Of a stretch of 64,000 nt of DNA, positions 1 to 64,000 are shown one piece after another; the stretch's first letter is position 1, and the number at the start of each line of letters is the position of its first letter. A program made the translations under genes and the position numbers. The notes below the pieces were generated by a model. That model was not told where the DNA came from and did not search any database. It saw nothing but the letters and a program-made list of their open reading frames with translations. Origin of the DNA: Betaproteobacteria bacterium (GTDB lineage: Bacteria; Pseudomonadota; Gammaproteobacteria; Burkholderiales; SG8-41); assembly GCA_023266235.1 (NCBI GenBank), contig JAHFRL010000007.1:15007-79006 (forward strand), in the 5' to 3' direction.

Positions 1-496
1 GAGCGAGCGCGAAGTCCGGCTTGAGTTGCAGCGCCGCGTGCAAATGAGCGAGCGCGTCGCCGAATTGCTTCTGCTCTTCGCACAGCTTTGCGTAGCCGTG
101 GTGCGCCTCGGCGTAATCGGGTTGCAAGCGCAGAGCGGTCTCGAAGTTGCGACGCGCCTCGGCGTAACGCTTGCAGTCGAGGTCGACGACACCGAGATAA
201 AACCAGGCCGCGGCCAAATCCGGCTTGAAAGTTACAGCCAGCAGCAGGCAGTCGCCGGCATCCTCGAGCTGCGATTGCTTGCGCATTATGAGGCCGAGAT
301 AAAAATGCGCTTCCGCCAGATCATGTTTGAGTTCGAGCGCGTGCCTGAAAGCCCGTGCCGCCGGCTCCAGCTGGCCGCGTTGAAAATGTTCCATACCCTG
401 AATATAGGCTGCTGCGGCCTGCTCGTGCGTCGACGCCAGCGTTGCGTCCGGCACAGCCGCCCGGTTTGGCGCGGGCGCGGAGCCAAACCAGCGCAT
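1..496 (-). CDS. TPR-repeat protein, N-terminal part (gene runs off the left edge)
   Basis: My own minus-strand translation from ATG 496-494 gives MRWFGSAPAPNRAAV...AYIQGMEHFQRGQLEPAARAFRHALELKHDLAEAHFYLGLIM...AAAWFYLGVVDLDCKRYAEA...AEAHHGYAKL, i.e. consecutive TPR units. The start shares one base with the TGA of the upstream gene (TGATG). It is missing from the ORF track because it is open at the edge. The + ORF 26..637 is its antisense shadow. Confidence 0.7.
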   Translation of the reverse strand, partial: MRWFGSAPAPNRAAVPDATLASTHEQAAAAYIQGMEHFQRGQLEPAARAFRHALELKHDLAEAHFYLGLIMRKQSQLEDAGDCLLLAVTFKPDLAAAWFYLGVVDLDCKRYAEARRNFETALRLQPDYAEAHHGYAKLCEEQKQFGDALAHLHAALQLKPDFALA

Positions 497-2286
497 CAGG
501 CGGTCGAGCACGCCGCAAAATCCGTGCGCAAGCTGTGGGCAACCTGCTGCATCACTGGAATCCAGTCGCGCGGCTGCACTTGTCTGAACAGGCGCGCGGA
601 TGGATACCACGGCGTCGCATTCCCGCTGTGCGGATAACGCCACTCGGCGCTGAATGGCAGCAGCACCCATAGCGGCTGGCCGAGCGCACCGGCCAGGTGC
701 GCGACGGTGTTGTCGACGCTGATCACGAGATCGAGCGCCGAAATCACGGCCGCAAGCTCGTCGAGATTGCTTGCCGCGTCCCCCGCCTCGCGGACCGCAA
801 CGTGGTGGCGGTCGCGCAGTTCCAGCAGCTCGGCTTTGCAATCGCCGTACTGCAGGCTGACAAATTCAAATTCCCGCTGTCCAATTACCGGTATCCAGTC
901 CGCCAGCTGCGTGGAGCGTAACAATTGCCGGTTGCGCAAGGTGCCGCCGCGCCACGCGATGCCGATGCGGACCGGCTTGCCGGGCGTATCGAGTATGCGG
1001 CGCCAGCCCTCAATGCGCGCGGGATCCGCCATCAGGTAACCGCCGCGTGCGGGAAAGTCCACGCGCGCGCGCCGGAAATGCGCAGGCAGCGACCCGATGG
1101 GTGTCTGGTAATCGAGCTGCGGAAGCGCACTGACCCAGTCCCGGTCCTCGTTCTTGTCGGCGCCGCGCACCGTCGCCGGCGTGAAAGAGCGCGCGAACAG
1201 ACCAGCCAAACGCGGGTTGCACTCGATCACGCAATGCCCCGCTACTGCCAGCAGATCGGGGACGCAGGACGCGAACATGATTTCATCGCCGAGGCCCTGC
1301 TCCGCGAACACCAGCACGCATGTTTCCCGGAGCGGTTCGCCGCGCCACGCGGGAACACCAAAATCGCGCAGCGGCGTCTCGGTAGCGGCAAAGCGCTGCT
1401 CGTATGCGGCCCAGCCCGCAACGTAGTCCCCGCGCATCAGCAGTGCATAGCAGCGGTTAATCACGGCGTCGCCGAATTGTGGGCGCTGCGCGAGCACGGC
1501 GTCGTAGGCCTGAATCGCCGCATCGAGCTGCCCGAGGTCACGTAGCGCGTGGGCGATGCAGGTACGCGTTTCCAGCGTGCCCGGCTTGAGCGTGAGTGCG
1601 CGCTGAAAACTTTGCAGCGCTTCGGCAGGATAGCCGGTTTCAAGCTGCAACAATCCGAGATTGTGGTGGGCCTCGGCAAAATCCGGCTGGCCGGCAAGCA
1701 GCATGGCATAAGCCTGGTACGACTCCGCGTACTGCCCCAGCCTGAACAGCACAAAAGCGAGCTGGCAGGCGGCGTCCGCATTGGCAGCGTCGCGCTCGAG
1801 TGCGGCACGATAAGCCGCCGTCGCCGGCGCCAGTTCGCCGCGCGCCTTCAATACATTGCCGAGGTGTAACCAAGTGACGGCCGAAGCGGGTTCCAGCGCC
1901 AGCGCCTGGCGGCACGCCGCTTCCGCCGCTTCGTATCGGCGCAGCGCAAGCAACGCGGCGCCCAGGCTCGCGTAGGCCGGCGCCAGCCGCGGGGAAAAAT
2001 GAATGGCGAGGTGCAGGCAATCGACGGCATCCTCGGCATGCCCCTGATCGAGATAAACCAGGCCCAGATTATGGTGCGCCTCAGCGCAGTCGTGCTCGAG
2101 TTCGATCGCCCGCACCAGGCTGCGCTGCGCATCGGCATATTCGCCGCGCAGGCGCTGCCGCACGCCCTGCGCGCTCAACTCGGCCGCAGTTGCATCATGC
2201 CTGCCGTCGGCGGCGGCGCGCGCCGCGTTTTTCGCATCAGGCGCAGCCGCCTGCCGTCCGAACTTCGCCAGGAGTCCCCGCAACAT
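496..2286 (-). CDS. TPR-repeat protein with C-terminal GT9 (heptosyltransferase-like) glycosyltransferase domain, paralogue 1
   Basis: ORF 496..2460. TPR units include AEAHHNLGLVYLDQGHAEDA and AEAHHNLGLLQLETGYPAEA. The C-terminal ~300 aa carry VFAEQGLGDEIMFASCVPDLL and LVISVDNTVAHLAGALGQPLWVLLP, a pattern I recognise as GT9/GT-B. I moved the start to ATG 2286 (MLRGLLAKFGR) because the upstream gene ends at 2306. Confidence 0.8.
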   Translation of the reverse strand: MLRGLLAKFGRQAAAPDAKNAARAAADGRHDATAAELSAQGVRQRLRGEYADAQRSLVRAIELEHDCAEAHHNLGLVYLDQGHAEDAVDCLHLAIHFSPRLAPAYASLGAALLALRRYEAAEAACRQALALEPASAVTWLHLGNVLKARGELAPATAAYRAALERDAANADAACQLAFVLFRLGQYAESYQAYAMLLAGQPDFAEAHHNLGLLQLETGYPAEALQSFQRALTLKPGTLETRTCIAHALRDLGQLDAAIQAYDAVLAQRPQFGDAVINRCYALLMRGDYVAGWAAYEQRFAATETPLRDFGVPAWRGEPLRETCVLVFAEQGLGDEIMFASCVPDLLAVAGHCVIECNPRLAGLFARSFTPATVRGADKNEDRDWVSALPQLDYQTPIGSLPAHFRRARVDFPARGGYLMADPARIEGWRRILDTPGKPVRIGIAWRGGTLRNRQLLRSTQLADWIPVIGQREFEFVSLQYGDCKAELLELRDRHHVAVREAGDAASNLDELAAVISALDLVISVDNTVAHLAGALGQPLWVLLPFSAEWRYPHSGNATPWYPSARLFRQVQPRDWIPVMQQVAHSLRTDFAACSTA

Positions 2287-2305
2287 CGTGAGGATGATTC
2301 CGATC

Positions 2306-2956
2306 TCAGGTACCGCTGACCTGCTGCGCGCGAGCCGCGGCATTTTCGTGGTCACCGTGAGCTTCGACCAGGAGCTTCCAGGTGACGCCTGGATGATCTC
2401 TGGCGGCCACCCCGAACAGCGCTCTCCACCACTCCAGCGGGCGCACGGTACAGTGCGCATTTTCGCCGTTGGGCAAAGTAGTCAACGCGGGGTAGCACGC
2501 AACGCTGGCAAACACGAAGCGGGTCGCGTAGCCGAATATCTCGGCAACGATCCAGGGCACATCCTGCTCCGGGCAATGCTCGAGTACATCGGTTGAGATC
2601 ACACCGTCGAACGTCCCCTCTGGCAGGTTGCTGTAACGTGCATAGCACGGGTCGTAACAGCAAACCTCGTCCACATCCCAGTAATCGATCACGCCGTCCC
2701 AGGTGCCCTCGCCCGGAATGGCGATTTTTCCGGGCCCGTATTGGTAACCCTTGCCGCATCCGTAATCAAGGAGGGTGCGGGCTCCCGTGCTGTCGATCAG
2801 AGCCTTGATGCGTTTGGCGTGTGGCAACATGCTGGCGCCGGGGTAAGTTTCGTCAGCGGACAGACCGAGCCGCTGTTCGCCCTCACTGTGCAGACGGCGA
2901 TATAACACCGTCAGTTCCTGGTAACGGGGGCTGGGGTTGTGCCGGGTAAATATCAT
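2306..2956 (-). CDS. class I SAM-dependent methyltransferase (paralogue of 9550..10206)
   Basis: LLDYGCGKGYQYGPG (GxGxG motif I) and DGVISTDVLEHCPEQDVPWIV. ATG 2956 was chosen by alignment with the paralogue (MIFTRHNPSPRY vs MNYSRTNPSSRY). The track start at 3016 is a TTG. Confidence 0.8.
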   Translation of the reverse strand: MIFTRHNPSPRYQELTVLYRRLHSEGEQRLGLSADETYPGASMLPHAKRIKALIDSTGARTLLDYGCGKGYQYGPGKIAIPGEGTWDGVIDYWDVDEVCCYDPCYARYSNLPEGTFDGVISTDVLEHCPEQDVPWIVAEIFGYATRFVFASVACYPALTTLPNGENAHCTVRPLEWWRALFGVAARDHPGVTWKLLVEAHGDHENAAARAQQVSGT

Positions 2957-3086
2957 ATCGGTCCAGTCTTGTTTCTCAACAAACGGTCGCGCCGCAGCGA
3001 ATCCGGAAATTTTCAATCAGGGTTGCCGCCTCATCTTTGCACAGGGAGGTAATCACGGCAAGTAATGGCCGGAATGCCGGAGCCTG

Positions 3087-4718
3087 CTATCCGAAGTTCA
3101 GCGGCCGGCCATAAGCCTGCTTGGCCAATTGCGCGACCGCACCTGCCTCGCGCACGCTGGCAAGCCGGTTCAGGTCGCGGTTACCGCCGCCCGCGACCAG
3201 CTCAGCCGTCGCCTCGATCTCCTGCCGGGAATCGTAAACGGCGTAGAAGTGATACCCGTGCTGCCGCAGCAATGCGCTGAGCCGGGCTTGACTCTGGCCG
3301 CCCACGACCTCGATCAGCAAATCCGGACGGCACCTGGCTATGGTCTGCTGCATGCCGGTGACCGCCGCATGTTCGCTGCCTTCGATGTTCACTTTAACAA
3401 GGCTGACATGCTCGATTTGATTGTGCTCGACATAAGCATCGATGCGCATGCAGTTCACCGCTTGCCCGGCCAGCGGCTGACGCTCGCGGGACGCGCTGCT
3501 GGCGCCGGTTCCCGCGACACACTCGCCCGGGTAAATTTCGAGCGCAACGATCCCTTCGACATCCGCTGCCGCGGCACTGATCGGGTGGATGTTCTTGCAG
3601 CCGTTGAGGCTGATATTGACGCACATCCTTGCGTAATGCTCGGCCCGCGGCTCGAAGCAATGAATGTGTGCGCTGGCCGCTGCCCGCGCCGCCAGCAGAC
3701 CGAAGAAACCGTTGCCGGCGCCGGTATCCAGGATAATGTTTGCGGGCTTTGCCAGCGCCTGCCATAAAGCGGTCGACAGCGGCGCGTATTCGCCGGTCCA
3801 GGCGAGGCTCGCGCAGACCCGATCGTCATTGTTGGTATAAAGGACGAAACTCCCGCCCTCGTAGCCGGTCACGTCAAAATGACCGCGGAACGGCATTTGC
3901 CGCGACAACTCGACATAGTTGTCGCTGTTTGCCAGTTCACGCTGACGACAGAAATCCTGCAGTTCCGCAACGCGCGCGTTTTTCAGTCCGATGCTGCGAA
4001 CCGACGGCGCCAGCAGATTGTGGTGCCTGCGCTCTTCCAGCAGCCTGCTGCGCACTGCGGCCCCCCATTCTTCCGCGGTTGCGGCTTTCGGTCCGGTCGA
4101 CCGCCGGGAATGCCGGTTGATGAAAAAAACCTTCTGCACCTTCGCGCAACGATGGCTCTCCCACATGCGCAGGTAATAATCGAAGTCCTCGCCGACGTTC
4201 ATGTCTTCGTTGAACCGGACCTCGCGCGCGCTGCTCGCCCGCGCGAAGTGCCCCATCTGCAACGTCAGGAACGGATCGAACAGCAGCAGCTCGTCAAACG
4301 AGCCGAGTGTAATGACCTGCGGCACCCGCAGGTGCGGCTCGCTTGCGGTGGGCGACTGCCCGACGATCAGGCCCCACACCGCGTCGAAGTCCACAACGTA
4401 GGGGCCCATGTCTGCAAACGCGCTCTGTGCCATCAGATCATCGGCGTCGAGAAAAAACAACCAATCAGCACCGAACTCGGCGGCGCGCTGGATACCGATG
4501 TTTCTGGCGCGGCTGCGGCCAAGTTTGCCCGTGCTATCGTCGACCGCGACATGACGGAAGCCGACAAATGGCCCGCGGTTGCTGTGCCAGGCTTGGTCTA
4601 CCGAAGCTTTGCATTCCTCGTAGAGACCCGCGTGCCCAGGCCCGATGGGCGTTATCACGGCGCAGATCAACCCTTTGCCGGAGCCGCGGAACAGCTTTTT
4701 TACCGTATCAAACATCAT
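3087..4718 (-). CDS. fusion protein: N-terminal GT2-type (GT-A) glycosyltransferase, C-terminal FkbM-family methyltransferase
   Basis: The N-terminal part has ICAVITPIGPGHAGLYEECKASV and WLFFLDADDLM (DxD). The C-terminal ~250 aa have IILDTGAGNGFFGLLAARAA, CFEPRAEHYARMCVNISLNG and VSLVKVNIEGSEHAAV, the same pattern as the stand-alone FkbM gene at 12191..13036. Confidence 0.75.
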   Translation of the reverse strand: MMFDTVKKLFRGSGKGLICAVITPIGPGHAGLYEECKASVDQAWHSNRGPFVGFRHVAVDDSTGKLGRSRARNIGIQRAAEFGADWLFFLDADDLMAQSAFADMGPYVVDFDAVWGLIVGQSPTASEPHLRVPQVITLGSFDELLLFDPFLTLQMGHFARASSAREVRFNEDMNVGEDFDYYLRMWESHRCAKVQKVFFINRHSRRSTGPKAATAEEWGAAVRSRLLEERRHHNLLAPSVRSIGLKNARVAELQDFCRQRELANSDNYVELSRQMPFRGHFDVTGYEGGSFVLYTNNDDRVCASLAWTGEYAPLSTALWQALAKPANIILDTGAGNGFFGLLAARAAASAHIHCFEPRAEHYARMCVNISLNGCKNIHPISAAAADVEGIVALEIYPGECVAGTGASSASRERQPLAGQAVNCMRIDAYVEHNQIEHVSLVKVNIEGSEHAAVTGMQQTIARCRPDLLIEVVGGQSQARLSALLRQHGYHFYAVYDSRQEIEATAELVAGGGNRDLNRLASVREAGAVAQLAKQAYGRPLNFG

Positions 4719-4775
4719 GCGGATACGCGGTTGTGCACTTGGCCATCAATTTTTCGCCCGATTGACTGCGCCGCG

Positions 4776-6557
4776 TTACCGGCGCTCCAAGCGGCCGAGC
4801 CCGGCGGTGACGGATTCGATTACCGGCAGCCAATCCCCGGGACGGGTTTGGCGCAACAGCTTTACTGAGGGGTACCAGGGCATCCGCTCGCCGCGCCACC
4901 CGTAGCGCCAGTCAGGCGCGTGTGACAATAATACCCAGCAACGCTGCCCCAGCGCGCCAGCCAAATGCACGATAGTGTTGTCGACACTAATGACCAGGTC
5001 AAGCGCGGCGATCAGCGCTGCCAGCTCGTCAGTGTCCTGCAGCGCCTGCGGCCACCATGCAAGACCCGCGCCCAACCCCTGCGCCGCGGCCACGGCGTCG
5101 GCGCAATCGCCGCGCTGCATGCACACGAATTGACAGCTGCGCGACTTCAACCATGGCGAACACTGGTCAAACGTGAGCGAGCGTATCGCCTCGCGCGTCT
5201 TGAGCGTACCGCCGCGCCAACTCAACCCGACGTTGAGCTTGCCGTTGCGTTCGGACAGTCGGGACTTCCACTCAGCGACGCGGGCAGGATCGGCAACAAG
5301 ATAGCCGTGGTGCTGCGGAAAATCGGCCGCGCGCCGGCGCAGAAAGCGCGGCAAACTGCCGATCGCGCTCTGGCGGTCGAGCTGCGGATGCGCGCGCAAC
5401 CAGCCGCGCTCTGCGTCGCGCGGCGCACCCTGCACGGCCGCCGCCGGAAACGAACGTTGAAACAGTCCGGCGAGCCGCCCATCGCATTCGAGAACAACGC
5501 CGCCAGCAAGCCGCAGCAGATCCGGCACGCACGATGCGAACATGATCTCGTCACCCAACCCCTGCTCGCCGTAAACCAGAATGTGGCGTCCGCCAAGATC
5601 GCCCCCACCCCACTCCGGCAGCGGAAAACGGCGCCTGACGTCGCGGCCACCCCGGGTGTGGCGTAATTCGTAATCCGCCCAGCCGCGCTCAAAGTCGCCT
5701 TGATACAAATGTGCGATCGCGCGATTCCAGCGATATTCGATGACCTCCGGATGCGCGGCGATCAAGCGCTCGTAGTGCGCTAATGCGGCGCTGAATTGTC
5801 CTTGCTCCTGCAGGGCGATACCCAGATTGGCCTGGGCGGCAACCGAATCGGGGCACAATCTGATTGCGCGCTCGAACCACTGCTGTGCGTTCGCCGCATC
5901 GCCCAGTTGCGCCAGATGGATCAACCCCAGATTCACCATCGCGGCATGCTGCTCTGGATCAAGCTCGGCCGCGCGGCGATACGAGTCGAGCGCCGCCTGC
6001 GTGTCGCCGGCGCGATTCGTGGATAGCCCTAGCTCAAAATGAAGATCGGCGTTGTTTGGCGCCATTCGCAGCGCGCGCTGCAGGCAGGCGATCGATTTCT
6101 CGATTGCGTTGGCGGCGCGCAGCAACCTGGCCATGCCGTGCAGCGCACGCACGTCATCCGGCGCGTGCGCCAGCGCGATCTCGAAGCAGTCGCGCGCCTG
6201 TTCGTGGTCGCCGAGTTCGAGACTGGTCTCGCCCTGCCCGAGCAAGGCGTCGACATACTCCGGTTCGAGCTCGGCGGCGCGCTCGAAACTTGCGCGCGCC
6301 GTCTCGAGTTGCCCGGACGCCCGCAACGCCGCGCCTAACGCGTGGTGCGCGACCGCGAAATCCGGACGCAGATGCAATGCCGTCTGGAAGTGCTTCACCG
6401 CGAACGGAAGATCGCTGCGCGCCAGCGCCAAGCTGCCCGCGAGGTGTTCCCAGTCCGCACGGTCGCAGCGCTCCGCGGGGCCGGCGAGCCTGCGTTCAAC
6501 CGCCGCACAATCCGCAGCCGCCAGCGCGTCCAGGCCTTCATGGAGCCACTGCGACAT
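4776..6557 (-). CDS. TPR-repeat protein with C-terminal GT9-like glycosyltransferase domain, paralogue 2
   Basis: ORF 4776..6659. TPR units include DFAVAHHALGAALRASGQLETA and PEYVDALLGQGETSLELGDHEQA. It also has VYGEQGLGDEIMFASCVPDLL and LVISVDNTIVHLAGALGQRCWVLLS. The start is uncertain: TTG 6659 or ATG 6557 (MSQWLHEGL). Confidence 0.75.
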   Translation of the reverse strand: MSQWLHEGLDALAAADCAAVERRLAGPAERCDRADWEHLAGSLALARSDLPFAVKHFQTALHLRPDFAVAHHALGAALRASGQLETARASFERAAELEPEYVDALLGQGETSLELGDHEQARDCFEIALAHAPDDVRALHGMARLLRAANAIEKSIACLQRALRMAPNNADLHFELGLSTNRAGDTQAALDSYRRAAELDPEQHAAMVNLGLIHLAQLGDAANAQQWFERAIRLCPDSVAAQANLGIALQEQGQFSAALAHYERLIAAHPEVIEYRWNRAIAHLYQGDFERGWADYELRHTRGGRDVRRRFPLPEWGGGDLGGRHILVYGEQGLGDEIMFASCVPDLLRLAGGVVLECDGRLAGLFQRSFPAAAVQGAPRDAERGWLRAHPQLDRQSAIGSLPRFLRRRAADFPQHHGYLVADPARVAEWKSRLSERNGKLNVGLSWRGGTLKTREAIRSLTFDQCSPWLKSRSCQFVCMQRGDCADAVAAAQGLGAGLAWWPQALQDTDELAALIAALDLVISVDNTIVHLAGALGQRCWVLLSHAPDWRYGWRGERMPWYPSVKLLRQTRPGDWLPVIESVTAGLGRLERR

Positions 6558-6703
6558 CGGTTTGCTCAAGCGCACTTTTCTGCAACCCCGCCGCCCATCG
6601 GCATTGTGGAATTTCCGTAGCCAGGTCCGCCGCCATCTGGCCGTATTATCAGGCGGCAACTGCTGGAACCATGCGCCCGCACCTCAGGGGTCGCGGCCGT
6701 AAA

Positions 6704-7393
6704 TCAATCCTTGTTTTGCCCGCGCTGATCAACACGCAGCATCGCCTGTCGTTCGTGGCGCCATTCTTCGGCGTATTCGCAATCGCGATACTCGTCGAAA
6801 TACGGCCCCCCCAGCGTATAGTGCACCAGCGACGCGTCCCGGCGCGGCGCGTTGTAACCGACGAGATGATTCCAGCGGTCGGGTAGCTCGCCAATCAGAT
6901 CGTCGCTGGCAAGCCATTTGAACTGATGCAACTCAAGCCCCGACGCGTGGTTCACGTATTCGGGTGTCAAGGCATGGCATTGGGCGTTGTTGAACAACAT
7001 GACACTCGACCAGTTCTTTTTCTGGTAGGCGGTCTGCGGTTGGTCGAGAAACTTCCTGTTTTCTTTCGGCACGTGCACGTGCTTGATTACCATCACCGCG
7101 TAGCGATCGTCACGCGATGCATACAACTTGGCGACATCATCCAGCATCAGCATGTCGCAATCCATGAATACCGACCAGCCGCTGTAATCCGACAGGTAAG
7201 GCGTCAGAAAGCGCGAAAACGAGAAATCGGTCGACTGCAGCGGATGGCGCTCGCGCGTCATGGTCCCCTTCAAACTGGACAGCATCAGCGGAGCGATGCT
7301 GACCGGCTGCGACGAGCGCACCTGTATGCTGTAGGCGAGCACGCTGAATGCCGCGGCTTCCCGCGGATCATAACCAATAAACACTCTTATCAT
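6704..7393 (-). CDS. GT-A fold glycosyltransferase (GT8-like)
   Basis: MIRVFIGYDPREAAAFSVLAYSI, FSRFLTPYLSDY and FMDCDMLMLDD (DxD). ATG 7393-7391 overlaps the TGA 7392-7390 of the upstream gene (ATGA), which suggests translational coupling. The family assignment is from memory only. Confidence 0.6.
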   Translation of the reverse strand: MIRVFIGYDPREAAAFSVLAYSIQVRSSQPVSIAPLMLSSLKGTMTRERHPLQSTDFSFSRFLTPYLSDYSGWSVFMDCDMLMLDDVAKLYASRDDRYAVMVIKHVHVPKENRKFLDQPQTAYQKKNWSSVMLFNNAQCHALTPEYVNHASGLELHQFKWLASDDLIGELPDRWNHLVGYNAPRRDASLVHYTLGGPYFDEYRDCEYAEEWRHERQAMLRVDQRGQNKD

Positions 7394-9234
7394 GTTGCCG
7401 GTCCTTTCTCTGTTGAGGTTTTCGGACCGCACCAACTTGTCCAGATTTGCCGGAAGCGTTCCTCGAGGTGCCGGGTAAAACGTCCCGCGTCGGTGAGCGG
7501 CGAACTCAGCATGCGGTCACGCAGACCGCCGCGCAATGCCCTCAAACTCCCGAGATCGCCGGCGAGTCTCGTCGCGATATTCACGTAATCGTCCACCGAA
7601 CGCGCAATCATACCCGTCAACCCGATGTTCGTGAGCATGCTCACGCCAACCCGCGATACGTGGCTCTTCCCGGCGAGCGTCACCACGGGCAAGCCCATCC
7701 ACAGGGAATGGCAGGTGGTGGTGGTGCCGCCGAAAGGGAACGGGTCGAGCGCAATATCGGCCTGGTGGTGCAACGCCAGAAATTCGCGTAACGGCAATCT
7801 GCCGTGCAACTCGAGGCGCGAGGACTCCACGCCGTGGGCGGCAAACATCCCGCACACCCGCTCACGTGTCCGCCCGGCAGGCAGCGTGGCCAGCAGCAGC
7901 CTCGCGCCGGGTACGGCCGACAGGATCCTGGACCAGGCCTGCACGACCTGCGGCGTGAGCTTGGACAACGCGTTGAACGAGCCGAAAATCAGCCTGCCGG
8001 ATTGCGCCGCCGGCAGATCGTTGACGGCCGGGCTGTCGTCGGGCGGACGGAATACCATGTAGATGTCGGGCATTCTGATCAGCTGCTCGGTGTGCAGGTG
8101 CTCGGTCATGCCCGGCGGGTCCGCGAGCGCATCGGTGATGCGGTAGTCCATCACCGACATGCCGGTGGTGTTCGCATATCCGTTCCAGGTTACCTGGATG
8201 GGTGCCGGCTTGCGCGCGAACACCGGCAGCCGGTTTTTTTTCGTGTGCCCGGTCAGGTCCACCAGGATGTCTATCCTGTCCCTGAGTATCTGTTCTGCCA
8301 GTTCTTCGTCGGTTAAATGCGCGCACTCGCGCCATTCGCTGCTGAATTGCCTCAACCGTGCCGTGTATTCGTCCGCCTGGAGCACATCGGAGTAACAAAA
8401 AATCTGAAACTGCCGCGCATCGTGGCATGCCAGCACCGGCTCGAAAAAATAAGCGACAGCGTGATTCCTGAAGTTCGGTGATACATAGCCGATGCGCAGT
8501 CGGCGGCCGGGCACGGCCTCGTTGGCGTGGTGCGGAATGAACCTCCGCAGGGGCTCGGCGTGGCGGCGCGCCCATTGCAGATGCTCCTCAAAGACCCGTT
8601 GCGGTTCATAGCCTGGATCGAAATTGAGGGCGTAAACGTAGTTGCTGTGCGCCACGACGAACGACGGCCGCAGCGTGGACGCGCGGCGGTAGCAATCGAT
8701 GGCCTCCGCGAGCCTGCCCTCGAGATGCAGCAGATTCCCCAGATTGTAGACGGCCTCGGCGAAATCCGGCCGCAACCCGAGTGCCCTGCGATACGAGAGT
8801 TCCGCTTCATCCAGCCTGCCAGCGGCTGTCAGCGTGTTCCCCAGGCTGCTCAGGGCTTCGGCAAAATCGGGCCTCAAGTCGAGAGCTTTTTCAAAGCACT
8901 GGGTGGCGCACTCGTATTTTCCGAGGGCATTCAGCGCCCCGCCCAGGTTGTAGCACACCTCGGCGGATTGCGGCTGCAGCGAAGTCACGCGTTCGAGCAA
9001 CGCCACCGCCTCGTGATGCCTGCGTTGCAGCATCAAATTGCTCGCGAGCAGATGCATCACATCGGCATGCGGCGGACCCGCCCCGAGCAGCGCCCGGTAG
9101 ATGGTTTCAGCCTCGGCCAAGCGCCCGCTTTGTTGATGCCCGAGCGCGGCGCGCAACTGCTCCTCCATCGGACCCGCCTCGCGCGCGGTTTCGCGCTTGA
9201 GCCTGAACAGCTGTCCGAGCAGGCTTTTCAGCAC
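7390..9234 (-). CDS. TPR-repeat protein with C-terminal GT41 (SPINDLY / O-GlcNAc-transferase-like) domain
   Basis: TPR units in the first ~200 aa. These are followed by RLRIGYVSPNFRNHAVAYFFEPVLACHD, LIFGSFNALSKLTPQVVQAWSRIL and DIALDPFPFGGTTTTCHSLWMGLPVVTLAG, which are typical of bacterial SPY/OGT homologues. The start at 9234 is GTG (MLKSLLGQLFR). Confidence 0.8.
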   Translation of the reverse strand: MLKSLLGQLFRLKRETAREAGPMEEQLRAALGHQQSGRLAEAETIYRALLGAGPPHADVMHLLASNLMLQRRHHEAVALLERVTSLQPQSAEVCYNLGGALNALGKYECATQCFEKALDLRPDFAEALSSLGNTLTAAGRLDEAELSYRRALGLRPDFAEAVYNLGNLLHLEGRLAEAIDCYRRASTLRPSFVVAHSNYVYALNFDPGYEPQRVFEEHLQWARRHAEPLRRFIPHHANEAVPGRRLRIGYVSPNFRNHAVAYFFEPVLACHDARQFQIFCYSDVLQADEYTARLRQFSSEWRECAHLTDEELAEQILRDRIDILVDLTGHTKKNRLPVFARKPAPIQVTWNGYANTTGMSVMDYRITDALADPPGMTEHLHTEQLIRMPDIYMVFRPPDDSPAVNDLPAAQSGRLIFGSFNALSKLTPQVVQAWSRILSAVPGARLLLATLPAGRTRERVCGMFAAHGVESSRLELHGRLPLREFLALHHQADIALDPFPFGGTTTTCHSLWMGLPVVTLAGKSHVSRVGVSMLTNIGLTGMIARSVDDYVNIATRLAGDLGSLRALRGGLRDRMLSSPLTDAGRFTRHLEERFRQIWTSWCGPKTSTEKGPAT

Positions 9235-9325
9235 CGGCGGGCCCTGTCCGCGAAGTCAGGCCAACGGTATCCGGCGCGTTGCATCCCGCTGCGGGGTCCG
9301 GTGGAGCGTGGAGCAGGAGTCCTCA

Positions 9326-9341
9326 CTTGTGGGGATGCGAC
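9326..9341. repeat. short intergenic repeat, motif 1 (CTTGTGGGGATGCGAC)
   Basis: A 16-mer that matches 14186..14201 (CTTGTGGGGATGTGAC) at 15 of 16 positions. Both copies lie in non-coding gaps of the transferase island. Confidence 0.5.
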
Positions 9342-9458
9342 TGTGGAACCAGCCATAAGCGCGTCGCCACCGTCCCTATGCGCGTCTTCACGGTCGATCC
9401 CCAGCCGGTGCCTCTGTTCCGCGCTACGACGCGCACATTCATTGACAAGCCGACAGAA

Positions 9459-9475
9459 CCTGTTCCGCCCTCAGC
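9459..9475. repeat. short intergenic repeat, motif 2 (inverted copy)
   Basis: CCTGTTCCGCCCTCAGC. Its reverse complement GCTGAGGGCGGAACAGG matches 14161..14178 (GCTGAGAGGCGGAACAGG) apart from a 1-nt indel. Confidence 0.5.
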
Positions 9476-9549
9476 GGGCGCAGGGGTGAGAGCCGGGCGA
9501 CGTCAATCATTAACGTAAAGCCCGAAAGACCTGCACGCGCCTGCTCCGG

Positions 9550-10206
9550 TCATGCCGGGCTTCCCAGCCGTTGCTCAATCAGCTGCGCGCCATTGTCAGA
9601 CTTGATCTGGGATTGAACCCAGAACTCCCAGCTTACGCCCGGATGACGCGCGGCAATGTCCCGCACCAGGTCCTCCCACCATTCCACCGGCTTGATGGTG
9701 CAATGCGCGTTTTCGCCGCTCGGCAACCGTTTTCTTGCGGGATAGCACGCGACGTTGGCAAACACGAAACGGCGGGCATAGCCGAAGATCTCGTCCACGA
9801 TCCATCCCATGTCCTCTTCCGGGCAATGCTCGAGCACGTCGGTGCAGATCACGCCGTCGAATTTTCCTTCAGGCAGGCGGCTGAACTTCCCGTAGCACGG
9901 GTCGTAGCACTCCAGTTCATCGATATCCCAATAATCAATCACACTCGGCCACTGATTGCCGGCGGCGTCCTTGATGATGCGCGGCCCGTACTGCTGGCCT
10001 TTACCGCAGCCGTAATCGAGTATGGTTTGCGCGCCCGAGCGGGCGATCAGTTCCTTGATGCGATCCATTTGCGCATCGAGACTGAAACCGGGAAAGGTTT
10101 CCGCGGCGGGTGTGCCCAGAAACTGCTCGCCGTGCTGATGCATCTGTCGATACATGGCTTGCAGATCCAGGTAACGGCTGCTGGGGTTCGTTCTGCTGTA
10201 ATTCAT
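9550..10206 (-). CDS. class I SAM-dependent methyltransferase (paralogue of 2306..2956)
   Basis: ILDYGCGKGQQYGP and DGVICTDVLEHCPEEDMGWIV. I chose ATG 10206 (MNYSRTNPSSRYLDLQ) because the upstream gene ends at 10235. Confidence 0.8.
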   Translation of the reverse strand: MNYSRTNPSSRYLDLQAMYRQMHQHGEQFLGTPAAETFPGFSLDAQMDRIKELIARSGAQTILDYGCGKGQQYGPRIIKDAAGNQWPSVIDYWDIDELECYDPCYGKFSRLPEGKFDGVICTDVLEHCPEEDMGWIVDEIFGYARRFVFANVACYPARKRLPSGENAHCTIKPVEWWEDLVRDIAARHPGVSWEFWVQSQIKSDNGAQLIEQRLGSPA

Positions 10207-10234
10207 CACTGCGCTCACGTCCGAAATTCCTGAA

Positions 10235-12034
10235 TTAATGTGGCCGGGGAAGATCCCCCTGGACAAGATCACGCAATGATTGTGCCACATTGGCGATGAC
10301 CGGCCCCCATGCTGCATAGCCGGGCTGCCGGAAGATCCGTACCGAAGGATACCAAGGCATCTTTTCGCCGGCAATTCCATAACGCCACTCCGGACTGTAG
10401 GGTGCCATCACCCACACCGGCTTGCCGAGCGCGCCACCCAAGTGGATTACCGCGGTGCAAACGCTGATGACGAGGTCGAGCGCGCAGACCAGCGCCGCCG
10501 TTTCGTCGTATTCACGGCGCGCCTCCGGCCAATCCACGATCTTGAAACCGGTCGCCGCCTCGAGTTCCGCCAGCTCCGTGGCGCTATCCGCGTATTGCAG
10601 ATTCACGAACTGGACGCCGGGAACGTTCAGTATCGGCAGCCATTGCGCAAGCGGAATCGAGCGTGCCGTTTGACGTGACTTGGGCGTGCCGCCCTGCCAG
10701 GAAATGCCGGCCTTGAGGCCGGCTCCGCCCGCAGCCAACCGCCGGCGCCAAACATCGACCCGCGCCGGATCGGCGCGCAGGTAGCCTTGATGCTGCGGAA
10801 AATCCGCGCCGCTGCGGCGCAGATACTGCGGCAGGCTGCCCATCGCAATTTGCAACTCGATACCTTGATCGCGCACTATTGGTGGAAAATCCCGGCTCGG
10901 GGTGGTGGCATAAACCGTCGCTGACGGGAACGATCGCCGGAACAGCGTTTCGAGCTTCGGCGAACATTCCACCGCGCAATGACGGCTTGCCGCGATGACC
11001 TGCGGCAGGCAAGAGGCGAACATGATCTCGTCACCGAGGCCCTGTTCGGCATATACCAGCAGGCGGCGACCGGCAAGATCGATCCCGTCCCAGCGCGGAT
11101 AAGCGGCCGGCCGGCGCGGCTGATCGACGCTCCGCAACCGCAGGTCGTAGTCTTTCCAGCCGCGCGCAAAATCATGCTGCAATAAATAGGCAAGCGAGCG
11201 ATGCCATAACGCGAGTTCGAAGTCCGGCTTGAGCGCTAGCGCCCGATCGTAGCTGGCAATTGCCTCGTCGAGACGGCCCAGATCCTGCAATACGATACCG
11301 AGATTGTTGAAAAGCTCGGCATCGGAGTCGCGGCGCCTGCGCGCCCGCTCGTAATACTCAAGCGCTTTATCGGGGCAGTGCATTTTTTGCAGCGTGTAGC
11401 CCATGCATTTCAGGGCGTCATAAGCATCGGGACGCGCCAGCAGGACCTGGTTCAACCGCGCGAGCGCGGCGTCATACTGCTCAAGTTCGATCCATAGCAG
11501 GACGAGGTTGTTGAGTGCATCGGGCAAATCGGGTGCCAGCTCATAGGCGCGCAGGAAATGCCGCAGCGCATCCGCGCGCTTGCCGCTGCTCTGATAAATC
11601 AGGCCCAGATTGGAGTGGGTGGCCGCATTATCCGGAACGAGTTGCAGGGCGCGCTGGTAGCTCGCCACCGCCGCCTGCTTGTTTTCCTGCAGCAGGTAGA
11701 CATTGCCGAGCGCGGCGTGTGCATCGGCAAACTCGGGGTTGACACTAACCGCCTGTTGCAGATGGATAAATGCCTCCTGCAGCTGCTGCCGTTTGCCGAG
11801 CAGCGCCCCCAGCAGGTAATGCGCATCGACGCTGGCCGGGTCGATTTCAAGCGCGCGGCGGTAATGCCGCTGGGCAGCGCTGTCGTCACCGGCGCGCTGG
11901 CTGCGGTAGCCCTGCTGCAATACGGCGTCGAGCACCTGACGGTCGGCGCTGGCGGAGCGCGCTGCGCCATGGCGGAACAGGCGGGATAGCAAATTGGCGA
12001 GGATCACAAGGCGCCACAGGCATGAAGTTTGCAA
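10235..12034 (-). CDS. TPR-repeat protein with C-terminal GT9-like glycosyltransferase domain, paralogue 3
   Basis: TPR units include VDAHYLLGALLGKRQQLQEA and ADAHAALGNVYLLQENKQAA. It also has VYAEQGLGDEIMFASCLPQVI and LVISVCTAVIHLGGALGKPVWVMAP. The start is uncertain: TTG 12034 or GTG 12007 (ILANLLSRLFRHG). Confidence 0.75.
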   Translation of the reverse strand: MQTSCLWRLVILANLLSRLFRHGAARSASADRQVLDAVLQQGYRSQRAGDDSAAQRHYRRALEIDPASVDAHYLLGALLGKRQQLQEAFIHLQQAVSVNPEFADAHAALGNVYLLQENKQAAVASYQRALQLVPDNAATHSNLGLIYQSSGKRADALRHFLRAYELAPDLPDALNNLVLLWIELEQYDAALARLNQVLLARPDAYDALKCMGYTLQKMHCPDKALEYYERARRRRDSDAELFNNLGIVLQDLGRLDEAIASYDRALALKPDFELALWHRSLAYLLQHDFARGWKDYDLRLRSVDQPRRPAAYPRWDGIDLAGRRLLVYAEQGLGDEIMFASCLPQVIAASRHCAVECSPKLETLFRRSFPSATVYATTPSRDFPPIVRDQGIELQIAMGSLPQYLRRSGADFPQHQGYLRADPARVDVWRRRLAAGGAGLKAGISWQGGTPKSRQTARSIPLAQWLPILNVPGVQFVNLQYADSATELAELEAATGFKIVDWPEARREYDETAALVCALDLVISVCTAVIHLGGALGKPVWVMAPYSPEWRYGIAGEKMPWYPSVRIFRQPGYAAWGPVIANVAQSLRDLVQGDLPRPH

Positions 12035-12061
12035 CGCGGTATTATAAAAGGTTAAGCGCTA

Positions 12062-12091
12062 TTGACGCGGGAAATGCTTCAATCCGATAAT
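12062..12091 (+). promoter_or_regulatory. candidate sigma70-type promoter for the plus-strand FkbM operon
   Basis: TTGACG (12062-12067), an 18-nt spacer, then GATAAT (12086-12091), about 100 nt upstream of ATG 12191 in the divergent intergenic region. Pattern match only. Confidence 0.3.
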
Positions 12092-12190
12092 GTAACCAAT
12101 TATTTCTTAAAGAAAACCTCGGGAACTGCCGAAGCGGAGCAGCGTGCTGCTCGGGAAAATTAGGTGGGGTTGCCCGTCATCATCTGATCA

Positions 12191-13036
12191 ATGAGTGTCT
12201 TCCGCGTATTGCTGTGGCCGTTCCGCCACTACGGCCGGCCGGCCGCGTCTCCGGCTGTGCCGACGGCGTTACCGGCGCTCACGCTCGAGCAATACGAAAG
12301 GCTCGCGCCGGCCCAGAAATTGCGCGAGGGCGATATCGACGTCATCTATGCAACACCGAACACGGCCACCAAGTGGCGGGTCGACAGCCTGTTTACCAAG
12401 GAGCCCGACACCATAGAATGGATACGCGGTTTCCGGCCCGGCGAAATACTGGTCGATATCGGCGCCAATGTCGGAATGTACACGATCTGGGCCGCCAAAA
12501 CGCGTGGCGTCAAGGTATATGCCTTTGAACCTGAGTCCCAGAACTATGCGCTGCTGTATAAGAACATCGTGCGCAACGACCTCGCGCAGCAGGTCGTCGC
12601 TTATTGCGTGGCGTTGTCCGATGAGACCGGTTACTCGCTGCTGCATCTGAGCGAATTCCACCTCGGAGGCTCATGCCATACCTTCGGGGAAAAAGTCGAT
12701 TACAAGCTCGAGCGGCGCGAATCGAAAGTATCCCAGGGCTGCGTTTCGACGACACTCGATCAGCTGATCGAGTCCGGCGTGGTCGCGCCGCCGGATTACA
12801 TCAAGATCGATGTCGACGGATTTGAGCATAAGGTGCTGGCCGGCTGTCGCAATGTATTGGCCAACCCTCGACTGAAATCAATTCTGGTCGAAATCAATAC
12901 CAACCTGGAGCAGCATCGCAAGATCATCACCGACTTGAAAGAACTGGGCTTCACCTATTCAGAGCAACAAGCGGCAACAGCGTTGCGCACCGAGGGCGCC
13001 TTTAAGGGTGTCGGCAATCATGTCTTCCGCCGTTGA
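12191..13036 (+). CDS. FkbM-family methyltransferase
   Basis: ILVDIGANVGMYTIWAAKTRGVKVYAFEPESQNYALLYKNI and DYIKIDVDGFEHKVLAG. ATG start. Confidence 0.8.
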   Translation: MSVFRVLLWPFRHYGRPAASPAVPTALPALTLEQYERLAPAQKLREGDIDVIYATPNTATKWRVDSLFTKEPDTIEWIRGFRPGEILVDIGANVGMYTIWAAKTRGVKVYAFEPESQNYALLYKNIVRNDLAQQVVAYCVALSDETGYSLLHLSEFHLGGSCHTFGEKVDYKLERRESKVSQGCVSTTLDQLIESGVVAPPDYIKIDVDGFEHKVLAGCRNVLANPRLKSILVEINTNLEQHRKIITDLKELGFTYSEQQAATALRTEGAFKGVGNHVFRR

Positions 13037-13820
13037 AGAACATGTGATTTATCAGATCTCCAACGCGCCGATGCGCGAGTACCCGTACCCGCATATCTAC
13101 GTCGAAAACGTATTCCCGGCAGACTTCTATGCGCAACTGCGCGCCAACTGGCCGGATTCGTCGGCGCTGGTGAGCATTCCCGAAACCGGCCGCGTCTCCA
13201 AAGGCATGTATGCGGAACGATTCGTGCTGCCGTTCAACGCCGATGGCATCATGAAGCTGCCGGAAGCACGACGCGAATTCTGGATCGAATTTGGCAATTG
13301 GTTCATGACCAGCCATTTCCTTGGTTCCATGGTCGCCAAGTTCGACCGGTATGTCAGGGAGCGGTTCGGTGATGAAGTCTATCGCTACAGTTTCGAGGCA
13401 GACTCGCTGGTGGTGCGCGACATGACGAATTACGCAATCGGGCCGCATACTGACGCACCGCACCGACTGCTGTCGATGTTGTTTTATTGCCCGGACGACG
13501 ACAGCATGAAGCATCTGGGCACGTCCGTCTACGTGCCACTCGATCGCGAGTTCCGCTGCGAGGGCGGGCCGCACTACCCGCACAATCGATTCCAGAAAGT
13601 CATGACCATGGAGTACAAGCCGAACTCCCTGTGTGCGTTTTTCAAAAATGACCGCTCATTCCACGGTGTCGAGCCGATAAGCGATCAGGATGTGCAGCGT
13701 GATGTACTGCTTTACGATATCCGCGTTGTGCCGCCGAAAAACGGCAGGCCCGTCGTCGCGACACCGCGCAGCATGGGCCTCAAAATACTGCAGCGATTAT
13801 TCGGCAGCAGTCAGAAGTGA
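13020..13820 (+). CDS. hypothetical protein, possible 2OG-Fe(II) oxygenase fold
   Basis: ORF 13008..13820. ATG 13020 overlaps the end of the FkbM gene by 17 nt. A candidate HxD...H facial triad is present: NYAIGPHTDAPHRLLSMLFY and DRSFHGVEP. The fold assignment is tentative. Confidence 0.55.
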   Translation: MSSAVEEHVIYQISNAPMREYPYPHIYVENVFPADFYAQLRANWPDSSALVSIPETGRVSKGMYAERFVLPFNADGIMKLPEARREFWIEFGNWFMTSHFLGSMVAKFDRYVRERFGDEVYRYSFEADSLVVRDMTNYAIGPHTDAPHRLLSMLFYCPDDDSMKHLGTSVYVPLDREFRCEGGPHYPHNRFQKVMTMEYKPNSLCAFFKNDRSFHGVEPISDQDVQRDVLLYDIRVVPPKNGRPVVATPRSMGLKILQRLFGSSQK

Positions 13821-13842
13821 ATTTTTTTACTGGAGTCCAGTG

Positions 13843-14157
13843 ATGGCATTATTCGGATCGGTATCGGGTAAGGATGTTGACGCATTTGCCAAGACCCTCG
13901 CGCAGGAACTCGCCAAGCGCTATCCGCCAGCGCTCGATAAAGGCAGCGAGCGCAAGATCTCACAGAAACGGCTGACCAGCATACTTGAGGATACGTTCAC
14001 CCGCGCGCTGGAGTTCAAGAAACAGCACAAACTGGGCGTCTATAAGAAAGCCCGCCTCGGTAATACCTTCCGCTGGGAGTTGCAGGAAATGGGCTTCACC
14101 GAGAAATTCGTCGAAGTCGCGACCGAAGGCCTGATCGTTTACATCACCCGCAAGTAG
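13843..14157 (+). CDS. small hypothetical protein (104 aa)
   Basis: ATG 13843 is preceded by tggag at 13831-13835. MALFGSVSGKDVDAFAKTLAQELAKRYPPALDKG...VEVATEGLIVYITRK has a protein-like composition. I recognise no family. Confidence 0.5.
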   Translation: MALFGSVSGKDVDAFAKTLAQELAKRYPPALDKGSERKISQKRLTSILEDTFTRALEFKKQHKLGVYKKARLGNTFRWELQEMGFTEKFVEVATEGLIVYITRK

Positions 14158-14160
14158 CGG

Positions 14161-14201
14161 GCTGAGAGGCGGAACAGGGGCCCCCCTTGTGGGGATGTGA
14201 C
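14161..14201. repeat. short intergenic repeat, motif 2 followed by motif 1
   Basis: GCTGAGAGGCGGAACAGG (14161-14178), 7 nt, then CTTGTGGGGATGTGAC (14186-14201). It starts right after the stop of the 104-aa ORF. See the copies at 9326 and 9459. Confidence 0.5.
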
Positions 14202-14325
14202 CCTCGAAGCACGCAAGGCGACCGACACGACACCGCTCGCTTATCGCCCACACCGGTTCGGAGGTCGCGCGGGAGCTGTTGACCGGGGCGCCCGGTTGCG
14301 AGGATGCGGCGCGTGGCCGCACCGA

Positions 14326-15984
14326 CTAAGGCGCAGGCGGAGGAACGTAACCGGGAATCTTCGACGGATCGATTTCGTCGATCTGGTGCGCGTCCATGTA
14401 CTGCTGGGCGTATTTCAGATAGACCTTTTCCCACATGAACACGTCGAACAGATCCGGGTCGATGTGCCCGCCGAGCTTGAACTTGCCGAGTATCGAGAGC
14501 GACTCCGACAGCGTCTTGCCCTTCTTGTAGGGCCGGTCTTTCGCCGTGAGCGCCTCGAAGATGTCGGCGATGCCCATGCAGCGCGCCTGCACCGACATCT
14601 GCTCGCGCGTAAGTCCGCGCGGGTAGCCCTTGCCGTCCATGCGCTCGTGATGGCCTCCCGCATATTCAGGCACGTTCTTGAGATGCTTCGGCCACGGCAA
14701 GGCCTCGAGCATCTCGATCGTCACCTCGATGTGGTGGTTGATGATCTGGCGCTCCGCGGCGGTCAGCGTGCCGGCACGTATCGTCATGTTCTCGAGTTCG
14801 TCGTTGCTCAGAAAGTCGGCCTGGTTGCCCTCGATGTCGCGCCAGCGGTACTTGGTCGAGATCTGTTTCACCCGCTCCATGTCCTCCGGCTTCATGGCCT
14901 CGCCGCCAACGTTGCAGAAGCGCAGGAATTCCCGGTCTTGATTGATCTCGCGCATCCGCAGTTCAAAACCGCTCTCGATATCGTGCAGCGCCTGCCTGTC
15001 GCCTTTTTCCAGCGCCTCCAGCTTGGCTTTAAGCAGCGCGATTTCCGTGTCGCGCCTGACCACCTCGAAGCGCGTATCGAGGAGGCCGATGCGGTCGAAA
15101 ATCGTGTGCATCTTGGTCGCCTTGTCGACCACGTGCACCGGTGTCGTGACCTTGCCGCAATCATGCAGGAGCCCCGCAATCTTGAGCTCGTAGCGATCCT
15201 TGTCGCTCATCGTGAAACTCTTGAGCGGTCCGACCTGAACGTTGTTGACCGCCTCCGCCAGCAGCATCGTCAGCAGCGGCACGCGCTCGCAATGCCCGGC
15301 GGTATACGGCGACTTGTCGTCGATTGCCGCGTTGATCAGGTTGATGAACGACTCGAACAGGTTTTCGAGGTGATTGATCAGCAGCCGGTTGGTGAGCGCA
15401 ATCGCCGCCTGCGAGGCGAGCGATTCGGCAAGCCGCTGGTCGGCTTCCGAGAACGGGACGATCGCTCCCGAGACCGGGTCCTTGGCGTTGAGCAGTTGCA
15501 GCACGCCGATGATCTCGTTCTCGTGGTTCTTCATCGGCACCGTGAGAAACGATTGTGAACGGTAGCCGGTCTTCTTGTCGAAGCTCTTGGTGCCGGAAAA
15601 ATCGAACCCTTCCTGGGTATAGGCATCCGCGATGTTCACCGACTTGTCGTGGTGCACGGCGTACGCCGCAACCATCGAGGTCACCGGCTTGCCTTCCTGG
15701 TCGTGGAGCTGAAGCGGGTAAAACGGGATCTCTGCCCCGGTGGTGCCCCCCATCGCGATGCCTAGGGTGTCATTGCGCATGATCTCGAATTTCAGGGTGC
15801 GCTCCTCGGTCATGCGGTAGAGCGTTCCGCCGTCGGCGTGAGTGATCTTCTGCGCGGCAACCAGAATCGCTTCCAGCAGCCGGTTGATGTCGGTTTCTTT
15901 GGACAGCGCGACGCCGATCTGGTTGAGCTGCTCCAGCCGCTCGAACAGATTGGTGGGGTCCGGCAGGTGCTGCATCTGGTTCAT
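14326..15984 (-). CDS. GAF domain / HD-GYP domain phosphodiesterase
   Basis: The N-terminal ~190 aa look like a GAF domain (ITHADGGTLYRM...IGVLQLLNAKD). The HD motif is LLHDCGKV and the GYP motif is GGHHERMDGKGYPRGL. An unusually long stretch of about 180 aa separates HD from HHE-GYP. Confidence 0.85.
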   Translation of the reverse strand: MNQMQHLPDPTNLFERLEQLNQIGVALSKETDINRLLEAILVAAQKITHADGGTLYRMTEERTLKFEIMRNDTLGIAMGGTTGAEIPFYPLQLHDQEGKPVTSMVAAYAVHHDKSVNIADAYTQEGFDFSGTKSFDKKTGYRSQSFLTVPMKNHENEIIGVLQLLNAKDPVSGAIVPFSEADQRLAESLASQAAIALTNRLLINHLENLFESFINLINAAIDDKSPYTAGHCERVPLLTMLLAEAVNNVQVGPLKSFTMSDKDRYELKIAGLLHDCGKVTTPVHVVDKATKMHTIFDRIGLLDTRFEVVRRDTEIALLKAKLEALEKGDRQALHDIESGFELRMREINQDREFLRFCNVGGEAMKPEDMERVKQISTKYRWRDIEGNQADFLSNDELENMTIRAGTLTAAERQIINHHIEVTIEMLEALPWPKHLKNVPEYAGGHHERMDGKGYPRGLTREQMSVQARCMGIADIFEALTAKDRPYKKGKTLSESLSILGKFKLGGHIDPDLFDVFMWEKVYLKYAQQYMDAHQIDEIDPSKIPGYVPPPAP

Positions 15985-16000
15985 CGCGTCGCCAGCCCGG

Positions 16001-18382
16001 CTACTTGATGCAGACCGCGCGCACCTGGTGCATGTCGGCGACGCCCATCAGCACCTTCTCGATGCCATCCTGTTTCAGCGTGCGCATCCCGGTCTCGAGC
16101 GCAGTCGCGAACATTTCGGCCACCCGTGCGTGCTCCTGGATGTTTTTCTTGATCTGATCGGTGCCGATCAGCAACTCGTGCAGGCCGACCCGTCCCTTGT
16201 AGCCGGTGTCGCCGCAAACTTCGCAGCCGGCCTTTTCATACAGCGTGATCTCGCCTTTGTCGTTGCCGAACTCTTTGAGCCATTCCTTGAGTTGCTTGTC
16301 CTTGGCGGCCTTCAAGTCTTTCTTCCAGGTTTCAGTATGCACCATTTCGAGCGAATACTCATCCAGCAGCGCGCGCAATTCCTCCTGCGTCGCAACGTGC
16401 GGCTGCTTGCATTTGCCGCACAGGCGCTTGGCAAGACGCTGCGCCAGGATGCCGAGCAACGCGTCGGCGAAGTTGAACGGGTCCATGCCCATGTCGAGCA
16501 AGCGGATGATCGATTCCGGCGCCGAGTTGGTATGCAACGTGGCAAACACCAGGTGGCCGGTGAGCGACGCCTCAATGCCGGTCGACACGGTTTCCTTGTC
16601 GCGCATCTCACCGACCATGATGATGTCCGGGTCGGCGCGCAGAAAGGCCTTCATCGCGATCGCAAACGTCAGCCCGGCTTTCGGGTTCATCTGCACCTGG
16701 CGCAGCCCCCGCTGCGTGATCTCGACCGGGTCTTCCGCAGTCCAGATCTTGGTGTCCGGCGTGTTCAGATAGCCGAGTACCGAATGCAGCGTGGTCGTCT
16801 TGCCGGAGCCGGTCGGGCCGCACACGAAAAACAGTCCATACGGCTTCGAAACCGTGGCCTTGCACTGCTCCAGGTTGTACTTGGACAGGCCCAGCTTGTC
16901 GAGCGGAATCGGCTCGCCGGCGGCGAGAATACGCATCACGATGTCTTCGACCCCGCCCTGCGAAGGGATGGTTGCCACCCGCAGCTCGATGTCGAGGGGG
17001 CCGAACTTCTTGAACTTGATCTTGCCGTCCTGCGGCTTGCGCCGCTCCGAGATGTCGAGGTCGCACATGATCTTCAGGCGTGCCGCAATCGCGCTGCGAT
17101 AGGCTGCCGGCACCGAGATGTAATTCGCCAGCGAGCCGTCCTTGCGGAAGCGGATTTCAGTCTTGCCCTTGCCTGGATAAGGCTCGATGTGGATATCCGA
17201 TGCGCCCTGCTTGTAGGCGTCGATGATAACCTTGTTGACGAGCTTGACGACCTCGTTGTCCGAGGCCGCCGACGCGACGTCTTCCGCGCTTTCCTCGCCC
17301 TCGTCCGTCATGTCGGACAGCAAATCACCGATTGACGAACCGTCGTCGGCAACGCCTCCCGCCGCACCAGTACTTCCAAAGAACAGGTCGAGTGTCGCGT
17401 TGAACTCGCGGTTGCAGCACACCTTGTAGATGATCTTGCTTTTCGGATAGACGTTGTTGACGACCTTGGAACCGCGGATTTTTTCCGGATCGGTCGTCAG
17501 CACGAGAATGCCGTCCTTGGTGTCGTCGATCGGCATCCACATGCTGCTTTCGATGAATTCGCGGCTCATGTTCTTCATCAGATCGATCGGCTTCACCCGG
17601 TCCGCCTTGTGCGGCTCGTAGGGAACGCTGAAATACGCCGCGAGCGCTTCGCCGATCGCGTTCAACTTGACCTGAAACTCGTCGATCAGCACCGTTTCGA
17701 CGTCGAGGTTCTTGCGCCGCGCCGAGCGCGCCGCAAGCTCGAGTTCCTCGGCCGAGATCACGGCATTGGAAACCAGGTGGTCGTATTTGCCCTTGACCAT
17801 CATGGCCGGTTTCTGGCGCTGGCGGAACGCGATCGCCAGCGTCTCGCACATGTGCGCCGCGCCCTCCTCCATCAGCGGCGGGAACGGCTGGCCGGCCTTG
17901 GAGTTGATGATCTGCACCACGCCGATCAATTCCTTGCTCTGCGCATCGACCACCGGCGCCACCAGCATCTGCTTGGTGCGATAGCCGGTCTTGGTGTCGA
18001 CCTGCTTCAGGAAATTGAGGTGCGGACTGTAGGTCTTGAGTTCCTTCTCGTCGTAGACGTCGCGGATATTGATCATCTTCTTGTTCACCGCGACGCAGCC
18101 GGCAATGCTCTGCTCGGCGATCGGCAGCTTCAAATCCTTGAACGAATGGAGGCCGGTCTTGACTTTCGAGACAATCGAGGTCTTGTCCTCGCTGACGAGA
18201 TAGATCGTGAGCCGGTCGGCATTGAACAGGTCGCAGATTTCCTGGCCCAGCTCGAGCATGATCTCGTCGATATTGCTGGTCGCGTGGATCTTGTTGGTGA
18301 CCGACTGCAGGCCTTTCGAGAAATTCAGCTTCTCGGCGAGGTTATCCTGCGCTGCGGGTTTGGTTTCGAGTACGGTACTCAT
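16001..18382 (-). CDS. GspE/PilB-family (type II secretion / type IV pilus) ATPase with N-terminal GAF domain
   Basis: GAF-like N-terminus (ICDLFNADRLTIYLV...LIGVVQIINSK). A T2SSE_N-like segment follows (LVSNAVISAEELELAA...EALAAYFSVPYEP). The ATPase core has Walker A FFVCGPTGSGKTTTL, IIMVGEMRDKET, the His box ATLHTNSAPESIIRLLDMG and the tetracysteine CGKCKQ...CEVCGDTGYKGR. Confidence 0.9.
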   Translation of the reverse strand: MSTVLETKPAAQDNLAEKLNFSKGLQSVTNKIHATSNIDEIMLELGQEICDLFNADRLTIYLVSEDKTSIVSKVKTGLHSFKDLKLPIAEQSIAGCVAVNKKMINIRDVYDEKELKTYSPHLNFLKQVDTKTGYRTKQMLVAPVVDAQSKELIGVVQIINSKAGQPFPPLMEEGAAHMCETLAIAFRQRQKPAMMVKGKYDHLVSNAVISAEELELAARSARRKNLDVETVLIDEFQVKLNAIGEALAAYFSVPYEPHKADRVKPIDLMKNMSREFIESSMWMPIDDTKDGILVLTTDPEKIRGSKVVNNVYPKSKIIYKVCCNREFNATLDLFFGSTGAAGGVADDGSSIGDLLSDMTDEGEESAEDVASAASDNEVVKLVNKVIIDAYKQGASDIHIEPYPGKGKTEIRFRKDGSLANYISVPAAYRSAIAARLKIMCDLDISERRKPQDGKIKFKKFGPLDIELRVATIPSQGGVEDIVMRILAAGEPIPLDKLGLSKYNLEQCKATVSKPYGLFFVCGPTGSGKTTTLHSVLGYLNTPDTKIWTAEDPVEITQRGLRQVQMNPKAGLTFAIAMKAFLRADPDIIMVGEMRDKETVSTGIEASLTGHLVFATLHTNSAPESIIRLLDMGMDPFNFADALLGILAQRLAKRLCGKCKQPHVATQEELRALLDEYSLEMVHTETWKKDLKAAKDKQLKEWLKEFGNDKGEITLYEKAGCEVCGDTGYKGRVGLHELLIGTDQIKKNIQEHARVAEMFATALETGMRTLKQDGIEKVLMGVADMHQVRAVCIK

Positions 18383-18455
18383 GGCGGCTCATCCCCTCAT
18401 CTGGCGCTCATACCAAAAACTGCTGTGACAAATCCCATGTCAATCTGCCGGCTGC

Positions 18456-19220
18456 CTACAGTTCGAACACCTGGTTGTTTTCCAGCATGCGCGGCTGGTA
18501 GGCGCCCGCGCACTCCTGGATCTCCTGCATCGTCAGTTCGACCTCACCCGGCTTGAGGTGCGTAATATAGATCTCGGCCTTGCGTTTGAATTTGGCGAGC
18601 TCTTCAGCCAGCATGCTCGGACACAGATGCTTCGACGCGACCGCCAGATTCTTCTCGCGATTGCAGAATGCGGTCTCAATGATCAGAAAGCGCAGGTTGT
18701 CGATCCGGTTGACTTCCTGCCATAACGGATCATTGGTGGTGGTGTCGCCGGTGAATACGAGGCTGGCGCGGCCCGAATCGATGCGATAGCCGACCGCCGG
18801 CACCACATGGTTGGCGGGCAACGGCGTCAATTTGCGGCCGTTGACATCGACGGTCTTGCCGAGCGCAACCGCCGCGTAGCGCAAATACGGCTTCTGCGCG
18901 TCCGGTATCTGCGTGAAATCCGGCCACAGCTTCCAGTTGAACAGGTGCTGGCGCAGGATTTCGAGCGTCGGCTCGATTGCATGCACCGTTATCGGCTGGT
19001 TGCGCATCCAGCCCACGGTATCGACGAGGAATGGAATCGAGGTCACGTGATCGAGGTGCGAGTGCGTGACAAACACATGATCGATGCGGGAAAGCGCATC
19101 GATGCTCAAGTCCCCGACCCCGGTACCGGCGTCGATCAGGACGTCGTGGTCGAGCAGCATCGAGGTGGTGCGCAAATCGCCGCTGATGCCGCCGCTGCAA
19201 CCGAGTATCCTGAGTTTCAT
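18456..19220 (-). CDS. class II 3',5'-cyclic-nucleotide phosphodiesterase (metallo-beta-lactamase fold)
   Basis: MKLRILGCSGGISGDLRTTSMLL and VFVTHSHLDHV (the HxHLDH signature of class II cAMP phosphodiesterases). It starts 11 nt after the cyclase gene. Confidence 0.8.
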   Translation of the reverse strand: MKLRILGCSGGISGDLRTTSMLLDHDVLIDAGTGVGDLSIDALSRIDHVFVTHSHLDHVTSIPFLVDTVGWMRNQPITVHAIEPTLEILRQHLFNWKLWPDFTQIPDAQKPYLRYAAVALGKTVDVNGRKLTPLPANHVVPAVGYRIDSGRASLVFTGDTTTNDPLWQEVNRIDNLRFLIIETAFCNREKNLAVASKHLCPSMLAEELAKFKRKAEIYITHLKPGEVELTMQEIQECAGAYQPRMLENNQVFEL

Positions 19221-19231
19221 CGTCTTGGTCG

Positions 19232-21490
19232 TTATTTCGTCTTGAACGTAAACGCGCCATCCCAGTCCTTGCCGGGCGGATTGGCGCGCAGGTAAGCGAT
19301 CCGCTCCACAAACGTATGGCTGTAGAGCAGGTGGCCGGCCACCTGCTTTTGCAAATTAAACAGCTGCAACTCCGCCTGGTCCCAGTCCTGCGCGCGATAC
19401 AACCGCAAAAACTGCGCATACAGCTTGATTTCGTCGAGTTTCGCCTTCTCGACCTGCCCCTGCAGCCCGAAGGGCTCGTAAATCGCCACCGCCTCGTCCT
19501 TGCCCTTGACCCGCACCCGGTCGAGCTCGCGGAACACGACTTCAGGCACCGCGTTCCTGGTGCCCTCGCCGGCTATGATATCAGCGCCGTACTCCTTTGT
19601 GATGCCCTCCAGCCGCGATCCGAGGTTTACGGCGTCTCCCATTACCGTATAAGCCCGGCGGATCTGCGAACCCATGTCGCCGACGCGCATCACGCCGGAG
19701 TTAACGCCGACGCCGATTTTGAACGTCGGCCAGCCCTTGGCCTTGAATTTCTCGTTGAGTATCTTGGCCGTTTTCTGCATGTCCATGGCTGCCAGCATGG
19801 CGTTTCTGGCGTGCGCGGGATCGCGCACCGGCGCCCCCCAGAACGCCATGATCGCGTCACCGATGTACTTGTCCAGCGTCCCGCGGTGCCCTTCGCGGAT
19901 CACCAGGCTCATGGTCGTCAGGTAATCGTTGATGTAGACGGAGAGATCCTCCGGCGACAGGCTTTCGGATATGGTGGTGAACCCGCGCACGTCCGAGAAC
20001 AACACCGAAAGTTCCTCGGCGCGTGGCGCCATATTGAACTCGGCCGGGTTCCTCGCCATCTCATCGACCAGTTCGGGCGGTACGTACTGGCCGAACAGGC
20101 CGGTGATCTGGTTCTTGCCGCGTGCTTCGACGAAATACCCATATGACATGTTGAGCGCGAACAACAGCGCAATCATTACCAGCCCAGACGCAAGCGGCAG
20201 CACCATATTGCCGAGATGGAACACGATCAGATTGCCGAACACCACCATAAATAACACCGCCACCGTGACCAGCAAAGATTTGAGTGGATTCAATAGCGGG
20301 AGCAACAGGGCCATCGCCGCTCCGGCCAGCAACAGCAACACGAATTCCGCGCCGACGACATACGGCGGTTTCTGCTTGATATTGCGGTCGAGCATGCCGG
20401 CGATCATATTGGCGTGGATTTCCACCCCCGGATAGACCTCTTCGACCGGTGTCGCGCGCAAGTCGAGCAGGCCCGGCGCCGTGGTGCCGACCAGCACGAT
20501 CTTGCCTTTCAAGTCCGCAACATCGGCGCGTTCGCTCATGACGTCGCTCACTGAAATGTAACTGAAACTTTTCTGTTTGCCGCGATAGGGGATCAGCGCG
20601 GTCACCCTTTCATCGACCGGGATGCGCAGCGGCCCGACTTCGAGCCACTCGAGACCCGAGTAGCTCCGCGACCAGATCTTGTCCGACGGGTAGCCCGGCA
20701 CGATATTCGGCCCGCCGATTATCATGCGCACGATCGCGAGCGACAGCGGTTCGTAATAAGTACCGCCAAACTCCGCCAGCATCGGCACGCGCCGCAGGAT
20801 GCCGTCAGGGTCGGGATCCAGGCTGAAATGCCCGGCACTCGCTGCGCTTTTCTGCAGTTCGGGCAGGTTCGCGGTATAGCCGGGGAATGACGCAAAGTCG
20901 ATGTTCTTGGCGCCGAATGTCCCGGCCGGCAGTACTGGCGCCGGCAACACCCCTTTCTTGCTGCCTTCGCCCTCGAAGCGCGTGAACGTGTAACCGAGTA
21001 CCACCGCCCGGTTACGCATGTGTTCGGCGAAAATCTGGTCGTACTCGAGCTGCGGCTGCAACTGTTTGAGTGTCGCCTGAAAACCCGCCACGTCCTTCAG
21101 CTCTTTTTGTGCGAGCTGCTGCAGCACGCGCAGTCCCGAACTCTCGTCGCGCTCGGCGAACACAATGTCGAAACCGACGATCGCGATCTGGTAGCGGTCG
21201 AACAGCTTGTCGAGCAACAGCGCCAGACGGTCGCGCGGCCACGGCCAGCGGCCCTCGCCGCCTTTCTCTTTCTCGGCGAGGCTTTTTTCGTCGATATCGA
21301 GGATGACGATACGCGGGTCGACGGTGCGCGGCATCGTCATCGCGAGCCGCGTATCGTAGACGACGGCCTCGAGCCGGTTTACCAGCGGGATCTGGAATGT
21401 CCAGCCGCCAATTCCCCACTTTGCGGCGTGCGCGAGAAACGCCAGCACCAGGGCAAGGCCCAAGCCGATGCGAACGATGTTTTTATTCAA
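19232..21490 (-). CDS. CHASE2 sensor domain / class III adenylate-guanylate cyclase
   Basis: N-terminal TM helix, a periplasmic CHASE2-like ~330 aa, then three TM helices. The cyclase core has LSVLFSDVRGFTTISE and KYIGDAIMAFWGAP. I chose TTG 21490 as the start because AGGAGG lies 4 nt upstream. The track start is TTG 21529. Confidence 0.85.
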   Translation of the reverse strand: MNKNIVRIGLGLALVLAFLAHAAKWGIGGWTFQIPLVNRLEAVVYDTRLAMTMPRTVDPRIVILDIDEKSLAEKEKGGEGRWPWPRDRLALLLDKLFDRYQIAIVGFDIVFAERDESSGLRVLQQLAQKELKDVAGFQATLKQLQPQLEYDQIFAEHMRNRAVVLGYTFTRFEGEGSKKGVLPAPVLPAGTFGAKNIDFASFPGYTANLPELQKSAASAGHFSLDPDPDGILRRVPMLAEFGGTYYEPLSLAIVRMIIGGPNIVPGYPSDKIWSRSYSGLEWLEVGPLRIPVDERVTALIPYRGKQKSFSYISVSDVMSERADVADLKGKIVLVGTTAPGLLDLRATPVEEVYPGVEIHANMIAGMLDRNIKQKPPYVVGAEFVLLLLAGAAMALLLPLLNPLKSLLVTVAVLFMVVFGNLIVFHLGNMVLPLASGLVMIALLFALNMSYGYFVEARGKNQITGLFGQYVPPELVDEMARNPAEFNMAPRAEELSVLFSDVRGFTTISESLSPEDLSVYINDYLTTMSLVIREGHRGTLDKYIGDAIMAFWGAPVRDPAHARNAMLAAMDMQKTAKILNEKFKAKGWPTFKIGVGVNSGVMRVGDMGSQIRRAYTVMGDAVNLGSRLEGITKEYGADIIAGEGTRNAVPEVVFRELDRVRVKGKDEAVAIYEPFGLQGQVEKAKLDEIKLYAQFLRLYRAQDWDQAELQLFNLQKQVAGHLLYSHTFVERIAYLRANPPGKDWDGAFTFKTK

Positions 21491-21737
21491 CCCGCCTCCT
21501 GTAGTGCTGCCGGCTACCCGGCGCGACAAGAGCCGGTTCGGGCCGATAATGGGGCAAGTCCTGTGCCAGACACGGGGCAGCCCGCGTCAGGCATAACCGC
21601 ACCGTGGACGCCTGGCGCTGCACGGCAGGCTTGACCGGCGCTGGGGACGCGCTGTGACGCCGGCCATGAAATCATTTTGATCGATGATTGAACAGGAATT
21701 GTGGCCGGCAGGCTCTGCCCGGACGGAGCGCTACGCC

Positions 21738-22475
21738 CTAGCCGTTCTTGAGGAAGAACTCCATTTTCACGCCCGCCAGTTCGATCACATCATGATCGTT
21801 GAGCTGGTGCGCCTGGGCATCGAGCGCCTTGCCGTTGACGATCGGGAAATTGGCGCCTTCGACATGGGTGATGAAATGGCCGTGCGGCCGGCGTGTAATC
21901 ACCGCCACCTGCACGCCGGGCTTGCCGAGCGTGGTGAGGTTCTTGGTGAGCGCGAGTTCCCTGCCCGCCGACGGCCCGGTCAAAATCTGGACCGCCGCCA
22001 ATTTTTCCGCTTGCTTGGCGGCTGCCGCGACTGCGTGCGGCGGCGGGCCTTGCGTCGTCGTCGTCGCCGCCGGACTGACCTGGGTATCGCCGAAGCCGCC
22101 TGGAGTTGCCTCCATTGCCGCCTTTGCCATCGGCGCGCGTAATACCATGGTTTTCTCGAAATCGGCCACCGAGGCCTGGCCGGCCGCCTGCTCGCTGACG
22201 TATTTCAACTTGTACTTGCCGATCTCGATCACGTCGTTGCTCTGCAGGATGTGCTTCTTGACCGGATTGCCGTTGACGAGCGTGCCGTTGGTGCTGCCGA
22301 GGTCCTCCAGGAACGAATCGTTGAGTATCGTCACGATCAATGCGTGCTCGCCGCTGACCGCCAGATTGTCGATCTGGATGTCGTTGTGCGCTTTGCGTCC
22401 GATGGTGAACCGCTCCTTGTCGAGCGGAACCTCCCTGATAACCGCGTTATCCAGACTCATGATCAACTTCGCCAT
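21738..22475 (-). CDS. protein with two FHA domains
   Basis: The N-terminal FHA has FTIGRKAHNDIQIDNLAVSGEHALI and STNGTLVNG. The C-terminal FHA-like half has LTTLGKPGVQVAVITRRPHGHFITHVEG and NDHDVIELAGVKMEF. A Pro/Ala/Thr linker joins the two halves. Confidence 0.85.
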   Translation of the reverse strand: MAKLIMSLDNAVIREVPLDKERFTIGRKAHNDIQIDNLAVSGEHALIVTILNDSFLEDLGSTNGTLVNGNPVKKHILQSNDVIEIGKYKLKYVSEQAAGQASVADFEKTMVLRAPMAKAAMEATPGGFGDTQVSPAATTTTQGPPPHAVAAAAKQAEKLAAVQILTGPSAGRELALTKNLTTLGKPGVQVAVITRRPHGHFITHVEGANFPIVNGKALDAQAHQLNDHDVIELAGVKMEFFLKNG

Positions 22476-22496
22476 GGCAGTATCCCTGTAACCGTA

Positions 22497-23327
22497 TTAT
22501 CTGAACCAAGCCTTGAATTTGGCAAACCAGCCCGTCGGCGCCCCGAAGTCTTCAAGCACCCGCACCAGGATCACTGAAATGTTGTCGCGCCCGCCGCTGT
22601 CGTTGGCCTGCTGCACCAGCTGCTTTGCCGCCAGCGGCAGGTTCGCCTGCAGCGTGGCCAAGGTGGCGTGGATCTCATCATCCACGACCATATCGCTCAA
22701 CCCGTCCGAGCATAGCAGGTATATATCCCCCGGCTCCACATCATAGGTGTGAACTTCGGTCTCGACCTCGGGATCGATGCCGACCGCGCGCGTCACCAGA
22801 TTCTTGTTCTGCGAGTGGCGCGCCTGCTCTTTGCTTATCATGCCGCTGTCGATTTGTTCCTGCAACAGCGAGTGGTCGCGCGTGATCTGCTCGAACTCAT
22901 CCTGGCGCAGCCGATACAGGCGCGAGTCGCCAATGTGGCCGGTCGTCATGCGGTTGTCGTAAAACAACGCCACTACCAGGGTGGTGCCCATGCCCGCGTA
23001 TTGCGGCTGGCTTTGGGCGGCCTGATAAATCGCGGCATTGGCTTTGGCCGAATTCTCCTTGATCAGCTTGACTGCCAGCGGCTCGCCCGCAGAGCCGTTG
23101 ATTTCGTGCGGCTCGTGTGCTTCGAGCGCCCGCCTCATTTCGGCAGTCAGCATGGCCACCGCGATGCCGCTCGCGACTTCACCCGCATTGTAGCCGCCCA
23201 TGCCGTCGGCAAGCACCGCCAGGCCGATTTCGGCATCAGTTGCAATGCTGTCCTCGTTATGCGAGCGCACCATTCCGGGATCAGTGGCGGTTACAACTTC
23301 AAGCACGGTGCCGAGATTAGCCATCAT
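22497..23327 (-). CDS. PP2C-family Ser/Thr protein phosphatase
   Basis: MVRSHNEDS, LADGMGGYNAGEVAS and GGRDNISVILV. It starts 5 nt after the kinase stop. Confidence 0.9.
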   Translation of the reverse strand: MMANLGTVLEVVTATDPGMVRSHNEDSIATDAEIGLAVLADGMGGYNAGEVASGIAVAMLTAEMRRALEAHEPHEINGSAGEPLAVKLIKENSAKANAAIYQAAQSQPQYAGMGTTLVVALFYDNRMTTGHIGDSRLYRLRQDEFEQITRDHSLLQEQIDSGMISKEQARHSQNKNLVTRAVGIDPEVETEVHTYDVEPGDIYLLCSDGLSDMVVDDEIHATLATLQANLPLAAKQLVQQANDSGGRDNISVILVRVLEDFGAPTGWFAKFKAWFR

Positions 23328-23332
23328 GGTGA

Positions 23333-25912
23333 TTACAGCCCGATGTCGACCACGTCTTGCTTCGCCCCGGCGCCGCCCCCGCCCACGCCCGCTGCGCAGG
23401 CCTTGATCGCCTGCGCCATTTCCTCGCCGGTCTGGTAGCGCGCCTCGGGCTGCTTGGCCAGCGCCTTGTTGATGATATCAACCAGGCACGGCGGCAATTT
23501 GGCGTTGTAAGTCAGGATATCGACGTGCGGCTCGTTGGCGATCTTGAACATCAGCTGCGCCATCGAATCGCCCTGAAATGGCAGTTTTCCGCACGCGAGT
23601 TGATACAGCGTCACGCCGAGCGAAAAAAGGTCGGAGCGACCTTCGATTTTCTTGCCGGCGAGCTGCTCGGGCGACATGTAGCTCGGCGTACCGAGCACCA
23701 TGCCGGTCTTGGTCTTGGACGAATCGGTGATGCGCGCGATGCCGAAGTCAGTGACCTTGACGGTGTCGCTCTCGAGCTCGTACATGATGTTGGCGGGCTT
23801 GATGTCGCGGTGCACGACGCTGTTCGTGTGGGCGTAGGTCAACGCTTCGGCGACGCGCGCGATGATGCTCATCACTTTCGGCAGCGGCAGCAGGTTGTCC
23901 GGCTTGATGAACGGCGTGAGGTCCTTGCCTTTCAGGAACTCCATCGCGATGAACGCAAGATCGTGCTCTTCGCCGGCGTCGAAAATCGTAACAATATGGG
24001 GGTGGTTCAGGCGGCCGGCGGTTTCGGCCTCGCGGAAGAAGCGGTCCTTGACATCCTGCAGCTCGTCGGCCTCGAACTCCTGCGACAGCGCCATGGTCTT
24101 GATCGCCACCACGCGGCCGATTTTCGGGTCCTTGCCCAGATACACGACGCCCATCGCGCCCTTGCCGAGTTCTTTTTCGACCTGGTAGCGGCCGAGCATC
24201 GGTTTTTCGACGCCGCCACCGGGCATGATCACGGTGCCGCCGGGATGGCTGCCACCGCCGCCGAGTATGACGGTTTCCGACATCGCCTTGGCGCGTCCGA
24301 CCCGCTCCGCGATGTCCCTGAACTTCGGATTATTCTCGGCGATGTAGCGGAACGCATTTTCCGCTTTGTTGAACTGGCGCTTGCGCTCGAAATCGAGCGC
24401 CAGGTTATAAACCAGATCGAGCACCGAATCGTCGGGCGGCAGCTTGCGGAAATAGTCGAACGCCGTGTCGAGCTGACCCTGGCCCTGGTAGCCGAGGCCG
24501 AGCATGCGGTGGCTTTGCGCAAGGTCGACGTCCGAACGGGCCTTGCTTTTTTCGGTGACAATAAAATGCTTGGAGACGAGCGCTAAATGCCCGATCAGCA
24601 ACAACGTCGCCGGCAGCATGAGCTGTACCCAGATCGCGCTGGTCGTCATCAACACGAAATGCACGACTAGCAGAAGCACGAAAACTCCAGCCGAAATCAC
24701 CAGTGCCTGGGTTGCCTTAAGGCGCGGCAGCAGCGCAATCAGGTAGGCGGCGATCAATAAAAAAACTAGCAATTCGACCCAGTAAGCCCACGCTGGCGTG
24801 ACGAAAAAATGCTCGGAGAGGATAGAAGACACCGAGTGTGCAAGCACCAGCACGGGCGGCATCGCCGCAGAGACGGGGGTAACCGTCGCGCTGCCGAGAC
24901 CCGCGGCTGTGGGGCCGATCAGTACGATTTTGTTTTCGTACTTGCTGACCGGGATCTTGCCGTTGATCACATCATAGAAAGAGTCAATGGTAAATGCAGC
25001 GCGACCCTCGCGATCCTTGTAGAAATAGGTGTACATCCGGGTCAACGGGTCCGTCGTAATGTTCAGTTTTCCCAGCGTCACTTTTTCACCGGGCTGGATC
25101 TTGATGTCTTCCAGGGTCAGGTTGAGGCTTTTCGCCGCGATCATCATCGACAGAGACGGAAAAGTCTTGTCGAAATTGAGCAGCACCAAGGGTTCGGTGC
25201 GGGTGCCGCCATCAACGTCGGGCGTCGCATTGAGGTGGCCAAGAGCGGCGGCGGACTTGCCGATAATCTCGATAGGATAATCTACCCTTTTCGTGAGCAG
25301 CACGAATTCCTCCGCGCCTTTCGCGACTTTCGGCAGAGCGTTCTTGGCGACATACTCTGGCAATGGCTTGTCTGGATTGCCGCGCGGCTCGCCGAGTTCG
25401 AACAACATCATCGGCACGACGTTGCCGGCCCGCGTGAAACTGTCGGCAAGTTTGCGGTCGACGTTTAGTGTTTCCTCGGCCTCTTTAAGCACCGTGACAA
25501 ATGGCCCCATCGGACTGCTGGCCGCTACTCCGGCCTGATCGGCGGGCGCGCTGTTTATCGCGGCGAGATCGAGAAGCTTGGTGATATAAACGTAACCGGG
25601 GTCGACTTGAGGTTCGGAGAATAGAACGGTGTATGCGATAACCTTGGCTTTGGCAGCGGCCAGCGTGTCGGTCATCTTAGCAAGCACTTCGCGCGACCAC
25701 GGCCACCGACCGATCTTGTCGAGACTGTCGGCATCGATCGCAATGATCGCAACCTTGTCGGACGGTGTGCGTGACGTAGCGACGACGCCAAGGTCGTACG
25801 CCTTGCGCTCCAGACTCGGGATGAGGTCGCTCGCGCGGTTGAACAGCGCGACCACAAGGACAACGACGACCCCGAGAAACCAGTCGGATTTCCAAAAAGT
25901 CAAATTTTTCAT
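23333..25912 (-). CDS. CHASE2 sensor domain / Hanks-type Ser/Thr protein kinase
   Basis: N-terminal TM helix, CHASE2-like ~340 aa, TM helices, then a short TPR-like linker. The kinase core has LGKGAMGVVYLGKD, VVHRDIKPANIM, VTDFGIARI and GTPSYMSPEQ. Confidence 0.9.
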   Translation of the reverse strand: MKNLTFWKSDWFLGVVVVLVVALFNRASDLIPSLERKAYDLGVVATSRTPSDKVAIIAIDADSLDKIGRWPWSREVLAKMTDTLAAAKAKVIAYTVLFSEPQVDPGYVYITKLLDLAAINSAPADQAGVAASSPMGPFVTVLKEAEETLNVDRKLADSFTRAGNVVPMMLFELGEPRGNPDKPLPEYVAKNALPKVAKGAEEFVLLTKRVDYPIEIIGKSAAALGHLNATPDVDGGTRTEPLVLLNFDKTFPSLSMMIAAKSLNLTLEDIKIQPGEKVTLGKLNITTDPLTRMYTYFYKDREGRAAFTIDSFYDVINGKIPVSKYENKIVLIGPTAAGLGSATVTPVSAAMPPVLVLAHSVSSILSEHFFVTPAWAYWVELLVFLLIAAYLIALLPRLKATQALVISAGVFVLLLVVHFVLMTTSAIWVQLMLPATLLLIGHLALVSKHFIVTEKSKARSDVDLAQSHRMLGLGYQGQGQLDTAFDYFRKLPPDDSVLDLVYNLALDFERKRQFNKAENAFRYIAENNPKFRDIAERVGRAKAMSETVILGGGGSHPGGTVIMPGGGVEKPMLGRYQVEKELGKGAMGVVYLGKDPKIGRVVAIKTMALSQEFEADELQDVKDRFFREAETAGRLNHPHIVTIFDAGEEHDLAFIAMEFLKGKDLTPFIKPDNLLPLPKVMSIIARVAEALTYAHTNSVVHRDIKPANIMYELESDTVKVTDFGIARITDSSKTKTGMVLGTPSYMSPEQLAGKKIEGRSDLFSLGVTLYQLACGKLPFQGDSMAQLMFKIANEPHVDILTYNAKLPPCLVDIINKALAKQPEARYQTGEEMAQAIKACAAGVGGGGAGAKQDVVDIGL

Positions 25913-26183
25913 CCCGTTATCTGTTTTGTATTTTTTTCTAATGGGTTAACGCCGAAGACTGAATTATTTTACGATATTTGCCGACAAGTATATGATTTTT
26001 TTCATAACTGCACCAGAAATCATAGCTAATACAATAGCTTAAAATCCGCGTTTTGTGGTGCGCCTGCGCACTTTTTCCATGCTCGAACTAGGGTTCCGCA
26101 AGCAATGCCTGTGCCGAAGCAATAAATTGCCGCAACAACCTCGATAATAAGCGCTTGCAGCATACGTTACCGCAGGCCCGACC

Positions 26184-26210
26184 CAAAAAAAAGCCACGCA
26201 TAACGTGGCT
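26184..26210 (-). terminator. Rho-independent terminator of the oxc-frc-formyltransferase operon
   Basis: On the minus strand, the stem AGCCACG / CGTGGCT with a 5-nt loop is followed by T8 (plus-strand A-run 26184-26192). It lies 29 nt after the stop at 26239. Confidence 0.75.
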
Positions 26211-26238
26211 TTTCTGCCGAGGAGCCAGGTGCCAGAAA

Positions 26239-27171
26239 TCAGCCGCCGAGCACGCTGCCAGCCTTGATGCCGCCTGCCTGCGCCAGCTCCCCGCCGCTCA
26301 CCTTTTTGCCATCCCCGAACCTGGCCTTCAGCACTTCGATCAAGCCGCCTTGGGCCGTGATCTTGAAGCTTTGCGCCGTGACGTCAGTGACCTCGCCGAT
26401 CTTCCCGGGCACGTCCGCAAAACGCCGGAAAACGGCCTTGCGCGCGTCAAAAAGCTGTAACTTTTTGCCGCTGAGCGTCGTCCATGCGCCCGGCGCCGGG
26501 TTGCACCCCCGGATCAGGTTGTAGACATGGTCGATGGGCTTGGCCCAGTCTATCCGCGCCTCCCCGGCGCGGCACCAGCCCTCGTAACTCGCCTGCGACT
26601 CATCCTGCACCGTCTCCCGGTGTTTTCCCTTTAACACGAGATCGGCGGCCTCAAGCATGGCCTGTACGCCCAGCGGGAACAGGCGCTCGAAATAGACGGT
26701 GCCCAGCGTGTCGTCGGGGCTGATGGGCGTCTTCTTCTGCAGGATCACTGCGCCTTCATCCAGCCCGTCCGAGGGACGGAAAATGGTCAGGCCCGTCTCC
26801 GTGTCGCCTTTGATGATCGGCCAGTTGATCGAACTCGGGCCGCGATACTTCGGCAGCAGTGACGGGTGATACTGGATGGTGCCGTGTTTGGGTATGTTGA
26901 CGAATTCCTGCGGTGCGAACTGCAGCACGAAAGCCATGATGCCGATGTCGGCGTTAGCGTCCTGCATGGCCTGCGCCGCTTCCCGCGCCCGTAGCGACTT
27001 GAACTGGTGAACCTGCAGCCCCGTTTCCTGCGCCGCGAGACGCAACGCATCCGGCCGCGCGCCTTCCTTCTCGGGCGCGCAGAACACGGCTGCAACCTCG
27101 TCGCCGCGCGCGAGGAAGGCCTCGAACACGGCCTTGCCGTAGTCCTGCTGGCCGATGATTGCGATTTTCAT
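26239..27171 (-). CDS. stand-alone formyltransferase resembling the N-terminal (hydrolase/formyl-transfer) domain of 10-formyltetrahydrofolate dehydrogenase
   Basis: At 310 aa it matches the length I remember for that domain. MKIAIIGQQDYGKAVFEAFLARGDEVAAVFCAPEK, IQYHPSLLPKYRGPSSINW and SDGLDEGAVILQK align by eye to the ALDH1L1 N-terminal domain as I remember it (MKIAVIGQS..G..V.....GHEVVGVFT.PDK; YHPSLLPRHRGASAINW; DDGLDTGDLLLQK). A C-terminal Fmt-like subdomain is present. Confidence 0.75.
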   Translation of the reverse strand: MKIAIIGQQDYGKAVFEAFLARGDEVAAVFCAPEKEGARPDALRLAAQETGLQVHQFKSLRAREAAQAMQDANADIGIMAFVLQFAPQEFVNIPKHGTIQYHPSLLPKYRGPSSINWPIIKGDTETGLTIFRPSDGLDEGAVILQKKTPISPDDTLGTVYFERLFPLGVQAMLEAADLVLKGKHRETVQDESQASYEGWCRAGEARIDWAKPIDHVYNLIRGCNPAPGAWTTLSGKKLQLFDARKAVFRRFADVPGKIGEVTDVTAQSFKITAQGGLIEVLKARFGDGKKVSGGELAQAGGIKAGSVLGG

Positions 27172-27257
27172 GATTGTTACTTTCTTCGAAACAGGTGAGG
27201 CGGTAGTCGAAAGAGCAAATCAGCGCGTGAGTTCTGCGCCTCTCGCCTTACGGGCCG

Positions 27258-28529
27258 CTACGCGGCCTTCTTCGGCGGCGCGGAAAACGCGCCCGCGTTC
27301 CTCAACTTGACGATCTGCTCGTCGGCGTAGCCAAGCACCTCCCTGAGGATCTCGTCAGTGTGCTCGCCGAGGAGCGGGGAGCGCTCGATCCTGGCCGGCG
27401 AATCCGAAAGCTTGATCGGCATACCCACGTTCCACCATTTGCCGCGCTGCGGGTGGTCGAGTTCGACATACATCTCGCGCAGCCTGACGTGCTCGTCGTT
27501 GGCGAGGTCTTCCGTGGACATGATGGGGCCGCAAGGCACGTTGATCTCATTGAGAATGCCCATCAACTCGCGCTTGCCATGCTTCAGCGCAAACTCGCCG
27601 ATAATCTCCCACATGTCATTCTGGTATCTGCGACGGTTATCGATGGTGGCGAACTTCGGATCGGTCGCCAGATCGGGCAGGCCGAGCTCGGGCCCGATGC
27701 GCCTGGCAAGCGCGTCCCACACGGCTTCCTGGACAACGACGTAGATAAAATCGTTGGTCCCCCCCGGATTGCAGCGGATGGCATTGCCCAACTGGCCGCC
27801 ACCGGAGTCATTGCCGGCGCGCGGCACCGCCCCCATGCCCTGATGCGTGGCCACTGAGTATTCCGCCAGCGACTCGCGGATAAGACGCTGGTGATCGCGC
27901 CACTTGACCCGGCACAGGTTCATGATGCCGTCCATCATGGCGACCTCGACGTATTGCCCCTCGCCGGTGCGGTCGCGCTGGCGCAGCGCGGCGAGTAGCC
28001 CGATCGCCAGGTGAAGACCCGTTCCGGTATCTCCGATCTGCGCGCCAGCCACGAAAGGCGGACCGTCGGGAACACCAGTGGTGCTCATCGCGCCGCCCAT
28101 CGCCTGGGCCACGTTTTCATAGGCCTTGAAGTTGGCATAAGGTCCCGAAGACCCGAAGCCCTTGATGGAACCCATCACGATGCGCGGGTTGATTTCGTGC
28201 ACTTTCTCCCAGGCAAATCCGAAACGGTCGAGCACCCCGGGACCGAAGTTTTCCATGACGATGTCGCATTTCTTCAGCAGCTCGACGAACACGGCCTTGC
28301 CATCGGGCGACTTCATGTTGACCGTGATCGAGCGCTTGTTGCAATTGAGCATCGTAAAATAAAGGCTGTCCGCATTCGGCACGTCGCGCAGCTGGCCGCG
28401 CGTCGCATCGCCGACGGGCGGCTCCAGCTTGATCACGTCCGCCCCCATCCACGCGAGCAGTTGCGAGCAGGTTGGCCCCGCCTGCACGTGCGTCATGTCG
28501 AGTATTCGAATTCCTTTGAGTGCTTCCAT
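27258..28529 (-). CDS. frc: formyl-CoA:oxalate CoA-transferase (type III CoA-transferase)
   Basis: MEALKGIRILDMTHVQAGPTCSQLLAWMGADVIKLEPP, LYFTMLNCNKRSI and KAYENVAQAMGGAMSTTG align closely to E. coli YfdW / O. formigenes Frc as I remember them. ATG 28529 has GGAGA 5 nt upstream. Confidence 0.9.
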   Translation of the reverse strand: MEALKGIRILDMTHVQAGPTCSQLLAWMGADVIKLEPPVGDATRGQLRDVPNADSLYFTMLNCNKRSITVNMKSPDGKAVFVELLKKCDIVMENFGPGVLDRFGFAWEKVHEINPRIVMGSIKGFGSSGPYANFKAYENVAQAMGGAMSTTGVPDGPPFVAGAQIGDTGTGLHLAIGLLAALRQRDRTGEGQYVEVAMMDGIMNLCRVKWRDHQRLIRESLAEYSVATHQGMGAVPRAGNDSGGGQLGNAIRCNPGGTNDFIYVVVQEAVWDALARRIGPELGLPDLATDPKFATIDNRRRYQNDMWEIIGEFALKHGKRELMGILNEINVPCGPIMSTEDLANDEHVRLREMYVELDHPQRGKWWNVGMPIKLSDSPARIERSPLLGEHTDEILREVLGYADEQIVKLRNAGAFSAPPKKAA

Positions 28530-28590
28530 TCTGATCTCCAAAAATGCTTCGGCAGATAGATGGCTACCTGCTCTCGCTCAACTGTTTGAC

Positions 28591-30318
28591 TTATTTCTTT
28601 TTTGCGCTTTGCGGATTCAGGCTCGTGATGCGACCGCTTTCGGTGCCGGCGCTTTCATCGATCACGGCATTGATGAGCGTGGGCTTGCGCGAGCGGATGG
28701 CTTCTTCCATGGCCTTGCGCAGCTCCGCCGGGGTCGTGGCGTGCACGCCCACGCCACCGAAGGCTTCCATGAGCTTTTCATAGCGTGCATCCTTGACGAA
28801 CACCAAGGGTGCCGGATCGCGGCCACCGGTCGGATTGACTTCGTCGCCGCGGTAGACGCCGTTGTTGTTCAAGATCACCACGCAGACCGGCAGGTTGTAG
28901 CGGCAGATGGTCTCGACTTCCATGCCGGAGAAGCCGAAGGCGCTGTCGCCCTCGATCGCGATCACCGGCAGGCGGCTGACCACGGCGGCCGCGACGGCAA
29001 AGCCCATGCCGATGCCCATCACGCCCCAGGTGCCGACGTCCAGGCGCTTGCGCGGCTTGTACATGTCGACGATGCTGCGGGTGAAGTCGAGCGCGTTGGC
29101 GCCTTCGTTGACCAGGATGGCGTCCGGGTTGGCCTTGACGATGTCGCGCACCACGTTCAGCGCGCTGTGAAAATTCATCGGCGTCGGATTCTTGGCCAGG
29201 GTCTCGGCCATCTTGGCAACGTTCTTGTTCTTGCGCTCGGCGATGGCGTTCAGCCAGTCCGCCGGCGGCTTGGCCCAGTTGGAGCCGATGCCGGCAAGCA
29301 GCGCGGACACGCAGGAACAGATGTCGCCGACCACCGGGGCGTCGATGCGGACGTTGCTGTCCGCCTCCTGCGGCGAGATGTCGATCTGGATGAACTTCTG
29401 GCCGCCCCACGCCTTGGCGTCCTTGCCGCCCCAAGTCTTGCCCTTGCCATGCGAGAGCAGCCAGTTCAGGCGGGCGCCGACCAGCATCACCACGTCAGCC
29501 TCGGGCAGCACATAGGAGCGCGCGGCGGCAGCGGACTGCTCGTGCGTGTCCGGCAGCAGGCCCTTGGCCATGGCCATGGGCAGGTAGGGGATGCCGGTCT
29601 TCTCGACCAGGGCGCGAATGTCCGCGTCCGCCTGGGCGTAAGCGGCACCCTTGCCCAGCACGATGAGCGGACGCTTGGCGCTCTTGAGCAGCTCGAGCGC
29701 GCGCTGCACCGCATCTTGGGCCGGGATCTGGCGCGGCGCCGGATCGACCACCTTGATCAGCGACTTCTTGCCCGCTTCTGCATCCATGGTCTGCGGGAAG
29801 AGCTTGGCCGGCAGGTCGAGGTAGACGCCGCCCGGGCGGCCGGAGACGGCGGCACGGATGGCGCGCGCGATGCCCACGCCGATGTCCTCGGCGTGCAGCA
29901 CGCGGAAGCCGGCCTTGCACAGCGGCTTGGCGATGGCCAACTGGTCCATCTCCTCGTAGTCACCCTGCTGCAGGTCGACGATCTCGCGCTCGCTGGAGCC
30001 GCTGATGAGGATCATCGGGAAGCAGTTGGTGGTGGCGTTGGCCAGTGCGGTCAGGCCGTTGAGGAAGCCGGGCGCGGACACCGTCAGGCAGATGCCCGGC
30101 TTTTGCGTCATGAAGCCGGCGATGGCGGCGGCATTGCCGGCGTTCTGCTCATGGCGGAACGAAATCACGCGCATGCCTGCGGCCTGTGCCTTGCGGGCAA
30201 AGTCGGTGATCGGGATACCGGGCAGACCGAAGATCGTGTCGATGCCGTTGAGTTTGAGGGCATCGATGACCAGGTGAAAGCCGTCGGTCACTTCTTGTGA
30301 TTGTGCATCGGTTGTCAT
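28591..30318 (-). CDS. oxc: oxalyl-CoA decarboxylase (ThDP-dependent)
   Basis: [52 protein letters not shown] and the ThDP motif region [22 protein letters not shown]...NNNG. It sits directly upstream of frc. Confidence 0.9.
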
Positions 30319-30417
30319 GCTGAGATGCCTCGCGTTCTCGCCGTCGTATCCATCGAAATCTCCTAGTGAGAGAAGTTTTTCGTTCCGCCCGGAATGACGC
30401 TTTTTTGAAGGGTTTCA

Positions 30418-30459
30418 AATATATACAGCCGGCTGCGACCCGGCCTTGACCACGGTCAA
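30418..30459 (-). promoter_or_regulatory. FNR/FixK-type box plus -10 element, candidate class II promoter of oxc
   Basis: Read on the minus strand: TTGACcgtgGTCAA (30459-30446), 22 nt, then TATATT (30423-30418). The box centre falls about 41.5 nt before the implied TSS near 30411. The same box sits over the -35 region of the divergent regulator gene (TATACT at 30475-30480). Confidence 0.6.
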
Positions 30460-30465
30460 TTTTTC

Positions 30466-31155
30466 ATGTTTTGGTATACTGGTGTTTGCATGCCCTGCCT
30501 TGCCGCAGTGCCTGAAACAGCGCTGTTTCACAAACCGATGACATCCCTCGCCCGCCACGCGGAGGCCAAGATCGTGCGGCTGCAACTGCGCCAGAACCTG
30601 GTGCTGCGGCACATGACGCGCGAGCAATGGGACGAGCTCGAGCCGCAGCTCGACATCACCGATTACGCGAAGGGAGCGCTGCTCGAAAACCAGGGCGATT
30701 CGTCGATGCGGCAGTATTTCATCCTCGACGGCATACTCAAGCGCGTGGTATCGAACCGGGAGGGCCGCGAAATGATCCTGCGCTTCGCCGCCGAAACCGA
30801 GATCGACACCAGTTACGCCGCGTGGCGCCTCAAAACCACCATCCCATACTCGATCCGCGCGGTAACGCGCGTGCGCACCGCGCAGTTGTCGATGGAAGAG
30901 TGGGTCGCGTTCGTGGAACGCCATCCAGCGGTCAAGAGCCAGTTCGAGTTCGGGGTAATGAAACTGATGAGCGAGGTGATGGCGCATACCATCACGCTGC
31001 ACCTGCTCGATGCGCCCGGCCGCATCGCGCGCTTCATGCGCAAGCACTCAGCGCTGGTCGAGCGCCTGCCGAAAAAAGAGCTTGCCTCCTACCTCAACCT
31101 GTCGCCGGAAACCCTGTCGCGCCTCAAGCGCCGCGGCAAAATCGACCTGCAATAA
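30466..31155 (+). CDS. Crp/Fnr-family transcriptional regulator (FNR-like DNA-recognition helix, no FNR cysteine cluster evident)
   Basis: The cNMP-binding-like fold has ALLENQGDSSMRQYFILDGILKRVVSNREGREMIL. The C-terminal HTH is LASYLNLSPETLSRLKRRG, which contains the E--SR motif that FNR uses to read TTGAT half-sites. The start is uncertain: ATG 30466, 30490 or 30538, none with a good SD. Confidence 0.8.
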   Translation: MFWYTGVCMPCLAAVPETALFHKPMTSLARHAEAKIVRLQLRQNLVLRHMTREQWDELEPQLDITDYAKGALLENQGDSSMRQYFILDGILKRVVSNREGREMILRFAAETEIDTSYAAWRLKTTIPYSIRAVTRVRTAQLSMEEWVAFVERHPAVKSQFEFGVMKLMSEVMAHTITLHLLDAPGRIARFMRKHSALVERLPKKELASYLNLSPETLSRLKRRGKIDLQ

Positions 31156-31245
31156 AGCGTTCACGCGCCGCGCATTCCGCCTCTGCGGGGGGCGGCGGCT
31201 GGGCTGCCGCCGCGTGAATGCAAAATCCGGCCACGCGCAGCGGGG

Positions 31246-32256
31246 CTATCCTTGGGCGAACGGAATCACGCCTGGGACAAGCCATTTCTCCCACATCTCG
31301 TCAATCTTCGCCTGGAAGTACGCGATATCTTCCTCGGTAAAGTGCGCAAAACGCCCCTGCCTCATCAAATACTCGCCAACGGGCTTGCGCTTGACCGCTC
31401 CACTCGCGATATGCTTGCTCTTGCCGTACATCTTCACCTTGCGGTCTTCGACCTCGTAGAGGGGCCAGATGCCGGTCTCGATCGCAAGCTCACCCAGCTC
31501 ATGGGAGAATTTCGGATCGTAGTCCCAGCCCTTGGGGCAAGGATCGAGCGAGTGAATGAACGTCGGCCCGCCGATGGTCAACGCCCGGCGCACCTTGTTC
31601 ATCGTGTCGATGGCGTTCCCGGCGCAAACGGTCGCGACATACCTGCAGTCGGGATGGCCCGCAGCCAACATCGCCGCGGTGTTCTTTTTCCAGCGTTTGT
31701 GCATGATGCGGTGCTTCTTGCCCGGCGGACTAAAAGTGGAGTTCGCACCGTACGGAGACGAACCCGACACCTGGATGTCGGTGTTGGCATACGACTCGTT
31801 GTCGTACATGAAGATCAACATGTTGTACTCGGTGTGCTGCAGGGCCGCCGAAATGGCCGACAGCCCCATGTCGGCGCCGCCGCCATCACCGCAAAAGGCG
31901 ATGACGTTGATCGGCTCCTCCTCCATCTTGCCCTTGCGCATCATCGCCTTCAGAGCGGCGGCGGTACCAGTGGCAGCGGAGCCTGCGGATCCGAGCTGCG
32001 TGTGCATCCATGGCACCACCCACGGGGTGGAGTAATAGGTGGTGTTGGCCACATACATGCAGCCGGTGGCGCCAAGGACGATCGTGCGCGGCCCGGCCGC
32101 CTTGATCATGAGCTTCATGACCAGCGCCGACTCACACCCCTGGCAGGTGCGGTGACCCGAGGTGAAATACTCCTCGCGAGCGACCTTCTTGATGCCCTTC
32201 CAGGGTTCGAGAACCTGGGTTGAGAAATCCTTCAAAGCTATGCTTGATGTTTCCAT
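31246..32256 (-). CDS. 2-oxoacid:ferredoxin oxidoreductase beta subunit (ThDP-binding), OOR-like complex
   Basis: GHRTCQGCESALVMKL (proximal cluster cysteines) and FCGDGGGADMGLSAI...NESYANT (ThDP GDG...N motif). It starts 5 nt after the alpha stop. Confidence 0.85.
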   Translation of the reverse strand: METSSIALKDFSTQVLEPWKGIKKVAREEYFTSGHRTCQGCESALVMKLMIKAAGPRTIVLGATGCMYVANTTYYSTPWVVPWMHTQLGSAGSAATGTAAALKAMMRKGKMEEEPINVIAFCGDGGGADMGLSAISAALQHTEYNMLIFMYDNESYANTDIQVSGSSPYGANSTFSPPGKKHRIMHKRWKKNTAAMLAAGHPDCRYVATVCAGNAIDTMNKVRRALTIGGPTFIHSLDPCPKGWDYDPKFSHELGELAIETGIWPLYEVEDRKVKMYGKSKHIASGAVKRKPVGEYLMRQGRFAHFTEEDIAYFQAKIDEMWEKWLVPGVIPFAQG

Positions 32257-32261
32257 GATGG

Positions 32262-33518
32262 TTACTCCCGCACGCCGATCCAGTGGGTATCTCGATAGTC
32301 GATGTCGCCGCCGCTTGCGGCGGCAAACACCTTGCCGGTTATTTCAATGACGTTATTGGTGCTCAACTCGCGTCCACCCAAACCGGCGATGAATGAAACG
32401 ATCGTGGGCCGGTGCACCGCTGGGTAGAGGGCGGAGCGCAGCTCGTTGGCTAGCACGCCGCTGAAGAAGGTGGAGCCGAAACTGTAATCGCGATCGATCA
32501 CGCCTACCGCCTTTACCCCGGATAGCGCGTCCTGCAGCTCGATGGTGGGGAACGGGCGGAACCACCTGACACGGACGAAGCCGACCTTCTTGCCCTGCTC
32601 CCGCATCTTGCGGACGGCGACTTTCACCGGCATTGCGAGCGTGCCCATTCCCACCAGGGCAACCTCGGCGTCCTCCATCATGTAGCGCTCGATGAAGGGC
32701 TCGCCGCCGCGTCCGAACTTGGCGTTGAAATCACCGTAAGCTTCGATGAGGACATCACGGGCACGGCGCGCCGCCATGTCATTTTGTTTGCGTATCTCCA
32801 TCACCCAATCCTCGTTCGCCTGGGGGGCGATGGTGATCGGGTTGTTTGGATGCAACTGCTTATCTCCCCGGTCATAGCGCGGCAGGAAGCTGTTGACCAG
32901 CTCCTGGCTGGGAACGTCGACGATCGACTGTGAGTGGGTGAGGAACGCACCGTCGCAGCTGATCGCACAGGGAAGAGAGACGCGCTTGTCTTCGGCCACG
33001 CGGTAGGCGATCAGCGCCGTGTCGAACGCCTCTTGCGCGGTCGACACCCAGGTTAGCAACCAGCCGAGATCCCGCACCGCGAGCGCATCGTTGTGCTCGA
33101 CCCCGAAGGCGCCGGGATCGTCGAGTGCCCTGTTGCCGACCATGGCAACCATCGGCAGACGCAGCCCGGCGGTGACCGCCAGCGCCTCAAAGGCGTAGAA
33201 CCAACCGACGCCACTGGAGCCACAGAAAACCCGTGCCCCTACGGCCGACGCGTGCTTCACAATCTCGAACTGCGAGTGCTCGCTCTCGGCTACCATGTAT
33301 TCGCAGTCGAAGTCGCCGTCGGCGATCATCTTCGATACGTACTGCATAACGGTGTCGTAGGGCCGGATCGGGTACGCCGTGATCACGTCGACGTCGGCGA
33401 GTCGAACTGCATGCGCGACCGCTTCACTGCCGCTGATCAGCTCCTGCGACCCACGCCCCGGTGCGCGGGCGGTCGTGACATCAACTTTTTTGGCAACAAC
33501 TCCTTCAGGAGGATTCAT
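32262..33518 (-). CDS. 2-oxoacid:ferredoxin oxidoreductase alpha subunit, OOR-like
   Basis: ELISGSEAVAHAVRLADVDVITAYPIRPYD, where Arg replaces the usual Thr of YPITP, and VGNRALDDPGAFGVEHND. ATG 33518 overlaps the upstream gene by 14 nt. Confidence 0.85.
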   Translation of the reverse strand: MNPPEGVVAKKVDVTTARAPGRGSQELISGSEAVAHAVRLADVDVITAYPIRPYDTVMQYVSKMIADGDFDCEYMVAESEHSQFEIVKHASAVGARVFCGSSGVGWFYAFEALAVTAGLRLPMVAMVGNRALDDPGAFGVEHNDALAVRDLGWLLTWVSTAQEAFDTALIAYRVAEDKRVSLPCAISCDGAFLTHSQSIVDVPSQELVNSFLPRYDRGDKQLHPNNPITIAPQANEDWVMEIRKQNDMAARRARDVLIEAYGDFNAKFGRGGEPFIERYMMEDAEVALVGMGTLAMPVKVAVRKMREQGKKVGFVRVRWFRPFPTIELQDALSGVKAVGVIDRDYSFGSTFFSGVLANELRSALYPAVHRPTIVSFIAGLGGRELSTNNVIEITGKVFAAASGGDIDYRDTHWIGVRE

Positions 33519-34647
33519 TGGCTATCTCCCCGGCATATTGGCCCACGTGGTGAAATCCATGGCTACGGGGGGGCGGTTCCGAAATCTTTTCCGACAACCA
33601 CGCAGCGTAGCTTTTCTTGTCCTTGGTCCACATCTCCCATTGGCTCCCGTTATCCTTGAAGGCTTCCTCGTTAACCATGGTGATGCACTTGTCTACCGGG
33701 CAGACGGCCTCGCACACGCCACAGCCACAGCAGGCTTCCATGTTGGCGTCGTAGTGGCCGTCGGGCGTGATGTCGAAGCAGGTATCCGGGCACTGTAGCC
33801 AACAGATTTTGCACTCGGTGCAGGTGTCGAAGTTGACCACCGGCCGCATGGTGCGCGTTGAGAATTTCTTGAAAGTGGGGTTGCGTGCGGGGACATAGCC
33901 GCCATCCCGGCCGGGAACCTTTTGCTCCCCGGTCATGCCGCGAATCACCAGGCCCTCTTCCATCGTCTTCCAGCCTGGCAAGTCAAACTTGTAGGGGACC
34001 GTAGCGTTGCCATTATCAGCGCCAATCGCGGTCGACGCGACCAGAGCGTAGGCCTTCCTCGCCGAAGCTTCCTTTGCGGCGTTCTTCTTCGGCTCGTTAA
34101 TCGCCGCCACGACGGATTCCAGGCTGACGATGTGCGGGGCGACCTTGGCCAGCGCCCCCAGCAGGCGCACATCGGTGTGATCGTCCTTGTAGACCCACAA
34201 CCCCGAGAAGCTGGCGGCGGCCTTGACGATGGCGAGATTGTAGGGCTTGCCCTTGCGATGGATGTCGCCGATCAGGCTCTCCGACGAACGCGTCGATGGA
34301 ACCAACAGCGTGCCGCCCTCTTTGAGCAGCTTGTTGATAGGCTGCAAGCCATACCAAGCCCAGGACTCGACACCTTTGCAGAGGGTGTCGTCAGCGGCAA
34401 TGGTCACGTCGTTGTTGTCGGGCTCGTACCTCGACAGGTTCTCCTCCATCTCTTCTTCGCTATCGGCAACGACGGCGAACTGCTTGGCCGGGATGCCGTT
34501 GCGTTCAGGAGAATCGCTGTAGCGGCCGAAGGCGATACCGATCTTCCCTTCCTTTTTTGCAGCAAAGACAATCCCGCGGCAGATGTTCTTGGCCAAACTC
34601 TTCTGAAAAATGCCGCGGTAGACGACCTCCACGGAACCGGTGCTCAT
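33505..34647 (-). CDS. 2-oxoacid:ferredoxin oxidoreductase gamma subunit fused to a 2x[4Fe-4S] ferredoxin (delta) domain
   Basis: ATG 34647 (MSTGSVEVVYRGIFQKSLAKNI) is preceded by AGGAGG. The C-terminus has CTECKICWLQCPDTC and CCGCGVCEAVCPVDKC. The longer track ORF (to 34836) would overlap the FprA-like gene. Confidence 0.8.
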   Translation of the reverse strand: MSTGSVEVVYRGIFQKSLAKNICRGIVFAAKKEGKIGIAFGRYSDSPERNGIPAKQFAVVADSEEEMEENLSRYEPDNNDVTIAADDTLCKGVESWAWYGLQPINKLLKEGGTLLVPSTRSSESLIGDIHRKGKPYNLAIVKAAASFSGLWVYKDDHTDVRLLGALAKVAPHIVSLESVVAAINEPKKNAAKEASARKAYALVASTAIGADNGNATVPYKFDLPGWKTMEEGLVIRGMTGEQKVPGRDGGYVPARNPTFKKFSTRTMRPVVNFDTCTECKICWLQCPDTCFDITPDGHYDANMEACCGCGVCEAVCPVDKCITMVNEEAFKDNGSQWEMWTKDKKSYAAWLSEKISEPPPRSHGFHHVGQYAGEIANESS

Positions 34648-34822
34648 TGCACATACCTCCTGGTGGCCTTGCGATGGGAAATAACAGCATATCATGTCGG
34701 AATTCTTCCGGGCAAATGCCAGCTGTCCGCCGCAACCGTATTTATACCCGGGACTTTTCGACACTGCGGCGGGGGCATCTGCAGCCACCGGGGACGGTGC
34801 AATACCCATCACGTTCGCGTGT

Positions 34823-36205
34823 CTATTCAGAGTCAACGATTACCTTCAGCATCCCTTCCACCGAGGTGAACTTCTCCCTCGGTTTGCCGGCGGCTGCGCC
34901 GCGCCGCACCTCCGCCGCATCGATCTTCTGCCAGTCCGCGTAGCTCACCACGCGGACCGTGCGGTTTTGCAACAAAGCCGTCAGTCCGCCAGCACCGCTT
35001 TTCGCGCCGGCGGGAAGATGCGGCAAGTCGGCCAGCAGTGACGCCACCGTGGCTACGCTATCGGCGCGATTGGTGCCGATGATTCCCGTCGGACCACGCT
35101 TGATCCAGCCCGTCACATATAGACCCGGAACGACGTTCTGCCCATCGATTATGCGACCGTCCTGGTTGGGAATGACACCGCGACGATCATCGAAAGGAAC
35201 GCCTGGAATGGCAGCACCCCGATAGCCGATGCTGCGAAACAGCACGCCGCATGCAAGCTCCTCTACCTCGCCAGTCTCGCGTGCGACCTGCTGCGAAGGC
35301 TCCCCCTCCAGACAATTTCGCACCAGCACCACTCGTTCAAGCCTTCCTTCGCCTTTGAGTGCCTTCGGGCTCTTGAGGAACTGGATGTGGCAGCGCCGGT
35401 GCCGCGTGGGCGCCGGCCGGGCGGCGAACGCCTGCAGTACTTCATAGCTCTTGCTACTGGCCCTGTTGTGTCTGTCCGCGAGCTCTTCACGGCTCGCCGG
35501 ATTCAGCTCGAGATCGTCCGCCACCAAGATTGGGTCGCAGTCCGCCAATTCCCCCAGCTCCCTGAGTTCCTGATGAGTGAACTTCGCTTGCGCCGGACCG
35601 CGGCGTCCAATCATATAAACATCGCGAATCCTGCTCTGCGCCAAGACCTCGAGCGCGTGGCCGGCGATGTCCGTGTGCCTGAGCTCGTCCACCGTCTTGC
35701 AGAGAATCCGGCAGACATCGACAGCCACATTCCCTTGTCCGATGACCACGGCGGTCTCATGCGACAGGTCGAACACCAGATCGCGATAGTCAGGGTGGCC
35801 GTTGTACCACCCGACAAACTCCGTAGCCGCATGGCTGCCTGCCAGATGCTCCCCCGGGATGCCGAGCTTCCGGTCGGTCTCCGCGCCACAAGCAAATATG
35901 ACGGCGTGGTAGCAACCCTTCAGTTCCTCCACGCTGATATCGCGCCCCACCGTGACGTTGCCCAAGAATCGAAATTGCGGGGACTCGGCAATCTGCTGAT
36001 AGACACGTATGGGTTCCTTGAGCTTCGGGTGATCCGGAGCTACGCCGCTGCGCACCAGCCCAAAGGGCGAGGCAAGGCGTTCAAACATGTCGACAAGGAC
36101 CGTTTGTTTCGATTCGAGCAACGCCTCGGCGGCGTAAAAGCCGCTCGGTCCACTGCCGACAATTGCCGCGCGCAGCGGGTTCTGCGCCGTGCCGAGGTTA
36201 CTCAT
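34823..36205 (-). CDS. FprA / adrenodoxin-reductase-type NADPH:ferredoxin oxidoreductase
   Basis: AIVGSGPSGFYAAEALL, GLVRSGVAPDHPKLK, VIGQGNVAVDVCRIL and GWIKRGPTGIIGTN align along their length to M. tuberculosis FprA as I remember it. Confidence 0.85.
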   Translation of the reverse strand: MSNLGTAQNPLRAAIVGSGPSGFYAAEALLESKQTVLVDMFERLASPFGLVRSGVAPDHPKLKEPIRVYQQIAESPQFRFLGNVTVGRDISVEELKGCYHAVIFACGAETDRKLGIPGEHLAGSHAATEFVGWYNGHPDYRDLVFDLSHETAVVIGQGNVAVDVCRILCKTVDELRHTDIAGHALEVLAQSRIRDVYMIGRRGPAQAKFTHQELRELGELADCDPILVADDLELNPASREELADRHNRASSKSYEVLQAFAARPAPTRHRRCHIQFLKSPKALKGEGRLERVVLVRNCLEGEPSQQVARETGEVEELACGVLFRSIGYRGAAIPGVPFDDRRGVIPNQDGRIIDGQNVVPGLYVTGWIKRGPTGIIGTNRADSVATVASLLADLPHLPAGAKSGAGGLTALLQNRTVRVVSYADWQKIDAAEVRRGAAAGKPREKFTSVEGMLKVIVDSE

Positions 36206-36264
36206 GCTGGGCGGTTTCCCGTACCGGGAAGGCCATGGAACCGCAAAGCCCGAGGCGAGTTGCC

Positions 36265-36570
36265 CTACTCAAACCCTAATTGCTTTTTCCGCTCTTCTGC
36301 GCCTGGAAGCGGATCTTGTTTCTTGCGTATCACCGGCAGTCGGGGTGCGCGTTCGGCATTGATTTCAATCCAGCGCTGCTTTTCCTCCGGGATCGGGTCC
36401 TCGCAAATCGCTTCGACCGGACACAGGGGTATGCAGGCACCGCAATCGATGCATACTTCCGGGTCGATATAAAGCATCTCGTCGTCGCCATGAAAACAGG
36501 CAACCGGACATACCGTGACACAGTCGGTGAAACGGCAGCGTTTACAATTATCGGTTACGACGGTCGTCAT
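36265..36570 (-). CDS. fdxA: 7Fe-type ferredoxin (FdxA/Azotobacter FdI-like)
   Basis: MTTVVTDNCKRCRFTDCVTVCPVACFHGDDEMLYIDPEVCIDCGACIPLCPVEAI. ATG 36570 is preceded by GGGAGG. Confidence 0.85.
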   Translation of the reverse strand: MTTVVTDNCKRCRFTDCVTVCPVACFHGDDEMLYIDPEVCIDCGACIPLCPVEAICEDPIPEEKQRWIEINAERAPRLPVIRKKQDPLPGAEERKKQLGFE

Positions 36571-36610
36571 TTTATCCTCCCGCTTGGATGAAAGGCTGAA
36601 TAAACGGTAG

Positions 36611-38104
36611 CTATACTCCGCGCAGCTTGGCAATTGCCATCGAGATCAGCGGCCAGAACAACAGCACCAGCGCCAGCGCGGTGATGCTGCCGACCAGCCG
36701 GTTCGAAAAGAAAATCGCCATGTCGCCCTGCGCCATCAGCATCGACTGGCGGAACGAATCCTCGGCGCGGTCGCCGAGCACCAAGGCCAGCACCAGCGGC
36801 GCCAGCGGGTAATCGAGCTTCTTGAACACGTAACCGACCACGCCGAACATCAGCATGTACCAGATGTCGAGCATCGCACTGTGCACGGTGTAAGCGCCGA
36901 TCGCGCAAATCACGATGATGATCGGCGCGATGATCGAGAACGGCACGCGCAGGATCGCGGCGAACAGCGGCACGCAGGTGAGCACGATGATGAGGCCGGC
37001 GATGTTGCCGAGGTACATGCTCGCGATCAGGCCCCACACGAAATCCTTCTGCTCAACGAACAGCAGCGGACCCGGCTGCAGGCCCCAGATCAAAAGCCCC
37101 CCGAGCAGCACCGCCGCGGTCGGCGAACCGGGGATGCCGAGCGCGAGCATCGGCAACAAGGCGGAAGTGCCGGCGGCGTGCGCGGCGGTTTCCGGCGCCA
37201 CCACGCCTTCGAGCTGACCGCTGCCGAACTTGTCGCCGTCGCGTGACATGCGCTTGGCGATGCCGTAGCTCATGAACGACGCCGGCGTCGCGCCACCCGG
37301 CGTGATCCCCATCCAGCAGCCGATCAGGCAGCTGCGCAACGAAGTCAGCCAGTACTGCGGCAGCTTTTTCCACGTTTCCAGTACGACCTTGGGATTGATG
37401 GTGGCGGTCTTGCCGGTGAACGACAACCCTTCTTCCATCGTCAGCAGGATCTCGCCGATGCCGAACAGACCGATCACCGCGATCAGGAAATCGAAGCCGC
37501 GCATCAGGTCGGTGAAACCGAAAATCAGCCGCAACTGGCCGGTGACGGTGTCCATGCCGACCGCGGCGAGCGCAAAACCGAGCATCATCGCCGCGAGCGT
37601 CTTGAACGGAGAGCCCTTGCCCATGCCGATGAAGCTGCAGAACGTGAGCAAGTAGACCGAGAAGAATTCGGGCGGCCCGAACTGCAGCGCGAATTTGGCG
37701 ACCAGCGGTGCGAGAAAGGTGATCATCACCACCGCGACTAACGCACCGATGAATGAAGAGGTGAACGCGCCGGTCAGCGCTTCGCCGGCGCGCCCCTGCT
37801 GCGCCATCGGATAGCCGTCGAAGGTGGTCGCGACAGACCACGGCTCGCCCGGAATGTTGAACAGCACCGAGGTGATCGCGCCGCCGAACAGCGCGCCCCA
37901 GTAGATGCACGACAGCATGATAATCGCCGAAGTCGGCGGCATCGTGAACGTGAGCGGCAGCAGGATCGCGACGCCGTTGGCGCCGCCGAGACCGGGCAGC
38001 ACGCCGATGATCACGCCGAGCACGATGCCGATCATCATCAACATCAGGTTGAACGGCGTCAGCACCACCGCAAACCCGTGAAATAATGCGTTGACTTCTT
38101 CCAA
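36611..38104 (-). CDS. tctA: tripartite tricarboxylate transporter, large permease TctA
   Basis: 497 aa and polytopic. FHGFAVVLTPFNLMLMMIGIVLGVIIGVLPGLGG is typical of a TctA N-terminus. TTG start at 38104. Confidence 0.85.
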   Translation of the reverse strand: MEEVNALFHGFAVVLTPFNLMLMMIGIVLGVIIGVLPGLGGANGVAILLPLTFTMPPTSAIIMLSCIYWGALFGGAITSVLFNIPGEPWSVATTFDGYPMAQQGRAGEALTGAFTSSFIGALVAVVMITFLAPLVAKFALQFGPPEFFSVYLLTFCSFIGMGKGSPFKTLAAMMLGFALAAVGMDTVTGQLRLIFGFTDLMRGFDFLIAVIGLFGIGEILLTMEEGLSFTGKTATINPKVVLETWKKLPQYWLTSLRSCLIGCWMGITPGGATPASFMSYGIAKRMSRDGDKFGSGQLEGVVAPETAAHAAGTSALLPMLALGIPGSPTAAVLLGGLLIWGLQPGPLLFVEQKDFVWGLIASMYLGNIAGLIIVLTCVPLFAAILRVPFSIIAPIIIVICAIGAYTVHSAMLDIWYMLMFGVVGYVFKKLDYPLAPLVLALVLGDRAEDSFRQSMLMAQGDMAIFFSNRLVGSITALALVLLFWPLISMAIAKLRGV

Positions 38105-38146
38105 TTCCCCCCCTGCCTGACGGATCGCGCCGCGCCTGTCCTGCGA

Positions 38147-38668
38147 TCAATAACCGAGGAAGCGCAGCGGCTCGAGGGAGCCTTTGAACAGCGGCACCTT
38201 GAACCACACTTCGAACATCAGGAACAAACTGACATTGACGGACAAACCGACGGCAACGCTTTTGAACCACGTGTACTTGCCGAGCCATACCATGAACACG
38301 GTGATATAGATCGCGGAGGCGACGTACAGGCCCACATACTGCACGCCGATCACGTAGACCGCCGCCGGGATCAGCACCGTCAGCACCAGCTTGAACGGCC
38401 CCCAAGTGACGAACAATTCGCCATCCTCGGGTTTGGTCAATATCGCCTGCGCCAGGGTCACCAGGCTTGCAATGCAGATCAGAACACCGATGTAGAACGG
38501 AAAGTACCCCGACTGCGGGCCGTCGCTGCCCCATTTCGAGCCCAGCCGGTAGCTGTCGAACGCCACGATCGCGCCCAAGGCAAATACCAGCAATGCAACG
38601 ATGATATCCGCCGTGCGCATCGAGATTCCGGCGCGATCACCGGCGCCGGATTGCTGATTTTCATCCAT
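38147..38668 (-). CDS. tctB: tripartite tricarboxylate transporter, small permease TctB
   Basis: 173 aa with four predicted TM segments, located between tctC and tctA. Confidence 0.75.
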   Translation of the reverse strand: MDENQQSGAGDRAGISMRTADIIVALLVFALGAIVAFDSYRLGSKWGSDGPQSGYFPFYIGVLICIASLVTLAQAILTKPEDGELFVTWGPFKLVLTVLIPAAVYVIGVQYVGLYVASAIYITVFMVWLGKYTWFKSVAVGLSVNVSLFLMFEVWFKVPLFKGSLEPLRFLGY

Positions 38669-38767
38669 CGCAATGATTGAGCTTGGCTGTCACGGCGGCG
38701 CGCGTTACGTCGCGCACGCCAAAGCGAAGACCGCGCGGATCACAACGCACGGCCTTCGCCGGGATCA

Positions 38768-39790
38768 TTATGGTTTGGCCAGGAACCCCGCTTCACGCAT
38801 CAATTCGCGGTGGGTGTTTTCGGCTTTCTCGACCCACTTCGCATATTCGGCGCCGCTCATGAAGGTGGTGTTGAACGCGCCGTCTTCCATGAACTTCTTC
38901 CATTCCGGGGTCTCGCGCACTTTCTTGAACAGGCCCACGTAATAATCGACCTGTTCCTTGGTCACGCCGCCGGACATGAAAATGCCGCGCAGCATCACAT
39001 AATCCATCGGCACCCCGGATTCTTTGCAGGTCGGAATGTCGTACCACGACATGGTGTCGGTGACCTTGTTCTTGTACGGCATGCGCGTGTCGTCAAACAC
39101 GCACAGCGGCCGCAGCTTGCCGGCACGCCACTGCGCCACCGCCTCGATCGGATTGTTGACAGTCGAGTCGACATGCTTGCCGACGAGCTGCACCGCGACG
39201 TCGCCGCCGCCCTTGAACGGCACATAGATAAACTTCACGCCGACGGCTTTCTCGATCGCGACGGTTATGATCTGGTCTTCCTGCTTCGAGCCGGTGCCGG
39301 CCATCTTGAACTTGTTGGGTCCGCCCGCCTTCACCGCGTCGAGATACTCCTTCGCGCTCTTGTACGGCGTTTCGGCATTGACCCACAACACGAACTGGTC
39401 GAGCGCCAGCATCGCCACCGGCGTCAGGTCCTTCCAGTTGAACGGCACGCCGGTTGCCAGCGGCGTGGTGAACAGGTTGGAAAGCGTGATGATGATTTTA
39501 TGCGGTTCGCCTTTCGATTCCTTGACGGCGAGAAAGCCTTCCGCGCCCGCGCCGCCTGATTTGTTGACCACGATCAGGGGCTGTTTCATCAGGTTGTTCT
39601 TGGAAATCACGCCCTGCAGCAAACGCGCCATCTGGTCGGCGCCGCCGCCGGTGCCGGCAGGGACCACGAACTCGACCGGCTTGGTCGGTTCCCAGTCGGC
39701 GGCGGACGCCGCTGGAACCGCCACGGCAAAAGCTCCCGCGCTCAGCGCGCATAGCGTGCGACGCAGCATCAATGCTGAATAATTATACAT
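38768..39790 (-). CDS. tctC: tripartite tricarboxylate transporter substrate-binding protein (TctC/Bug family)
   Basis: Signal peptide, then KPVEFVVPAGTGGGADQMAR. ATG 39790 has AGGAGG upstream. Confidence 0.85.
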   Translation of the reverse strand: MYNYSALMLRRTLCALSAGAFAVAVPAASAADWEPTKPVEFVVPAGTGGGADQMARLLQGVISKNNLMKQPLIVVNKSGGAGAEGFLAVKESKGEPHKIIITLSNLFTTPLATGVPFNWKDLTPVAMLALDQFVLWVNAETPYKSAKEYLDAVKAGGPNKFKMAGTGSKQEDQIITVAIEKAVGVKFIYVPFKGGGDVAVQLVGKHVDSTVNNPIEAVAQWRAGKLRPLCVFDDTRMPYKNKVTDTMSWYDIPTCKESGVPMDYVMLRGIFMSGGVTKEQVDYYVGLFKKVRETPEWKKFMEDGAFNTTFMSGAEYAKWVEKAENTHRELMREAGFLAKP

Positions 39791-39827
39791 ATCACCCTCC
39801 TGAGGTGGTTGTGATGCATTAGCACAT

Positions 39828-39841
39828 TTGACCGCAATCAG
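39828..39841 (-). promoter_or_regulatory. FNR/FixK-type box (one mismatch), promoter-proximal site before tctC
   Basis: The minus strand reads CTGATtgcgGTCAA. It lies 38 nt upstream of the tctC ATG, downstream of the TSS implied by the distal box. Confidence 0.4.
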
Positions 39842-39867
39842 CGGTTCTTGTTGTCAGAACCCGCGTT

Positions 39868-39909
39868 ATCATCCGAAAATCAGCGGCAAAAAACATTGAC
39901 CACAATCAA
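39868..39909 (-). promoter_or_regulatory. FNR/FixK-type box plus weak -10, candidate promoter of the tctCBA-fdxA-fpr-OFOR gene string
   Basis: The minus strand reads TTGATtgtgGTCAA (39909-39896), 22 nt, then GATGAT (39873-39868). TGATAA or GATAAC are alternatives 2-3 nt further on. The spacing is the same as at oxc, fhs and sucC. Confidence 0.45.
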
Positions 39910-39946
39910 TTAATCCGAAATTCGGATACCTGGCACACCTTCCCGG

Positions 39947-40366
39947 TTACTTCACCAGCAGCACCGGCACATCCACCAGATGCAGCACCTTGGTCGCCAC
40001 CGAGCCGAGCAGCATGTTAGCCACCGAGCCCGCGCCGCGGGTGCCCATCACGACCTGCTCGATCTTCAGATCCTTGGCGTATCGCGCGATGGTTTCGCCG
40101 AAATCACCGACGCCGATGTGGTACTCGTACTTGAGACCCGCGGCATCGAGCAGCTTGCGCGCGGGTGCTAGCGCCCTGATGCCTTCGTCGTGATGAAAGC
40201 GCTTTGCCTCTTCTGCCACGCCCTGGATCGTGCCCGGAAACGGATGCTGCACGTTGAGCAGATGGATTTCCAGCGGCTCCTTGTAGTGTGGCGCCTTGCC
40301 GATCACGAATCCAACCGTACGCAGGGAATTCTCGGAACCGTCAATGGGTATCAAAACACGCAGCAT
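39947..40366 (-). CDS. universal stress protein (UspA family)
   Basis: MLRVLIPIDGSENSLR and VVMGTRGAGSVANMLLGSVATKVL. ATG 40366 has GGAGA 7 nt upstream. Confidence 0.85.
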   Translation of the reverse strand: MLRVLIPIDGSENSLRTVGFVIGKAPHYKEPLEIHLLNVQHPFPGTIQGVAEEAKRFHHDEGIRALAPARKLLDAAGLKYEYHIGVGDFGETIARYAKDLKIEQVVMGTRGAGSVANMLLGSVATKVLHLVDVPVLLVK

Positions 40367-40392
40367 AAATGGATCTCCAATTTCGATCGTAT

Positions 40393-41151
40393 TTATTTGT
40401 TCTGCTGTTCTTCGGCGGCGAGATCGACTACTTTCACTTCCGCCTTTTCGGCGCGCGCCGCAAGCCATTTGCCTACTATGACCACGATCACGGCCCCCGC
40501 GATTTGCGCCCAGCTCACTTCGCCGATCAGCGGCACGTGTATCTCCAGCCACGGCATGTTGGCACCGACCCAGTCCACCACTACCGGATCGGTGACCAGC
40601 AGTTCGCCCGCCACTGCGCCGATAAGGGCGGCGCCGATCACGACAATGATCGGATACCGTTCCATCAACTTCATCAGAATCGTCGCGCCGAAAATCACGA
40701 GCGGAATGCTGATCGCGAGTCCCAGCACGAGCAACAGGATGCTGCCTTTCGCCGCAGCGGCCACCGCGACCACGTTGTCGAGGCTCATCACCAGGTCAGC
40801 GACGAGAATGATCTTGATCGCCTTGATCAGGTTATCCGAGCTTTCGATGTCGGCGTCGCCATCTTCGGGCATCAGCAGCTTGACCGCGATCCAGAACAAC
40901 AGCAGCCCACCGATGATCTTGAGGAAGGACAACTTCAGCATTTCGACGGCGATGATGGTGAGGACGATCCGCAACACCACCGCCGCGCCCGCCCCCCAGA
41001 ATATGGCCTTGCCCTGCTGGTGCTTGGGCAGCGAAAGCGCCGCGAGAGCGATGACCACCGCGTTGTCCCCGGACAGGATGATGTTGACCCAGATGATTAC
41101 CCCTAATCCGGTCCAGAAATGCGCTGTCTGTATCTCTGCTATCAAATCCAT
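40393..41151 (-). CDS. TerC-family integral membrane protein
   Basis: MDLIAEIQTAHFWTGLGVIIWVNIILSGDNAVVIALA and LVMSLDNVVAVAAAA. Only the last 252 codons of the 540-aa track ORF are credible, because the rest overlaps fhs. Confidence 0.8.
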   Translation of the reverse strand: MDLIAEIQTAHFWTGLGVIIWVNIILSGDNAVVIALAALSLPKHQQGKAIFWGAGAAVVLRIVLTIIAVEMLKLSFLKIIGGLLLFWIAVKLLMPEDGDADIESSDNLIKAIKIILVADLVMSLDNVVAVAAAAKGSILLLVLGLAISIPLVIFGATILMKLMERYPIIVVIGAALIGAVAGELLVTDPVVVDWVGANMPWLEIHVPLIGEVSWAQIAGAVIVVIVGKWLAARAEKAEVKVVDLAAEEQQNK

Positions 41152-41243
41152 GAAACTTTTCCTCCCCGCCCGACCGCGGTCGGGCCTCCTCGCGCCGTAA
41201 ATGGGGGCCTTATGATACCCGAGCGTCCCGGCGCGCACCATCC

Positions 41244-41275
41244 AAAATAAAACCAGGCCGGCGCTGGCGCCGGCC
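41244..41275 (-). terminator. Rho-independent terminator after fhs
   Basis: Stem GGCCGGCGC / GCGCCGGCC (41256-41275), followed on the minus strand by TGGTTTTATTTT. It lies 8 nt after the fhs stop. Confidence 0.7.
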
Positions 41276-41282
41276 CGGGGGC

Positions 41283-42959
41283 TTAAAACAGCCCGACCAC
41301 CCTGCCCTCGTCGTCGAGGTCGATTTTCTCCGCCGACGGCACCTTGGGGAGTCCCGGCATGGTCATGATGTCGCCGCACACCATGACGACGAATTCCGCG
41401 CCGGCGGCGAGCCGCACTTCGCGCACGTTGATCACGTGGCCGGACGGCGCGGCGCGCAGCTGCGGGTCGGTCGAGAACGAGTACTGTGTCTTGGCGACGC
41501 ACACCGGGTAGTGCCCGTAGCCGTCGTCCTGCAGCTTCCTGATCTGCGCGCGCACCTTGGCGTCGGCGGTCACGTCGGACGCACCGTAGATCTTGGTCGC
41601 GATGGTCTTGATCTTGTCCCACAGCGGCAGCGCGTCTTCGTAGACATACTTGAAATTGGACGGCACCTTCTCGACCAGATCGACCACGGTGCGCGCCACT
41701 TCCTCCGCACCCTTGCCACCGTCGGCCCAGTGCGTCGCCAGAATCACTGGCGCTTCGTGGTGCGCCATTTTTCTCTTGAGCAGCTCGATCTCGGCGGGGG
41801 TGTCGAAGTTGAAACGGTTGATCGAAACCACGCACGGCAGTCCATAGTGGTTGCGTATGTTGTTGACGTGGCGCTCGAGATTGGTAATGCCCTTTTCCAG
41901 CGCCGCGAGGTTCTCCTTGTTGACCTCCTTGAGGTCGACCCCGCCGTGGTATTTGAGCGCGCGCCCCGTCGCCACGATCACCACCGCCGACGGCCGCAGT
42001 CCCGACTTGCGGCATTTGATGTCGATGAACTTCTCGGCGCCGAGATCGGCGCCAAAGCCGGCCTCGGTCACCACGTAATCGGCGAGTTTCAACGCGGTCC
42101 TGGTCGCGATCACCGAATTGCAGCCGTGCGCGATATTGGCGAACGGGCCGCCGTGGATGAACGCCGGATTGTTCTCGAGCGTCTGCACCAGGTTCGGCTG
42201 CAGCGCGTCCTTCAGCAGCACCGTCATCGCGCCATGCACTTTGAGGTCTTTTGCCAGCACCGGTTTCTGGTCGCGCGTGTAGCCGACGACGATGTTGCCG
42301 AGGCGATTCTTCAGATCCTTGAGCGAAGTCGCGAGGCAGAAAATCGCCATCACTTCGGAGGCGACCACGATGTCAAAACCGTCCTGGCGCGGGTAGCCGT
42401 TGCCGGGGCCGCCGAGCGCCACCGTGATATCGCGCAGCGCGCGGTCGTTCATGTCCATCACGCGCTTCCAGGCGATGCGCCGCACGTCGACGCCGAGCGC
42501 GTTGCCGTGGTGGATGTGATTGTCGATTGCCGCCGCGAGCAGATTGTTGGCGAGGCCGATCGCGCTGAAGTCGCCGGTGAAATGCAGGTTGATGTCTTCC
42601 ATCGGCACCACCTGCGCATAGCCGCCGCCGGCGGCGCCGCCCTTCATGCCGAACACCGGCCCGAGGCTCGGCTCGCGCAGGCAGATGATCGCTTTCTTGC
42701 CGATCCTGTTGAGCGCGTCCCCCAGGCCGACCGTGGTCGTGGTCTTGCCTTCGCCTGCCGGCGTCGGTGTGATCGCCGTCACCAGGATCAGCTTGCCGTC
42801 GGGCTTGTCCCCGAGGCTGTCAACGTAGTCGAGCGCCACTTTGGCTTTGTAACGGCCGTAGGGTATGAGGTGCTCTTCGGGAATGCCGAGCTTTTCGGCG
42901 ATCTGGGTGATGCGCTGCATTTTCGCAGCTTGCGCGATTTCAATATCCGATAACGCCAT
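41283..42959 (-). CDS. fhs: formate--tetrahydrofolate ligase
   Basis: [26 protein letters not shown] and [15 protein letters not shown], with full-length similarity to Fhs/FtfL. Confidence 0.95.
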
Positions 42960-43037
42960 GGCGTCCGTCCTTAATCTGGTTTATGGAACCACGAGATTTA
43001 TTTTTGTGATGCCGCGCGGCCCGCACGCGGAGTCGGG

Positions 43038-43079
43038 AATATAGGCCGCGGCCGGGGCCGCGGCCTTGACCGCAGTCAA
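43038..43079 (-). promoter_or_regulatory. FNR/FixK-type box plus -10 element, candidate class II promoter of fhs
   Basis: The minus strand reads TTGACtgcgGTCAA (43079-43066), a 22-nt spacer (the GC palindrome GGCCGCGGCCCCGGCCGCGGCC), then TATATT (43043-43038). The box centre is about 41.5 nt from the implied TSS. Confidence 0.6.
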
Positions 43080-43146
43080 TTTTACGGGATTCTGCTGGAG
43101 CGTGTCGGCGGCTTGCGCGCGGTACCGGTACCCGGCAGAACCGCAA

Positions 43147-43947
43147 CTACGCGGCGGCGACGCTCTTGGCGGCGAGGTGACTGGTGATGCGCTGCGTGAC
43201 GTCACGCCGCACCTGGTTGAAATCGATCGCCGATACCTCGCGCGGTCGCGCGAGTTCAATGCGGCTATCGTGTTCGATGCGCCCCGGTCCGGCGGTCATC
43301 ACCACGACGCGGTCGGCAAGCACCACCGCTTCCTCGACCGAGTGCGTGACGAAAACGACTGTGGTCTTGGTGCGCCGCCAGATCTCGAGGAGCTCCTGCT
43401 GCATTTGCTCACGAGTGAGCGCGTCAAGCGCGCCGAACGGCTCGTCCATAAGCAGGATGTCGGCGTCGTTCGCCAGCACACGCGCGATCGCGACGCGCTG
43501 TTTCATGCCGCCCGACAGCTGGCTCGGATAGTAATCGGCGAATTTGGTCAGCCCCACCATGTCGGTGTAGCGCACCGCGATTTCATCGAGTTTTTCCTTC
43601 GGCAGGCTGCGCTGCCGGGGGCCGAATCCAATATTTTGCTTGACCGTGAGCCACGGAAACAGCGCGAAATCCTGGAACACCATGCCGCGCTCGGGCCCGG
43701 GTCCGGTTATCGGCGTACCGTACATATTGACTGTACCGGCGGATGCCGTTTCGAATCCGGCAATGATCCTCAGCAGCGTCGACTTGCCGCAGCCGGAGGC
43801 GCCGATCAGACATACGAATTCGCCTTTGTTGATCGTCAGGTTGATATCGCGCAGGGCTTCCACGCTGCCGCTTTTAACGTCAAAGCGCTTGGACACGCGG
43901 TTGACGGTGAGGGTAGGACGCGCCGCTTTCGTCCCCGCATCACTCAT
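43147..43947 (-). CDS. ABC transporter ATP-binding protein (NitT/TauT family)
   Basis: LIGASGCGKSTLLR, LSGGMKQRVAIARVL and ILLMDEPFGALD. ATG 43947 overlaps the permease stop by 8 nt. Confidence 0.85.
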   Translation of the reverse strand: MSDAGTKAARPTLTVNRVSKRFDVKSGSVEALRDINLTINKGEFVCLIGASGCGKSTLLRIIAGFETASAGTVNMYGTPITGPGPERGMVFQDFALFPWLTVKQNIGFGPRQRSLPKEKLDEIAVRYTDMVGLTKFADYYPSQLSGGMKQRVAIARVLANDADILLMDEPFGALDALTREQMQQELLEIWRRTKTTVVFVTHSVEEAVVLADRVVVMTAGPGRIEHDSRIELARPREVSAIDFNQVRRDVTQRITSHLAAKSVAAA

Positions 43948-44812
43948 GGTGCTGGGGACTCCAGGCCAGGACACGGTTATTCAGCATGACGATCAGCCGG
44001 TCGGTCAGGAAACCCAGGACGCCGATCACAATCATGCCCACGATCGCGAGGTCGGTCCGCGACAGCGTGCGCCCATCCATGATCACCGAGCCCAGGCCGG
44101 TCGGCACTCCCGTCATCTCGCCGACCACGATCAAGATCCACGCGAAGCCGTGGCCGAGGCGCAGGCCGTTGAAGATCGCCGGCAGTGACGCGGGCAGCAC
44201 GATCTGGCGGAACATCGCCGACCCGGAGCAGCCGAGCATCGAGGCGGCTTCGAACAGCCGCAGGTCCACCGAGCGCACGCCGAAGATGGTGTTGAGCAGG
44301 ATCGGGTAAAACGCGCCGAGAAACACCAGGAAAATCGCCGCGTTCGGACCCAGCCCGAAGAAAATCATCGAAAGCGGCAGCCAGGCGGTCACGGGGATCG
44401 GCCGCAGCAGCGAAATCGTCGGGTCGAGCAGCTGGCGCACGAGCTTCACCCGCCCGATCATCAGCCCCAAGGGGATGCCCAGCGCCGCGGCGGCGAAGAA
44501 GCCGCCGTACACCCGCTCCATCGACATCAGTATGTGAGTGACGATCGTGCCGCTGAACGCATCGTCGTAAACGCCGCCGAAGCTGAAGTCGTACATCATC
44601 ACGGCGACGTCGCGCGGACTTGGAATCAGCCGCGTGCCCGTGTAGCGCACGGCAAGATCCCATGCGATCACCAGCAAGACCGGAAAGCCGGCGCCCAGCA
44701 CGATGCCGCGGATGCGATCAAGCACGCGCCGCCGCCGCAGCGCGGCGGATGTTTCGTTATGTACCGCCTGGGGAATGCTCTCGGCCAGCGCTTTGTCGGC
44801 CACCTCGTTCAT
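43940..44812 (-). CDS. ABC transporter permease (NitT/TauT family)
   Basis: About 290 aa and polytopic, located between the binding-protein and ATPase genes. The start is ATG 44812. Confidence 0.8.
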   Translation of the reverse strand: MNEVADKALAESIPQAVHNETSAALRRRRVLDRIRGIVLGAGFPVLLVIAWDLAVRYTGTRLIPSPRDVAVMMYDFSFGGVYDDAFSGTIVTHILMSMERVYGGFFAAAALGIPLGLMIGRVKLVRQLLDPTISLLRPIPVTAWLPLSMIFFGLGPNAAIFLVFLGAFYPILLNTIFGVRSVDLRLFEAASMLGCSGSAMFRQIVLPASLPAIFNGLRLGHGFAWILIVVGEMTGVPTGLGSVIMDGRTLSRTDLAIVGMIVIGVLGFLTDRLIVMLNNRVLAWSPQHHE

Positions 44813-44836
44813 CAAGACGTCTCCACCCGCGCGCCC

Positions 44837-45766
44837 CTACTGCACGAACCGGGTGGTGATGTGACGTTTGAGGTCGGGTGACTGGCGGATCTGCTTGTTC
44901 TCGAACATCAGCCTGGTGTAAGCCTGGGCGCGCTGCATGAACACGTCGTCAAGCTTCCAGGCGAGTTCCACGTTCGGAATCGCGAGCTCGATGGACTTGC
45001 GCTGCTGGCCGAGCTTCTGCATCGCGACCTCGATCATCTGCGGCCGGTTCGCCATCGCGTAGTCGACGGCCTTCCGGTGCATATCGACGATCAGCTTGAT
45101 GCGCTCGGGATTCTCTTTGATCGCCTTCTCGCTCGCCGAGAGAATCATGTTGAGCGAGCCGATCGGCGTGGAGTACGGATACTCGACCAGCCGCCCCGTG
45201 CCGTTGGCGAGGCTGATGCCGGGCGCCGGTTCCGCGCCGACGTACGCGTCGATATCGCCGCGCGCGAGCGCCGCGGGGTGGTCGCTGAACATCAGGCGGA
45301 TCGGCTGGATGTCCTTGATCGACATGCCCTCCATCCTGAGCCGCTCGAGGATCACGGCTTCCTGGGTCGAGCCCGGATGGATCGCGACTTTCTTGCCCCT
45401 CAGGTCCTTGATCGTCTTGATGTTGGTATTCACGCCTGCCATCACCGCCATGCCGCCGTTGTTCGCGTTGGCGACGATCACCACCGGCTCGCCCGCTGCC
45501 GCGCCCAGCAGGAATGCGGCGATGCCGTGGATGCAGGTGTCCACGGTGCCGGTGAGAACAGCGTTCTTGCCGTCGGTCGGGCTCTCGAACGGGATCACCT
45601 CGACCGTGTAGCCGGCTGGAACAAACCTCTCGTAGAAGTAGGCCGAGATGCCGTGGATGAGTTTCAGCGTGCCGCATCTAAGGACCTTCTTGTCCTGCGC
45701 GAAAACCATCGGCGCGGCAAATGCAGCCGCCAGGGCCAGCAGCGTGGTTCTGCGTGTCTTGTTCAT
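44837..45766 (-). CDS. ABC transporter substrate-binding protein (NMT1/SsuA/TauA-like)
   Basis: Signal peptide MNKTRRTTLLALAAAFAAPMVFAQ. It is 309 aa and is the first gene of the ABC operon. Confidence 0.75.
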   Translation of the reverse strand: MNKTRRTTLLALAAAFAAPMVFAQDKKVLRCGTLKLIHGISAYFYERFVPAGYTVEVIPFESPTDGKNAVLTGTVDTCIHGIAAFLLGAAAGEPVVIVANANNGGMAVMAGVNTNIKTIKDLRGKKVAIHPGSTQEAVILERLRMEGMSIKDIQPIRLMFSDHPAALARGDIDAYVGAEPAPGISLANGTGRLVEYPYSTPIGSLNMILSASEKAIKENPERIKLIVDMHRKAVDYAMANRPQMIEVAMQKLGQQRKSIELAIPNVELAWKLDDVFMQRAQAYTRLMFENKQIRQSPDLKRHITTRFVQ

Positions 45767-46048
45767 TGCGGTCTCCTCTGGCTAATGATGCGTCAAAACG
45801 TTGCTGTGCGGAATCGCCAGGGCCGGCAACACAACGGGCAAACAATGAGTATTCAGATCGAATAAGGCCCGCGACATGGACACCATCCGCAGCCATCAAT
45901 CAGACCCAAAAGCAACGAGTGTGCCAGTCCCGGCCAACGGCGAAAGAATATACCTTTCCACCTTATTTTGCACCAAGGCAGTGCAACCAAAGCCGTTGCT
46001 GCGCCAGATCGAGGCGTCGCGCACGGCAAGGCCCGGCTTGCGCGCAGG

Positions 46049-46873
46049 CTAAACGCCAACGAGCTCGCGCACCAGTGCTGTGAGCGTGCCGTCAGCGCGT
46101 GCCAGTTCCTCGAGGATGGTGAAGTGATTGTGTCCGGCGAGCCGCACCAGCCGGCCGGGCAGACCGGCGTTCATGCGCGCCGCTGCAAATGTTTCGGATT
46201 GGCGCTGCAGCTCGGGCAACTCGTCATCGCCGCAAGCGACGATGAGTGGCGGCGAGCTTCGCGGCAGGTGCAGCAGCGGGCTCAAGCGGCGCGCCTCGTC
46301 TGCGTCAAGCTTGAGCGTGTCGTTGACATAGCACAGGCGGATGGGTTCCAGGTCGTAAATACCGCTGATCGCAAGCCCGCCCTTTACCGCGGGCTCATTA
46401 AGTGTCATCACCGTCAGATGGCCGCCTGCCGACCAGCCGGATACGTATATCCGTGCCGGGTCGCCGCCGAACTTCGCAACCTGTTCGGCGAGCCACGCGA
46501 CCGCCGCCCGCACCTCGGTGACGATGCCGCCGAGCGTTGCTTCAGGCGCGAGAGTGTAGCCGATGCACGCCACATGGATGCCGTGTGCGAGCGGTCCGGC
46601 GGCGAGAAAGCTGAAAGTCTCTTTCGCGCGCATCTGCCAATAGCCGCCGTGAATGAATACGAGCACCGGCCCGCGCGCGTCCGCCGCGAAATAGTCGATG
46701 CGGTTGCGCTCGGCCGGGCCGTAGCGCAAGTCGAGGTGGCGGCCCCGCGCCGCGCGCAGGCCGTCGCTGCGCGCCTGGAAATCGGCGAGCAGCTTGGTGC
46801 TGTCTTTCACTGCGGCCGAGTTGTTGTAAGCGGCATCGAGGGCCGCCCGGTCCATTCCGCAGTATACACTCAT
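46049..46873 (-). CDS. alpha/beta hydrolase, arylformamidase/esterase-like
   Basis: VLVFIHGGYWQ (HGG oxyanion motif) and YVSGWSAGGHL (GxSxG). GAGGAG lies upstream of ATG 46873. Confidence 0.7.
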   Translation of the reverse strand: MSVYCGMDRAALDAAYNNSAAVKDSTKLLADFQARSDGLRAARGRHLDLRYGPAERNRIDYFAADARGPVLVFIHGGYWQMRAKETFSFLAAGPLAHGIHVACIGYTLAPEATLGGIVTEVRAAVAWLAEQVAKFGGDPARIYVSGWSAGGHLTVMTLNEPAVKGGLAISGIYDLEPIRLCYVNDTLKLDADEARRLSPLLHLPRSSPPLIVACGDDELPELQRQSETFAAARMNAGLPGRLVRLAGHNHFTILEELARADGTLTALVRELVGV

Positions 46874-47085
46874 TGCGTCTCCTCTCGCTTGCGCTGCCGA
46901 TGATATCGTGAAAGGCAGCGAGGATCGCGCCCGTTGCGGCGATCAACCGCGATAAACCGGCTCGGGCTGGGTGAAGAATGAATACAGAATGTGGTACGCA
47001 ATTTTGTAGTTGAGCTGCTTGGTGCTGTTGTGCGCGATCCCGGGCATCACCGCGAACCGCTTGGCGTCCTTGGCAGTTCAAGGTC

Positions 47086-49908
47086 TTAAGCGGTTTCGAG
47101 CGCCCTTAGAGCCTGGCCGCCGCCGTAGCTCGAGCGCGGCGTGAGCTCGCCGCCGCGCATGAGCTTCACCGCGCAGTACTTGAACTCGGGGATCTTGCCG
47201 AACGGGTCGAGCGCCGGGTTGGTCAACAGGTTGGCCGCCGCCTCGTAATAGCAGAACGGAATGAACACTGCGCCGCGCGGCGTGCCGTCATCCGCCCGCG
47301 CATAAAGCGAAATGATGCCGCGCCGCGATTCGACCGTGATCACGTCGCCGGGCCTGGCGCCGATCGCGTCAAGGTCGAGCGGGTGCAGCGATGCGATCGG
47401 CTCGGGCTCGAGCGCGTCGAGTACCGAAGCGCGGCGCGTGATCGCGCCGGTGTGCCAGTGCTCGAGCTGGCGCCCGGTAATCAGCACGAACGGAAACTCC
47501 TTGTCCGGGCGCTCGGCGGCATGAATGATGTCGGCCGGCACCAGCTTGGCACGCCCGGTCGGCGTCGGGAACTTGTCGATGAACACCACCGGTTCGCCGG
47601 GATCGCCTTCGTTCTCGCACGGGTACGTGACGCAGCTTTCCTGCTCGAGTCGCTCCCAGGTGATGCCGGCAATGCTGTGCATCGCCTTGCGCATTTCATT
47701 GAACACGTCGCGCGGCCCGTCGTAATTCCAGTCAAGACCGATGCGGCGCGCGATTTCCTGGATGATCCACAGGTCAGGCTTCGCTTCGCCGGGCGGGGTC
47801 AAGGCCTGGCGCCCGAGTTGCACCATGCGGTCGGTATTGGTCACGGTACCGGTCTTTTCCGGCCACGCGGTCGCCGGCAGGATCACATCGGCGTGGTAGC
47901 AGGTCTCGGTGAGGAAAATCTCCTGTACCACCAGCATATCAAGCTTGGCGAGCGCCTCGCGCGCGTGGTGCGCGTCGGGATCCGACATCGCCGGATTCTC
48001 GCCCATGATGTACATGCCGCGGATCTTGCCCTCGTGCACCGCGTCCATGATTTCGACCACGGTCAGGCCCGGTTTCGGATCGAGCGTGGCGCCCCAGAGT
48101 TTCTCGAAGCGCGCGCGCGCCTCGGCGTTGTCCACGCGCTGGTAATCGGGGAACACCATTGGGATCAGCCCCGAGTCGGAAGCGCCCTGCACGTTGTTCT
48201 GGCCGCGCAGCGGATGCAGGCCGGTGCCGGGACGGCCGATCTGACCGGTCATCATGCACAGCGCAATCAGGCAGCGCGCGTTGTCGGTGCCGTGGATGTG
48301 CTGCGAAATGCCCATGCCCCAAAAGATGATCGAGCCTTTCGATGTGGCATACAGGCGCGCGACTTCCCTGATGGTTTCAGCCGGGATCCCGCACACCGGC
48401 GCCATCGCTTCGGGACTGTAGCCTCCGACGTTGCGCTTCAGCTCGTCGTAGCCGATGGTGCGGCTGCGGATGAATTCCTCGTTAACGAGGCCCTCGTGCA
48501 CGATCGTGTGCATCATCGCGTTCAGCAGCGCGACGTCGGTGTCGGGTTTGAACTGCAGGAAATGCGTCGCGTGACGCGCGAGATCGGAACCACGCGGATC
48601 GGCGACGATCAGCTTGGTGCCGTTCCTGACGGCGTTCTTGATCCAGGTTGCCGCCACCGGATGGTTGGAAGCCGGATTGGCGCCGATCAGCAGCACCACC
48701 TCCGCGTTCATCACGTCGTTGACCTGGTTGGATACCGCGCCCGAGTTCACGCCCTCCATCAGCGCCGCCACGCTCGATGCGTGGCACAGCCGCGTGCAGT
48801 GGTCGACGTTGTTGCTGCCGAAGCCGGTGCGCACCAGCTTCTGAAACAGGTAGGCCTCTTCATTGCTGCCCTTGGCCGAGCCGAAGCCGCACAACGCAAG
48901 TCTCCCTGCTTTTTCGCCATCCCTGTCGCGTATCTCTTTGAGCTTGCCCGCGGCAAGATCGAGCGCTTCTTCCCACGTCGCCTCGCGGAAGTATTCGAGC
49001 GGATTCGCGGGATCCATCGCAAACTCCGCCGCTTTCGGCACGCCTGCCTTGCGCACCAGCGGCCGGGTCAGGCGCTGCCCGTGATTCACGTAGTCGAAAC
49101 CGTAGCGGCCTTTGACGCACAGCCGGTTGTGGTTCGACGGGCCGTCGCGGCCGTCGACGTAGAGGATCTTGTTGTTCTTGATGTTGTAGGTGAGCTGGCA
49201 GCCCACGCCGCAATACGGGCACACCGAGTGCACCTGCTTGTCGGGCTTCACCATGCCGACGTTGCGCGCCGGCATCAACGCGCCGGTCGGGCACGCCTGC
49301 ACGCATTCGCCGCATGCGACACACGTCGAATCGCCCATCGGGTCGTCGAGGTCGAACACGATCTTCGCGTGCTCGCCGCGGAACGCATAGCCGATCACGT
49401 CGTTGACCTGCTCCTCGCGGCAGGCGCGCACGCAGCGCGTGCACTGGATGCACGAATCGAGATTGACCGCGATGCCGTAATGCGACAGATCGGCTTTGAC
49501 CTGATGGCGCGGCGCGAAACGAGGCTTGCCGACTTTCAATTTCCGCGCCCACTGATCGAGCTCGGAGTTGAGCGTGTGGCGCTCCTTCGGCATGTCGGAG
49601 AGCAGCAGCTCGAGCACCATTTTCTGCGATGCGACCGCGCGTGCGTTGTCGGTCGTCACTTCCATGCCGGGCGTGGGCTTGCGGCAGCACGACGGCGCGA
49701 GCACGCGCTCGCCCTTGATCTCGACCATGCACGCGCGGCAGTTGCCGTCGGGACGCAGGCCGTCCTTGTAGCACAGGTGCGGGATCGCGATGCCGAGGCG
49801 CCCGGCGGTCTGGATGATGGTCTCATTGGAAAAGCCGCGGACGGTTTTTCCATTGAGCTTGAATTCGATTGCTTCTGCCTGCACTTCGAGCTTGCTCATC
49901 ATATTCAT
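47086..49908 (-). CDS. fdsA: NAD-dependent formate dehydrogenase alpha subunit (Mo/W-bis-MGD, Cys type)
   Basis: The N-terminal 2Fe-2S region has CYKDGLRPDGNCRACMVEI. The Fe-S clusters are marked by CIQCTRCVRAC, CVACGECVQACPTGAL and CPYCGVGCQ, followed by the molybdopterin oxidoreductase body. The ORF is uninterrupted, so there is no Sec TGA. Confidence 0.9.
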   Translation of the reverse strand: MNMMSKLEVQAEAIEFKLNGKTVRGFSNETIIQTAGRLGIAIPHLCYKDGLRPDGNCRACMVEIKGERVLAPSCCRKPTPGMEVTTDNARAVASQKMVLELLLSDMPKERHTLNSELDQWARKLKVGKPRFAPRHQVKADLSHYGIAVNLDSCIQCTRCVRACREEQVNDVIGYAFRGEHAKIVFDLDDPMGDSTCVACGECVQACPTGALMPARNVGMVKPDKQVHSVCPYCGVGCQLTYNIKNNKILYVDGRDGPSNHNRLCVKGRYGFDYVNHGQRLTRPLVRKAGVPKAAEFAMDPANPLEYFREATWEEALDLAAGKLKEIRDRDGEKAGRLALCGFGSAKGSNEEAYLFQKLVRTGFGSNNVDHCTRLCHASSVAALMEGVNSGAVSNQVNDVMNAEVVLLIGANPASNHPVAATWIKNAVRNGTKLIVADPRGSDLARHATHFLQFKPDTDVALLNAMMHTIVHEGLVNEEFIRSRTIGYDELKRNVGGYSPEAMAPVCGIPAETIREVARLYATSKGSIIFWGMGISQHIHGTDNARCLIALCMMTGQIGRPGTGLHPLRGQNNVQGASDSGLIPMVFPDYQRVDNAEARARFEKLWGATLDPKPGLTVVEIMDAVHEGKIRGMYIMGENPAMSDPDAHHAREALAKLDMLVVQEIFLTETCYHADVILPATAWPEKTGTVTNTDRMVQLGRQALTPPGEAKPDLWIIQEIARRIGLDWNYDGPRDVFNEMRKAMHSIAGITWERLEQESCVTYPCENEGDPGEPVVFIDKFPTPTGRAKLVPADIIHAAERPDKEFPFVLITGRQLEHWHTGAITRRASVLDALEPEPIASLHPLDLDAIGARPGDVITVESRRGIISLYARADDGTPRGAVFIPFCYYEAAANLLTNPALDPFGKIPEFKYCAVKLMRGGELTPRSSYGGGQALRALETA

Positions 49909-50012
49909 GACTTGACCCCTAAAGCTTCACCGCAAAGGACGCAAAGTGCGCGAAGGTTCGCAAAGGAATCCCATTTCAAGAATTTCTTGGGCGTCTTGGC
50001 GGCTCAAGCTTT

Positions 50013-51686
<1,674 letters not shown>

Positions 51687-51788
51687 GCTCCTCTGGGCTT
51701 CGATTGCGGGTGTTGCGAAACAACGTGCGTGATCGAAACCAATTGCGCCTATCGTACGGGCGCAAATCAAATTGCCCGGTGCTGCCGG

Positions 51789-51866
51789 CTACTTCAACAC
51801 GGATTTGAGCAGCTTGCCCATCTCCGCCGGATTGCGCGTCACCTTGATGCCGCATTCCTCCATCAC
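51789..51866. repeat. 78-bp perfect direct repeat, copy A (duplicate of the sucD 3' end)
   Basis: I checked base by base that it is identical to 51944..52021 (offset 155 bp): ctacttcaacacggatttgagcagcttgcccatctccgccggattgcgcgtcaccttgatgccgcattcctccatcac. Confidence 0.95.
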
Positions 51867-51920
51867 CCGGCGGCTTTTGGTTCCGGCCGCGCTGATGCGC
51901 TTAACGTTTGCCTTGCTCAC
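51789..51920 (-). CDS. 43-codon chimeric ORF: 18 unique codons fused to the duplicated last 25 codons of sucD
   Basis: GTG 51920 is preceded by GGAGG with a 5-nt spacer. It translates to (M)[42 protein letters not shown]. Whether it is expressed is unknown. Confidence 0.35.
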   Translation of the reverse strand: MSKANVKRISAAGTKSRRVMEECGIKVTRNPAEMGKLLKSVLK

Positions 51921-51943
51921 GTTAGCCTCCACCGAAAACCCGC

Positions 51944-52021
51944 CTACTTCAACACGGATTTGAGCAGCTTGCCCATCTCCGCCGGATTGCGCGTCACCTT
52001 GATGCCGCATTCCTCCATCAC
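51944..52021. repeat. 78-bp perfect direct repeat, copy B (authentic sucD 3' end)
   Basis: See copy A. It covers the sucD stop codon and the last 25 codons. Confidence 0.95.
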
Positions 52022-52822
52022 GGCGAGTTTTTCCGCGGCCGTTCCCTTGCCGCCCGAGATGATCGCGCCGGCATGCCCCATGCGTTTCCCCGGCGGCGCG
52101 GTGACCCCAGCAATGAAGCCGACGACCGGTTTCGTCATATTGGTCTTGATCCAGCGCGCGCACTCTTCCTCGTCCGCGCCGCCGATTTCGCCGACCATGA
52201 TCACCGCTTCGGTCTGGGGGTCGTCGTTGAACATCTGCATGATGTCGAGGTGCTTCAAACCGTTGACCGGGTCGCCGCCGATGCCGACGCAGGTCGACTG
52301 GCCGAGCCCCTGCTCCATCAACTGCCCGACCGCCTCATAAGTGAGCGTGCCGGAACGCGACACCACGCCGACCGGGCCCCGCTTGTGGATATGCCCCGGC
52401 ATGATGCCGATCTTGATTTCGTCGGGCGTAATCACGCCCGGGCAGTTCGGCCCGATCAGCCGGGTGCGCCTGCCCTGCATTTTGTACTTGGTGCGGATCA
52501 TGTCGCGCACCGGGATGCCTTCAGTGATGCAGATCACGAGATCGAGGTCGGCATCGACCGCCTCGTCGATCGCGGCCGCGGCGAACGGCGGCGGCACGTA
52601 AATTACCGACACGTTGGCGCCGGTTTTTCCCTTCGCTTCCCTCACCGTCGCGAAAATCGGGATGCCTTCGTACGCTTCGCCCGGCTTTTTCGGGTTGACG
52701 CCGGCAACGTAGCAATTCCTGCCGTTCGCGTATTCCTTGCCCATCTTGGTGTGGAACTGGCCGGTCTTGCCGGTGATGCCTTGCGTCATCACCCTGGTGT
52801 TCTTGTTGATCAGTATCGACAT
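51944..52822 (-). CDS. sucD: succinyl-CoA synthetase alpha subunit
   Basis: [35 protein letters not shown] and [14 protein letters not shown] (the phosphohistidine loop) are colinear with E. coli SucD. ATG 52822 lies 2 nt after the sucC stop. Confidence 0.9.
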
Positions 52823-52824
52823 CG

Positions 52825-53997
52825 TTACACGCCAGCTCCCTGCACCGCTTTCACCACCTTGGCGGCGGCGTCGGCCATGTTGCTGCCGGAAATGATCGGC
52901 AGTCCCGACTCCGCGAGGATTTTCTTGCCGAGCTCGACGTTGGTGCCTTCGAGCCGCACCACCAGCGGCACGTTGAGATGCACCTCTTTCGCCGCAGCGA
53001 CGACACCTTCGGCGATCACGTCGCATTTCATGATGCCGCCGAAGATGTTGACGAGGATGGCCTTGACCTCCGGGTTCCTCAACATGATCTTGAACGCCTC
53101 GGTCACTTTTTCGGCCGAAGCGCCACCGCCGACGTCGAGGAAATTCGCGGGGCTGCCGCCGTAGAGCTTGGTGATGTCCATCGTCGCCATCGCGAGACCC
53201 GCGCCGTTGACGAGGCAGCCGATGTTGCCGTCGAGCGAAATGTACGAAAGATCGAATTTCGACGCTTCGATTTCGGCCGGGTCTTCCTCGTCGAGATCGC
53301 GCATGGCGACGATATCGGGATGGCGAAACAGCGCGTTATCGTCGAAATTCATCTTGGCGTCGAGCGCGATCACCTCGCCGCTGTTGGTCAGTATCAGCGG
53401 GTTGATCTCGGCGAGCGATGCATCGGTCGCGTCGAACGCCTTGTACAACCCCTGCAGCGCGGGGCGCGCTTTTGCGAGAGAGGCTGCGGGGATGCCGATC
53501 TTGCGCGCGACATCATCGGCTTCGGCGTCCTTCAAACCGGTGATCGGGTCGATGAACACCTTGTGGATTTTCTCCGGGGTCCTGGCGGCGACTTCCTCGA
53601 TGTCCATGCCGCCCTCCGAGCTCGCCATCAGGCACACGCGCTGCGTGCCGCGGTCGACCACCATGCCGAGGTAGAGCTCTTGCTTGATGTCGGCGCCCTC
53701 CTCGATCAGCAGTCGCCGCACTTTCTGCCCCTGCGGGCCGGTCTGATGCGTCTTCAGCAGCATGCCGAGAATCCGGCTCGCGTGCTGCTTCACTTCGTCG
53801 AGCGATTTCGCGAGCTTGACGCCGCCGCCTTTGCCGCGGCCGCCGGCGTGGATCTGGGCTTTGACCACCCATACCTTGCCGCCGAGCCTGGTCGCGGCCC
53901 CGACCGCCTCGTCGACGCTGAAGCACGGGATGCCGCGCGGTGTCGCCACGCCGTAATTGCGCAGTATTTCTTTCGCCTGGTATTCGTGAATCTTCAT
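52825..53997 (-). CDS. sucC: succinyl-CoA synthetase beta subunit (ADP-forming)
   Basis: [35 protein letters not shown] and [11 protein letters not shown] are colinear with betaproteobacterial SucC. A malate-thiokinase role cannot be excluded from the sequence alone. Confidence 0.85.
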
Positions 53998-54058
53998 CAA
54001 CAGCCTTCTCGGTTGCACGCGATCAGCCGCCACACGCCGACCCGCGTGGATGGTCGCT

Positions 54059-54100
54059 AACTTAACGGGGCATGCGCGATATCGCCTTGACCGCAGTCAA
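54059..54100 (-). promoter_or_regulatory. FNR/FixK-type box plus -10 element, candidate class II promoter of sucCD
   Basis: The minus strand reads TTGACtgcgGTCAA (54100-54087), 22 nt, then TAAGTT (54064-54059). The box sequence is identical to the fhs box. Confidence 0.55.
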
Positions 54101-54354
54101 CAATAGCGCAGGATGAGAGGTGTGAGGCACGTAGCTGAGAACGAACGCGAAATGCGCCGCCGCGTGCTCGCGACGCTGTGCGCGGCACGCGCAGGCCCGA
54201 CACCCCAACCACCCTAAAGCCGTAACCAGGCCTTGTCACCGGGTCAGCGGTGCGGTCAAAACGCGGATTTTGCGCTGCAACAACAAGATCCCATCAATTG
54301 CCTAGATTGAGTAAAAACCCGGGAACCGGTTGCAATGCTGCGTGAATTACGGGC

Positions 54355-54384
54355 AAAAAAAAGCGCAACCCCGAGGGGTTGCGC
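54355..54384 (-). terminator. strong Rho-independent terminator (minus strand)
   Basis: A 10-bp stem GCGCAACCCC / GGGGTTGCGC with a 2-nt loop, followed on the minus strand by T8. It lies about 240 nt downstream of the usp stop at 54624. Confidence 0.75.
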
Positions 54385-54416
54385 TAAGTGTCCACCAAAG
54401 GAGGAGGTTTTGGAGG

Positions 54417-54548
54417 ATGTGCGCCGACACCTGTAAAGATGCCCAACGCGACCTCATTATCGCCAAATCCGAAACCAATTGCAAGCGATTTCTGCTGCTA
54501 TGCAATATATTTCTCTGCCTAACTGGCAGCATAGAAATATACGTATAA
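54417..54548 (+). other. 43-codon Cys-rich/hydrophobic ORF with a strong SD in an AT-rich islet (coding status doubtful)
   Basis: AAGGAGGAGG lies 9 nt before ATG 54417. It translates to MCADTCKDAQRDLIIAKSETNCKRFLLLCNIFLCLTGSIEIYV*. Codon usage (ATA, CTA, GTA, AAT) is atypical for this genome. Confidence 0.2.
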
Positions 54549-54623
54549 AAATCAATATCTTAATAAAATATTCACGCGGGTGCCAGACATCCGCCACCCG
54601 GACAATCCGTGGGCGGGCGAGTG

Positions 54624-55064
54624 CTAGCGCACTACCATGACCGGAATTTTCGAGTAGGTCAGGACCTTGCGCGTTTCGCTGCCGAGCAGCACTGCCGCCA
54701 GCCCCTTGCGCCCATGCGAGTGCAGCAGGATCAGGTCGCAGCCCTTGGCAGCGGCGGTCTTGATTATCGCGTCATACGGATGATCACTGGTTTCACATAC
54801 GGTGTCGCACGGCACGCCGGCCTCGGCGCAGGTTTTCTTGATGAAATCGAGATAGCTGTCGGCGCGCACGCGCGCCTCCTTCTCGATGCGCTCTTCGGTG
54901 ACCGGGTCGAACGCGCCTTCGTACGCGATCATCAGATGGTAATCAGGAATCGAGTGCACGCCGGTGACGCGCGCACCGTGAAACTTGGCGAGCTCGGCAC
55001 CGATGCGTATGGCTTTCTGCGACAGCTCGGAGCCATCGGTCGGGATCAGGATATGCTTGAACAT
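54624..55064 (-). CDS. universal stress protein (UspA family)
   Basis: MFKHILIPTDGSELSQKAI and LILLHSHGRKGLAAVLLGSETRKVL. AGGAGG lies upstream of ATG 55064. Confidence 0.85.
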   Translation of the reverse strand: MFKHILIPTDGSELSQKAIRIGAELAKFHGARVTGVHSIPDYHLMIAYEGAFDPVTEERIEKEARVRADSYLDFIKKTCAEAGVPCDTVCETSDHPYDAIIKTAAAKGCDLILLHSHGRKGLAAVLLGSETRKVLTYSKIPVMVVR

Positions 55065-55191
55065 ACGACCCTCCTGCGCGGGAGCCTCGGTAGCGCCCTT
55101 ATAGCAAACCGCCGCGCCGATATCAAATCAATCGCGCGAGGCCGCCAAGAAGCCTGATTATCAACAAGTTGCACGCTATTCGGAAACCGGA

Positions 55192-56166
55192 TTAATCGGG
55201 CGTAATGCCGGCTTCCGCCACCACCTTGATCCATTTCGCGATCTCGGTGCGGTTGAACTGATCGTGCTCTTCCGGCGTGCTGGCCACGACCTCCGCGCCC
55301 TGCGCCGCGAGGTTCTCCTTCACTTTCGGGTCGTTAAGGGCCTTCACCAGCGCGGAGTGGATGCGGTCGATGATCGGTCGCGGCGTGCCGGCGGGCGCGA
55401 ACATGCCGAAGCCGCTCGAAACCACGAAGCCGGGAAGACCTGCTTCCGCCATCGTCGGGATGTCGGGGGCCGCGCCTGAACGCTGCTTGCCGGTCTGGGC
55501 GATCATGCGCAGCTTGCCCGTGCGCACGTGCTGGATCGCCGCCGGCATGCTCGGGAACTGCATCTGCACGTGTCCGCCGACGAGGTCGACCATCGCCTGT
55601 CCCGTGCCCTTGTAGGCCACGTGGACGAGCTTGATTTTGGCCATGGAGCTGAGCAATTCGGCCGCCAGATGCCCCACGGTGCCACGGCCAGCGGTCGAAT
55701 AATTGATCTCGCCAGGCCGGGCCCGCGCGATGGCGATGAACTCCTTGACGTTCTTCGCTGGCAGCGACGGATGCACGACAAACGCGGTCGGGACGTCGGC
55801 GATGATCGAGACCGGCGCGAAGTCCTTGACGGAGTCGTACGGAATCTTCTTGATCATCGCCGGGTTGATGGTGTGTCCGGCGGACACCATCAGGATGGTG
55901 TAGCCGTCAGGTGCCGCCTTGGCGACCACTTCGCTGCCGATCGTACCGCCGGCGCCGCCGCGGTTCTCGACCACGATCTGCTGGCCGATCAGCTCCGCCA
56001 TCTTCGGCGCAAAGACACGCCCGATGATGTCGGTGTTGCCACCGGGCACGAACGGCACGATCATCCGGATCGGCTTGGCCGGGTAGCTTTGTGCCCCGAC
56101 GGCACAGGCAAAGCATGCGCCGGCCAATATGGGAAAAACGGAACGCAAGCTGCTGATGGCTGCCAC
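55192..56166 (-). CDS. Bug-family (TctC-like) tripartite tricarboxylate transporter substrate-binding protein, orphan
   Basis: Signal peptide, then YPAKPIRMIVPFVPGGNTDI. GTG 56166 has GGAGG upstream. Confidence 0.85.
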   Translation of the reverse strand: MAAISSLRSVFPILAGACFACAVGAQSYPAKPIRMIVPFVPGGNTDIIGRVFAPKMAELIGQQIVVENRGGAGGTIGSEVVAKAAPDGYTILMVSAGHTINPAMIKKIPYDSVKDFAPVSIIADVPTAFVVHPSLPAKNVKEFIAIARARPGEINYSTAGRGTVGHLAAELLSSMAKIKLVHVAYKGTGQAMVDLVGGHVQMQFPSMPAAIQHVRTGKLRMIAQTGKQRSGAAPDIPTMAEAGLPGFVVSSGFGMFAPAGTPRPIIDRIHSALVKALNDPKVKENLAAQGAEVVASTPEEHDQFNRTEIAKWIKVVAEAGITPD

Positions 56167-56254
56167 GTTGCCTCCAATGGTTTACCGCACCGGCCGCGTC
56201 GCCGGCAACATCGATCGTCATTGTTCCAGGCGGCAAATTATATACCGCAGCTGA

Positions 56255-57406
56255 TTACGGCCCTTCGTCCGCGGGATGCCGCAGCTTGCGCAGCGCATAG
56301 GGTTTGCCCGGGTGTTTCCTGAGCGCGTCCTCGTTGACGTCGATACCGAGGCCGGGCGCGGCAGGCAGCTCGATGTAACCGTTCTTCGGCCTGAGCTGAT
56401 TCGGCGAGATCAGGTCGCCGAACTCGACGAACGGCAGGAAATACTCGGTGATGATGAAATTCGGCATCACCGCCGACGCATGCACGGTCGAAGCGAGCGC
56501 GACCACTGTCGAGTTGTAATTGTGCGGCGACAGCGCGACCAGAAACGGCTCGGCCATCGCGGCGATCTCTTTCAACTCGAGGATGCCGCCGCAGCACGCA
56601 ACGTCGGGGTTGAGAATGTCCGCCGCGCGCGCTTCCAGCAGCGGCCGGAAGCCGGTTTTCGTATACGTCGCTTCGCCGATCACGATCGGCAACCCGGTCG
56701 CACGCCGCACCTCCGCGAGCGCTTCCGGATTTTCGGCGACGTTCGGCTCCTCGAGCCAGTACAACCCGAATTCCGCCAACCGCTTGTCGAGCCGGATCGC
56801 GTGCATGAGCGCCAACCGCCGGTGCTGGTCGATCAGGATGTCGACGTCGGGGCCGACCGCGTCGCGCACGGCTTTCACCACCGCGACCGCGCGCGCCTCG
56901 TGCTCCTTCGGAATCCAGCTGCGCCACGGCGCGGGCAGCGGATCGAACTTGAGCGCGGTGAACCCCTGCTTGAGCACCTTCTCCGCGGCGCGCGCGTAAT
57001 CGGCGGGTTCCTTGAGTTGATAACTCCAGCCATTGGCGTAGACGCGGATTTTCTCGCGGCAGCGGCCGCCCAGCAGATTGTAAACCGGCTGCCCGCACGC
57101 CTTGCCGGCGATATCCCACATGGCCTGCTCGATGCCGCTTACCGCGCAGAATAATTCGAGCGATCCACGCCGCGCCGCGTAATCGTCGAACGCGATCTGG
57201 GTGAAATGCCTGATGTTGAACGGGTCGCGGCCGAGCGCGTATTGGCCGAGCGCTTCGAGCTGCGCCATCACCGCGGTGTCGCGGTCATACTGCGAGTACG
57301 CCTCGCCCCAGCCGTAAATGCCCGAGTCGGTCTCGACCTTGACGAAAATCAGGTTCTTGCGCCAGCCGGGGTGCACGGTATAGGACTTTACCGCGGTGAT
57401 TTTCAT
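56255..57406 (-). CDS. enolase-superfamily enzyme (mandelate racemase / acid-sugar dehydratase-like)
   Basis: MKITAVKSYTVHPGWRKNLIFVKVETDSGIYGWGEAYS. At 383 aa its length and layout are typical of D-galactonate/altronate-type dehydratases. The substrate is unknown. Confidence 0.8.
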   Translation of the reverse strand: MKITAVKSYTVHPGWRKNLIFVKVETDSGIYGWGEAYSQYDRDTAVMAQLEALGQYALGRDPFNIRHFTQIAFDDYAARRGSLELFCAVSGIEQAMWDIAGKACGQPVYNLLGGRCREKIRVYANGWSYQLKEPADYARAAEKVLKQGFTALKFDPLPAPWRSWIPKEHEARAVAVVKAVRDAVGPDVDILIDQHRRLALMHAIRLDKRLAEFGLYWLEEPNVAENPEALAEVRRATGLPIVIGEATYTKTGFRPLLEARAADILNPDVACCGGILELKEIAAMAEPFLVALSPHNYNSTVVALASTVHASAVMPNFIITEYFLPFVEFGDLISPNQLRPKNGYIELPAAPGLGIDVNEDALRKHPGKPYALRKLRHPADEGP

Positions 57407-57543
57407 GCTGCGATTCTCCGGATTTGTTTGTCGCGTGCGGGACGTCGAATTTATGCCGCGGCGATTCCGCGTGTCAAGCTGCTATAATCCGCGCTCGCCG
57501 GAATAACCATAAAATTCCGTACTACGTTTGCCAGGAGGGGACC

Positions 57544-58416
57544 ATGACCGACTCAGTATTGACCGGCTACGCGCCGCCATCCGATACCCGTTTGCGTGAC
57601 CTGTTGACTGCATGGCTGCCGCAGGGATACGCGCGCATGGTACAGCCGGTTGCCGCGAGCACCATCACCACCGATACCCAGGGCCTTGTCGCCGGCGAAG
57701 TCAAGATCGACACGCGCGACGGCCCGGTGCCCGCTTACCGCGCGCTGCCCGAAAAAAGCGGCAGATATCCGCTGGTGCTGGTGGTGCAGGAAATCTTCGG
57801 CGTGCACGAGCACATCAAGGACGTCTGCCGCCGGCTCGCCAAGCTCGGCTACTTCGCGATCGCGCCCGAGCTTTATTTCCGCCAGGGCGACGTCACCAAG
57901 CTGACGGACAACCAGGAGATCTTCGCCAAGGTCGTCAATTTCGTTCCCGACAGCCAGGTGATGTCGGATCTCGACGCCGCGGCGGTATGGGCGCAGGCTA
58001 CCGGCAAGGCCGACATATCGAAGCTCGGCATCACCGGCTTCTGCTGGGGCGGCCGCATCACCTGGACTTACTGCGTGCACAATCCCAAGGTGCGCGCGGC
58101 CGTCGCGTGGTACGGACGGCTGGTTGCGCCGGCGAAAGCGCCGCTGCAGCCCGCGTACCCGGTCGAGCTCGCGCCGCACCTCAAAGTGCCGGTGCGCGGA
58201 CTCTACGGCGGTCAGGACGCGAGCATCCCGGTCGCGGACGTCGAGCAGATGCGCGCGGCGTTGAAAGCCGCGGGCAACACGACGAGCGAAATCATCGTCT
58301 ATCCCGACGCGCCGCACGCGTTCTTCGCCGACTACCGGCCGAACTACCGCAAGGAAGCTGCCGAGGACGGCTGGAAACAGATGCAGGCGTGGTTCAAGCA
58401 ATATGGCGTAGCGTAA
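57544..58416 (+). CDS. dienelactone hydrolase family protein
   Basis: ATG 57544 follows AGGAGG. PLVLVVQEIFGVHEHIKDVCRRLA and GITGFCWGG (nucleophile Cys motif). Confidence 0.8.
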   Translation: MTDSVLTGYAPPSDTRLRDLLTAWLPQGYARMVQPVAASTITTDTQGLVAGEVKIDTRDGPVPAYRALPEKSGRYPLVLVVQEIFGVHEHIKDVCRRLAKLGYFAIAPELYFRQGDVTKLTDNQEIFAKVVNFVPDSQVMSDLDAAAVWAQATGKADISKLGITGFCWGGRITWTYCVHNPKVRAAVAWYGRLVAPAKAPLQPAYPVELAPHLKVPVRGLYGGQDASIPVADVEQMRAALKAAGNTTSEIIVYPDAPHAFFADYRPNYRKEAAEDGWKQMQAWFKQYGVA

Positions 58417-58475
58417 TTCGCAATCGAATCGCCCGCCGCCGCGAGCAGCCCACTCCATACCAAGGAGAAACCGCC

Positions 58476-59444
58476 ATGGAAAAATTGATCATCGCTGTGG
58501 CAGGTGCCGCCTGCGCGTTCCTCGCAGCAGGCCACGCGCCGGCGCAAAACTACCCGTCGAAAACGGTACGCATCATCGTGCCGTATCCGCCGGGAGGCAC
58601 CTCCGACATCCTGTCGCGGCTGTTGAGCCCGAAACTCAATGAAGTCTTCGGCCAACCGGTCGTCCTCGACAACCGGCCTGGCGCCAACGGCAACATCGGC
58701 GCCGACCTGGTCGCGAAATCCGCGCCGGACGGCCACACCATGTTGCTCGCCGACCTCGGCGCGCTCACGATCAGCCCCAGCATCTACAAGCTGCCGTTCG
58801 ACCCCGTCAAGGATTTCGCGCCGGTGACCATGGTGACCTATTCGCCGCATCTGCTGGCAGTGCATCCGTCGGTGCCGGTGAAGACCGTGAAGGAGCTGAT
58901 CGCGCTCGCCAAGTCGAAACCGGGCCTACTCAACTTCGCCGTCTCGGGAATAGGCGGCGCGCCGCATCTGGCCGGCGTCGCTTTCGAAGCGCAGACCGGC
59001 GTCAAATGGACCTACATCCCGTACAAAGGCGGCTCGGATGCGATCATCGGCCTTGCTTCCGGCCAGGCGGACGCCATCTTCAACGGCATGCTGGCGACCT
59101 ATCCGCACGTGAAGTCCGGCAAGCTGAAACTGCTCGCGGTATCGAGCGCGAAGCGCGTCGCCTCCATACCGGATGTGCCGACGGTCGCCGAAGCGGGGCT
59201 CAAGGGCTTCGAAACCGGCAGCTGGCAGGGCGTGGTCGCGGCGGCCGGCACGCCGAAAGAAGCCGTCGCCCGGCTCAACAGTGAAATTTCGCGCATTCTC
59301 AACACGCCGGAAATGAAGGAGAACCTCGCCAAGCAGGGCGCCGAGGTTTACACCATGACACCGGAGCAACTCGGCAGCTGGCTGAAGAGCGAAATCGACA
59401 AGTGGGCAAAGGTGGTGAAGGCCGCCAACCTGAAGCTCGAATAA
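58476..59444 (+). CDS. Bug-family (TctC-like) substrate-binding protein, orphan
   Basis: ATG 58476 follows AAGGAG. Signal peptide MEKLIIAVAGAACAFLAAGHAPA, then YPSKTVRIIVPYPPGGTSDIL. Confidence 0.85.
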   Translation: MEKLIIAVAGAACAFLAAGHAPAQNYPSKTVRIIVPYPPGGTSDILSRLLSPKLNEVFGQPVVLDNRPGANGNIGADLVAKSAPDGHTMLLADLGALTISPSIYKLPFDPVKDFAPVTMVTYSPHLLAVHPSVPVKTVKELIALAKSKPGLLNFAVSGIGGAPHLAGVAFEAQTGVKWTYIPYKGGSDAIIGLASGQADAIFNGMLATYPHVKSGKLKLLAVSSAKRVASIPDVPTVAEAGLKGFETGSWQGVVAAAGTPKEAVARLNSEISRILNTPEMKENLAKQGAEVYTMTPEQLGSWLKSEIDKWAKVVKAANLKLE

Positions 59445-59462
59445 CACGGCATCGCCACCAAC

Positions 59463-59490
59463 AAAAAGCCCGCATGCGCGGGCTTTTTTT
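59463..59490. terminator. bidirectional Rho-independent terminator
   Basis: AAAAAGCCCGCatgcGCGGGCTTTTTTT lies between the convergent genes ending at 59444 (+) and 59503 (-). Confidence 0.8.
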
Positions 59491-59502
59491 ACGGCACAGG
59501 CC

Positions 59503-60639
59503 TCATTCGTTGCGCGCGCTTAGATTCAGCAACTGGCCGATTTTCTCCGAAGCTTTCAAGCCCGAGCCGGTCAGTATCAGCACCGTGGTCTGCTGCGGCG
59601 TGATTGCGCCGCTTTTCAGCAGTTGCCGCAATCCCGCCGCGGCCGCTGCGCTGGTCGGCTCGACGTAAAGGCCCTGCCGCGCGAGCGCGCCGAGCGCGGA
59701 TACGATTTCATCTTCGCCGACGGCGATGATGCTGCCGCCGGAATTTTTTACTCCACGCAATACCTCACGCACGCGCGTCGGCTTCGACGACGCGATTCCC
59801 TCCGCTACCGTCGCTGTGATCTCGGTCGGCACCAACTGCTCGACGCCGGCCTTGAATGCCGCATACAAAGGCGCGCAGTTCGCGGCCTGCACGCCGAACA
59901 AGCGCGGCCGCGTGGTGATTTCGCCGCGGCGCATGAGTTCCGCGAAACCGCGCTCGCAGCCGCACACGTTGCTGCCGTAGCCGAGCGGGATCACGATGTT
60001 GTCGGGCACCTTGAAGCCCAGCTGTTCCCACAACTCGTACGCGAGCGTCTTGGTGCCTTCGATGAAAAACGGCTGCCAGTTGTGGCTCGCGTAGAAGATT
60101 TCGTTGGCGTAGCGCAGCGCCGCATTGGCGACGTCCTGGCGCGAGCCCTTGATGGTCACCACGTCGGCGCCGGTTGCCGCCATCTGCGCGATCTTCGGGT
60201 ACGACGCGGTCGCGGGCACCAGGATGCGGCAGCGCATGCCGGCGGCGGCGCCATAGGCCGCGAGCGACGCGCCCGCGTTGCCTGACGAATCCTCGAGCAC
60301 GTGAGCGATGCCGCAACGCTTCAGGTAGCTGATCATCACCGTCATGCCGCGGTCCTTGAACGAGCCGGTCGGCATCATGAACTCGAGTTTCATGATTACC
60401 GGCACGCCGTCGAGCGTGCCGCAGACGAGCGGCGTCCAGCCCTCGCCCAGCGTCACCGCATCCCCGGCATCGACGAGCAGCGCTTTTGCGTAGCGCCACA
60501 CCGAGCGTTTGGAGGTATCGATCTCGTCGCGCGTGAGGCCCGGCGCAGCGCCGAGATTGAGATAACCGCCGCCGTCAGCGCACCAGCGCGGCCGGTCGAG
60601 CGGATAAGTCGCGCCCGTTGCCGAATCGATGTAATTCAT
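59503..60639 (-). CDS. threonine-synthase-like PLP-dependent enzyme (fold type II)
   Basis: PTGSFKDRG (PLP lysine) and SSGNAGASLAAY. ATG 60639 overlaps the upstream TGA (ATGA). Confidence 0.75.
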   Translation of the reverse strand: MNYIDSATGATYPLDRPRWCADGGGYLNLGAAPGLTRDEIDTSKRSVWRYAKALLVDAGDAVTLGEGWTPLVCGTLDGVPVIMKLEFMMPTGSFKDRGMTVMISYLKRCGIAHVLEDSSGNAGASLAAYGAAAGMRCRILVPATASYPKIAQMAATGADVVTIKGSRQDVANAALRYANEIFYASHNWQPFFIEGTKTLAYELWEQLGFKVPDNIVIPLGYGSNVCGCERGFAELMRRGEITTRPRLFGVQAANCAPLYAAFKAGVEQLVPTEITATVAEGIASSKPTRVREVLRGVKNSGGSIIAVGEDEIVSALGALARQGLYVEPTSAAAAAGLRQLLKSGAITPQQTTVLILTGSGLKASEKIGQLLNLSARNE

Positions 60640-61832
60640 TTCTTGAGGAACGTTTTCGTCAGCTCGAGCACGCGCTCGACATCGTCCATGTTGTTGTAGA
60701 GGTGCAGCGAAAAACGCAGCACGCCGCGCCGGATCGACAGTTTCACGCGGTTCTCGGTGAGATGCGCATAGAGGCCGTTGATGCGCTCGTCGCTGGCGCC
60801 GTAGTGATCGGCGCTCATCCTGCCGACCGTCACGATAGTGCCGACCGCCGGGCCCGGCTTGCCGCCCGTTACCGGCAGGCCGAGATCGAGCAGGCCCTGC
60901 GCGAGCGCGTGGCCGAGCCCGGTCACGTAGCGCTCGATCCGCGGCGTGCCGTACGCGAGCAGCTCGGTCAGCGAGGCGTCGACCGCCGCCGTGCCGACAT
61001 AATTGTAATTGCCGAGGTCGAAACGCCGCGCCGCCGGCATCAGCTTGAAATTATCATCGCCCATCGTCGCTTCATGCGCGCCTTCGCCGAGATCGACGCC
61101 GAAGCGCGCGAGATACGCGGGCTGGAGCTTCTCCGCCCACTCGCGCCGGCAGTAGAGAAACCCCATGCCGTAGAGACCGAGCAGCCCCTTCTGCGTGGAG
61201 ACCGCGAGCGCATCGATGTTCGATTTCCTGACATCGGTATGCAGCACGCCGCACGATTGCGCGGCGTCGACCAGCAGCAGCACGCCGCGCTCGCGGCACG
61301 CGCGACCGAGCGTATCGACGTCGGTGCGGAATCCCGGCGCGAACGTGACGGTCGAGACGGTGACGACGCGCGTGCCGCGGCCGATCAGCTTCACCATTTC
61401 GTCGACCGGAATGTGACCGTCGCGCGGCTTGACGCTTTTCACCTCGAGCCCGTAGCGCCGCATGTTGAGCCAGGGGTAGACGTTGTTCGGATGCTCGAGG
61501 TCGCCGCACAGGATCACGTTGTCGCCGCGCTTCCAGTCGAACGCGGTCGCGATCATGTTGAGGCCGTCGGAAATGTTCTTGGCGTACGCGATTTCGTCGG
61601 GCCCGGCGTTGATCAGTTGCGCGAATTTGCCGCGCGCGCGCTCGATCAGCGCGAAAAACTTTTCCTTGTCGCCGCCGTTCATCATGCGCTCGTCGAGGTG
61701 CGCGTCGATCGCCGCGCGGGTGGCGCGCGACAGGATGCAGCGCCCGGCGACGTCCATGTAGGTCCAGCGCTCGAGCGCGGGGTAGTTCCGGCGCGCCGCT
61801 TCGATGGCTTCCCACTCAACAGGCTTGTTCAT
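60636..61832 (-). CDS. class V aminotransferase / cysteine-desulfurase-like PLP enzyme
   Basis: ATG 61832 (MNKPVEWEAIEAARRNYPALE). DALAVSTQKGLLG (PLP lysine) and CGDLEHPNNVYPW. It starts 1 nt after the hyuB stop. Confidence 0.75.
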   Translation of the reverse strand: MNKPVEWEAIEAARRNYPALERWTYMDVAGRCILSRATRAAIDAHLDERMMNGGDKEKFFALIERARGKFAQLINAGPDEIAYAKNISDGLNMIATAFDWKRGDNVILCGDLEHPNNVYPWLNMRRYGLEVKSVKPRDGHIPVDEMVKLIGRGTRVVTVSTVTFAPGFRTDVDTLGRACRERGVLLLVDAAQSCGVLHTDVRKSNIDALAVSTQKGLLGLYGMGFLYCRREWAEKLQPAYLARFGVDLGEGAHEATMGDDNFKLMPAARRFDLGNYNYVGTAAVDASLTELLAYGTPRIERYVTGLGHALAQGLLDLGLPVTGGKPGPAVGTIVTVGRMSADHYGASDERINGLYAHLTENRVKLSIRRGVLRFSLHLYNNMDDVERVLELTKTFLKK

Positions 61833-61833
61833 C

Positions 61834-63513
61834 TCATGCTCCTTTGTTCGCGACGCGCTCTTCGCGCCCATCGCGTTCGACTGCCGCGGCGGCGCGCCCG
61901 GCCGGATCGCCGTAGCCGCCGCCACCGGGCGTGCAGATCCGCAACACGCTGCCGCGCGGCAGCGCGACTTCACCCGCCGCCGATGGCAACCTCTGTTCCT
62001 GCGGCGTGTCCGGATTCAGGATGAATACGCCGCGCGCACCCGCGCCGCCGCCCTGCATGCCGCCCGCGGCAACGTGCTGGCGCTCGGAGGACAGGCTGAC
62101 CACGATGCCGTCGGTGAGCACGCGGTAGTCGCGCAACACGCCCATGCCGCCGTGGTATTTGCCGTCACCGGCCGAGCCGTCCCACAAGCTGTAGCGCTCG
62201 GTGCGGAACGGGTAAGCGTGCTCGAGCGCCTCGACCGGCAGGTTCGACGACCCCGACGCATGCACGCGCACGCCGTCCACGCCGTCGCGGTTCGCGCGCG
62301 CGCCCATGCCGCCCGCGAGGGTCTCGTAGTTCACGAAATAGGCGCCGGTCGCCGGATCGGTGCCGGCCATCACATACAGATGGTGCGGGCCGCTGGCGGC
62401 GAGCGCCTTGTCGGGCATCGCCTGTGACAGCGCGTTGGCGATCACATCGCCCAAGACGGTCGCGGAGATCGAGCGGCAGCCCACGGCCGCCGGTGGCGTG
62501 GGACCGACGACACAACCGGGCGGCGCGGTGATGTGCAGCGTGCGGTAATAGCCGGCATTGGCGGGAACCTCGGGGTCGAGCAGGCTTTTCGCGACGGTGT
62601 AGACGGTCGCGAGCAGCGCGCGATACGGAATGTTGCGCGCGCTTTCGAGTTGCGGACCCGATCCGGCGAAATCGAAATCGAGGCGGCCGCGGCCCACGGT
62701 CAGCGCAAGCCGTATGCGGCACGTCTCGCTTGCCGTATTACCATCGAGAAAGTCTTCCGCCACATAGCTCCCGGGCGGCAGCCGGTTGATCGCCGCGCGG
62801 AAGCGGCGTTCGGTAAAATCGAGATAGGCGGCAACCGTCTTCCCGGTATCCCTGATGCCGTAGCGCTCGAACAGGCGCAGCACGCTGCGCATCCCCACGG
62901 TATTGGCCGCGAACTGCGCTTTCAGGTCGCCGCTGCGCTCGTCCGGCGTGCGCGAATTGAGCAGAATGAGGTCGACCACGTCCCGGTTGAGCTTGCCCGC
63001 GCGCATGATGCGCACCGGCGGAATGCGGATGCCTTCCTGGAATATCGATTTGCACACCGCGGCTTCCGAGCCCGGCACCATGCCGCCGACGTCGGCGTGA
63101 TGCGCGATATTGGCGACGAACGCGACGATCTTCCTGCCGACGAAAACCGGCGCGATGACGTTGATGTCGGGCAGGTGCGTGCCGCCGCCGTTGTACGGAT
63201 CGTTGGCGACGAACATGTCGCCCGGCACGATTTCGCGCAGCGGATAGCGCTTGAGGATCTCGTCGACCGCGCCGACCATCGAGCCGAGGTGGATCGGCAC
63301 GCGCTGCGCGAGCGCGACCACCTGCCCCCGCGCGTCGAAAATCGCGGTCGAGCAGTCGGCGCGCTCCTTGATGTTGGGCGAGAACGCGGTGCGCATCAGG
63401 GTTGCGCCCATTTCCTCGGCGGTCGCCAGCAGGTAGCGCGCCATGACTTCGGCCTTGATCGGATCGATGCCCTGGGTTGCCCCGTGTTTCGCGGCCATCC
63501 GCTTGACAGCCAT
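61834..63513 (-). CDS. hydantoinase B / oxoprolinase family protein
   Basis: DPIKAEVMARYLLATAEEMGATLMRTAFSPNIKERADCSTAIFD. ATG 63513 has AGGAGG 9 nt upstream. The alternative GTG 63519 would overlap the hyuA stop. Confidence 0.85.
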   Translation of the reverse strand: MAVKRMAAKHGATQGIDPIKAEVMARYLLATAEEMGATLMRTAFSPNIKERADCSTAIFDARGQVVALAQRVPIHLGSMVGAVDEILKRYPLREIVPGDMFVANDPYNGGGTHLPDINVIAPVFVGRKIVAFVANIAHHADVGGMVPGSEAAVCKSIFQEGIRIPPVRIMRAGKLNRDVVDLILLNSRTPDERSGDLKAQFAANTVGMRSVLRLFERYGIRDTGKTVAAYLDFTERRFRAAINRLPPGSYVAEDFLDGNTASETCRIRLALTVGRGRLDFDFAGSGPQLESARNIPYRALLATVYTVAKSLLDPEVPANAGYYRTLHITAPPGCVVGPTPPAAVGCRSISATVLGDVIANALSQAMPDKALAASGPHHLYVMAGTDPATGAYFVNYETLAGGMGARANRDGVDGVRVHASGSSNLPVEALEHAYPFRTERYSLWDGSAGDGKYHGGMGVLRDYRVLTDGIVVSLSSERQHVAAGGMQGGGAGARGVFILNPDTPQEQRLPSAAGEVALPRGSVLRICTPGGGGYGDPAGRAAAAVERDGREERVANKGA

Positions 63514-63515
63514 GA

Positions 63516-64000
63516 TCACGTCCCTCCTTTCACGCGCAGCGGCTCGACTTCGAGATGCAGGTAACCCAGCCGGTCGCCGCGCAGTTTCGCGCGCGGCGGC
63601 ACCACCGTCGTCGTGTCCATCTGCTCGACGATCGCAGGTCCCGTGATGCGGCAGTCAGCCGGCAGCCGGTCGCGGTCGTAAACCGGTGTCGTGACGAATC
63701 CGGTCTCCGGAAACCACACTTTGCGCCTTTCGATCACCGCATCCTTCATTGTCCCATGCACGGGATGGTGCTTCTCGTGCGTCGGCGCGGGCCGCTCGAC
63801 TGCGACCACCAGCCGCAAACTGACGGTCTCGACCGGCTGGCCGGGCATGTCATAGCCGTAGGATTCCCGATGGCGCGCATGATAACGCCGGATCAGACGC
63901 GCGAGCGACTTCGCATCGAGCCTGCCGTCTTTTACTGCGAGCGAAAGTTCGTAATTCTGGCCGAGGTAGCGCAGGTCGATCAGCCAGCTGTATTCGGCGC
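63516..64000 (-). CDS. hydantoinase A / oxoprolinase family protein, C-terminal part (gene runs off the right edge)
   Basis: The frame stays open to the window end: ...AEYSWLIDLRYLGQNYELSLAVKDGRLDAKSLARLIRRYHARHRESYGYDMPGQPVETVSLRLV... The track lists only the last 110 codons. Confidence 0.8.
   Translation of the reverse strand, partial: AEYSWLIDLRYLGQNYELSLAVKDGRLDAKSLARLIRRYHARHRESYGYDMPGQPVETVSLRLVVAVERPAPTHEKHHPVHGTMKDAVIERRKVWFPETGFVTTPVYDRDRLPADCRITGPAIVEQMDTTTVVPPRAKLRGDRLGYLHLEVEPLRVKGGT

Follow-up and report, generated by a model that had tools for sequence, protein, structure and literature searches.

The left end of the window, the 64,000-nucleotide stretch analysed here from an uncultured MAG, raises the question of what a dense group of TPR-fused glycosyltransferases acts upon. 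The original prediction had described a 14 kb island with three complete TPR-GT9-like genes, serving protein glycosylation rather than polysaccharide synthesis. Every gene that it listed is real and correctly placed, but the extent of the island was underestimated: it spans 27 kb of minus strand, reaches 6.6 kb beyond the left edge of the window, and includes six TPR-GT9-like genes (T9) and a TylF-type methyltransferase gene.

An island of transferases and modifying enzymes

Besides the six T9 proteins, the island encodes a TPR-GT41, a GT8-fold enzyme, a GT2-FkbM fusion, four methyltransferases in addition to the fusion (five methyltransferase domains) and a 2OG-type oxygenase. The minus strand carries thirteen closely spaced genes, some of them translationally coupled, and a divergent FkbM-2OG pair accompanies them; all encode transferases or modifiers, and long TPR arms are present on seven of the nine glycosyltransferases. 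No island protein has a signal peptide or transmembrane segment, and an N-terminal amphipathic basic tag is conserved on many T9 homologues and also occurs on other island proteins. The predicted absence of export, lipid-carrier and NDP-sugar genes held for the whole region from the pilin genes described below to position 13820, in which a Pfam and gene scan detected no Wzx/Wzy/Wza, ABC exporter, phosphoglycosyltransferase or NDP-sugar genes. Wzz, WaaL, a lipid-carrier transferase and pseudaminic or legionaminic acid genes are likewise absent from the island.

Three T9 genes lie entirely within the window, all on the minus strand: 'a' (496-2286), 'b' (4776-6659) and 'c' (10235-12034). The ORF of 'a' is open to 2460, with a likely start at 2286, from which the protein runs through an amphipathic tag (MLRGLLAKFGRQ) and a TPR arm to a GT9-like GT-B domain. 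T9 'c' is the first gene of the minus-strand operon, a position that its orthologues also hold in related arrays. The TPR gene cut by the left edge (1-496, minus strand, with TPR Pfam matches in this N-terminal part) proved to be a complete fourth paralogue (contig C42:13835-15502); its ATG (496-494) overlaps the TGA (498-496) of the upstream gene, as the predicted TGATG required. Paralogue alignment identified two further minus-strand T9 genes to the left of the window, at C42:12175-13779 and C42:10580-12178, the latter with an ATGA overlap.

Pfam searches found dense TPR repeats in 496-2460 (E down to 4e-28), 4776-6659 and 10235-12034. Glyco_transf_9 matches were weak and local in 'a' (E 1.6e-5, 24.8 bits, residues 565-597) and 'b' (E 6e-4), and there was none in 'c'. 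By alignment, the six T9 proteins are paralogues with 38-42% overall identity, their TPR arms being 30% identical as against 49% for the GT domains. Profile-profile comparison (hhalign) with the three true GT9 heptosyltransferases of the same genome, which are encoded away from the island, gave 86.6% probability (E 4.5e-6), a remote relationship over 72 aligned columns. A PDB sequence search with T9 returned no match, including to solved BAHT structures. A T9 model (pLDDT 93.8) consists of a TPR superhelix and a GT-B domain, with SPINDLY and OGT as the best full-length matches.

The TPR-GT41, or OGT-like, protein (7390-9234, minus strand) is a firm assignment (PF13844, E 1.8e-58, 198.6 bits), and it matches the HMW1C-type NGT model NF049992 weakly (E 1.9e-10; the cut-off is 1000 bits). 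Its stop codon overlaps the start of the GT8-like gene (6704-7393, minus strand) in the predicted ATGA, read directly at 7393-7390. The GT8-like protein has no Pfam or NCBIfam match, but its model (pLDDT 86.4) resembles LARGE1, LgtC, WbbM, GlyE, UGGT and glycogenin (Foldseek, E ~1e-9), and it has a DCD motif; it is a retaining GT-A glycosyltransferase of the predicted GT8 type. This gene is the most conserved of the island, with 64-83% identity in 30 of 31 aligned homologues and 49% in one flagellin-side copy; the protein belongs to a group of >8000 clusters at 90% identity, mostly without a name. In the GT2-FkbM fusion (3087-4718, minus strand; homologues in 14 related loci), the assignment is firm for the FkbM half (PF05050, E 2.2e-13; TIGR01444, E 1.2e-24), and the GT2-like GT-A half is weak by Pfam (PF00535, E 4.7e-4) with an LDADD motif present.

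Two class I SAM methyltransferases, MT_a (2306-2956; weak Methyltransf_11/23/25 matches) and MT_b (9550-10206), both on the minus strand, are paralogues as predicted (57% identity). They have homologues in 22 and 25 related loci, respectively, and share DYGxGKG and DVLEHC motifs that are kept in 21 homologues. A non-coding gap of 315 bp (9235-9549), with no ORF that has homologues, may hold an internal promoter of the operon. The TylF-type methyltransferase gene lies left of the window (C42:9776-10567, minus strand). The stand-alone FkbM methyltransferase (12191-13036; PF05050, E 4.1e-16; TIGR01444, E 3.4e-27; a firm assignment) is encoded on the plus strand, divergently from the operon, together with a probable 2OG-Fe(II) oxygenase (13008-13820, plus strand), and this pair is kept in related loci. 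The oxygenase matches PF13640 weakly (E 1.7e-3) and has no PDB relative by sequence, but its HxD (H147, D149), H219 and R231 do not vary among 15 homologues. The island Pfam search also gave a weak RfbT match. To the right, a PilB-type ATPase signalling island occupies window positions 14326-25912; a GAF-PilB-type ATPase is a neighbour.

Linkage to type IV pilin genes

The target had been placed outside the window, and flagellin, pilin, adhesin or S-layer genes had been proposed as candidates to the left. The leftward search found two tandem type IVa pilin genes, pilA1 (C42:8969-9385) and pilA2 (C42:8387-8800), each matching PF00114 and N_methyl. They lie directly downstream of the operon on the same (minus) strand, 5.6 kb left of the window, in a genome in which the short-pilin motif has a background of 10 matches in 4.6 Mb. 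pilA1 comes with a ribosome-binding site of its own, a sigma-54-like promoter match and a terminator, and it appears to be transcribed apart from the operon. Neither flagellin nor FlhA was found in the genome, which is 98.9% complete.

The linkage recurs in related loci. Among 76 of these, mostly MAG contigs whose counts are inflated by close relatives, a pilin of the same short family lies ≤10 kb away in 36, nearly always downstream, usually on the same strand and often in tandem; flagellin is the neighbour in two. Gene order is kept as 2OG< FkbM< T9> MT> (GT41>) GT8> T9> (GT2-FkbM>) T9...> (TylF>) PIL> PIL>. In an order-level sample of 81 genomes, close T9 copies are ≤15 kb from a pilin in 10 of 14 cases. 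Distant T9 copies are ≤15 kb from flagellin in 13 of 61, most of them having no filament gene nearby. Two sampled genomes that encode flagellin elsewhere still hold their arrays beside a pilin.

On the T9 tree, the neighbour label changes four times, compared with a mean of 12.5 for shuffled labels (0 of 500 shuffles as low). The clade that contains the T9 copies of the window has 34 pilin-linked rows, one flagellin-linked row and 13 unlabelled rows, the last mostly on truncated contigs. Within the genus, all 16 genomes with close arrays have PF00114 pilins, and the three without arrays have none; in congener G098 the pilin pair lies on another contig than the array. Synteny, phylogeny and co-occurrence with pilins, together with the lack of export genes, support the original view of a protein-glycosylation machine rather than a polysaccharide locus.

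Relation to known glycosylation systems

The known systems that come nearest are Caulobacter FlmG and cyanobacterial Ogt/OgtA. FlmG of Caulobacter crescentus and Brevundimonas (PMC7591256; bioRxiv 10.1101/2022.03.25.485807) is a soluble protein of ~600 aa, with an N-terminal TPR arm that binds flagellin (PMC7591256) and a ~290 aa C-terminal GT-B domain, an architecture shared by T9. It is also encoded near its substrate and needs no oligosaccharyltransferase, as appears to hold for the island, and a sister set of T9 genes adjoins flagellin genes. However, the island has as its neighbour a type IV pilin, which uses Sec for export rather than the flagellar type III route; where FlmG is one enzyme, the island has six collinear paralogues together with GT41, GT8 and GT2 enzymes, and the nonulosonic-acid synthesis genes are missing. 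The cyanobacterial TPR-GT41 enzymes, encoded beside tandem pilA genes in Synechococcus elongatus (Synpcc7942_0051) and Nostoc punctiforme, are required for PilA glycosylation or, for N. punctiforme OgtA, PilA accumulation; they lack a secretion signal, and cytoplasmic action has been proposed (PMC9306852). The island has one such TPR-GT41. In the cyanobacterial case this is a single enzyme, whereas here, in a betaproteobacterium, six GT9-like GT-B enzymes dominate, with GT-A enzymes, five methyltransferase domains and an oxygenase.

BAHT heptosyltransferases (TibC/AAH, GT9-related) and HMW1C-type GT41 N-glycosyltransferases are soluble enzymes that modify Sec-exported adhesins in the cytoplasm, using housekeeping ADP-heptose or UDP-hexose as donors. 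Modification before Sec export, as in these systems, would make a cytoplasmic route to a pilin feasible, although these enzymes lack TPR arms and their substrates are autotransporter or two-partner adhesins. PglL, TfpO/PilO and TfpW resemble the island in having a type IVa pilin substrate and accessory genes beside pilA, but these Wzy_C or GT-C enzymes are polytopic membrane proteins and transfer glycans from lipid carriers in the periplasm, and none is encoded in or beside the island. WaaC/WaaF (GT9, PF01075) share with T9 a compact GT-B fold, an N-terminal GD motif after strand 1 and a C-terminal D(T/S)xxxHLAGALG donor-site motif. This similarity spans only ~72 columns, and T9 proteins differ in carrying a 230-340 aa TPR arm and in being linked to filament-subunit genes, not LPS-core genes.

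Target and route of glycosylation

We hold with moderate confidence that the island is a dedicated protein-glycosylation system whose substrate is most likely the PilA1/PilA2 pair encoded right after it. In this model, the six old, collinear T9 enzymes would each hold an extended Ser/Thr-rich pilin stretch in a diverged TPR superhelix, and the compact GT9-like GT-B domain would then transfer a sugar, as FlmG does on flagellin and OGT on its substrates. The TPR-GT41, GT8-fold and GT2 enzymes would add or extend sugars, which the five methyltransferase domains and the 2OG oxygenase would cap or modify; these 'methylated glycans' are predicted from domain content. Donors would be housekeeping nucleotide sugars, which would explain the lack of sugar-synthesis genes, and ADP-heptose is plausible because the genome has true GT9 heptosyltransferases. 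The enzymes would be cytoplasmic, possibly held at the membrane by the amphipathic tag, and modification would therefore have to take place on prepilin, either ahead of SRP/Sec insertion or in the course of it; we infer that a cytoplasmic enzyme would reach a Sec-exported pilin in this way. The main problem for this direct route is topological, in that the pilin globular domain faces the periplasm.

An indirect route to the same pilins would fit the known periplasmic topology of pilin glycosylation. At the cytoplasmic face of the inner membrane, the T9, GT41, GT8 and GT2 enzymes would assemble a methylated glycan on a lipid carrier; after flipping, an unlinked Wzy_C-type O-oligosaccharyltransferase would attach it in the periplasm, the TPR arms only assembling the complex. 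GT9 enzymes classically use lipid-anchored acceptors at the membrane, as WaaC/WaaF do; the amphipathic tag also fits enzymes acting on lipid-linked acceptors, and two Wzy_C proteins are encoded in the genome, of which one has 947 aa and a TPR-like tail. We nevertheless consider this route unlikely, if credible: the Wzy_C genes lie on contigs other than that of the island, one adjoining an LPS heptosyltransferase gene, and an initiating phosphoglycosyltransferase, a flippase and an oligosaccharyltransferase are absent from the 27-kb island and from syntenic arrays. Moreover, sister T9-family members adjoin genes for flagellin, a protein that does not pass through the periplasm, which makes direct protein glycosylation the simpler reading for the family as a whole.

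Other proteins could instead be targeted, whether cytoplasmic or regulatory (as with OGT), part of the pilus machinery such as the GAF-PilB-type ATPase of the adjacent signalling island, or another surface protein, pilA adjacency then being due to co-regulation or a shared variable region. Enzymes of the OGT family act on many substrates, and another TPR-GT cluster, a distant one on contig C162, adjoins neither pilin nor flagellin, so superfamily members can have other targets. Of the 27 rows in the flagellin-linked tree set, 12 have no filament gene nearby, nor do most of the distant copies in the order sample, and the G098 array is not beside its pilins. Given the labels in the window's clade, the fixed position and orientation directly upstream of the pilin and the co-occurrence within the genus, this seems to us rather improbable. 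We give still less credence to decoration of LPS core, O-antigen or exopolysaccharide. Homologues are annotated as 'LPS biosynthesis glycosyltransferase' or 'ADP-heptose:LPS heptosyltransferase', LPS synthesis often involves GT9, GT8 and GT2 folds, and FkbM and TylF methyltransferases (and the weak RfbT match) recall O-antigen loci, but the export, polymerisation, ligase and lipid-carrier genes noted above are missing, the long TPR arms predominate, linkage to pilin or flagellin is conserved, and the true LPS heptosyltransferases are elsewhere. A FlmG-type flagellin island, which the TPR and GT-B architecture (PMC7591256) and the flagellin-linked distant T9 members would suggest, is almost inconceivable here: nonulosonic-acid genes are lacking from the island, and flagellin as a target is rejected for a genome with neither flagellin nor the FlhA export gate, save in the unassembled 1%.

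To our knowledge, well-studied proteobacterial pilin glycosylation is in all cases periplasmic and oligosaccharyltransferase-dependent. The pairing of such arrays with pilin genes, here and in many other bacteria, suggests that sugars are added to pilus subunits within the cell, by a route without earlier description.

Gene content of the island and the pilin genes at its end

The window corresponds to C42:15007–79006 of a MAG that comprises 4.63 Mb in 259 contigs (98.9% complete; GC ~62%). From window position 12034 down to position 1, every real gene is on the minus strand. The array begins, in transcription order, with T9_c (10235–12034), one of the paralogues that we call T9, in which a TPR arm is joined to a GT9-like GT-B domain. 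It is followed by the methyltransferase gene MT_b (9550–10206), a 315 bp non-coding gap (9235–9549), a TPR-GT41 gene (7390–9234), a gene for a GT8-fold enzyme (6704–7393) whose ATGA overlap with the TPR-GT41 gene we read directly, T9_b (4776–6659), a GT2-FkbM fusion (3087–4718; TIGR01444, E 1.2e-24), MT_a (2306–2956) and T9_a (496–2286), for which the start was checked. A fourth T9 gene is cut by the left edge of the window; its ATG (window 496–494) overlaps the preceding TGA, and the whole gene occupies C42:13835–15502 on the minus strand. Divergent from the minus-strand genes are a stand-alone FkbM methyltransferase (window 12191–13036) and a probable 2OG oxygenase (13008–13820). Left of the window, two further T9 genes (C42:12175–13779 and C42:10580–12178) are joined by an ATGA overlap, and a TylF-type methyltransferase (C42:9776–10567) comes next. 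The TPR-glycosyltransferase genes that the original prediction described within the window were confirmed at these positions, and the island as a whole extends leftwards to a total of 27 kb, with nine glycosyltransferase domains, five methyltransferase domains and one oxygenase.

Pfam and NCBIfam searches of all ORFs in the 27-kb island and its flanks found no Wzx/Wzy/Wza, ABC exporter, phosphoglycosyltransferase or NDP-sugar genes, in agreement with the original prediction, which saw no export or NDP-sugar genes. The island therefore lacks the combination of initiating transferase, export and NDP-sugar genes that marks an O-antigen, capsule or EPS cluster. We found no membrane protein between soxB, left of the pilin genes, and window position 13820, and no signal peptide or transmembrane segment in any island enzyme.

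The array ends at two tandem type IVa pilin genes: pilA1 (C42:8969–9385) lies 390 bp beyond the TylF-type methyltransferase gene, and is followed by pilA2 (C42:8387–8800). The genome has no other PF00114 genes. PilA1 and PilA2 have all the features of type IVa major pilins, being classical short proteins with the leader MKRIQRG|FTLIELMIV, PF07963 and PF00114 domains, and a C...C disulphide loop near the C-terminus; their globular part is ~25% Ser or Thr. The pilA1 gene is preceded by a strong ribosome-binding site and, ~70 nt before its ATG, by a sigma-54-like sequence, TGGTAC-N5-TTGCT (TGGTACGGGAATTGCT); its stop codon is followed by a clear, strong intrinsic terminator (positions 8900–9480 of L004, the locus on contig C42). 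Given the sigma-54-like match, the strong terminator and the GTG start codon of pilA2, pilA1 is probably the major, separately transcribed pilin.

A SoxB-like gene (L004 6360–8075, plus strand) is convergent on the pilin genes. Two ORFs of 580 and 300 aa left of the pilins are antisense artefacts of the high-GC genome; the real gene there is the SoxB-like gene on the plus strand. The pilA-soxB neighbourhood recurs in the related loci L008, L037, L041, L043, L047, L058, L069 and L137. Right of the island, window 14326–21529 encodes a GAF-HD-GYP phosphodiesterase, a GAF-MshEN-PilB-type ATPase, an MBL/class II cAMP phosphodiesterase and a CHASE2 adenylate cyclase; the glycosylation island thus has the pilins on one side and a pilus-motor signalling block on the other.

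T9 proteins and their partner enzymes

The six T9 paralogues are 38–42% identical overall, with higher identity between their GT domains (49%) than between their TPR arms (30%). Invariant motifs are EQGLGDEIMFASC, SWRGG, DLVISVxT..HLxGALG and WRY...PWYP; EQGLGD and D..H..G..G are unchanged across 41–42 T9 sequences. An AlphaFold model built from 42 sequences (pLDDT 93.8) has 14 TPR helices and, C-terminal to them, a compact GT-B domain in two lobes, each Rossmann-like. Its best full-length structural matches in Foldseek are SPINDLY and OGT, all sharing the TPR + GT-B architecture; because TPR, OGT and SPINDLY structures dominate these full-length matches, they bear out the architecture without discriminating between GT9 and GT41 as the family of the C-domain.

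Assignment of the C-domain to GT9 draws on profiles and motifs. PF01075 matched one window T9 at 24.8 bits (cut-off 22) over only 33 residues and a second at 19.6 bits, the third having no match; matches in 17 of 41 homologous T9 C-domains were likewise weak and local. Alignment of T9 with the three true GT9 heptosyltransferases of the genome by hhalign gave 86.6% probability (E 4.5e-6) over 72 columns covering the donor-site motif, and the N-terminal GD motif is common to T9 and the genome's own WaaC/F-like proteins. T9 proteins combine the GT-B fold, N-terminal GD catalytic motif and C-terminal DxxxxHLAAALG donor motif that characterize GT9. We conclude from these sequence comparisons that the relationship of T9 to GT9 is real but remote. 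Searches of the PDB with single sequences and profiles found no solved structure related by sequence to the T9 C-domain; matches to CHMP1B were spurious. In source databases, T9 proteins carry only the names ‘tetratricopeptide repeat protein’, ‘TPR/ADP-heptose:LPS heptosyltransferase’ or ‘TadD’.

Numerous T9 proteins (among P0001–P0065) are ~1000–1140 aa long, about twice the length of one 534-aa module, and score ~1000–1260 bits against the module profile; given the doubled length and these scores, they may be tandem TPR-GT fusions. The source genome also carries a second, more distant TPR-glycosyltransferase cluster outside the window (C162:17938–32429), which adjoins a porin gene, with no pilin or flagellin gene. 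It encodes a TPR-GT41 protein of 841 aa, two distant T9-like proteins of 666 and 532 aa, a small MT_a/b-like methyltransferase, an RmlD-like reductase and a TPR-methyltransferase of 726 aa. The 532-aa T9-like protein begins with the N-terminal tag MRYLLNVLNALRRR.

This tag, a short, amphipathic, basic segment of the form M..[LW][LI]..[LW][LF].R followed by an Ala/Pro-rich linker, is present in many T9 homologues and in several other island proteins, among them the N-termini encoded from window positions 2286, 4718, 9234 and 12034 (minus strand) and from L004:12178 (examples: MLRGLLAKFGRQ, MLKSLLGQLFRLKRE and MFDTVKKLFRGSGKG). It may serve to target the membrane as a helix or to dock the protein as a peptide.

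The GT8-fold protein is by far the most conserved component of the island, with 64–83% identity in 30 of 31 aligned homologues; the remaining copy, from the flagellin side, is 49% identical. Its family includes >8000 clusters at 90% identity, the best 120 of which are all ≥79% identical, and 761 clusters at 50% identity with E ≤ 1e-30. The protein itself has no Pfam match by hmmscan; PF01501 is precomputed on two close relatives. Its model (pLDDT 86) matched LgtC, LARGE1, WbbM, GlyE, UGGT and glycogenin in Foldseek (E 1e-9 to 1e-6; TM 0.55–0.70), and it carries a DCD sequence as the DxD motif of GT8. The TPR-GT41 protein has the features of GT41/OGT enzymes, with a PF13844 match of 198.6 bits (cut-off 25; E 1.8e-58) and TPR_1/2/8/11 repeats in residues 25–200. 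HxD...H...R is unchanged throughout the 2OG-like family, for which a profile search found no relative in the PDB, and the SAM motifs are kept in the MT_a/b family.

Association of T9 arrays with pilin genes across genomes

A pattern and tblastn scan from the T9 alignment, using one genome per species, identified 76 related loci. The same short pilin family was encoded within 10 kb in 36 of these, in nearly every case downstream in the same orientation and frequently in tandem, whereas a flagellin was found in only two. Since the source genome has 10 pilin-motif matches in 4.6 Mb, chance would account for adjacency in a few percent of loci at most. Gene order is also conserved, as 2OG< FkbM< T9> MT> (GT41>) GT8> T9> (GT2-FkbM>) T9..T9> (TylF>) PIL> PIL>; the fixed position of each T9 paralogue in the array indicates that the paralogues are old and not redundant. 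GT41 genes adjoin pilins in many of the loci. No sugar-nucleotide genes recur in the related loci: L041 has a single DegT aminotransferase, and L033 and L037 encode spermine-synthase-like and PAP2 membrane proteins. Methylococcus and Rubrivivax MAGs are among the sources of the related loci (L016, L049, L051 and L055).

We also analysed an order-level sample of 81 genomes, drawn independently of best-hit selection, of which 36 have the T9 family. Among close T9 copies (>300 bits; n = 14), 10 are within 15 kb of a PF00114 pilin and one is near a flagellin; among distant copies (n = 61), by contrast, 13 are within 15 kb of a flagellin and three are near a pilin. Genomes G006 and G067 encode flagellins elsewhere, yet their arrays adjoin a pilin. 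Mapped onto a tree of 81 GT-B domains, which has moderate branch support (SH-aLRT 86–91), the type of neighbour requires four changes, as compared with a mean of 12.5 for shuffled labels (0 of 500 shuffles were as low), although near-copies inflate this clustering. One clade of 48 domains has 34 pilin neighbours, one flagellin neighbour and 13 unlabelled members, and the other set of 27 has 12 flagellin, three pilin and 12 unlabelled.

Within the genus, PF00114 pilins are present in 16/16 genomes with close arrays and in 0/3 without arrays, those three being 69–88% complete. The congener G098 is an exception to adjacency (L137, G098:C1:220001–240000; L138): its array runs straight up to soxB with no pilins in between, and the orthologues of the two pilin genes are found on a different contig. 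In the same genome, two T9 genes are broken into overlapping ORFs, which could reflect frameshifts or assembly errors. In L033 and L037, where the pilin subtype differs and is Neisseria-like, genes for ~1000-aa proteins with a spermine-synthase-like or PAP2_3 domain lie between T9 and the pilins or just after them (L033:11787–14831, L033:16076–19108 and L037:9919–12939); these proteins may be further enzymes that modify pilins.

A proposed route of pilin glycosylation and its alternatives

A functional link between the island and the pilins is likely. The original prediction read the array as a protein-glycosylation machine with a target outside the window. This reading is supported by pilA1 and pilA2 adjoining the array and by the conservation of the pairing; the suggested inspection of the sequence to the left for flagellin or pilin genes identified the tandem pilins. 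Flagellin cannot be the target, because the genome, at 98.9% complete, has neither flagellin (PF00669) nor FlhA (PF00771).

How the pilin would be modified is a separate question, and here we lean only slightly towards direct, cytoplasmic glycosylation, by analogy with FlmG and OGT. With the extended acceptor polypeptide held by the TPR arm of T9, the GT-B domain would attach a sugar donated by a housekeeping nucleotide sugar; the glycan would then be lengthened by GT-A enzymes and finished by the methyltransferases and oxygenase. Topology is the weak point of this mechanism, since the globular domain of a pilin is periplasmic. Autotransporters (TibC/AAH, related to GT9) and HMW1 (HMW1C, GT41) are established cases of proteins glycosylated in the cytoplasm and then exported by Sec, so the same order of events would be feasible for a pilin. 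In the main alternative, the pilin is still the target, but the glycan reaches it through a lipid carrier and an oligosaccharyltransferase encoded elsewhere. Such a route would be compatible with the N-terminal tag and with two distant Wzy_C genes on contigs C189 and C193, the only ones detected, neither being at the pilin locus. The product of the gene at C193:2251–5091 is a polytopic Wzy_C protein of 947 aa whose C-terminal tail is TPR-like; this protein could be a general O-oligosaccharyltransferase or a polymerase. The lack of an initiating transferase or flippase, and the existence of a flagellin-linked sister clade of T9, speak against the lipid-carrier route.

The direct, cytoplasmic mechanism has parallels in known systems. 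FlmG binds flagellin through its TPR arm and owes its donor specificity to its GT-B domain (PMC7591256; bioRxiv 10.1101/2022.03.25.485807). T9 resembles FlmG in its TPR + GT-B architecture, as judged from the model and Foldseek, and in having no transmembrane or signal sequence. We liken T9 to the FlmG class by this architecture; the sequence comparison covered flagellin-adjacent betaproteobacterial relatives. In contrast to FlmG, which is encoded with flagellin and nonulosonic-acid genes, the island has no Pse/Leg genes and lies in a genome without flagellin or FlhA. PilA accumulation in N. punctiforme requires OgtA (PMC9306852); in gene arrangement, the island resembles this cyanobacterial Ogt-PilA pair, its GT41 gene being in the same operon-like array as tandem pilins. 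PglL/TfpO/TfpW systems, by contrast, have a polytopic Wzy_C or GT-C oligosaccharyltransferase at the pilin locus, and the island has none.

The island would belong with the soluble, TPR-fused glycosyltransferases known to act on filament subunits; we found no description of a pilin-linked TPR-GT9-like system in the literature. More tentatively, the pilins of a broad set of bacteria (Betaproteobacteria, Methylococcales and others) might be glycosylated by a third, oligosaccharyltransferase-free route. T9 arrays would then work as a cytoplasmic assembly line, or as one on the inner face of the membrane, in which each paralogue is old, fixed and non-redundant and works with the GT8-fold enzyme, GT41, methyltransferases and 2OG oxygenase to decorate prepilin before Sec; the T9 superfamily would be a general group of filament-subunit glycosyltransferases with pilin- and flagellin-directed clades.

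The FlmG paper, like reviews, contrasts periplasmic, oligosaccharyltransferase-dependent glycosylation of pilins with cytoplasmic glycosylation of flagellins by soluble transferases (PMC7591256). If our reading is correct, this rule would be blurred by a large and conserved clade of FlmG/OGT-like soluble transferases linked to pilins, and the question would arise of how glycosylated prepilin crosses Sec. Thousands of proteins whose present label is no more than ‘tetratricopeptide repeat protein’ or ‘hypothetical’ would gain a function, and modular TPR-GT pairs would become available for protein glyco-engineering, as shown by FlmG domain swaps. We predict that the pilins of cultured methanotrophs and sulfur oxidizers would carry methylated glycans that depend on the island.

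Follow-up and report, generated by a model that had tools for sequence, protein, structure and literature searches.

The closest known relatives of the ATPase considered here are MshE of V. cholerae, PilB of M. xanthus and PilF of T. thermophilus, which are gated by c-di-GMP through an MshEN domain. Our ATPase is encoded in a seven-gene signalling island within a 64-kb stretch of betaproteobacterial DNA, hereafter named the window. It belongs to the same class, with Walker A, Walker B, Asp box, His box and tetracysteine site, retains an N-terminal 24-5-24 helical scaffold and the alpha/beta part of MshEN, and is likewise predicted to sense a second messenger at its N-terminus. Unlike these three proteins, it lacks the RLG, Gly and Gln residues of both 24-residue motifs (RLG being replaced by GKY, and RIG by DVE), carries a cNMP-type GAF domain in front and falls short of the equivalog cut-offs of both PilB and GspE.

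A second comparison concerns HD-GYP enzymes. Tlr0485 of Thermosynechococcus is a c-di-GMP phosphodiesterase that is activated when its GAF domain binds cAMP (PMC10124867; 10.1101/2021.11.05.467447). The island protein has the GAF-HD-GYP architecture of Tlr0485 and of Persephonella PmGH, with complete HD and HHExxDGxGYP motifs, but it contains an insertion of about 108 residues inside the HD-GYP domain, on which the earlier note is silent. A comparable insertion has been described in Leptospira LIC_11189-type proteins (PMC12943098). The island enzyme also differs in its genetic company, since its gene probably shares an operon with those of a pilus-type ATPase, a presumed source of cAMP and a sink for it.

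The P. aeruginosa CyaB-cAMP-Vfr/Pil-Chp pathway resembles the island in its membrane-anchored class IIIb adenylate cyclase with a Lys/Thr pair and in the link of cAMP to type IV pili. There, cAMP acts via the transcription factor Vfr, whereas the predicted receptors in the island are a motor ATPase and an HD-GYP enzyme; moreover, the island sensor is CHASE2 rather than MASE2, and a dedicated class II phosphodiesterase (PDE) replaces CpdA. Sinorhizobium CyaD1 and CyaD2 are CHASE2 adenylate cyclases with the same CHASE2-TM-class III architecture, but the island cyclase has as partners a kinase with a paralogous CHASE2 sensor as well as a PDE and GAF effectors of its own. In the P. aeruginosa H1-T6SS, the membrane Hanks kinase PpkA, the PP2C phosphatase PppA and the FHA protein Fha1 are encoded beside the machine ATPase. 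The island has the same triad next to a machine ATPase, including a kinase with an extracytoplasmic sensor, yet it contains no T6SS genes, its kinase sensor is CHASE2, its FHA protein contains a further, FHA-like domain that is degenerate, and its ATPase is PilB-type rather than ClpV. Finally, this small FHA protein recalls actinobacterial GarA and OdhI in carrying, apart from its FHA domain, an invariant E-x-T-x-V-(L/F)-R motif; its EKTMVLR resembles what we take to be the auto-binding phosphosite of GarA, ETTSVFR. Unlike in GarA and OdhI, the motif is C-terminal rather than N-terminal to the FHA domain, the protein scores below the equivalog cut-offs, and its genomic partners are signalling and pilus genes instead of TCA-cycle enzymes. 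The earlier note knew of no characterised system of such composition, and our literature search turned up no paper describing one.

Layout and conservation of the island

Seven ORFs occupy positions 14326-25912 on the minus strand, and ORF coordinates and Pfam matches bear out the gene order, spacing and domains that had been proposed from the sequence (Table 1). From the kinase to the HD-GYP gene, the gaps are 5, 21, 208, 11, 73 and 16 nt. The third becomes 247 nt when counted from the called cyclase start (public gene calls give 752 residues, the TTG ORF 765) and probably marks the border between two transcription units, kinase-PP2C-FHA and cyclase-PDE-ATPase-HD-GYP. The six island proteins other than the FHA protein all keep their catalytic motifs intact.

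Table 1 Features of the island and its surroundings
Feature	Residues	Window position	Strand	Length or basis
CHASE2-TM-Ser/Thr kinase		23333-25912	minus	859 aa
Kinase CHASE2	17-388	24749-25864	minus	Pfam
Kinase domain	576-829	23426-24187	minus	Pfam
Kinase motifs	G-loop 583-591, VAIK 602-605, HRD 701-708, DFG 722-724		minus	sequence
PP2C Ser/Thr phosphatase		22497-23327	minus	276 aa
Two-domain FHA protein		21738-22475	minus	245 aa
Canonical FHA domain	1-95		minus	GR, SGEH, NG motifs
FHA-protein linker motif	E107-K-T109-M-V-L-R113	22137-22157	minus	invariant within variable linker
Degenerate FHA-like C-terminal domain	160-245	21741-21998	minus	hhalign
Sole long intergenic gap, FHA/cyclase		21530-21737	minus	gene coordinates
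CHASE2-TM-class III cyclase (adenylate-type)		19232-21529	minus	752-765 aa
Cyclase CHASE2	46-403		minus	Pfam
Cyclase catalytic domain	502-680	19490-20026	minus	Pfam
Class II cyclic-nucleotide PDE, metallo-beta-lactamase fold		18456-19220	minus	254 aa
GAF-(degenerate MshEN)-PilB-family hexameric ATPase		16001-18382	minus	793 aa
ATPase GAF	38-185	17828-18271	minus	Pfam
ATPase 24-5-24 helical region without c-di-GMP motif	198-250	17633-17791	minus	motif test
ATPase MshEN alpha/beta part	253-340		minus	Pfam
ATPase T2SSE domain	373-787		minus	Pfam
ATPase motifs	Walker A 522-529, Walker B 584-595, His box 613-619, CxxC pairs at 655 and 720		minus	
GAF-HD-GYP phosphodiesterase		14326-15984	minus	552 aa
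HD-GYP protein GAF	30-199	15388-15897	minus	Pfam
HD-GYP motifs	HD 274-275, HHERMDGKGYP 445-455		minus	complete
HD-GYP insertion, ~108 aa	293-400	14785-15108	minus	between HD and HHERMDGKGYP
Variable spacer array: TPR, TPR-GT41, FkbM methyltransferase, unannotated genes		1-13820	.	Pfam
Two tandem type IVa pilins		L165 8282-8698, 8867-9280; window-equivalent ~-5621 to -6619	minus	Pfam Pilin + N_methyl

Synteny was compared in 44 adequately flanked species-representative loci, which are phylogenetically related to each other. The complete set is found in colinear order in 34 of them, and the ATPase gene has the HD-GYP gene as its partner in 42; gene by gene, the kinase is present in 37 loci, PP2C in 43, the cyclase and the PDE in 40 each and the HD-GYP protein in 42. 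The ATPase is the best-conserved island gene (median identity of 75% among related loci). The hosts are soil and groundwater Betaproteobacteria, all of them uncultured MAGs. Some variant loci encode extra cNMP readers, namely a cNMP_binding-Rhodanese protein (L031, L072, L075 and L080) or an additional Pkinase-cNMP_binding protein (L057).

These genomes are rich in signalling genes, which could in principle bring seven of them together by chance and without functional coupling. The colinearity of the whole block in 34 of the 44 species-level loci refutes this explanation, which retains virtually no probability; the tight gaps within each of the two sub-blocks (5-73 nt) and paralogy within the block, of the GAF pair and of the CHASE2 pair, also speak against it. 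The arrangement is far beyond chance, and the absence of synteny elsewhere, which the earlier note had named as a refutation, is not what we observe.

The GAF-fused ATPase

Pfam identifies GAF, MshEN and T2SSE (6.8e-112) domains in the ATPase, and its PDB matches are PilB, PilF and the CyaB2 GAF. With NCBIfam models, it scores 483.7 bits for PilB (cut-off 675.65) and 437.2 bits for GspE (cut-off 630.25). Hence, the previous label of GspE-type ATPase was imprecise: PilB is the better match, and both scores lie below the curated cut-offs. The MshEN-type N-domain had not been mentioned. The GAF domain aligns with the cAMP-bound GAFs of CyaB2 (E 8e-30) and is paralogous to that of the HD-GYP protein, which resembles PDE5 GAF-A (E 3e-16) and also matches PDE2, CyaB2 and PmGH. 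These similarities support placing both in the cNMP-binding subfamily, in which GAF sequence does not separate cAMP from cGMP.

The relaxed MshEN motif of Wang et al. 2016 was used to check for the c-di-GMP-binding site. None of 80 family members (70 orthologues and 10 distant relatives) matches it. One locus (L082) encodes a GAF-ATPase beside a canonical MshEN ATPase; this non-GAF neighbour does match the motif. ATPase domain identity reaches 57-58% with GAF-ATPases of Desulfobacterales, versus 47% with a non-GAF neighbour, which suggests that GAF-ATPases form a separate orthologous family kept across phyla. In Desulfobacterales, the genes of these distant members stand alone amid housekeeping genes, and neither a pilin nor a cyclase or HD-GYP gene is nearby.

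Could the GAF-ATPase simply be the sole housekeeping PilB beside pilA, as in Pseudomonas, the other six genes being ordinary regulators clustered by happenstance and only the added sensor domain being new? An ATPase near pilins does recall the pilA/pilBCD layout, PilB is the best match in both NCBIfam and PDB, and no second PilB-like gene was found in any fetched betaproteobacterial locus. However, the shortfall from the PilB equivalog cut-off, the lack of adjacent pilC or pilD, the persistence of the GAF-ATPase clade across phyla and its coexistence with a canonical ATPase in L082 make this explanation unlikely.

Phosphorylation and cyclic-nucleotide enzymes

The kinase combines CHASE2 (E 2.5e-51) and Pkinase (E 1.2e-55) domains, and the cyclase CHASE2 (E 1.9e-56) and Guanylate_cyc (E 7.4e-19) domains. 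The two CHASE2 domains share 27% identity (E 2e-19), in agreement with the common sensor type recognized earlier. The phosphatase, whose gene starts 5 nt past the kinase stop, is a PP2C_2 protein (E 3e-16) with complete DGMGG, GDSR, SDGL and GGRDN motifs, and scores 255.8 bits with the NCBIfam Stp1/IreP family (cut-off 230). The FHA protein had been described as double-FHA. One canonical domain is indeed present (the single Pfam match, E 4.6e-22); the second is a degenerate FHA-like domain without the SxxH stretch, detected by hhalign against the N-domain (probability 86.8%, E 4e-6) and not by Pfam. In a low-confidence AF2 model, both halves are all-beta. The protein matches OdhI and FhaB models with E values of 1e-15 to 6e-17, its scores lying below the equivalog cut-offs.

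In the cyclase, FSDVRGFT and IGDA contain the metal-binding Asp residues, substrate choice is assigned to the Lys of DKYIGD and the Thr of YTVMGD, and the Asn and Arg of VNLGSRLE are kept. Its top solved relatives are adenylate cyclases, the closest being P. aeruginosa CyaB (3r5g, E 1.6e-30), which shares the Lys/Thr pair. This supports an adenylate-type cyclase. The PDE matches Lactamase_B_2 and PDEase_II (E 8.9e-13; 48.5 bits, cut-off 23.7) and has the class II motifs HSHLDH (residues 53-58) and FNWKLWPD (residues 94-101), both spanned by the alignment to yeast PDE1 (4ojv). Together with the two paralogous cNMP-type GAFs, these features uphold the earlier picture of a cyclic-mononucleotide writer, an eraser and two readers side by side. 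The HD-GYP protein matches GAF and HD/HD_5 in Pfam; its closest solved relatives are PmGH (4mcw, E 3.3e-29), then V-cGAP3 (5z7c), and with the latter as second-best match the enzyme could act on cGAMP rather than on c-di-GMP.

A cyclase, effectors and a PDE conferring self-immunity would also fit a Pycsar- or CBASS-type anti-phage system. In PADLOC, the cyclase weakly matches PycC (E 1.5e-24) and the kinase matches PD-T4-6 models, and PDE orthologues have precomputed Pfam matches to Apyc1 as well as PDEase_II. However, all these are matches to generic domains, and the PDE, ATPase, HD-GYP and FHA proteins match no PADLOC model. The extracytoplasmic CHASE2 sensor and adenylate-type Lys/Thr pair of the cyclase argue against defence, as do the lack of a membrane-disrupting or NADase effector in the block and its stable chromosomal position, with the same flanking genes in many species, unlike defence islands. 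A defence role is thus very improbable.

Downstream pilin genes and a proposed role in pilus control

Pfam searches of all major ORFs and a pilin-motif scan found no GspF/PilC, secretin, pilin, Tad or T6SS gene in the window, as the earlier note had reported. Its conclusions of an orphan ATPase with no visible machine and of a self-contained signal-to-mechanical module are not supported. In 26 of the 44 genomes, a type IVa major pilin is encoded downstream of the island and on its strand, and a pilin follows the HD-GYP gene within 700 nt in 15 of 51 loci having at least 1 kb of sequence past that gene. Pilin and N_methyl domains were confirmed in L069 and L165. The latter contig overlaps window positions 1-2660 at 99.96% identity, and thus represents the window's own population; its two pilin genes are located 5.6 kb outside the left edge of the window and, counted from the HD-GYP stop, 19.9 kb downstream, with a variable TPR/glycosyltransferase/methyltransferase array in between. 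Three other loci (L086, L095 and L157) have the same layout. The boundary of the window concealed the probable machine of the ATPase.

On the other hand, the ATPase might serve another secretion or uptake machine, or be purely regulatory; pilin adjacency would then be inherited gene order, and the orphan motor would stand. The island has no linked gene for a platform, a secretin or a prepilin peptidase, distant family members are encoded on their own, pilins are 20 kb off in the window lineage, and in L021, L031 and L075 the nearest 7 kb are free of pilin genes. Against this, pilin adjacency, always on the same strand, spans lineages differing by 60-83% N-terminal identity and outlasts loss of the kinase, cyclase or HD-GYP gene as well as 0-20 kb of variable cargo; in L016, the HD-GYP gene is absent, yet the ATPase still adjoins a pilin. 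In addition, to our knowledge, every known PilB/GspE-class ATPase works on a type IV filament machine. We consider a non-pilus role doubtful, slightly more so than a housekeeping PilB. Since no PilC, PilD, PilM-Q or PilT gene was found in the window or any fetched locus, pilin synteny is the one link to the pilus.

We favour, with somewhat better than even confidence, a conserved regulatory module in which the motor ATPase of a type IVa pilus, a member of a distinct PilB subfamily with a fused GAF domain, would be gated by cAMP and tuned by phosphorylation, the module also lowering c-di-GMP. An envelope or extracellular cue would drive the CHASE2 adenylate cyclase, and the class II PDE would reset the cAMP signal. 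Having given up the c-di-GMP-binding MshEN motif that gates MshE, PilB and PilF, the ATPase would instead bind cAMP through its GAF domain, and this binding may govern either how active it is or how it docks on the pilus platform. That cAMP may also bind the paralogous GAF of the presumably co-transcribed HD-GYP enzyme and stimulate c-di-GMP hydrolysis, as in Tlr0485. We propose that a rise in cAMP would therefore switch the motor on and lower c-di-GMP together. The second CHASE2 sensor would drive the Hanks-type kinase, opposed by PP2C. Its likely substrate is Thr109 of the invariant EKTMVLR motif, whose phosphorylation could act as a GarA/OdhI-like switch altering the partners of the FHA protein, plausibly the ATPase or the cyclase.

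The roughly 20 kb of other genes before the pilins in the window lineage, the sub-cut-off PilB score and the lone Desulfobacterales relatives without pilin count against a pilus module. Overall, the island most likely represents a new mode of pilus control rather than a motor that lacks its machine: it is predicted to couple an unusual PilB-type motor to a cAMP circuit of its own, to an enzyme that degrades c-di-GMP and to a switch based on threonine phosphorylation.

Layout and conservation of the seven-gene island

Seven minus-strand ORFs form the island at the positions that the earlier note had assigned to them, and each of its domain assignments was confirmed by Pfam. In order, the proteins carry CHASE2 and Pkinase; PP2C; FHA; CHASE2 and Guanylate_cyc; an MBL fold/PDEase_II; GAF, MshEN and T2SSE; and GAF with HD/HD_5. 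The MshEN-type N-domain of the ATPase is a refinement to the domain list made at first reading. Catalytic motifs are intact throughout the island. The successive intergenic gaps measure 5, 21, 208, 11, 73 and 16 nt; the third becomes 247 nt, in line with the figure of about 250 nt in the earlier note, if the cyclase start is taken 39 nt further along, as in public annotation of contigs that share 99.8-99.98% identity with the window. A 120-aa ORF was considered as a possible further gene and rejected, since it lacks a Pfam match, shows the composition of a spurious high-GC ORF and is absent from public annotations. No riboswitch is visible, since Rfam gave 0 matches in the window and in three pilin-bearing loci, and a scan for sigma-70 promoters and terminators was uninformative (8 against 3.9 expected; 13 against 12.4 expected).

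Hundreds of proteins with 79-99% identity to the ATPase occur in metagenomes, labelled as Betaproteobacteria or Burkholderiales. One genome per species was scanned with a family-specific N-terminal alignment, a broader alignment of 12 sequences having proved too diverse. This gave at least 589 confirmed stretches, among which some genes may be counted twice. The best 80 of these stretches all lie in betaproteobacterial MAGs, including Nitrosomonadales, Gallionellaceae, Rhodocyclaceae and Sterolibacteriaceae, and all island hosts are uncultured. When the seven window proteins were mapped onto these best 80 loci, 44 had enough flank and the seven genes were complete and colinear in 34 of them. 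Hence, the gene-neighbourhood search proposed earlier did recover the synteny in other genomes, and a chance arrangement is hardly conceivable. Among the incomplete islands, the kinase is missing in three, the PDE in two and both CHASE2 proteins in two; one locus each is without cyclase and HD-GYP, without PDE and HD-GYP, or reduced to ATPase and HD-GYP alone. The most conserved gene is that of the ATPase (median identity 75%). At three Desulfobacterales contigs, the island is absent and the GAF-ATPase gene stands alone among housekeeping genes; therefore, the seven-gene island is a betaproteobacterial elaboration.

A scan of all major ORFs of the window otherwise revealed genes for oxalate/formate metabolism and Tct transporters, along with a TPR/GT41/FkbM array. 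As the earlier note had stated, genes for pili, secretion, Tad or T6SS are lacking, and scanning the window for pilin motifs likewise gave no match. The oxalate/formate catabolism cluster flanking the island comprises genes for a formyltransferase, formyl-CoA transferase (frc), oxalyl-CoA decarboxylase (oxc) and formate-tetrahydrofolate ligase; about half of the related loci have frc and the formyltransferase gene as their conserved neighbours on the upstream side. A Crp-like gene (cNMP_binding and HTH_Crp_2) lies 4.5 kb upstream of the island, divergent from oxc, and is also found beside oxc in two related loci (L016, L061). Its product could be another cAMP reader or simply an oxalate regulator. 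The window also contains a 959-aa ORF with no Pfam match at E≤1e-5 and several ORFs of 300-370 aa without matches.

Coordinates of the island, its neighbours and features of related loci (L-numbers)
Feature	Sequence	Coordinates (nt)	Strand	Remarks
Seven-gene island	window	14326-25912	-	
Spacer array	window; L165	1-13820; L165 1-9796		continues ~7 kb past the window's left edge
FkbM methyltransferase genes	window	3087-4718; 12191-13036		in spacer array
TPR-GT41 gene	window	7390-9234		in spacer array
270-aa ORF	window	13008-13820	+	strand opposite to island
120-aa ORF	window	13960-14322		rejected as a gene
Oxalate/formate cluster	window	26239-30318; 41283-42959		
Crp-like gene	window	30466-31155	+	
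959-aa ORF	window	47383-50262	+	
ORFs of 300-370 aa, among others	window	40190-41200; 43066-43989; 45968-46903; 51225-52340		
First tandem pilin gene (138 aa)	L165	8282-8698	island's strand	Pfam Pilin and N_methyl
Second tandem pilin gene (137 aa)	L165	8867-9280	island's strand	Pfam Pilin and N_methyl
Split GAF-ATPase genes	L081; L082; L083	10001-12318; 10001-12310; 10001-12317		two adjacent calls each
cNMP_binding+Rhodanese genes	L031; L072; L075; L080	8871-10001; 8631-10001; 8819-9910; 8682-9755		PDE-ATPase interval
Ser/Thr kinase-cNMP_binding fusion gene	L057	18486-19778		downstream of pilin

Predicted cyclic-nucleotide circuit and phosphorylation triad

The closest solved structure to the cyclase catalytic domain is the adenylate cyclase CyaB of P. 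aeruginosa (3r5g, E 1.6e-30). The residues of a class III (IIIb) adenylate cyclase are present, namely two metal-binding Asp, the Lys and Thr, and the transition-state Asn and Arg. FSDVRGFT, DKYIGDA and YTVMGDAVNLGSRLE align with CyaB residue for residue, and both enzymes have the same substrate-specifying pair, Lys in DKYIGD and Thr in YTVMGD. The top solved matches are all adenylate cyclases, guanylate cyclases coming only lower in the list. On the other side of the circuit, the PDE has an MBL fold with the class II HxHLDH motif in the form HSHLDH (residues 53-58). It scores 48.5 bits against Pfam PDEase_II (PF02112; gathering cut-off 23.7), is under the cut-off of NCBIfam NF041851 (44.8 vs 400) and aligns with yeast PDE1 (4ojv), with which it has an FNxxxWPD motif in common.

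The GAF domain of the ATPase matches Anabaena CyaB2 (1ykd, E 7.9e-30) with both cAMP-bound GAFs aligned, as well as PDE2 GAF-B. That of the HD-GYP protein matches PDE5 GAF-A (E 3e-16) and the GAF domain of PmGH, the c-di-GMP phosphodiesterase of Persephonella. The cNMP-type blocks ADRxT, IAG, NI.D.Y, D..TGYRT and GV.Q..N are conserved in all orthologues examined, and they are also intact in variant loci without an adjacent cyclase or PDE. Both domains fit the cNMP-binding type of CyaB1/2 and PDE2/5/6/10/11, and are predicted to bind cAMP or cGMP. They are paralogous to each other (28% identity, E 4e-10). The idea of a cyclic-nucleotide writer, an eraser and two GAF readers side by side is thus borne out at the level of predicted function, with an adenylate-type cyclase, a class II PDE and paralogous cNMP-type GAFs. 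The kinase and the cyclase were likewise said to carry the same type of sensor, and their CHASE2 domains are indeed paralogues (27% identity, E 2e-19).

Further cNMP readers occur in variant islands. In four relatives (L031, L072, L075, L080), an eighth gene between PDE and ATPase encodes a cNMP_binding-Rhodanese protein. L057 is without both CHASE2 proteins and encodes a soluble Pkinase-cNMP_binding fusion, which ties cNMP sensing directly to phosphorylation.

Downstream of its GAF domain, the HD-GYP protein shows LHDCGK (273-278) and HHERMDGKGYP (445-455), and it matches HD_5 at E 7.8e-40. Its best solved relative is PmGH (E 3.3e-29), followed by V-cGAP3. The protein has the motifs of a PmGH-type GAF-HD-GYP enzyme, and c-di-GMP rather than cGAMP is its predicted substrate. 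Compared with PmGH, about 108 aa are inserted in its HD-GYP domain. Leptospira LIC_11189 is a described case of an insertion within a GAF-linked HD-GYP domain (PMC12943098). Activation of c-di-GMP hydrolysis by cAMP in a GAF-HD-GYP enzyme has a precedent in Tlr0485 of Thermosynechococcus (PMC10124867).

At the other end of the island, the kinase, PP2C and FHA genes are encoded together, separated by gaps of 5 and 21 nt. Kinase motifs and PP2C are intact, PP2C scores above the curated Stp1/IreP cut-off, and the FHA domain retains the GR, SGEH and NG motifs. The description of the third protein as double-FHA holds in part. Pfam identifies a single FHA domain, but hhalign, on which the second one is based, places the 86 conserved residues at the C-terminus on a profile of the N-terminal FHA domain of the same protein (probability 86.8%, E 4e-6). 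We call this second domain degenerate FHA-like because its SxxH stretch is missing. The AlphaFold2 model is of low confidence (mean pLDDT 53.6) and too poor to add support. Within the otherwise variable linker, the stretch E107-K-T109-M-V-L-R113 is invariant and resembles the autoregulatory phosphosite ETTSVFR of GarA/OdhI. In this stretch, the pT+3 residue is Leu, suited to FHA binding, and the FHA domain matches OdhI and FhaB models. From these features, we infer that the FHA protein is a phospho-switch. Membership in a T6SS threonine phosphorylation pathway was rejected on linkage, as the window contains no T6SS core genes; the TagH model gave 41.3 bits vs a cut-off of 120.

Another reading of the island is an anti-phage system of the Pycsar/CBASS type. 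PADLOC does match the kinase and a PycC-like cyclase, but these matches are generic and the other five proteins have none; such membership was rejected and is very improbable.

The GAF-bearing ATPase

The ATPase displays PilB/GspE-class motifs: GPTGSGKT (522-529), DPDIIMVGEMRD (584-595), FATLHTN (613-619) and CGKC/CEVC at 655/720. These elements (Walker A and B, Asp and His boxes, tetracysteine zinc site) show conservation of at least 95% across 70 orthologues. The closest solved ATPases are PilB of M. xanthus and Geobacter and PilF of Thermus, with EpsE/GspE behind. The initial label of GspE-type is imprecise: the score is higher with NCBIfam PilB (TIGR02538, 483.7 bits; equivalog cut-off 675.65) than with GspE (TIGR02533, 437.2 bits; cut-off 630.25), and both are below the cut-off. 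By curated criteria, the ATPase is neither PilB nor GspE. No gsp genes were found in the window or in the related loci.

Type IV pilus extension motors are gated by c-di-GMP via their MshEN domain. The c-di-GMP motif of this domain, RLGxx(L/V/I)(L/V/I)xxG(L/V/I)(L/V/I)xxxxLxxxLxxQ, occurs as tandem 24-residue copies with a 5-residue joint (Wang et al. 2016). At residues 198-250 of the ATPase, the spacing of 24-5-24 persists, as do the hydrophobic positions, and the key residues are replaced: RLG has become GKY, the second motif begins with DVE and both Gln are gone. A relaxed form of the motif (Wang et al. 2016) matched none of the 70 betaproteobacterial orthologues and none of 10 distant relatives. 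It did match the positive control, a non-GAF MshEN-T2SSE ATPase adjoining the family member in the Desulfobacterales locus L082. The c-di-GMP motif is lost from the MshEN region of the ATPase.

The architecture with a GAF N-domain is widespread: the N-terminal 372 residues of the ATPase, used as query, retrieved 246 proteins at E≤1e-30 from a library reduced to a single representative for each 50%-identity cluster. Relatives with the GAF N-domain occur in Desulfobacterales, Thermodesulfovibrionales/Nitrobium and Giesbergeria. The ATPase domains of Desulfobacterales members are 57-58% identical to that of the window, whereas the non-GAF neighbour in L082 reaches 47%, which suggests that the GAF-ATPases are one orthologous clade. 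Public annotation of this family is inconsistent (GspE/PulE, TadA, 'putative phytochrome sensor'). When N-termini of distant relatives were used for a profile search, most of the matches were fragments and split genes, chiefly of Desulfobacterales; three of the loci were examined for their context. In each of these three loci, the GAF-ATPase gene is split in two adjacent calls. These splits may be frameshifts or assembly errors, or may be a selection artefact, the source search having favoured fragments.

Pilin genes and a model for control of the motor

When the related loci were scanned for type IV prepilin N-termini, canonical type IVa major pilins turned up downstream of the HD-GYP gene and in every case on its strand. 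Of 44 loci whose downstream sequence extends to 6 kb or more, 26 have such a pilin; among 51 loci in which the HD-GYP gene is followed by 1 kb or more, the pilin lies within 700 nt in 15. The L069 pilin was confirmed by Pfam (Pilin and N_methyl), a TfpO-like Wzy_C gene comes after the pilin in L060, and in L016 the ATPase gene adjoins the pilin although the HD-GYP gene is missing. Where the 7-kb flank has no pilin, it is usually occupied by TPR/GT41 genes. Three metagenome contigs (L086, L095, L157) run from the island through orf270-FkbM and a TPR array to a pilin 11-15 kb downstream.

A metagenome scan with the left-most TPR protein gave mostly paralogues at ≤60% identity, and about a dozen contigs with island genes and pilins. 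The look-up with the window's left-most complete TPR protein (596 aa) led to L165, a contig of the window's own population that covers window positions 1-2660 at 99.96% identity and continues 7.1 kb further. This extension encodes three more TPR proteins, a TylF-type methyltransferase and two tandem pilins, the first of which starts at window-equivalent -5621, 19.9 kb downstream of the HD-GYP stop and on the island's strand. The two pilins are about 70% identical by eye and have a C-terminal disulfide-loop region in common. Tandem pilin duplicates are also seen in L012, L018, L022, L025, L035 and L043.

Between island and pilins sits a spacer array of TPR, TPR-GT41, FkbM and TylF methyltransferase genes and ORFs without Pfam match; in related genomes, the length of this array ranges from 0 to ~20 kb. 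Possibly, it is a cassette for the modification of pilins. In many related loci, the 270-aa ORF of the array, without Pfam or NCBIfam match, is conserved (51-72% identity) beside the gene for the FkbM methyltransferase.

The earlier note regarded the ATPase as an orphan without a visible machine. This is not supported: because pilins lie downstream in related loci and in L165, the orphan look is largely an effect of the window boundary plus a cargo array of variable length. The case illustrates how such a boundary can make a motor seem orphaned. PilC, PilD and PilMNOPQ were found neither in the window nor in the related loci examined. A non-pilus function of the ATPase appears unlikely, as pilins recur beside the island. 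No second PilB-like gene was detected in any betaproteobacterial sequence examined (window and related loci), as would be expected if the GAF-ATPase were the sole housekeeping PilB and the other genes its clustered regulators. Its score is below the curated PilB cut-off, and we regard this reading as unlikely.

We lean towards a model in which the island is a cAMP-gated, phospho-switched ATPase module controlling type IVa pilus extension. The model builds on the conserved gene order, the domain identities and catalytic motifs, the loss of the c-di-GMP motif and the pilin synteny, all directly observed. The CHASE2 cyclase would make cAMP and the PDE would reset the signal. Binding of cAMP to the GAF domain of the ATPase would gate the motor, and its binding to the GAF domain of the HD-GYP protein would activate c-di-GMP hydrolysis. 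The CHASE2 kinase and PP2C, toggling the FHA protein, would provide a second input, and the output would be pilus extension. More tentatively, a cross-phylum subfamily of PilB-type ATPases may have swapped its c-di-GMP input (MshEN motif lost) for cAMP (GAF gained). In a large uncultured betaproteobacterial clade, it may have been wired to a private pair of envelope-sensing adenylate cyclase and PDE, a cAMP-activated, c-di-GMP-lowering HD-GYP enzyme and a CHASE2-kinase/PP2C/FHA switch, together deciding type IVa pilus extension.

Each part of the island belongs to a known family. As for the whole, the earlier remark that no characterised system has this composition agrees with our literature searches, which found no description of a GAF-fused PilB/GspE ATPase or of this gene set. 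As predicted from the domains, two things would be new: a pilus-type motor on which a cNMP-type GAF has replaced c-di-GMP sensing, and a gene block beside pilA that combines this motor with an HD-GYP enzyme, a kinase/PP2C/FHA triad and a private cAMP circuit. To our knowledge, cAMP control of pili is known only via transcription (Vfr/CRP). If the model is true, cAMP would be linked directly to the motor, with no need for a Vfr/CRP-type transcription factor, and a motor ATPase reading cAMP itself would be a new and unexpected control point for pili in a large family (at least 589 stretches; 246 clusters at E≤1e-30). This control point would bring its own dedicated cyclase, PDE, c-di-GMP-degrading partner and threonine-phosphorylation switch. 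Overall, the island would illustrate, in compact form, both cross-talk between cAMP and c-di-GMP and local signalling by second messengers.

What the first reader, a model, noticed from the sequence alone, without database searches (positions are those of the whole stretch)
26239..27171. Stand-alone homologue of the formyl-transfer domain of 10-formyl-THF dehydrogenase as the last gene of the oxc-frc operon: candidate formyl-CoA:THF formyltransferase
The 310-aa protein aligns by eye along its whole length with the N-terminal domain of ALDH1L1. The match covers the IGQ..G start, YHPSLLPxxRG.S.INW, the DGLD.G catalytic Asp region and the Fmt-like C-terminal subdomain. It follows frc after 86 nt with no terminator, and a strong terminator ends the operon at 26184-26210. 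In ALDH1L1, as I recall the Krupenko-lab work, this domain passes the formyl group of 10-formyl-THF to the thiol of a 4'-phosphopantetheine arm, giving a formyl-thioester. CoA carries the same phosphopantetheine thiol, and formyl-CoA is exactly the product of Oxc. Run in reverse, such an enzyme would move the formyl group of formyl-CoA directly onto THF. That would bypass free formate and the ATP spent by Fhs. I am not aware of a described enzyme with that activity.
Basis: partly seen in the sequence, partly recalled or inferred. Interest (0 to 1): 0.8.

Follow-up and report, generated by a model that had tools for sequence, protein, structure and literature searches.

The report
Oxalate-operon formyl-THF/CoA formyltransferase candidate
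The last gene of this oxalate-degradation operon encodes a stand-alone relative of the formyl-transfer domain of animal 10-formyl-THF dehydrogenase, is mislabelled "Met-tRNA formyltransferase" in databases, and most likely moves a formyl group between folate and coenzyme A, a reaction already known from two other enzymes.

Summary
ORF 26239-27171(-) encodes a 310-aa two-domain formyltransferase. It is the last gene of an oxc-frc operon that ends in a strong terminator. Its closest solved relatives are the N-terminal domains of ALDH1L1 (204 bits, against 131 for E. coli Fmt). It fails the Fmt model cut-off, lacks Fmt's tRNA-recognition loop and has Gln in place of the canonical Asn. It keeps all six key Nt-FDH residues.

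The gene sits directly after frc in at least 58 of 71 genomes. In lineages only 43-54% identical the order is (oxc-)frc-FT-fhs.

A formyl exchange between formyl-CoA and THF is the best reading. However, the reaction 10-formyl-THF + CoA -> formyl-CoA was already shown for LctF (2025) and proposed for HypX (2019).

The direction is not settled. The ATP-saving argument is flawed, because Frc already conserves the thioester. A priming route, Fhs -> FT -> Frc, which would be ATP-driven oxalate activation, is at least as plausible.

No enzyme assay exists. I rate this a new variant of a known kind, of moderate to high interest.

The parts
26239..27171 (-). FT: stand-alone ALDH1L1-Nt-like formyltransferase of 310 aa. 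Candidate 10-formyl-THF:CoA formyltransferase.
   Evidence: ORF and translation. Pfam N and C domains. Best PDB relatives are Nt-FDH. Key residues F85, H102, S104, R110, D138 and Y196 are conserved, and Gln100 replaces the canonical Asn.
26185..26215 (-). Intrinsic terminator that closes the oxc-frc-FT operon.
   Evidence: A 13-bp hairpin followed by a U-run. Fold energy -30.6 kcal/mol, z -2.98.
27172..27257 (-). 86-nt frc-FT spacer with no terminator.
   Evidence: No terminator-like or promoter-like site on the minus strand. Fold z 0.27. In other genomes the spacer has a median of 25 nt and is sometimes an overlap.
27258..28541 (-). frc, formyl-CoA:oxalate CoA-transferase. The likely ATG start is at 28529.
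   Evidence: TIGR03253 563.6 bits (cut-off 504.2) and NF003809 579 bits. Translation.
28591..30318 (-). oxc, oxalyl-CoA decarboxylase, first gene of the operon.
   Evidence: NF006721 1023 bits (cut-off 557) and TIGR03254 1005 bits.
30466..31155 (+). Divergent Crp/Fnr-like regulator. It is conserved next to oxc in related genomes.
   Evidence: cNMP_binding plus HTH_Crp_2. Found in the same relative position in about 35 related loci.
36611..39790 (-). TctC-TctB-TctA tripartite carboxylate transporter, syntenic with the operon. It may be the oxalate uptake system.
   Evidence: Pfam TctA, TctB and TctC. TctA lies upstream of crp-oxc-frc-FT in 31 of 81 loci and in strain La 6.
41283..42959 (-). fhs, formate-THF ligase, the other enzyme that makes or uses 10-formyl-THF.
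   Evidence: FTHFS 905 bits. Lies within 10 kb of FT in 16 of 81 loci. Lies immediately downstream of FT in L083, L090 and L092.

Best explanation
FT is a folate-dependent formyltransferase of the ALDH1L1 N-terminal type whose co-substrate is the thiol of free CoA. With His102 and Asp138 polarising the N10-formyl group, it would interconvert 10-formyl-THF + CoA-SH and THF + formyl-CoA. This couples the formyl-CoA/oxalyl-CoA cycle run by Frc and Oxc to the folate one-carbon pool.

The reaction should be reversible. My committed reading of the net role is supply of formyl-CoA. Fhs charges formate onto THF with ATP. FT moves the formyl group to CoA. Frc then swaps CoA onto oxalate. Together these steps would amount to an ATP-driven oxalate activation in which formate acts catalytically. 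It would prime the cycle and replace thioester lost by formyl-CoA hydrolysis or by withdrawal of oxalyl-CoA for assimilation. Flux in the opposite direction is possible when formyl-CoA is abundant.

Shown: the family placement, the conserved catalytic residues and the conserved frc-FT(-fhs) linkage. Inferred: CoA as the substrate, and the direction.

My estimate for the chemistry irrespective of direction is about 0.65. The figure given as confidence is for the chemistry together with the formyl-CoA-supplying role.
For: 1. Family. Nt-FDH is the best PDB match (204 bits against 131 for Fmt). The FT family plus ALDH1L Nt separates from Fmt with 82% bootstrap, and the core clade has 100%. All six key Nt-FDH residues are conserved (residue list from PMC4388273).

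2. Thiol chemistry of the nearest characterised relative. In Nt-FDH the formyl group is taken by the 4'-PP thiol or by mercaptoethanol.

3. Context.
- Frc lies directly upstream on the same strand in at least 58 of 71 loci from Beta-, Alpha- and Gammaproteobacteria and Acidobacteria. The median gap is 25 nt, with some overlaps.
- A cultured Paracoccaceae strain carries oxc-frc-FT-fhs at 43% identity, inside a serine-cycle island.
- Lineages at 52-54% identity carry frc-FT-fhs, with FT and fhs overlapping in L090.
- A lineage at 39% identity sits beside a family-III CoA-transferase and an Oxc-like ThDP enzyme.
- The frc-FT pair travels together into Acidobacteria at 81-87% identity, next to a different ThDP enzyme.

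4. Precedent for the reaction. LctF (in vitro) and the HypX N-domain both work towards formyl-CoA.

5. Need for a primer. YfdE is described as a priming enzyme for the Oxc/Frc cycle, and formyl-CoA has a half-life of 1.9 h (PMC3720670).

6. Operon logic. In oxc-frc-FT-fhs, the order Fhs -> FT -> Frc -> Oxc is sequential. Under the opposite direction FT and Fhs would be redundant routes to the same product.
Against: - There is no enzymatic or genetic data for any member of this clade.
- CoA binding cannot be read from the sequence. The model's fold is as close to Fmt and ArnA (TM 0.88-0.92) as to Nt-FDH (TM 0.86).
- Context cannot give the direction.
- By my own recollection of standard free energies, the thioester is about 10 kJ/mol more energy-rich than the N10-formyl amide. 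Equilibrium would then favour formyl-CoA -> 10-formyl-THF, so the supply direction needs pulling by Frc and Oxc.
- Many family members at about 40% identity have no frc nearby (Desulfobacterales, P0160, P0131). The shared function of the wider family may therefore be something else.
- Part of the core clade is linked to an aldehyde dehydrogenase instead of frc.
Confidence: 0.4

Rival explanations
1. The chemistry is the same, but the net physiological flux runs formyl-CoA + THF -> 10-formyl-THF + CoA. Oxalate-derived C1 units would then enter the folate pool and the serine cycle without free formate and without Fhs.
For: All the context evidence above applies equally. The La 6 island holds glyA2, folD_2, hprA and an Sga-like aminotransferase next to oxc-frc-FT-fhs, so 10-formyl-THF is wanted there. 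By my recollection of free energies, this is the thermodynamically downhill direction.
Against: There is no net energetic gain. Frc already conserves the thioester, so each diverted formyl-CoA requires a new oxalate activation. FT would be redundant with the co-operonic Fhs. All characterised relatives (ALDH1L1 Nt, HypX, LctF) run the other way. Diversion would also deepen the thioester deficit that oxalyl-CoA reduction creates.
Confidence: 0.25
2. FT transfers the formyl group of 10-formyl-THF to an acceptor other than free CoA. Candidates are a protein-bound phosphopantetheine, another small thiol or an amine. Under this reading the frc linkage reflects regulation or a still unknown step.
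For: The nearest characterised homologue uses a tethered 4'-PP arm, not CoA. Within the core clade, a subclade with 97% bootstrap contains three loci (L074, L060, L076) in which an orthologous aldehyde dehydrogenase takes the place of frc. A fourth ALDH-linked locus, L063, lies in a neighbouring subclade. Wider family members have unrelated contexts.
Against: No ACP-like gene or domain was found next to FT in the window. None was found in a search of the related loci fetched up to that point, which included the ALDH-linked ones. Frc's substrate is formyl-CoA, and frc is the one constant neighbour across 39-100% identity. The Asn that is strictly conserved in the N-formyltransferases acting on amines compared here (nine Fmt sequences and ArnA) is missing.
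Confidence: 0.15
3. FT is a 10-formyl-THF hydrolase, functionally like PurU or the isolated Nt-FDH. It would release formate and regenerate THF.
For: The isolated Nt-FDH shows hydrolase activity in vitro (PMC4388273). Formate dehydrogenase genes lie nearby in the window and in some related loci.
Against: Nt-FDH hydrolysis itself depends on a thiol. A hydrolase encoded immediately next to fhs, even overlapping it, would form an ATP-wasting futile cycle. There is no PurU match and no ACT domain. This reading does not explain the frc linkage.
Confidence: 0.08
4. FT is a second methionyl-tRNA formyltransferase, as the public annotation says.
For: Database names. The two-domain architecture and the fold are the same as in Fmt.
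Against: TIGR00460 scores 154.7 bits against a cut-off of 201.5, while genuine Fmt representatives score 308-326. The RGKKL tRNA-recognition insertion is absent. Asn is replaced by Gln100 in all 83 core-clade sequences, whereas all 9 Fmt sequences keep Asn. The clade is separate from Fmt (82% bootstrap). The gene is annotated fmt_2 in strain La 6, which implies another fmt in that genome.
Confidence: 0.02

Closest known systems
N-terminal (hydrolase / formyl-transfer) domain of 10-formyl-THF dehydrogenase ALDH1L1/ALDH1L2
   Same: It is the best sequence match (E 2.5e-59) and is about 36% identical over the whole length. It has the same two subdomains. It shares the YHPSLLP..RG.S.INW and DGLD motifs and all six key residues (F, H, S, R, D, Y). 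The canonical Asn is lost in both. The ALDH1L Nt domains nest inside the bacterial family in the tree.
   Different: FT is a stand-alone 310-aa protein. It has no carrier domain with a 4'-PP arm and no fused aldehyde dehydrogenase. It is bacterial, sits in an oxalate operon, and its presumed thiol is free CoA.
LctF of the lactacystin cluster (Streptomyces lactacystinicus), a 10-formyl-THF:CoA formyltransferase
   Same: It is a stand-alone Fmt-like formyltransferase. It is the one enzyme shown in vitro to catalyse the reaction proposed here (PMC11730586).
   Different: It serves polyketide starter-unit supply, not oxalate or C1 catabolism. It is reported as 32% identical to Fmt. Its sequence (LC830955) was not available, so its relation to this clade is untested.
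N-terminal domain of HypX (CO-ligand synthesis for [NiFe]-hydrogenase)
   Same: It belongs to the same superfamily. It is proposed to transfer the formyl group from 10-formyl-THF to bound CoA (PMC6802093).
   Different: It is only a remote relative (43 bits, TM 0.67, 20% identity). It is fused to an enoyl-CoA-hydratase-like decarbonylase, and CoA acts there as a bound prosthetic group.
YfdE / UctC, acetyl- or succinyl-CoA:oxalate CoA-transferases
   Same: [quoted passage not shown]
   Different: They belong to an unrelated protein family (class III CoA-transferases). They use an existing acyl-CoA and not the folate pool.
Methionyl-tRNA formyltransferase (Fmt)
   Same: Same architecture and fold, same His/Asp catalytic pair, and the same public annotation.
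   Different: FT scores below the family cut-off, lacks the tRNA-recognition loop, has Asn replaced by Gln, forms a separate clade and sits in a different genomic context.

Membership tests
Methionyl-tRNA formyltransferase (Fmt, TIGR00460) | Score at or above the curated equivalog cut-off (201.5 bits) | tested here: not met
   FT scores 154.7 bits. Genuine Fmt representatives P0250, P0252 and P0265 score 308-326 bits.
Methionyl-tRNA formyltransferase (Fmt, TIGR00460) | Basic insertion loop in the Rossmann domain that recognises the tRNA acceptor arm (E. coli ..RPAGRGKKL..) | tested here: not met
   The five-residue RGKKL insertion is present in E. coli Fmt and P0250. It is absent from the window FT, L083, L074, P0271 and ALDH1L1 Nt. 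The role of this loop is from my own knowledge of the Fmt structures.
Methionyl-tRNA formyltransferase (Fmt, TIGR00460) | Asn-x-His...Asp catalytic triad | tested here: not met
   His102 and Asp138 are present. The Asn is replaced by Gln100 in 83 of 83 core-clade sequences, while 9 of 9 Fmt sequences and ArnA keep Asn.
ALDH1L1-type N-terminal formyl-transfer domain (Nt-FDH) | Closest sequence relationship and a shared clade | tested here: met
   Nt-FDH gives the top PDB hits at 196-204 bits, against 131 or less for Fmt. The FT family plus ALDH1L Nt separates from Fmt with 82% bootstrap.
ALDH1L1-type N-terminal formyl-transfer domain (Nt-FDH) | Key residues Phe89, His106, Ser108, Arg114, Asp142 and Tyr200 (PMC4388273) | tested here: met
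   The equivalents F85, H102, S104, R110, D138 and Y196 are all conserved. Five of them are invariant in the core clade; F85 is Phe in 82 of 83 sequences.
ALDH1L1-type N-terminal formyl-transfer domain (Nt-FDH) | Fusion to a 4'-PP carrier domain and an aldehyde dehydrogenase domain | tested here: not met
   FT is a 310-aa stand-alone ORF flanked by frc and a terminator. No carrier-like region was found in the related loci fetched up to that point.
ALDH1L1-type N-terminal formyl-transfer domain (Nt-FDH) | Formyl transfer from N10 of THF to a phosphopantetheine thiol | not testable with these tools
   This needs an enzyme assay. It is inferred only from homology and the frc linkage.
10-formyl-THF:CoA formyltransferases (LctF, HypX N-domain) | Catalysis of 10-formyl-THF + CoA <-> THF + formyl-CoA | not testable with these tools
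   The activity is documented for LctF and proposed for HypX. There is no assay for this protein.
10-formyl-THF:CoA formyltransferases (LctF, HypX N-domain) | Specific sequence relationship to HypX-N or LctF | tested here: inconclusive
   HypX is only a remote superfamily match (43 bits, TM 0.67). The LctF sequence could not be obtained.
PurU (10-formyl-THF deformylase) | ACT domain plus a PurN-like catalytic domain, and a match to TIGR00655 or NF004684 | tested here: not met
   There is no PurU hit. The only related hit is PurN at 53.5 bits (cut-off 150.1).
ArnA-type and sugar N-formyltransferases | Score at or above the family cut-off, plus a sugar-nucleotide context | tested here: not met
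   ArnA model 127 bits (cut-off 777) and PRK06988 143 bits (cut-off 316). No sugar-nucleotide genes lie nearby.

The most novel reading that the evidence does not exclude
Fhs, FT and Frc together form a self-contained, ATP-driven route from oxalate to oxalyl-CoA in which formate acts as a catalyst. Oxalotrophs that withdraw oxalyl-CoA for assimilation need such a route, and none has been assigned to these organisms. The same bacterial clade would be the free-standing form of the ALDH1L1 N-terminal domain. It would use free CoA where animals use a tethered phosphopantetheine arm. The FT plus aldehyde dehydrogenase gene pairs seen in some Alphaproteobacteria would then be a split, CoA-mediated 10-formyl-THF dehydrogenase.
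Probability: 0.3. Interest if true: 0.75.

Novelty: new variant of a known kind. Interest (0 to 1): 0.62.

Why it matters
If FT exchanges formyl groups between CoA and THF, the textbook oxalate pathway (Frc, Oxc, then formate) gains a direct junction with folate one-carbon metabolism. This would change how carbon and energy budgets of oxalotrophs are drawn. It may also explain how the Frc/Oxc cycle is primed and replenished.

It would correct a widespread misannotation: thousands of environmental sequences carry the label "methionyl-tRNA formyltransferase".

It would supply a natural, apparently well-expressed enzyme linking formyl-CoA and 10-formyl-THF for synthetic formate and formyl-CoA pathways.

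It would also identify the bacterial relatives from which the N-terminal domain of animal ALDH1L1 may derive.

Tried and rejected
1. The first genome scan, with the 19-sequence alignment A1, failed because no stretch was conserved enough. I repeated it with 9 sequences. Only the best 80 of at least 591 loci were returned, so the survey covers 63% identity and above. More distant lineages had to be sampled one at a time.

2. The structure comparison does not discriminate. Nt-FDH leads by E-value, but Fmt and ArnA have equal or higher TM-scores.

3. I tested the idea that the aldehyde dehydrogenases next to FT in L074, L060, L076 and L063 are specifically ALDH1L1-like. They are orthologous to each other (65-83% identity). 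However, they match generic class 1/2 ALDHs better (515 bits) than ALDH1L1-Ct (440 bits). This remains only a lead.

4. The search for an ACP-like carrier with the ALDH1L1 intermediate region was compromised. P0190 is a truncated isoform, and its hits fell in the ALDH part. The second query, from P0266, gave nothing.

5. The Desulfobacterales clade and the contexts of P0131 and P0160 gave no consistent neighbour.

6. LctF could not be placed in the tree because no sequence was held.

7. An Rfam scan of the window found nothing, so no riboswitch is detected.

8. The apparent absence of frc in L073 comes from a frameshifted assembly; the same is likely but was not confirmed for L013. The count of 58 of 71 is therefore a lower bound.

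9. Literature searches for an oxalate-linked formyltransferase found none.
Full report
**Observation**

The window holds an ATG-initiated ORF of 310 codons at 26239-27171 on the minus strand. It carries Pfam Formyl_trans_N (residues 1-171) and Formyl_trans_C (204-297).

Directly upstream on the same strand lie frc (27258-28541; TIGR03253 563.6 bits, cut-off 504.2) and oxc (28591-30318; TIGR03254 1005 bits, cut-off 739.4). The frc-FT spacer is 86 nt. It has no terminator-like or promoter-like site and no unusual folding. A 13-bp hairpin with a U-run follows the stop codon at about 26185-26215. A Crp-like regulator is transcribed divergently from oxc.

In what follows I call the protein FT.

**Family placement**

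A sequence search of the PDB puts the N-terminal domains of 10-formyl-THF dehydrogenase first. Rat 1s3i scores E 2.5e-59 and 204 bits, and zebrafish 4qpd covers query residues 1-300. E. coli Fmt follows at 131 bits, ArnA at 115, HypX at 43 and PurN at about 36.

FT scores 154.7 bits on the curated Fmt model, whose cut-off is 201.5. Genuine Fmt representatives score 308-326. There is no PurU match.

I built a neighbour-joining tree from 305 columns with 300 bootstrap replicates.
- The bacterial FT family plus the ALDH1L N-terminal domains separates from Fmt with 82% support.
- The 63-100% identity core clade that contains the window protein has 100% support.
- The animal domains are monophyletic (100%) and nested among the bacterial proteins. 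The deep branching order is unresolved.

FT is 36.5% identical to mammalian ALDH1L1-Nt, 29.5% to E. coli Fmt and 27.7% to ArnA-Nt over about 300 aligned columns.

Several residue-level features agree with this placement.
- The five-residue RGKKL insertion present in Fmt is absent from FT and from ALDH1L1-Nt.
- The key residues defined for zebrafish Nt-FDH are Phe89, His106, Ser108, Arg114, Asp142 and Tyr200 (PMC4388273). All are conserved in FT as F85, H102, S104, R110, D138 and Y196.
- The Asn of the classical Asn-x-His...Asp triad is invariant in nine Fmt sequences and in ArnA. It is Gln in all 83 core-clade sequences. It varies (Q/C/N/E/G/I) in other family members and is I/C/S/V in ALDH1L.

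An AlphaFold model (pLDDT 94.2) matches Nt-FDH best by E-value. Fmt and ArnA have equal or better TM-scores, so the fold does not discriminate.

**Conservation of the linkage**

About 8000 close homologues exist in public data, and where a source names them it is "methionyl-tRNA formyltransferase". A scan of one genome per species returned the best 80 loci, at 63-92% identity. They come from Burkholderiales and other Betaproteobacteria, Acidobacteria, Alpha- and Gammaproteobacteria.

Among the 71 loci with at least 1.3 kb of sequence upstream, 58 have frc directly upstream on the same strand. The median gap is 25 nt, and several pairs overlap. At least one apparent exception (L073) is a frameshifted assembly.

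The typical betaproteobacterial layout is fhs ... tctA - crp(divergent) - oxc - frc - FT. The window has this layout too, with fhs at 41283-42959 and TctCBA at 36611-39790.

The Acidobacteria carry frc-FT at 81-87% identity to the window pair, grouping with it at 100% bootstrap. There the pair lies behind a different ThDP enzyme that falls below the Oxc cut-off. The frc-FT pair therefore moves as a unit.

The linkage holds well beyond the core clade.
- A cultured marine Paracoccaceae strain (La 6, plasmid pLA6_002) has, at 43% identity, the order oxc-frc-FT(fmt_2)-fhs_2. The operon lies in an island with formate dehydrogenase, ppc, two sucCD-like ligases, TctABC, a ketopantoate-reductase-like gene, glyA2, an Sga-like aminotransferase, hprA and folD_2.
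- Two metagenomic lineages at 52-54% identity show frc-FT-fhs, with FT and fhs overlapping in one of them.
- A lineage at 39% identity sits between a family-III CoA-transferase and an Oxc-like ThDP enzyme.

Not every relative is frc-linked.
- In three loci of the core clade (L074, L060, L076) an orthologous aldehyde dehydrogenase lies immediately upstream of FT. In a fourth (L063) it lies two genes downstream. L074, L060, L076 and L077 form one subclade (97% bootstrap), but no ALDH was found beside FT in L077.
- Another group lies beside a BhcA/Sga-like aminotransferase and fhs.
- The Desulfobacterales clade and a few other lineages show no consistent neighbour.

**What is already known**

In ALDH1L1 the N-terminal domain removes the formyl group from 10-formyl-THF. 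The group is then carried on the 4'-phosphopantetheine arm. In vitro, mercaptoethanol plays the role of that thiol (PMC8748788, PMC4388273).

LctF of the lactacystin cluster was shown in vitro to form formyl-CoA from 10-formyl-THF and CoA (PMC11730586). [quoted passage not shown]

I found no paper that places a formyltransferase in oxalate metabolism. A 2024 review of oxalotrophy does not mention one.

**Mechanism and direction**

The best-supported reading is a reversible transfer of the formyl group between N10 of THF and the thiol of free CoA. Three lines of evidence point to it:
- the thiol chemistry of the nearest characterised homologue;
- frc, whose substrate is formyl-CoA, as the one constant neighbour;
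- fhs, whose product is 10-formyl-THF, as the frequent second neighbour.

CoA as the substrate is inferred, not shown.

The net direction cannot be read from the sequence or the context. In the Frc/Oxc cycle the thioester of formyl-CoA is not wasted, because Frc passes it to the next oxalate. A formyl-CoA diverted to THF saves the Fhs ATP but costs a new oxalate activation.

The cycle does lose thioester in two ways. Formyl-CoA hydrolyses, with a half-life of 1.9 h against 92 h for acetyl-CoA. Oxalyl-CoA can also be reduced to glyoxylate for assimilation. A priming enzyme for the cycle has a precedent in YfdE (PMC3720670).

Fhs -> FT -> Frc would be such a primer. Its net reaction is oxalate + ATP + CoA -> oxalyl-CoA + ADP + Pi, with formate acting catalytically. 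This makes the genes of an oxc-frc-FT-fhs operon sequential steps of one pathway. It also matches the direction of all three characterised relatives.

The two readings share the same chemistry (about 0.65 combined). By my own recollection of standard free energies, equilibrium favours 10-formyl-THF by roughly 10 kJ/mol, so the supply direction would need pulling by Frc and Oxc.

**Rival readings**

- A thiol-independent hydrolase is unlikely. Placed next to fhs, it would create a futile ATP-consuming cycle.
- A second Fmt is excluded for practical purposes.
- An acceptor other than free CoA remains possible. The ALDH-linked subclade and the unlinked distant clades keep this open.

**Verdict**

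The protein is a new, physiologically distinct clade of a known enzyme superfamily. Its probable reaction has recent precedent. What is new is its conserved place in oxalate and C1 metabolism, its kinship with ALDH1L1 and its systematic misannotation.

Only enzyme assays and genetics can settle the substrate and the direction. Cultured carriers exist for both kinds of experiment.

Noticed in passing
window 31246-36205 (minus strand): A four-gene cluster lies between tctA and the crp/oxc promoter. It consists of 2-oxoacid:acceptor oxidoreductase subunits (beta-like 31246-32256, alpha-like 32262-33518, a gamma/delta-like ferredoxin subunit 33505-34836) and a GltD-like flavoprotein (34823-36205). 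The best NCBIfam matches are the oxalate oxidoreductase subunits, but all fall below cut-off (350 vs 590, 385 vs 500, 94 vs 230). Phenylglyoxylate dehydrogenase Pad subunits also match. None of the 81 related loci has this cluster within 10 kb of FT. It could be an NAD(P)-linked oxidoreductase for oxalate or glyoxylate.
   Followed up: partly
L074 8388-10972; L060 2276-4816; L076 3004-6241; L063 4236-7563: In some Alphaproteobacteria (Pseudaminobacter salicylatoxidans, Mesorhizobium) and in two MAGs, the core-clade FT is paired with an aldehyde dehydrogenase instead of frc. These dehydrogenases are orthologous to each other (65-83% identity) and 41-45% identical to ALDH1L-Ct. The arrangement resembles a split 10-formyl-THF dehydrogenase without a carrier domain. 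The ALDH is not specifically ALDH1L1-like: generic ALDHs score higher.
   Followed up: partly
L001 6960-10933; L004-L012: Acidobacterial MAGs (Terriglobia, Bryobacteraceae) carry frc-FT at 81-87% identity to the betaproteobacterial window pair. Upstream is a ThDP enzyme only 26-27% identical to Oxc. It scores 466 bits on PRK05858 (cut-off 587), 343 on 2-hydroxyacyl-CoA lyase and 245 on Oxc. This suggests horizontal transfer of the frc-FT module to a different, possibly formyl-CoA-producing, ThDP partner.
   Followed up: partly
window 14326-25912 (minus strand): Downstream of the terminator lies a signalling cluster. It comprises a CHASE2 Ser/Thr kinase (23333-25912), a PP2C phosphatase, an FHA protein, a CHASE2 adenylate/guanylate cyclase, a class-II-like cNMP phosphodiesterase, a GAF-MshEN T2SSE-type ATPase and a GAF-HD protein. 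The kinase follows FT in about 25 related betaproteobacterial loci (51-73% identity). This may be plain synteny or a regulatory link through the neighbouring cNMP-binding Crp-like regulator.
   Followed up: no
window 47086-54033 (minus strand): NAD-linked formate dehydrogenase alpha (47086-49908) and NuoF-like beta (50013-51770) subunits lie next to sucC-like (52825-54033) and probable sucD genes. The SucC-like protein also scores 536 bits on malate-CoA ligase (cut-off 604). Together with fhs, this makes the region a C1/oxalate island like the one on the plasmid of strain La 6.
   Followed up: partly
P0145 (representative at 42% identity): One family representative has Tyr in place of the catalytic Asp (QRPYEGP) and Ala in place of the Pro that follows the His. 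It may be an inactive or re-purposed member.
   Followed up: no
L086 9092-16921; L084 10528-11926: In Desulfobacterales, the distant FT clade lies near a selenocysteine-type formate dehydrogenase-like molybdoenzyme with HdrA-, MvhD- and NuoF-like partners. This hints at a formate/C1 link, but the association is not consistent.
   Followed up: no
window 40190-41200 (+), 45968-46903 (+), 6704-7435 (-), 13008-13820 (+): These are ORFs with coding-like GC3 but no Pfam match; 40190-41200 and 45968-46903 also have no NCBIfam match. The first lies between fhs and tctC. The whole window has no Rfam match at gathering thresholds.
   Followed up: no
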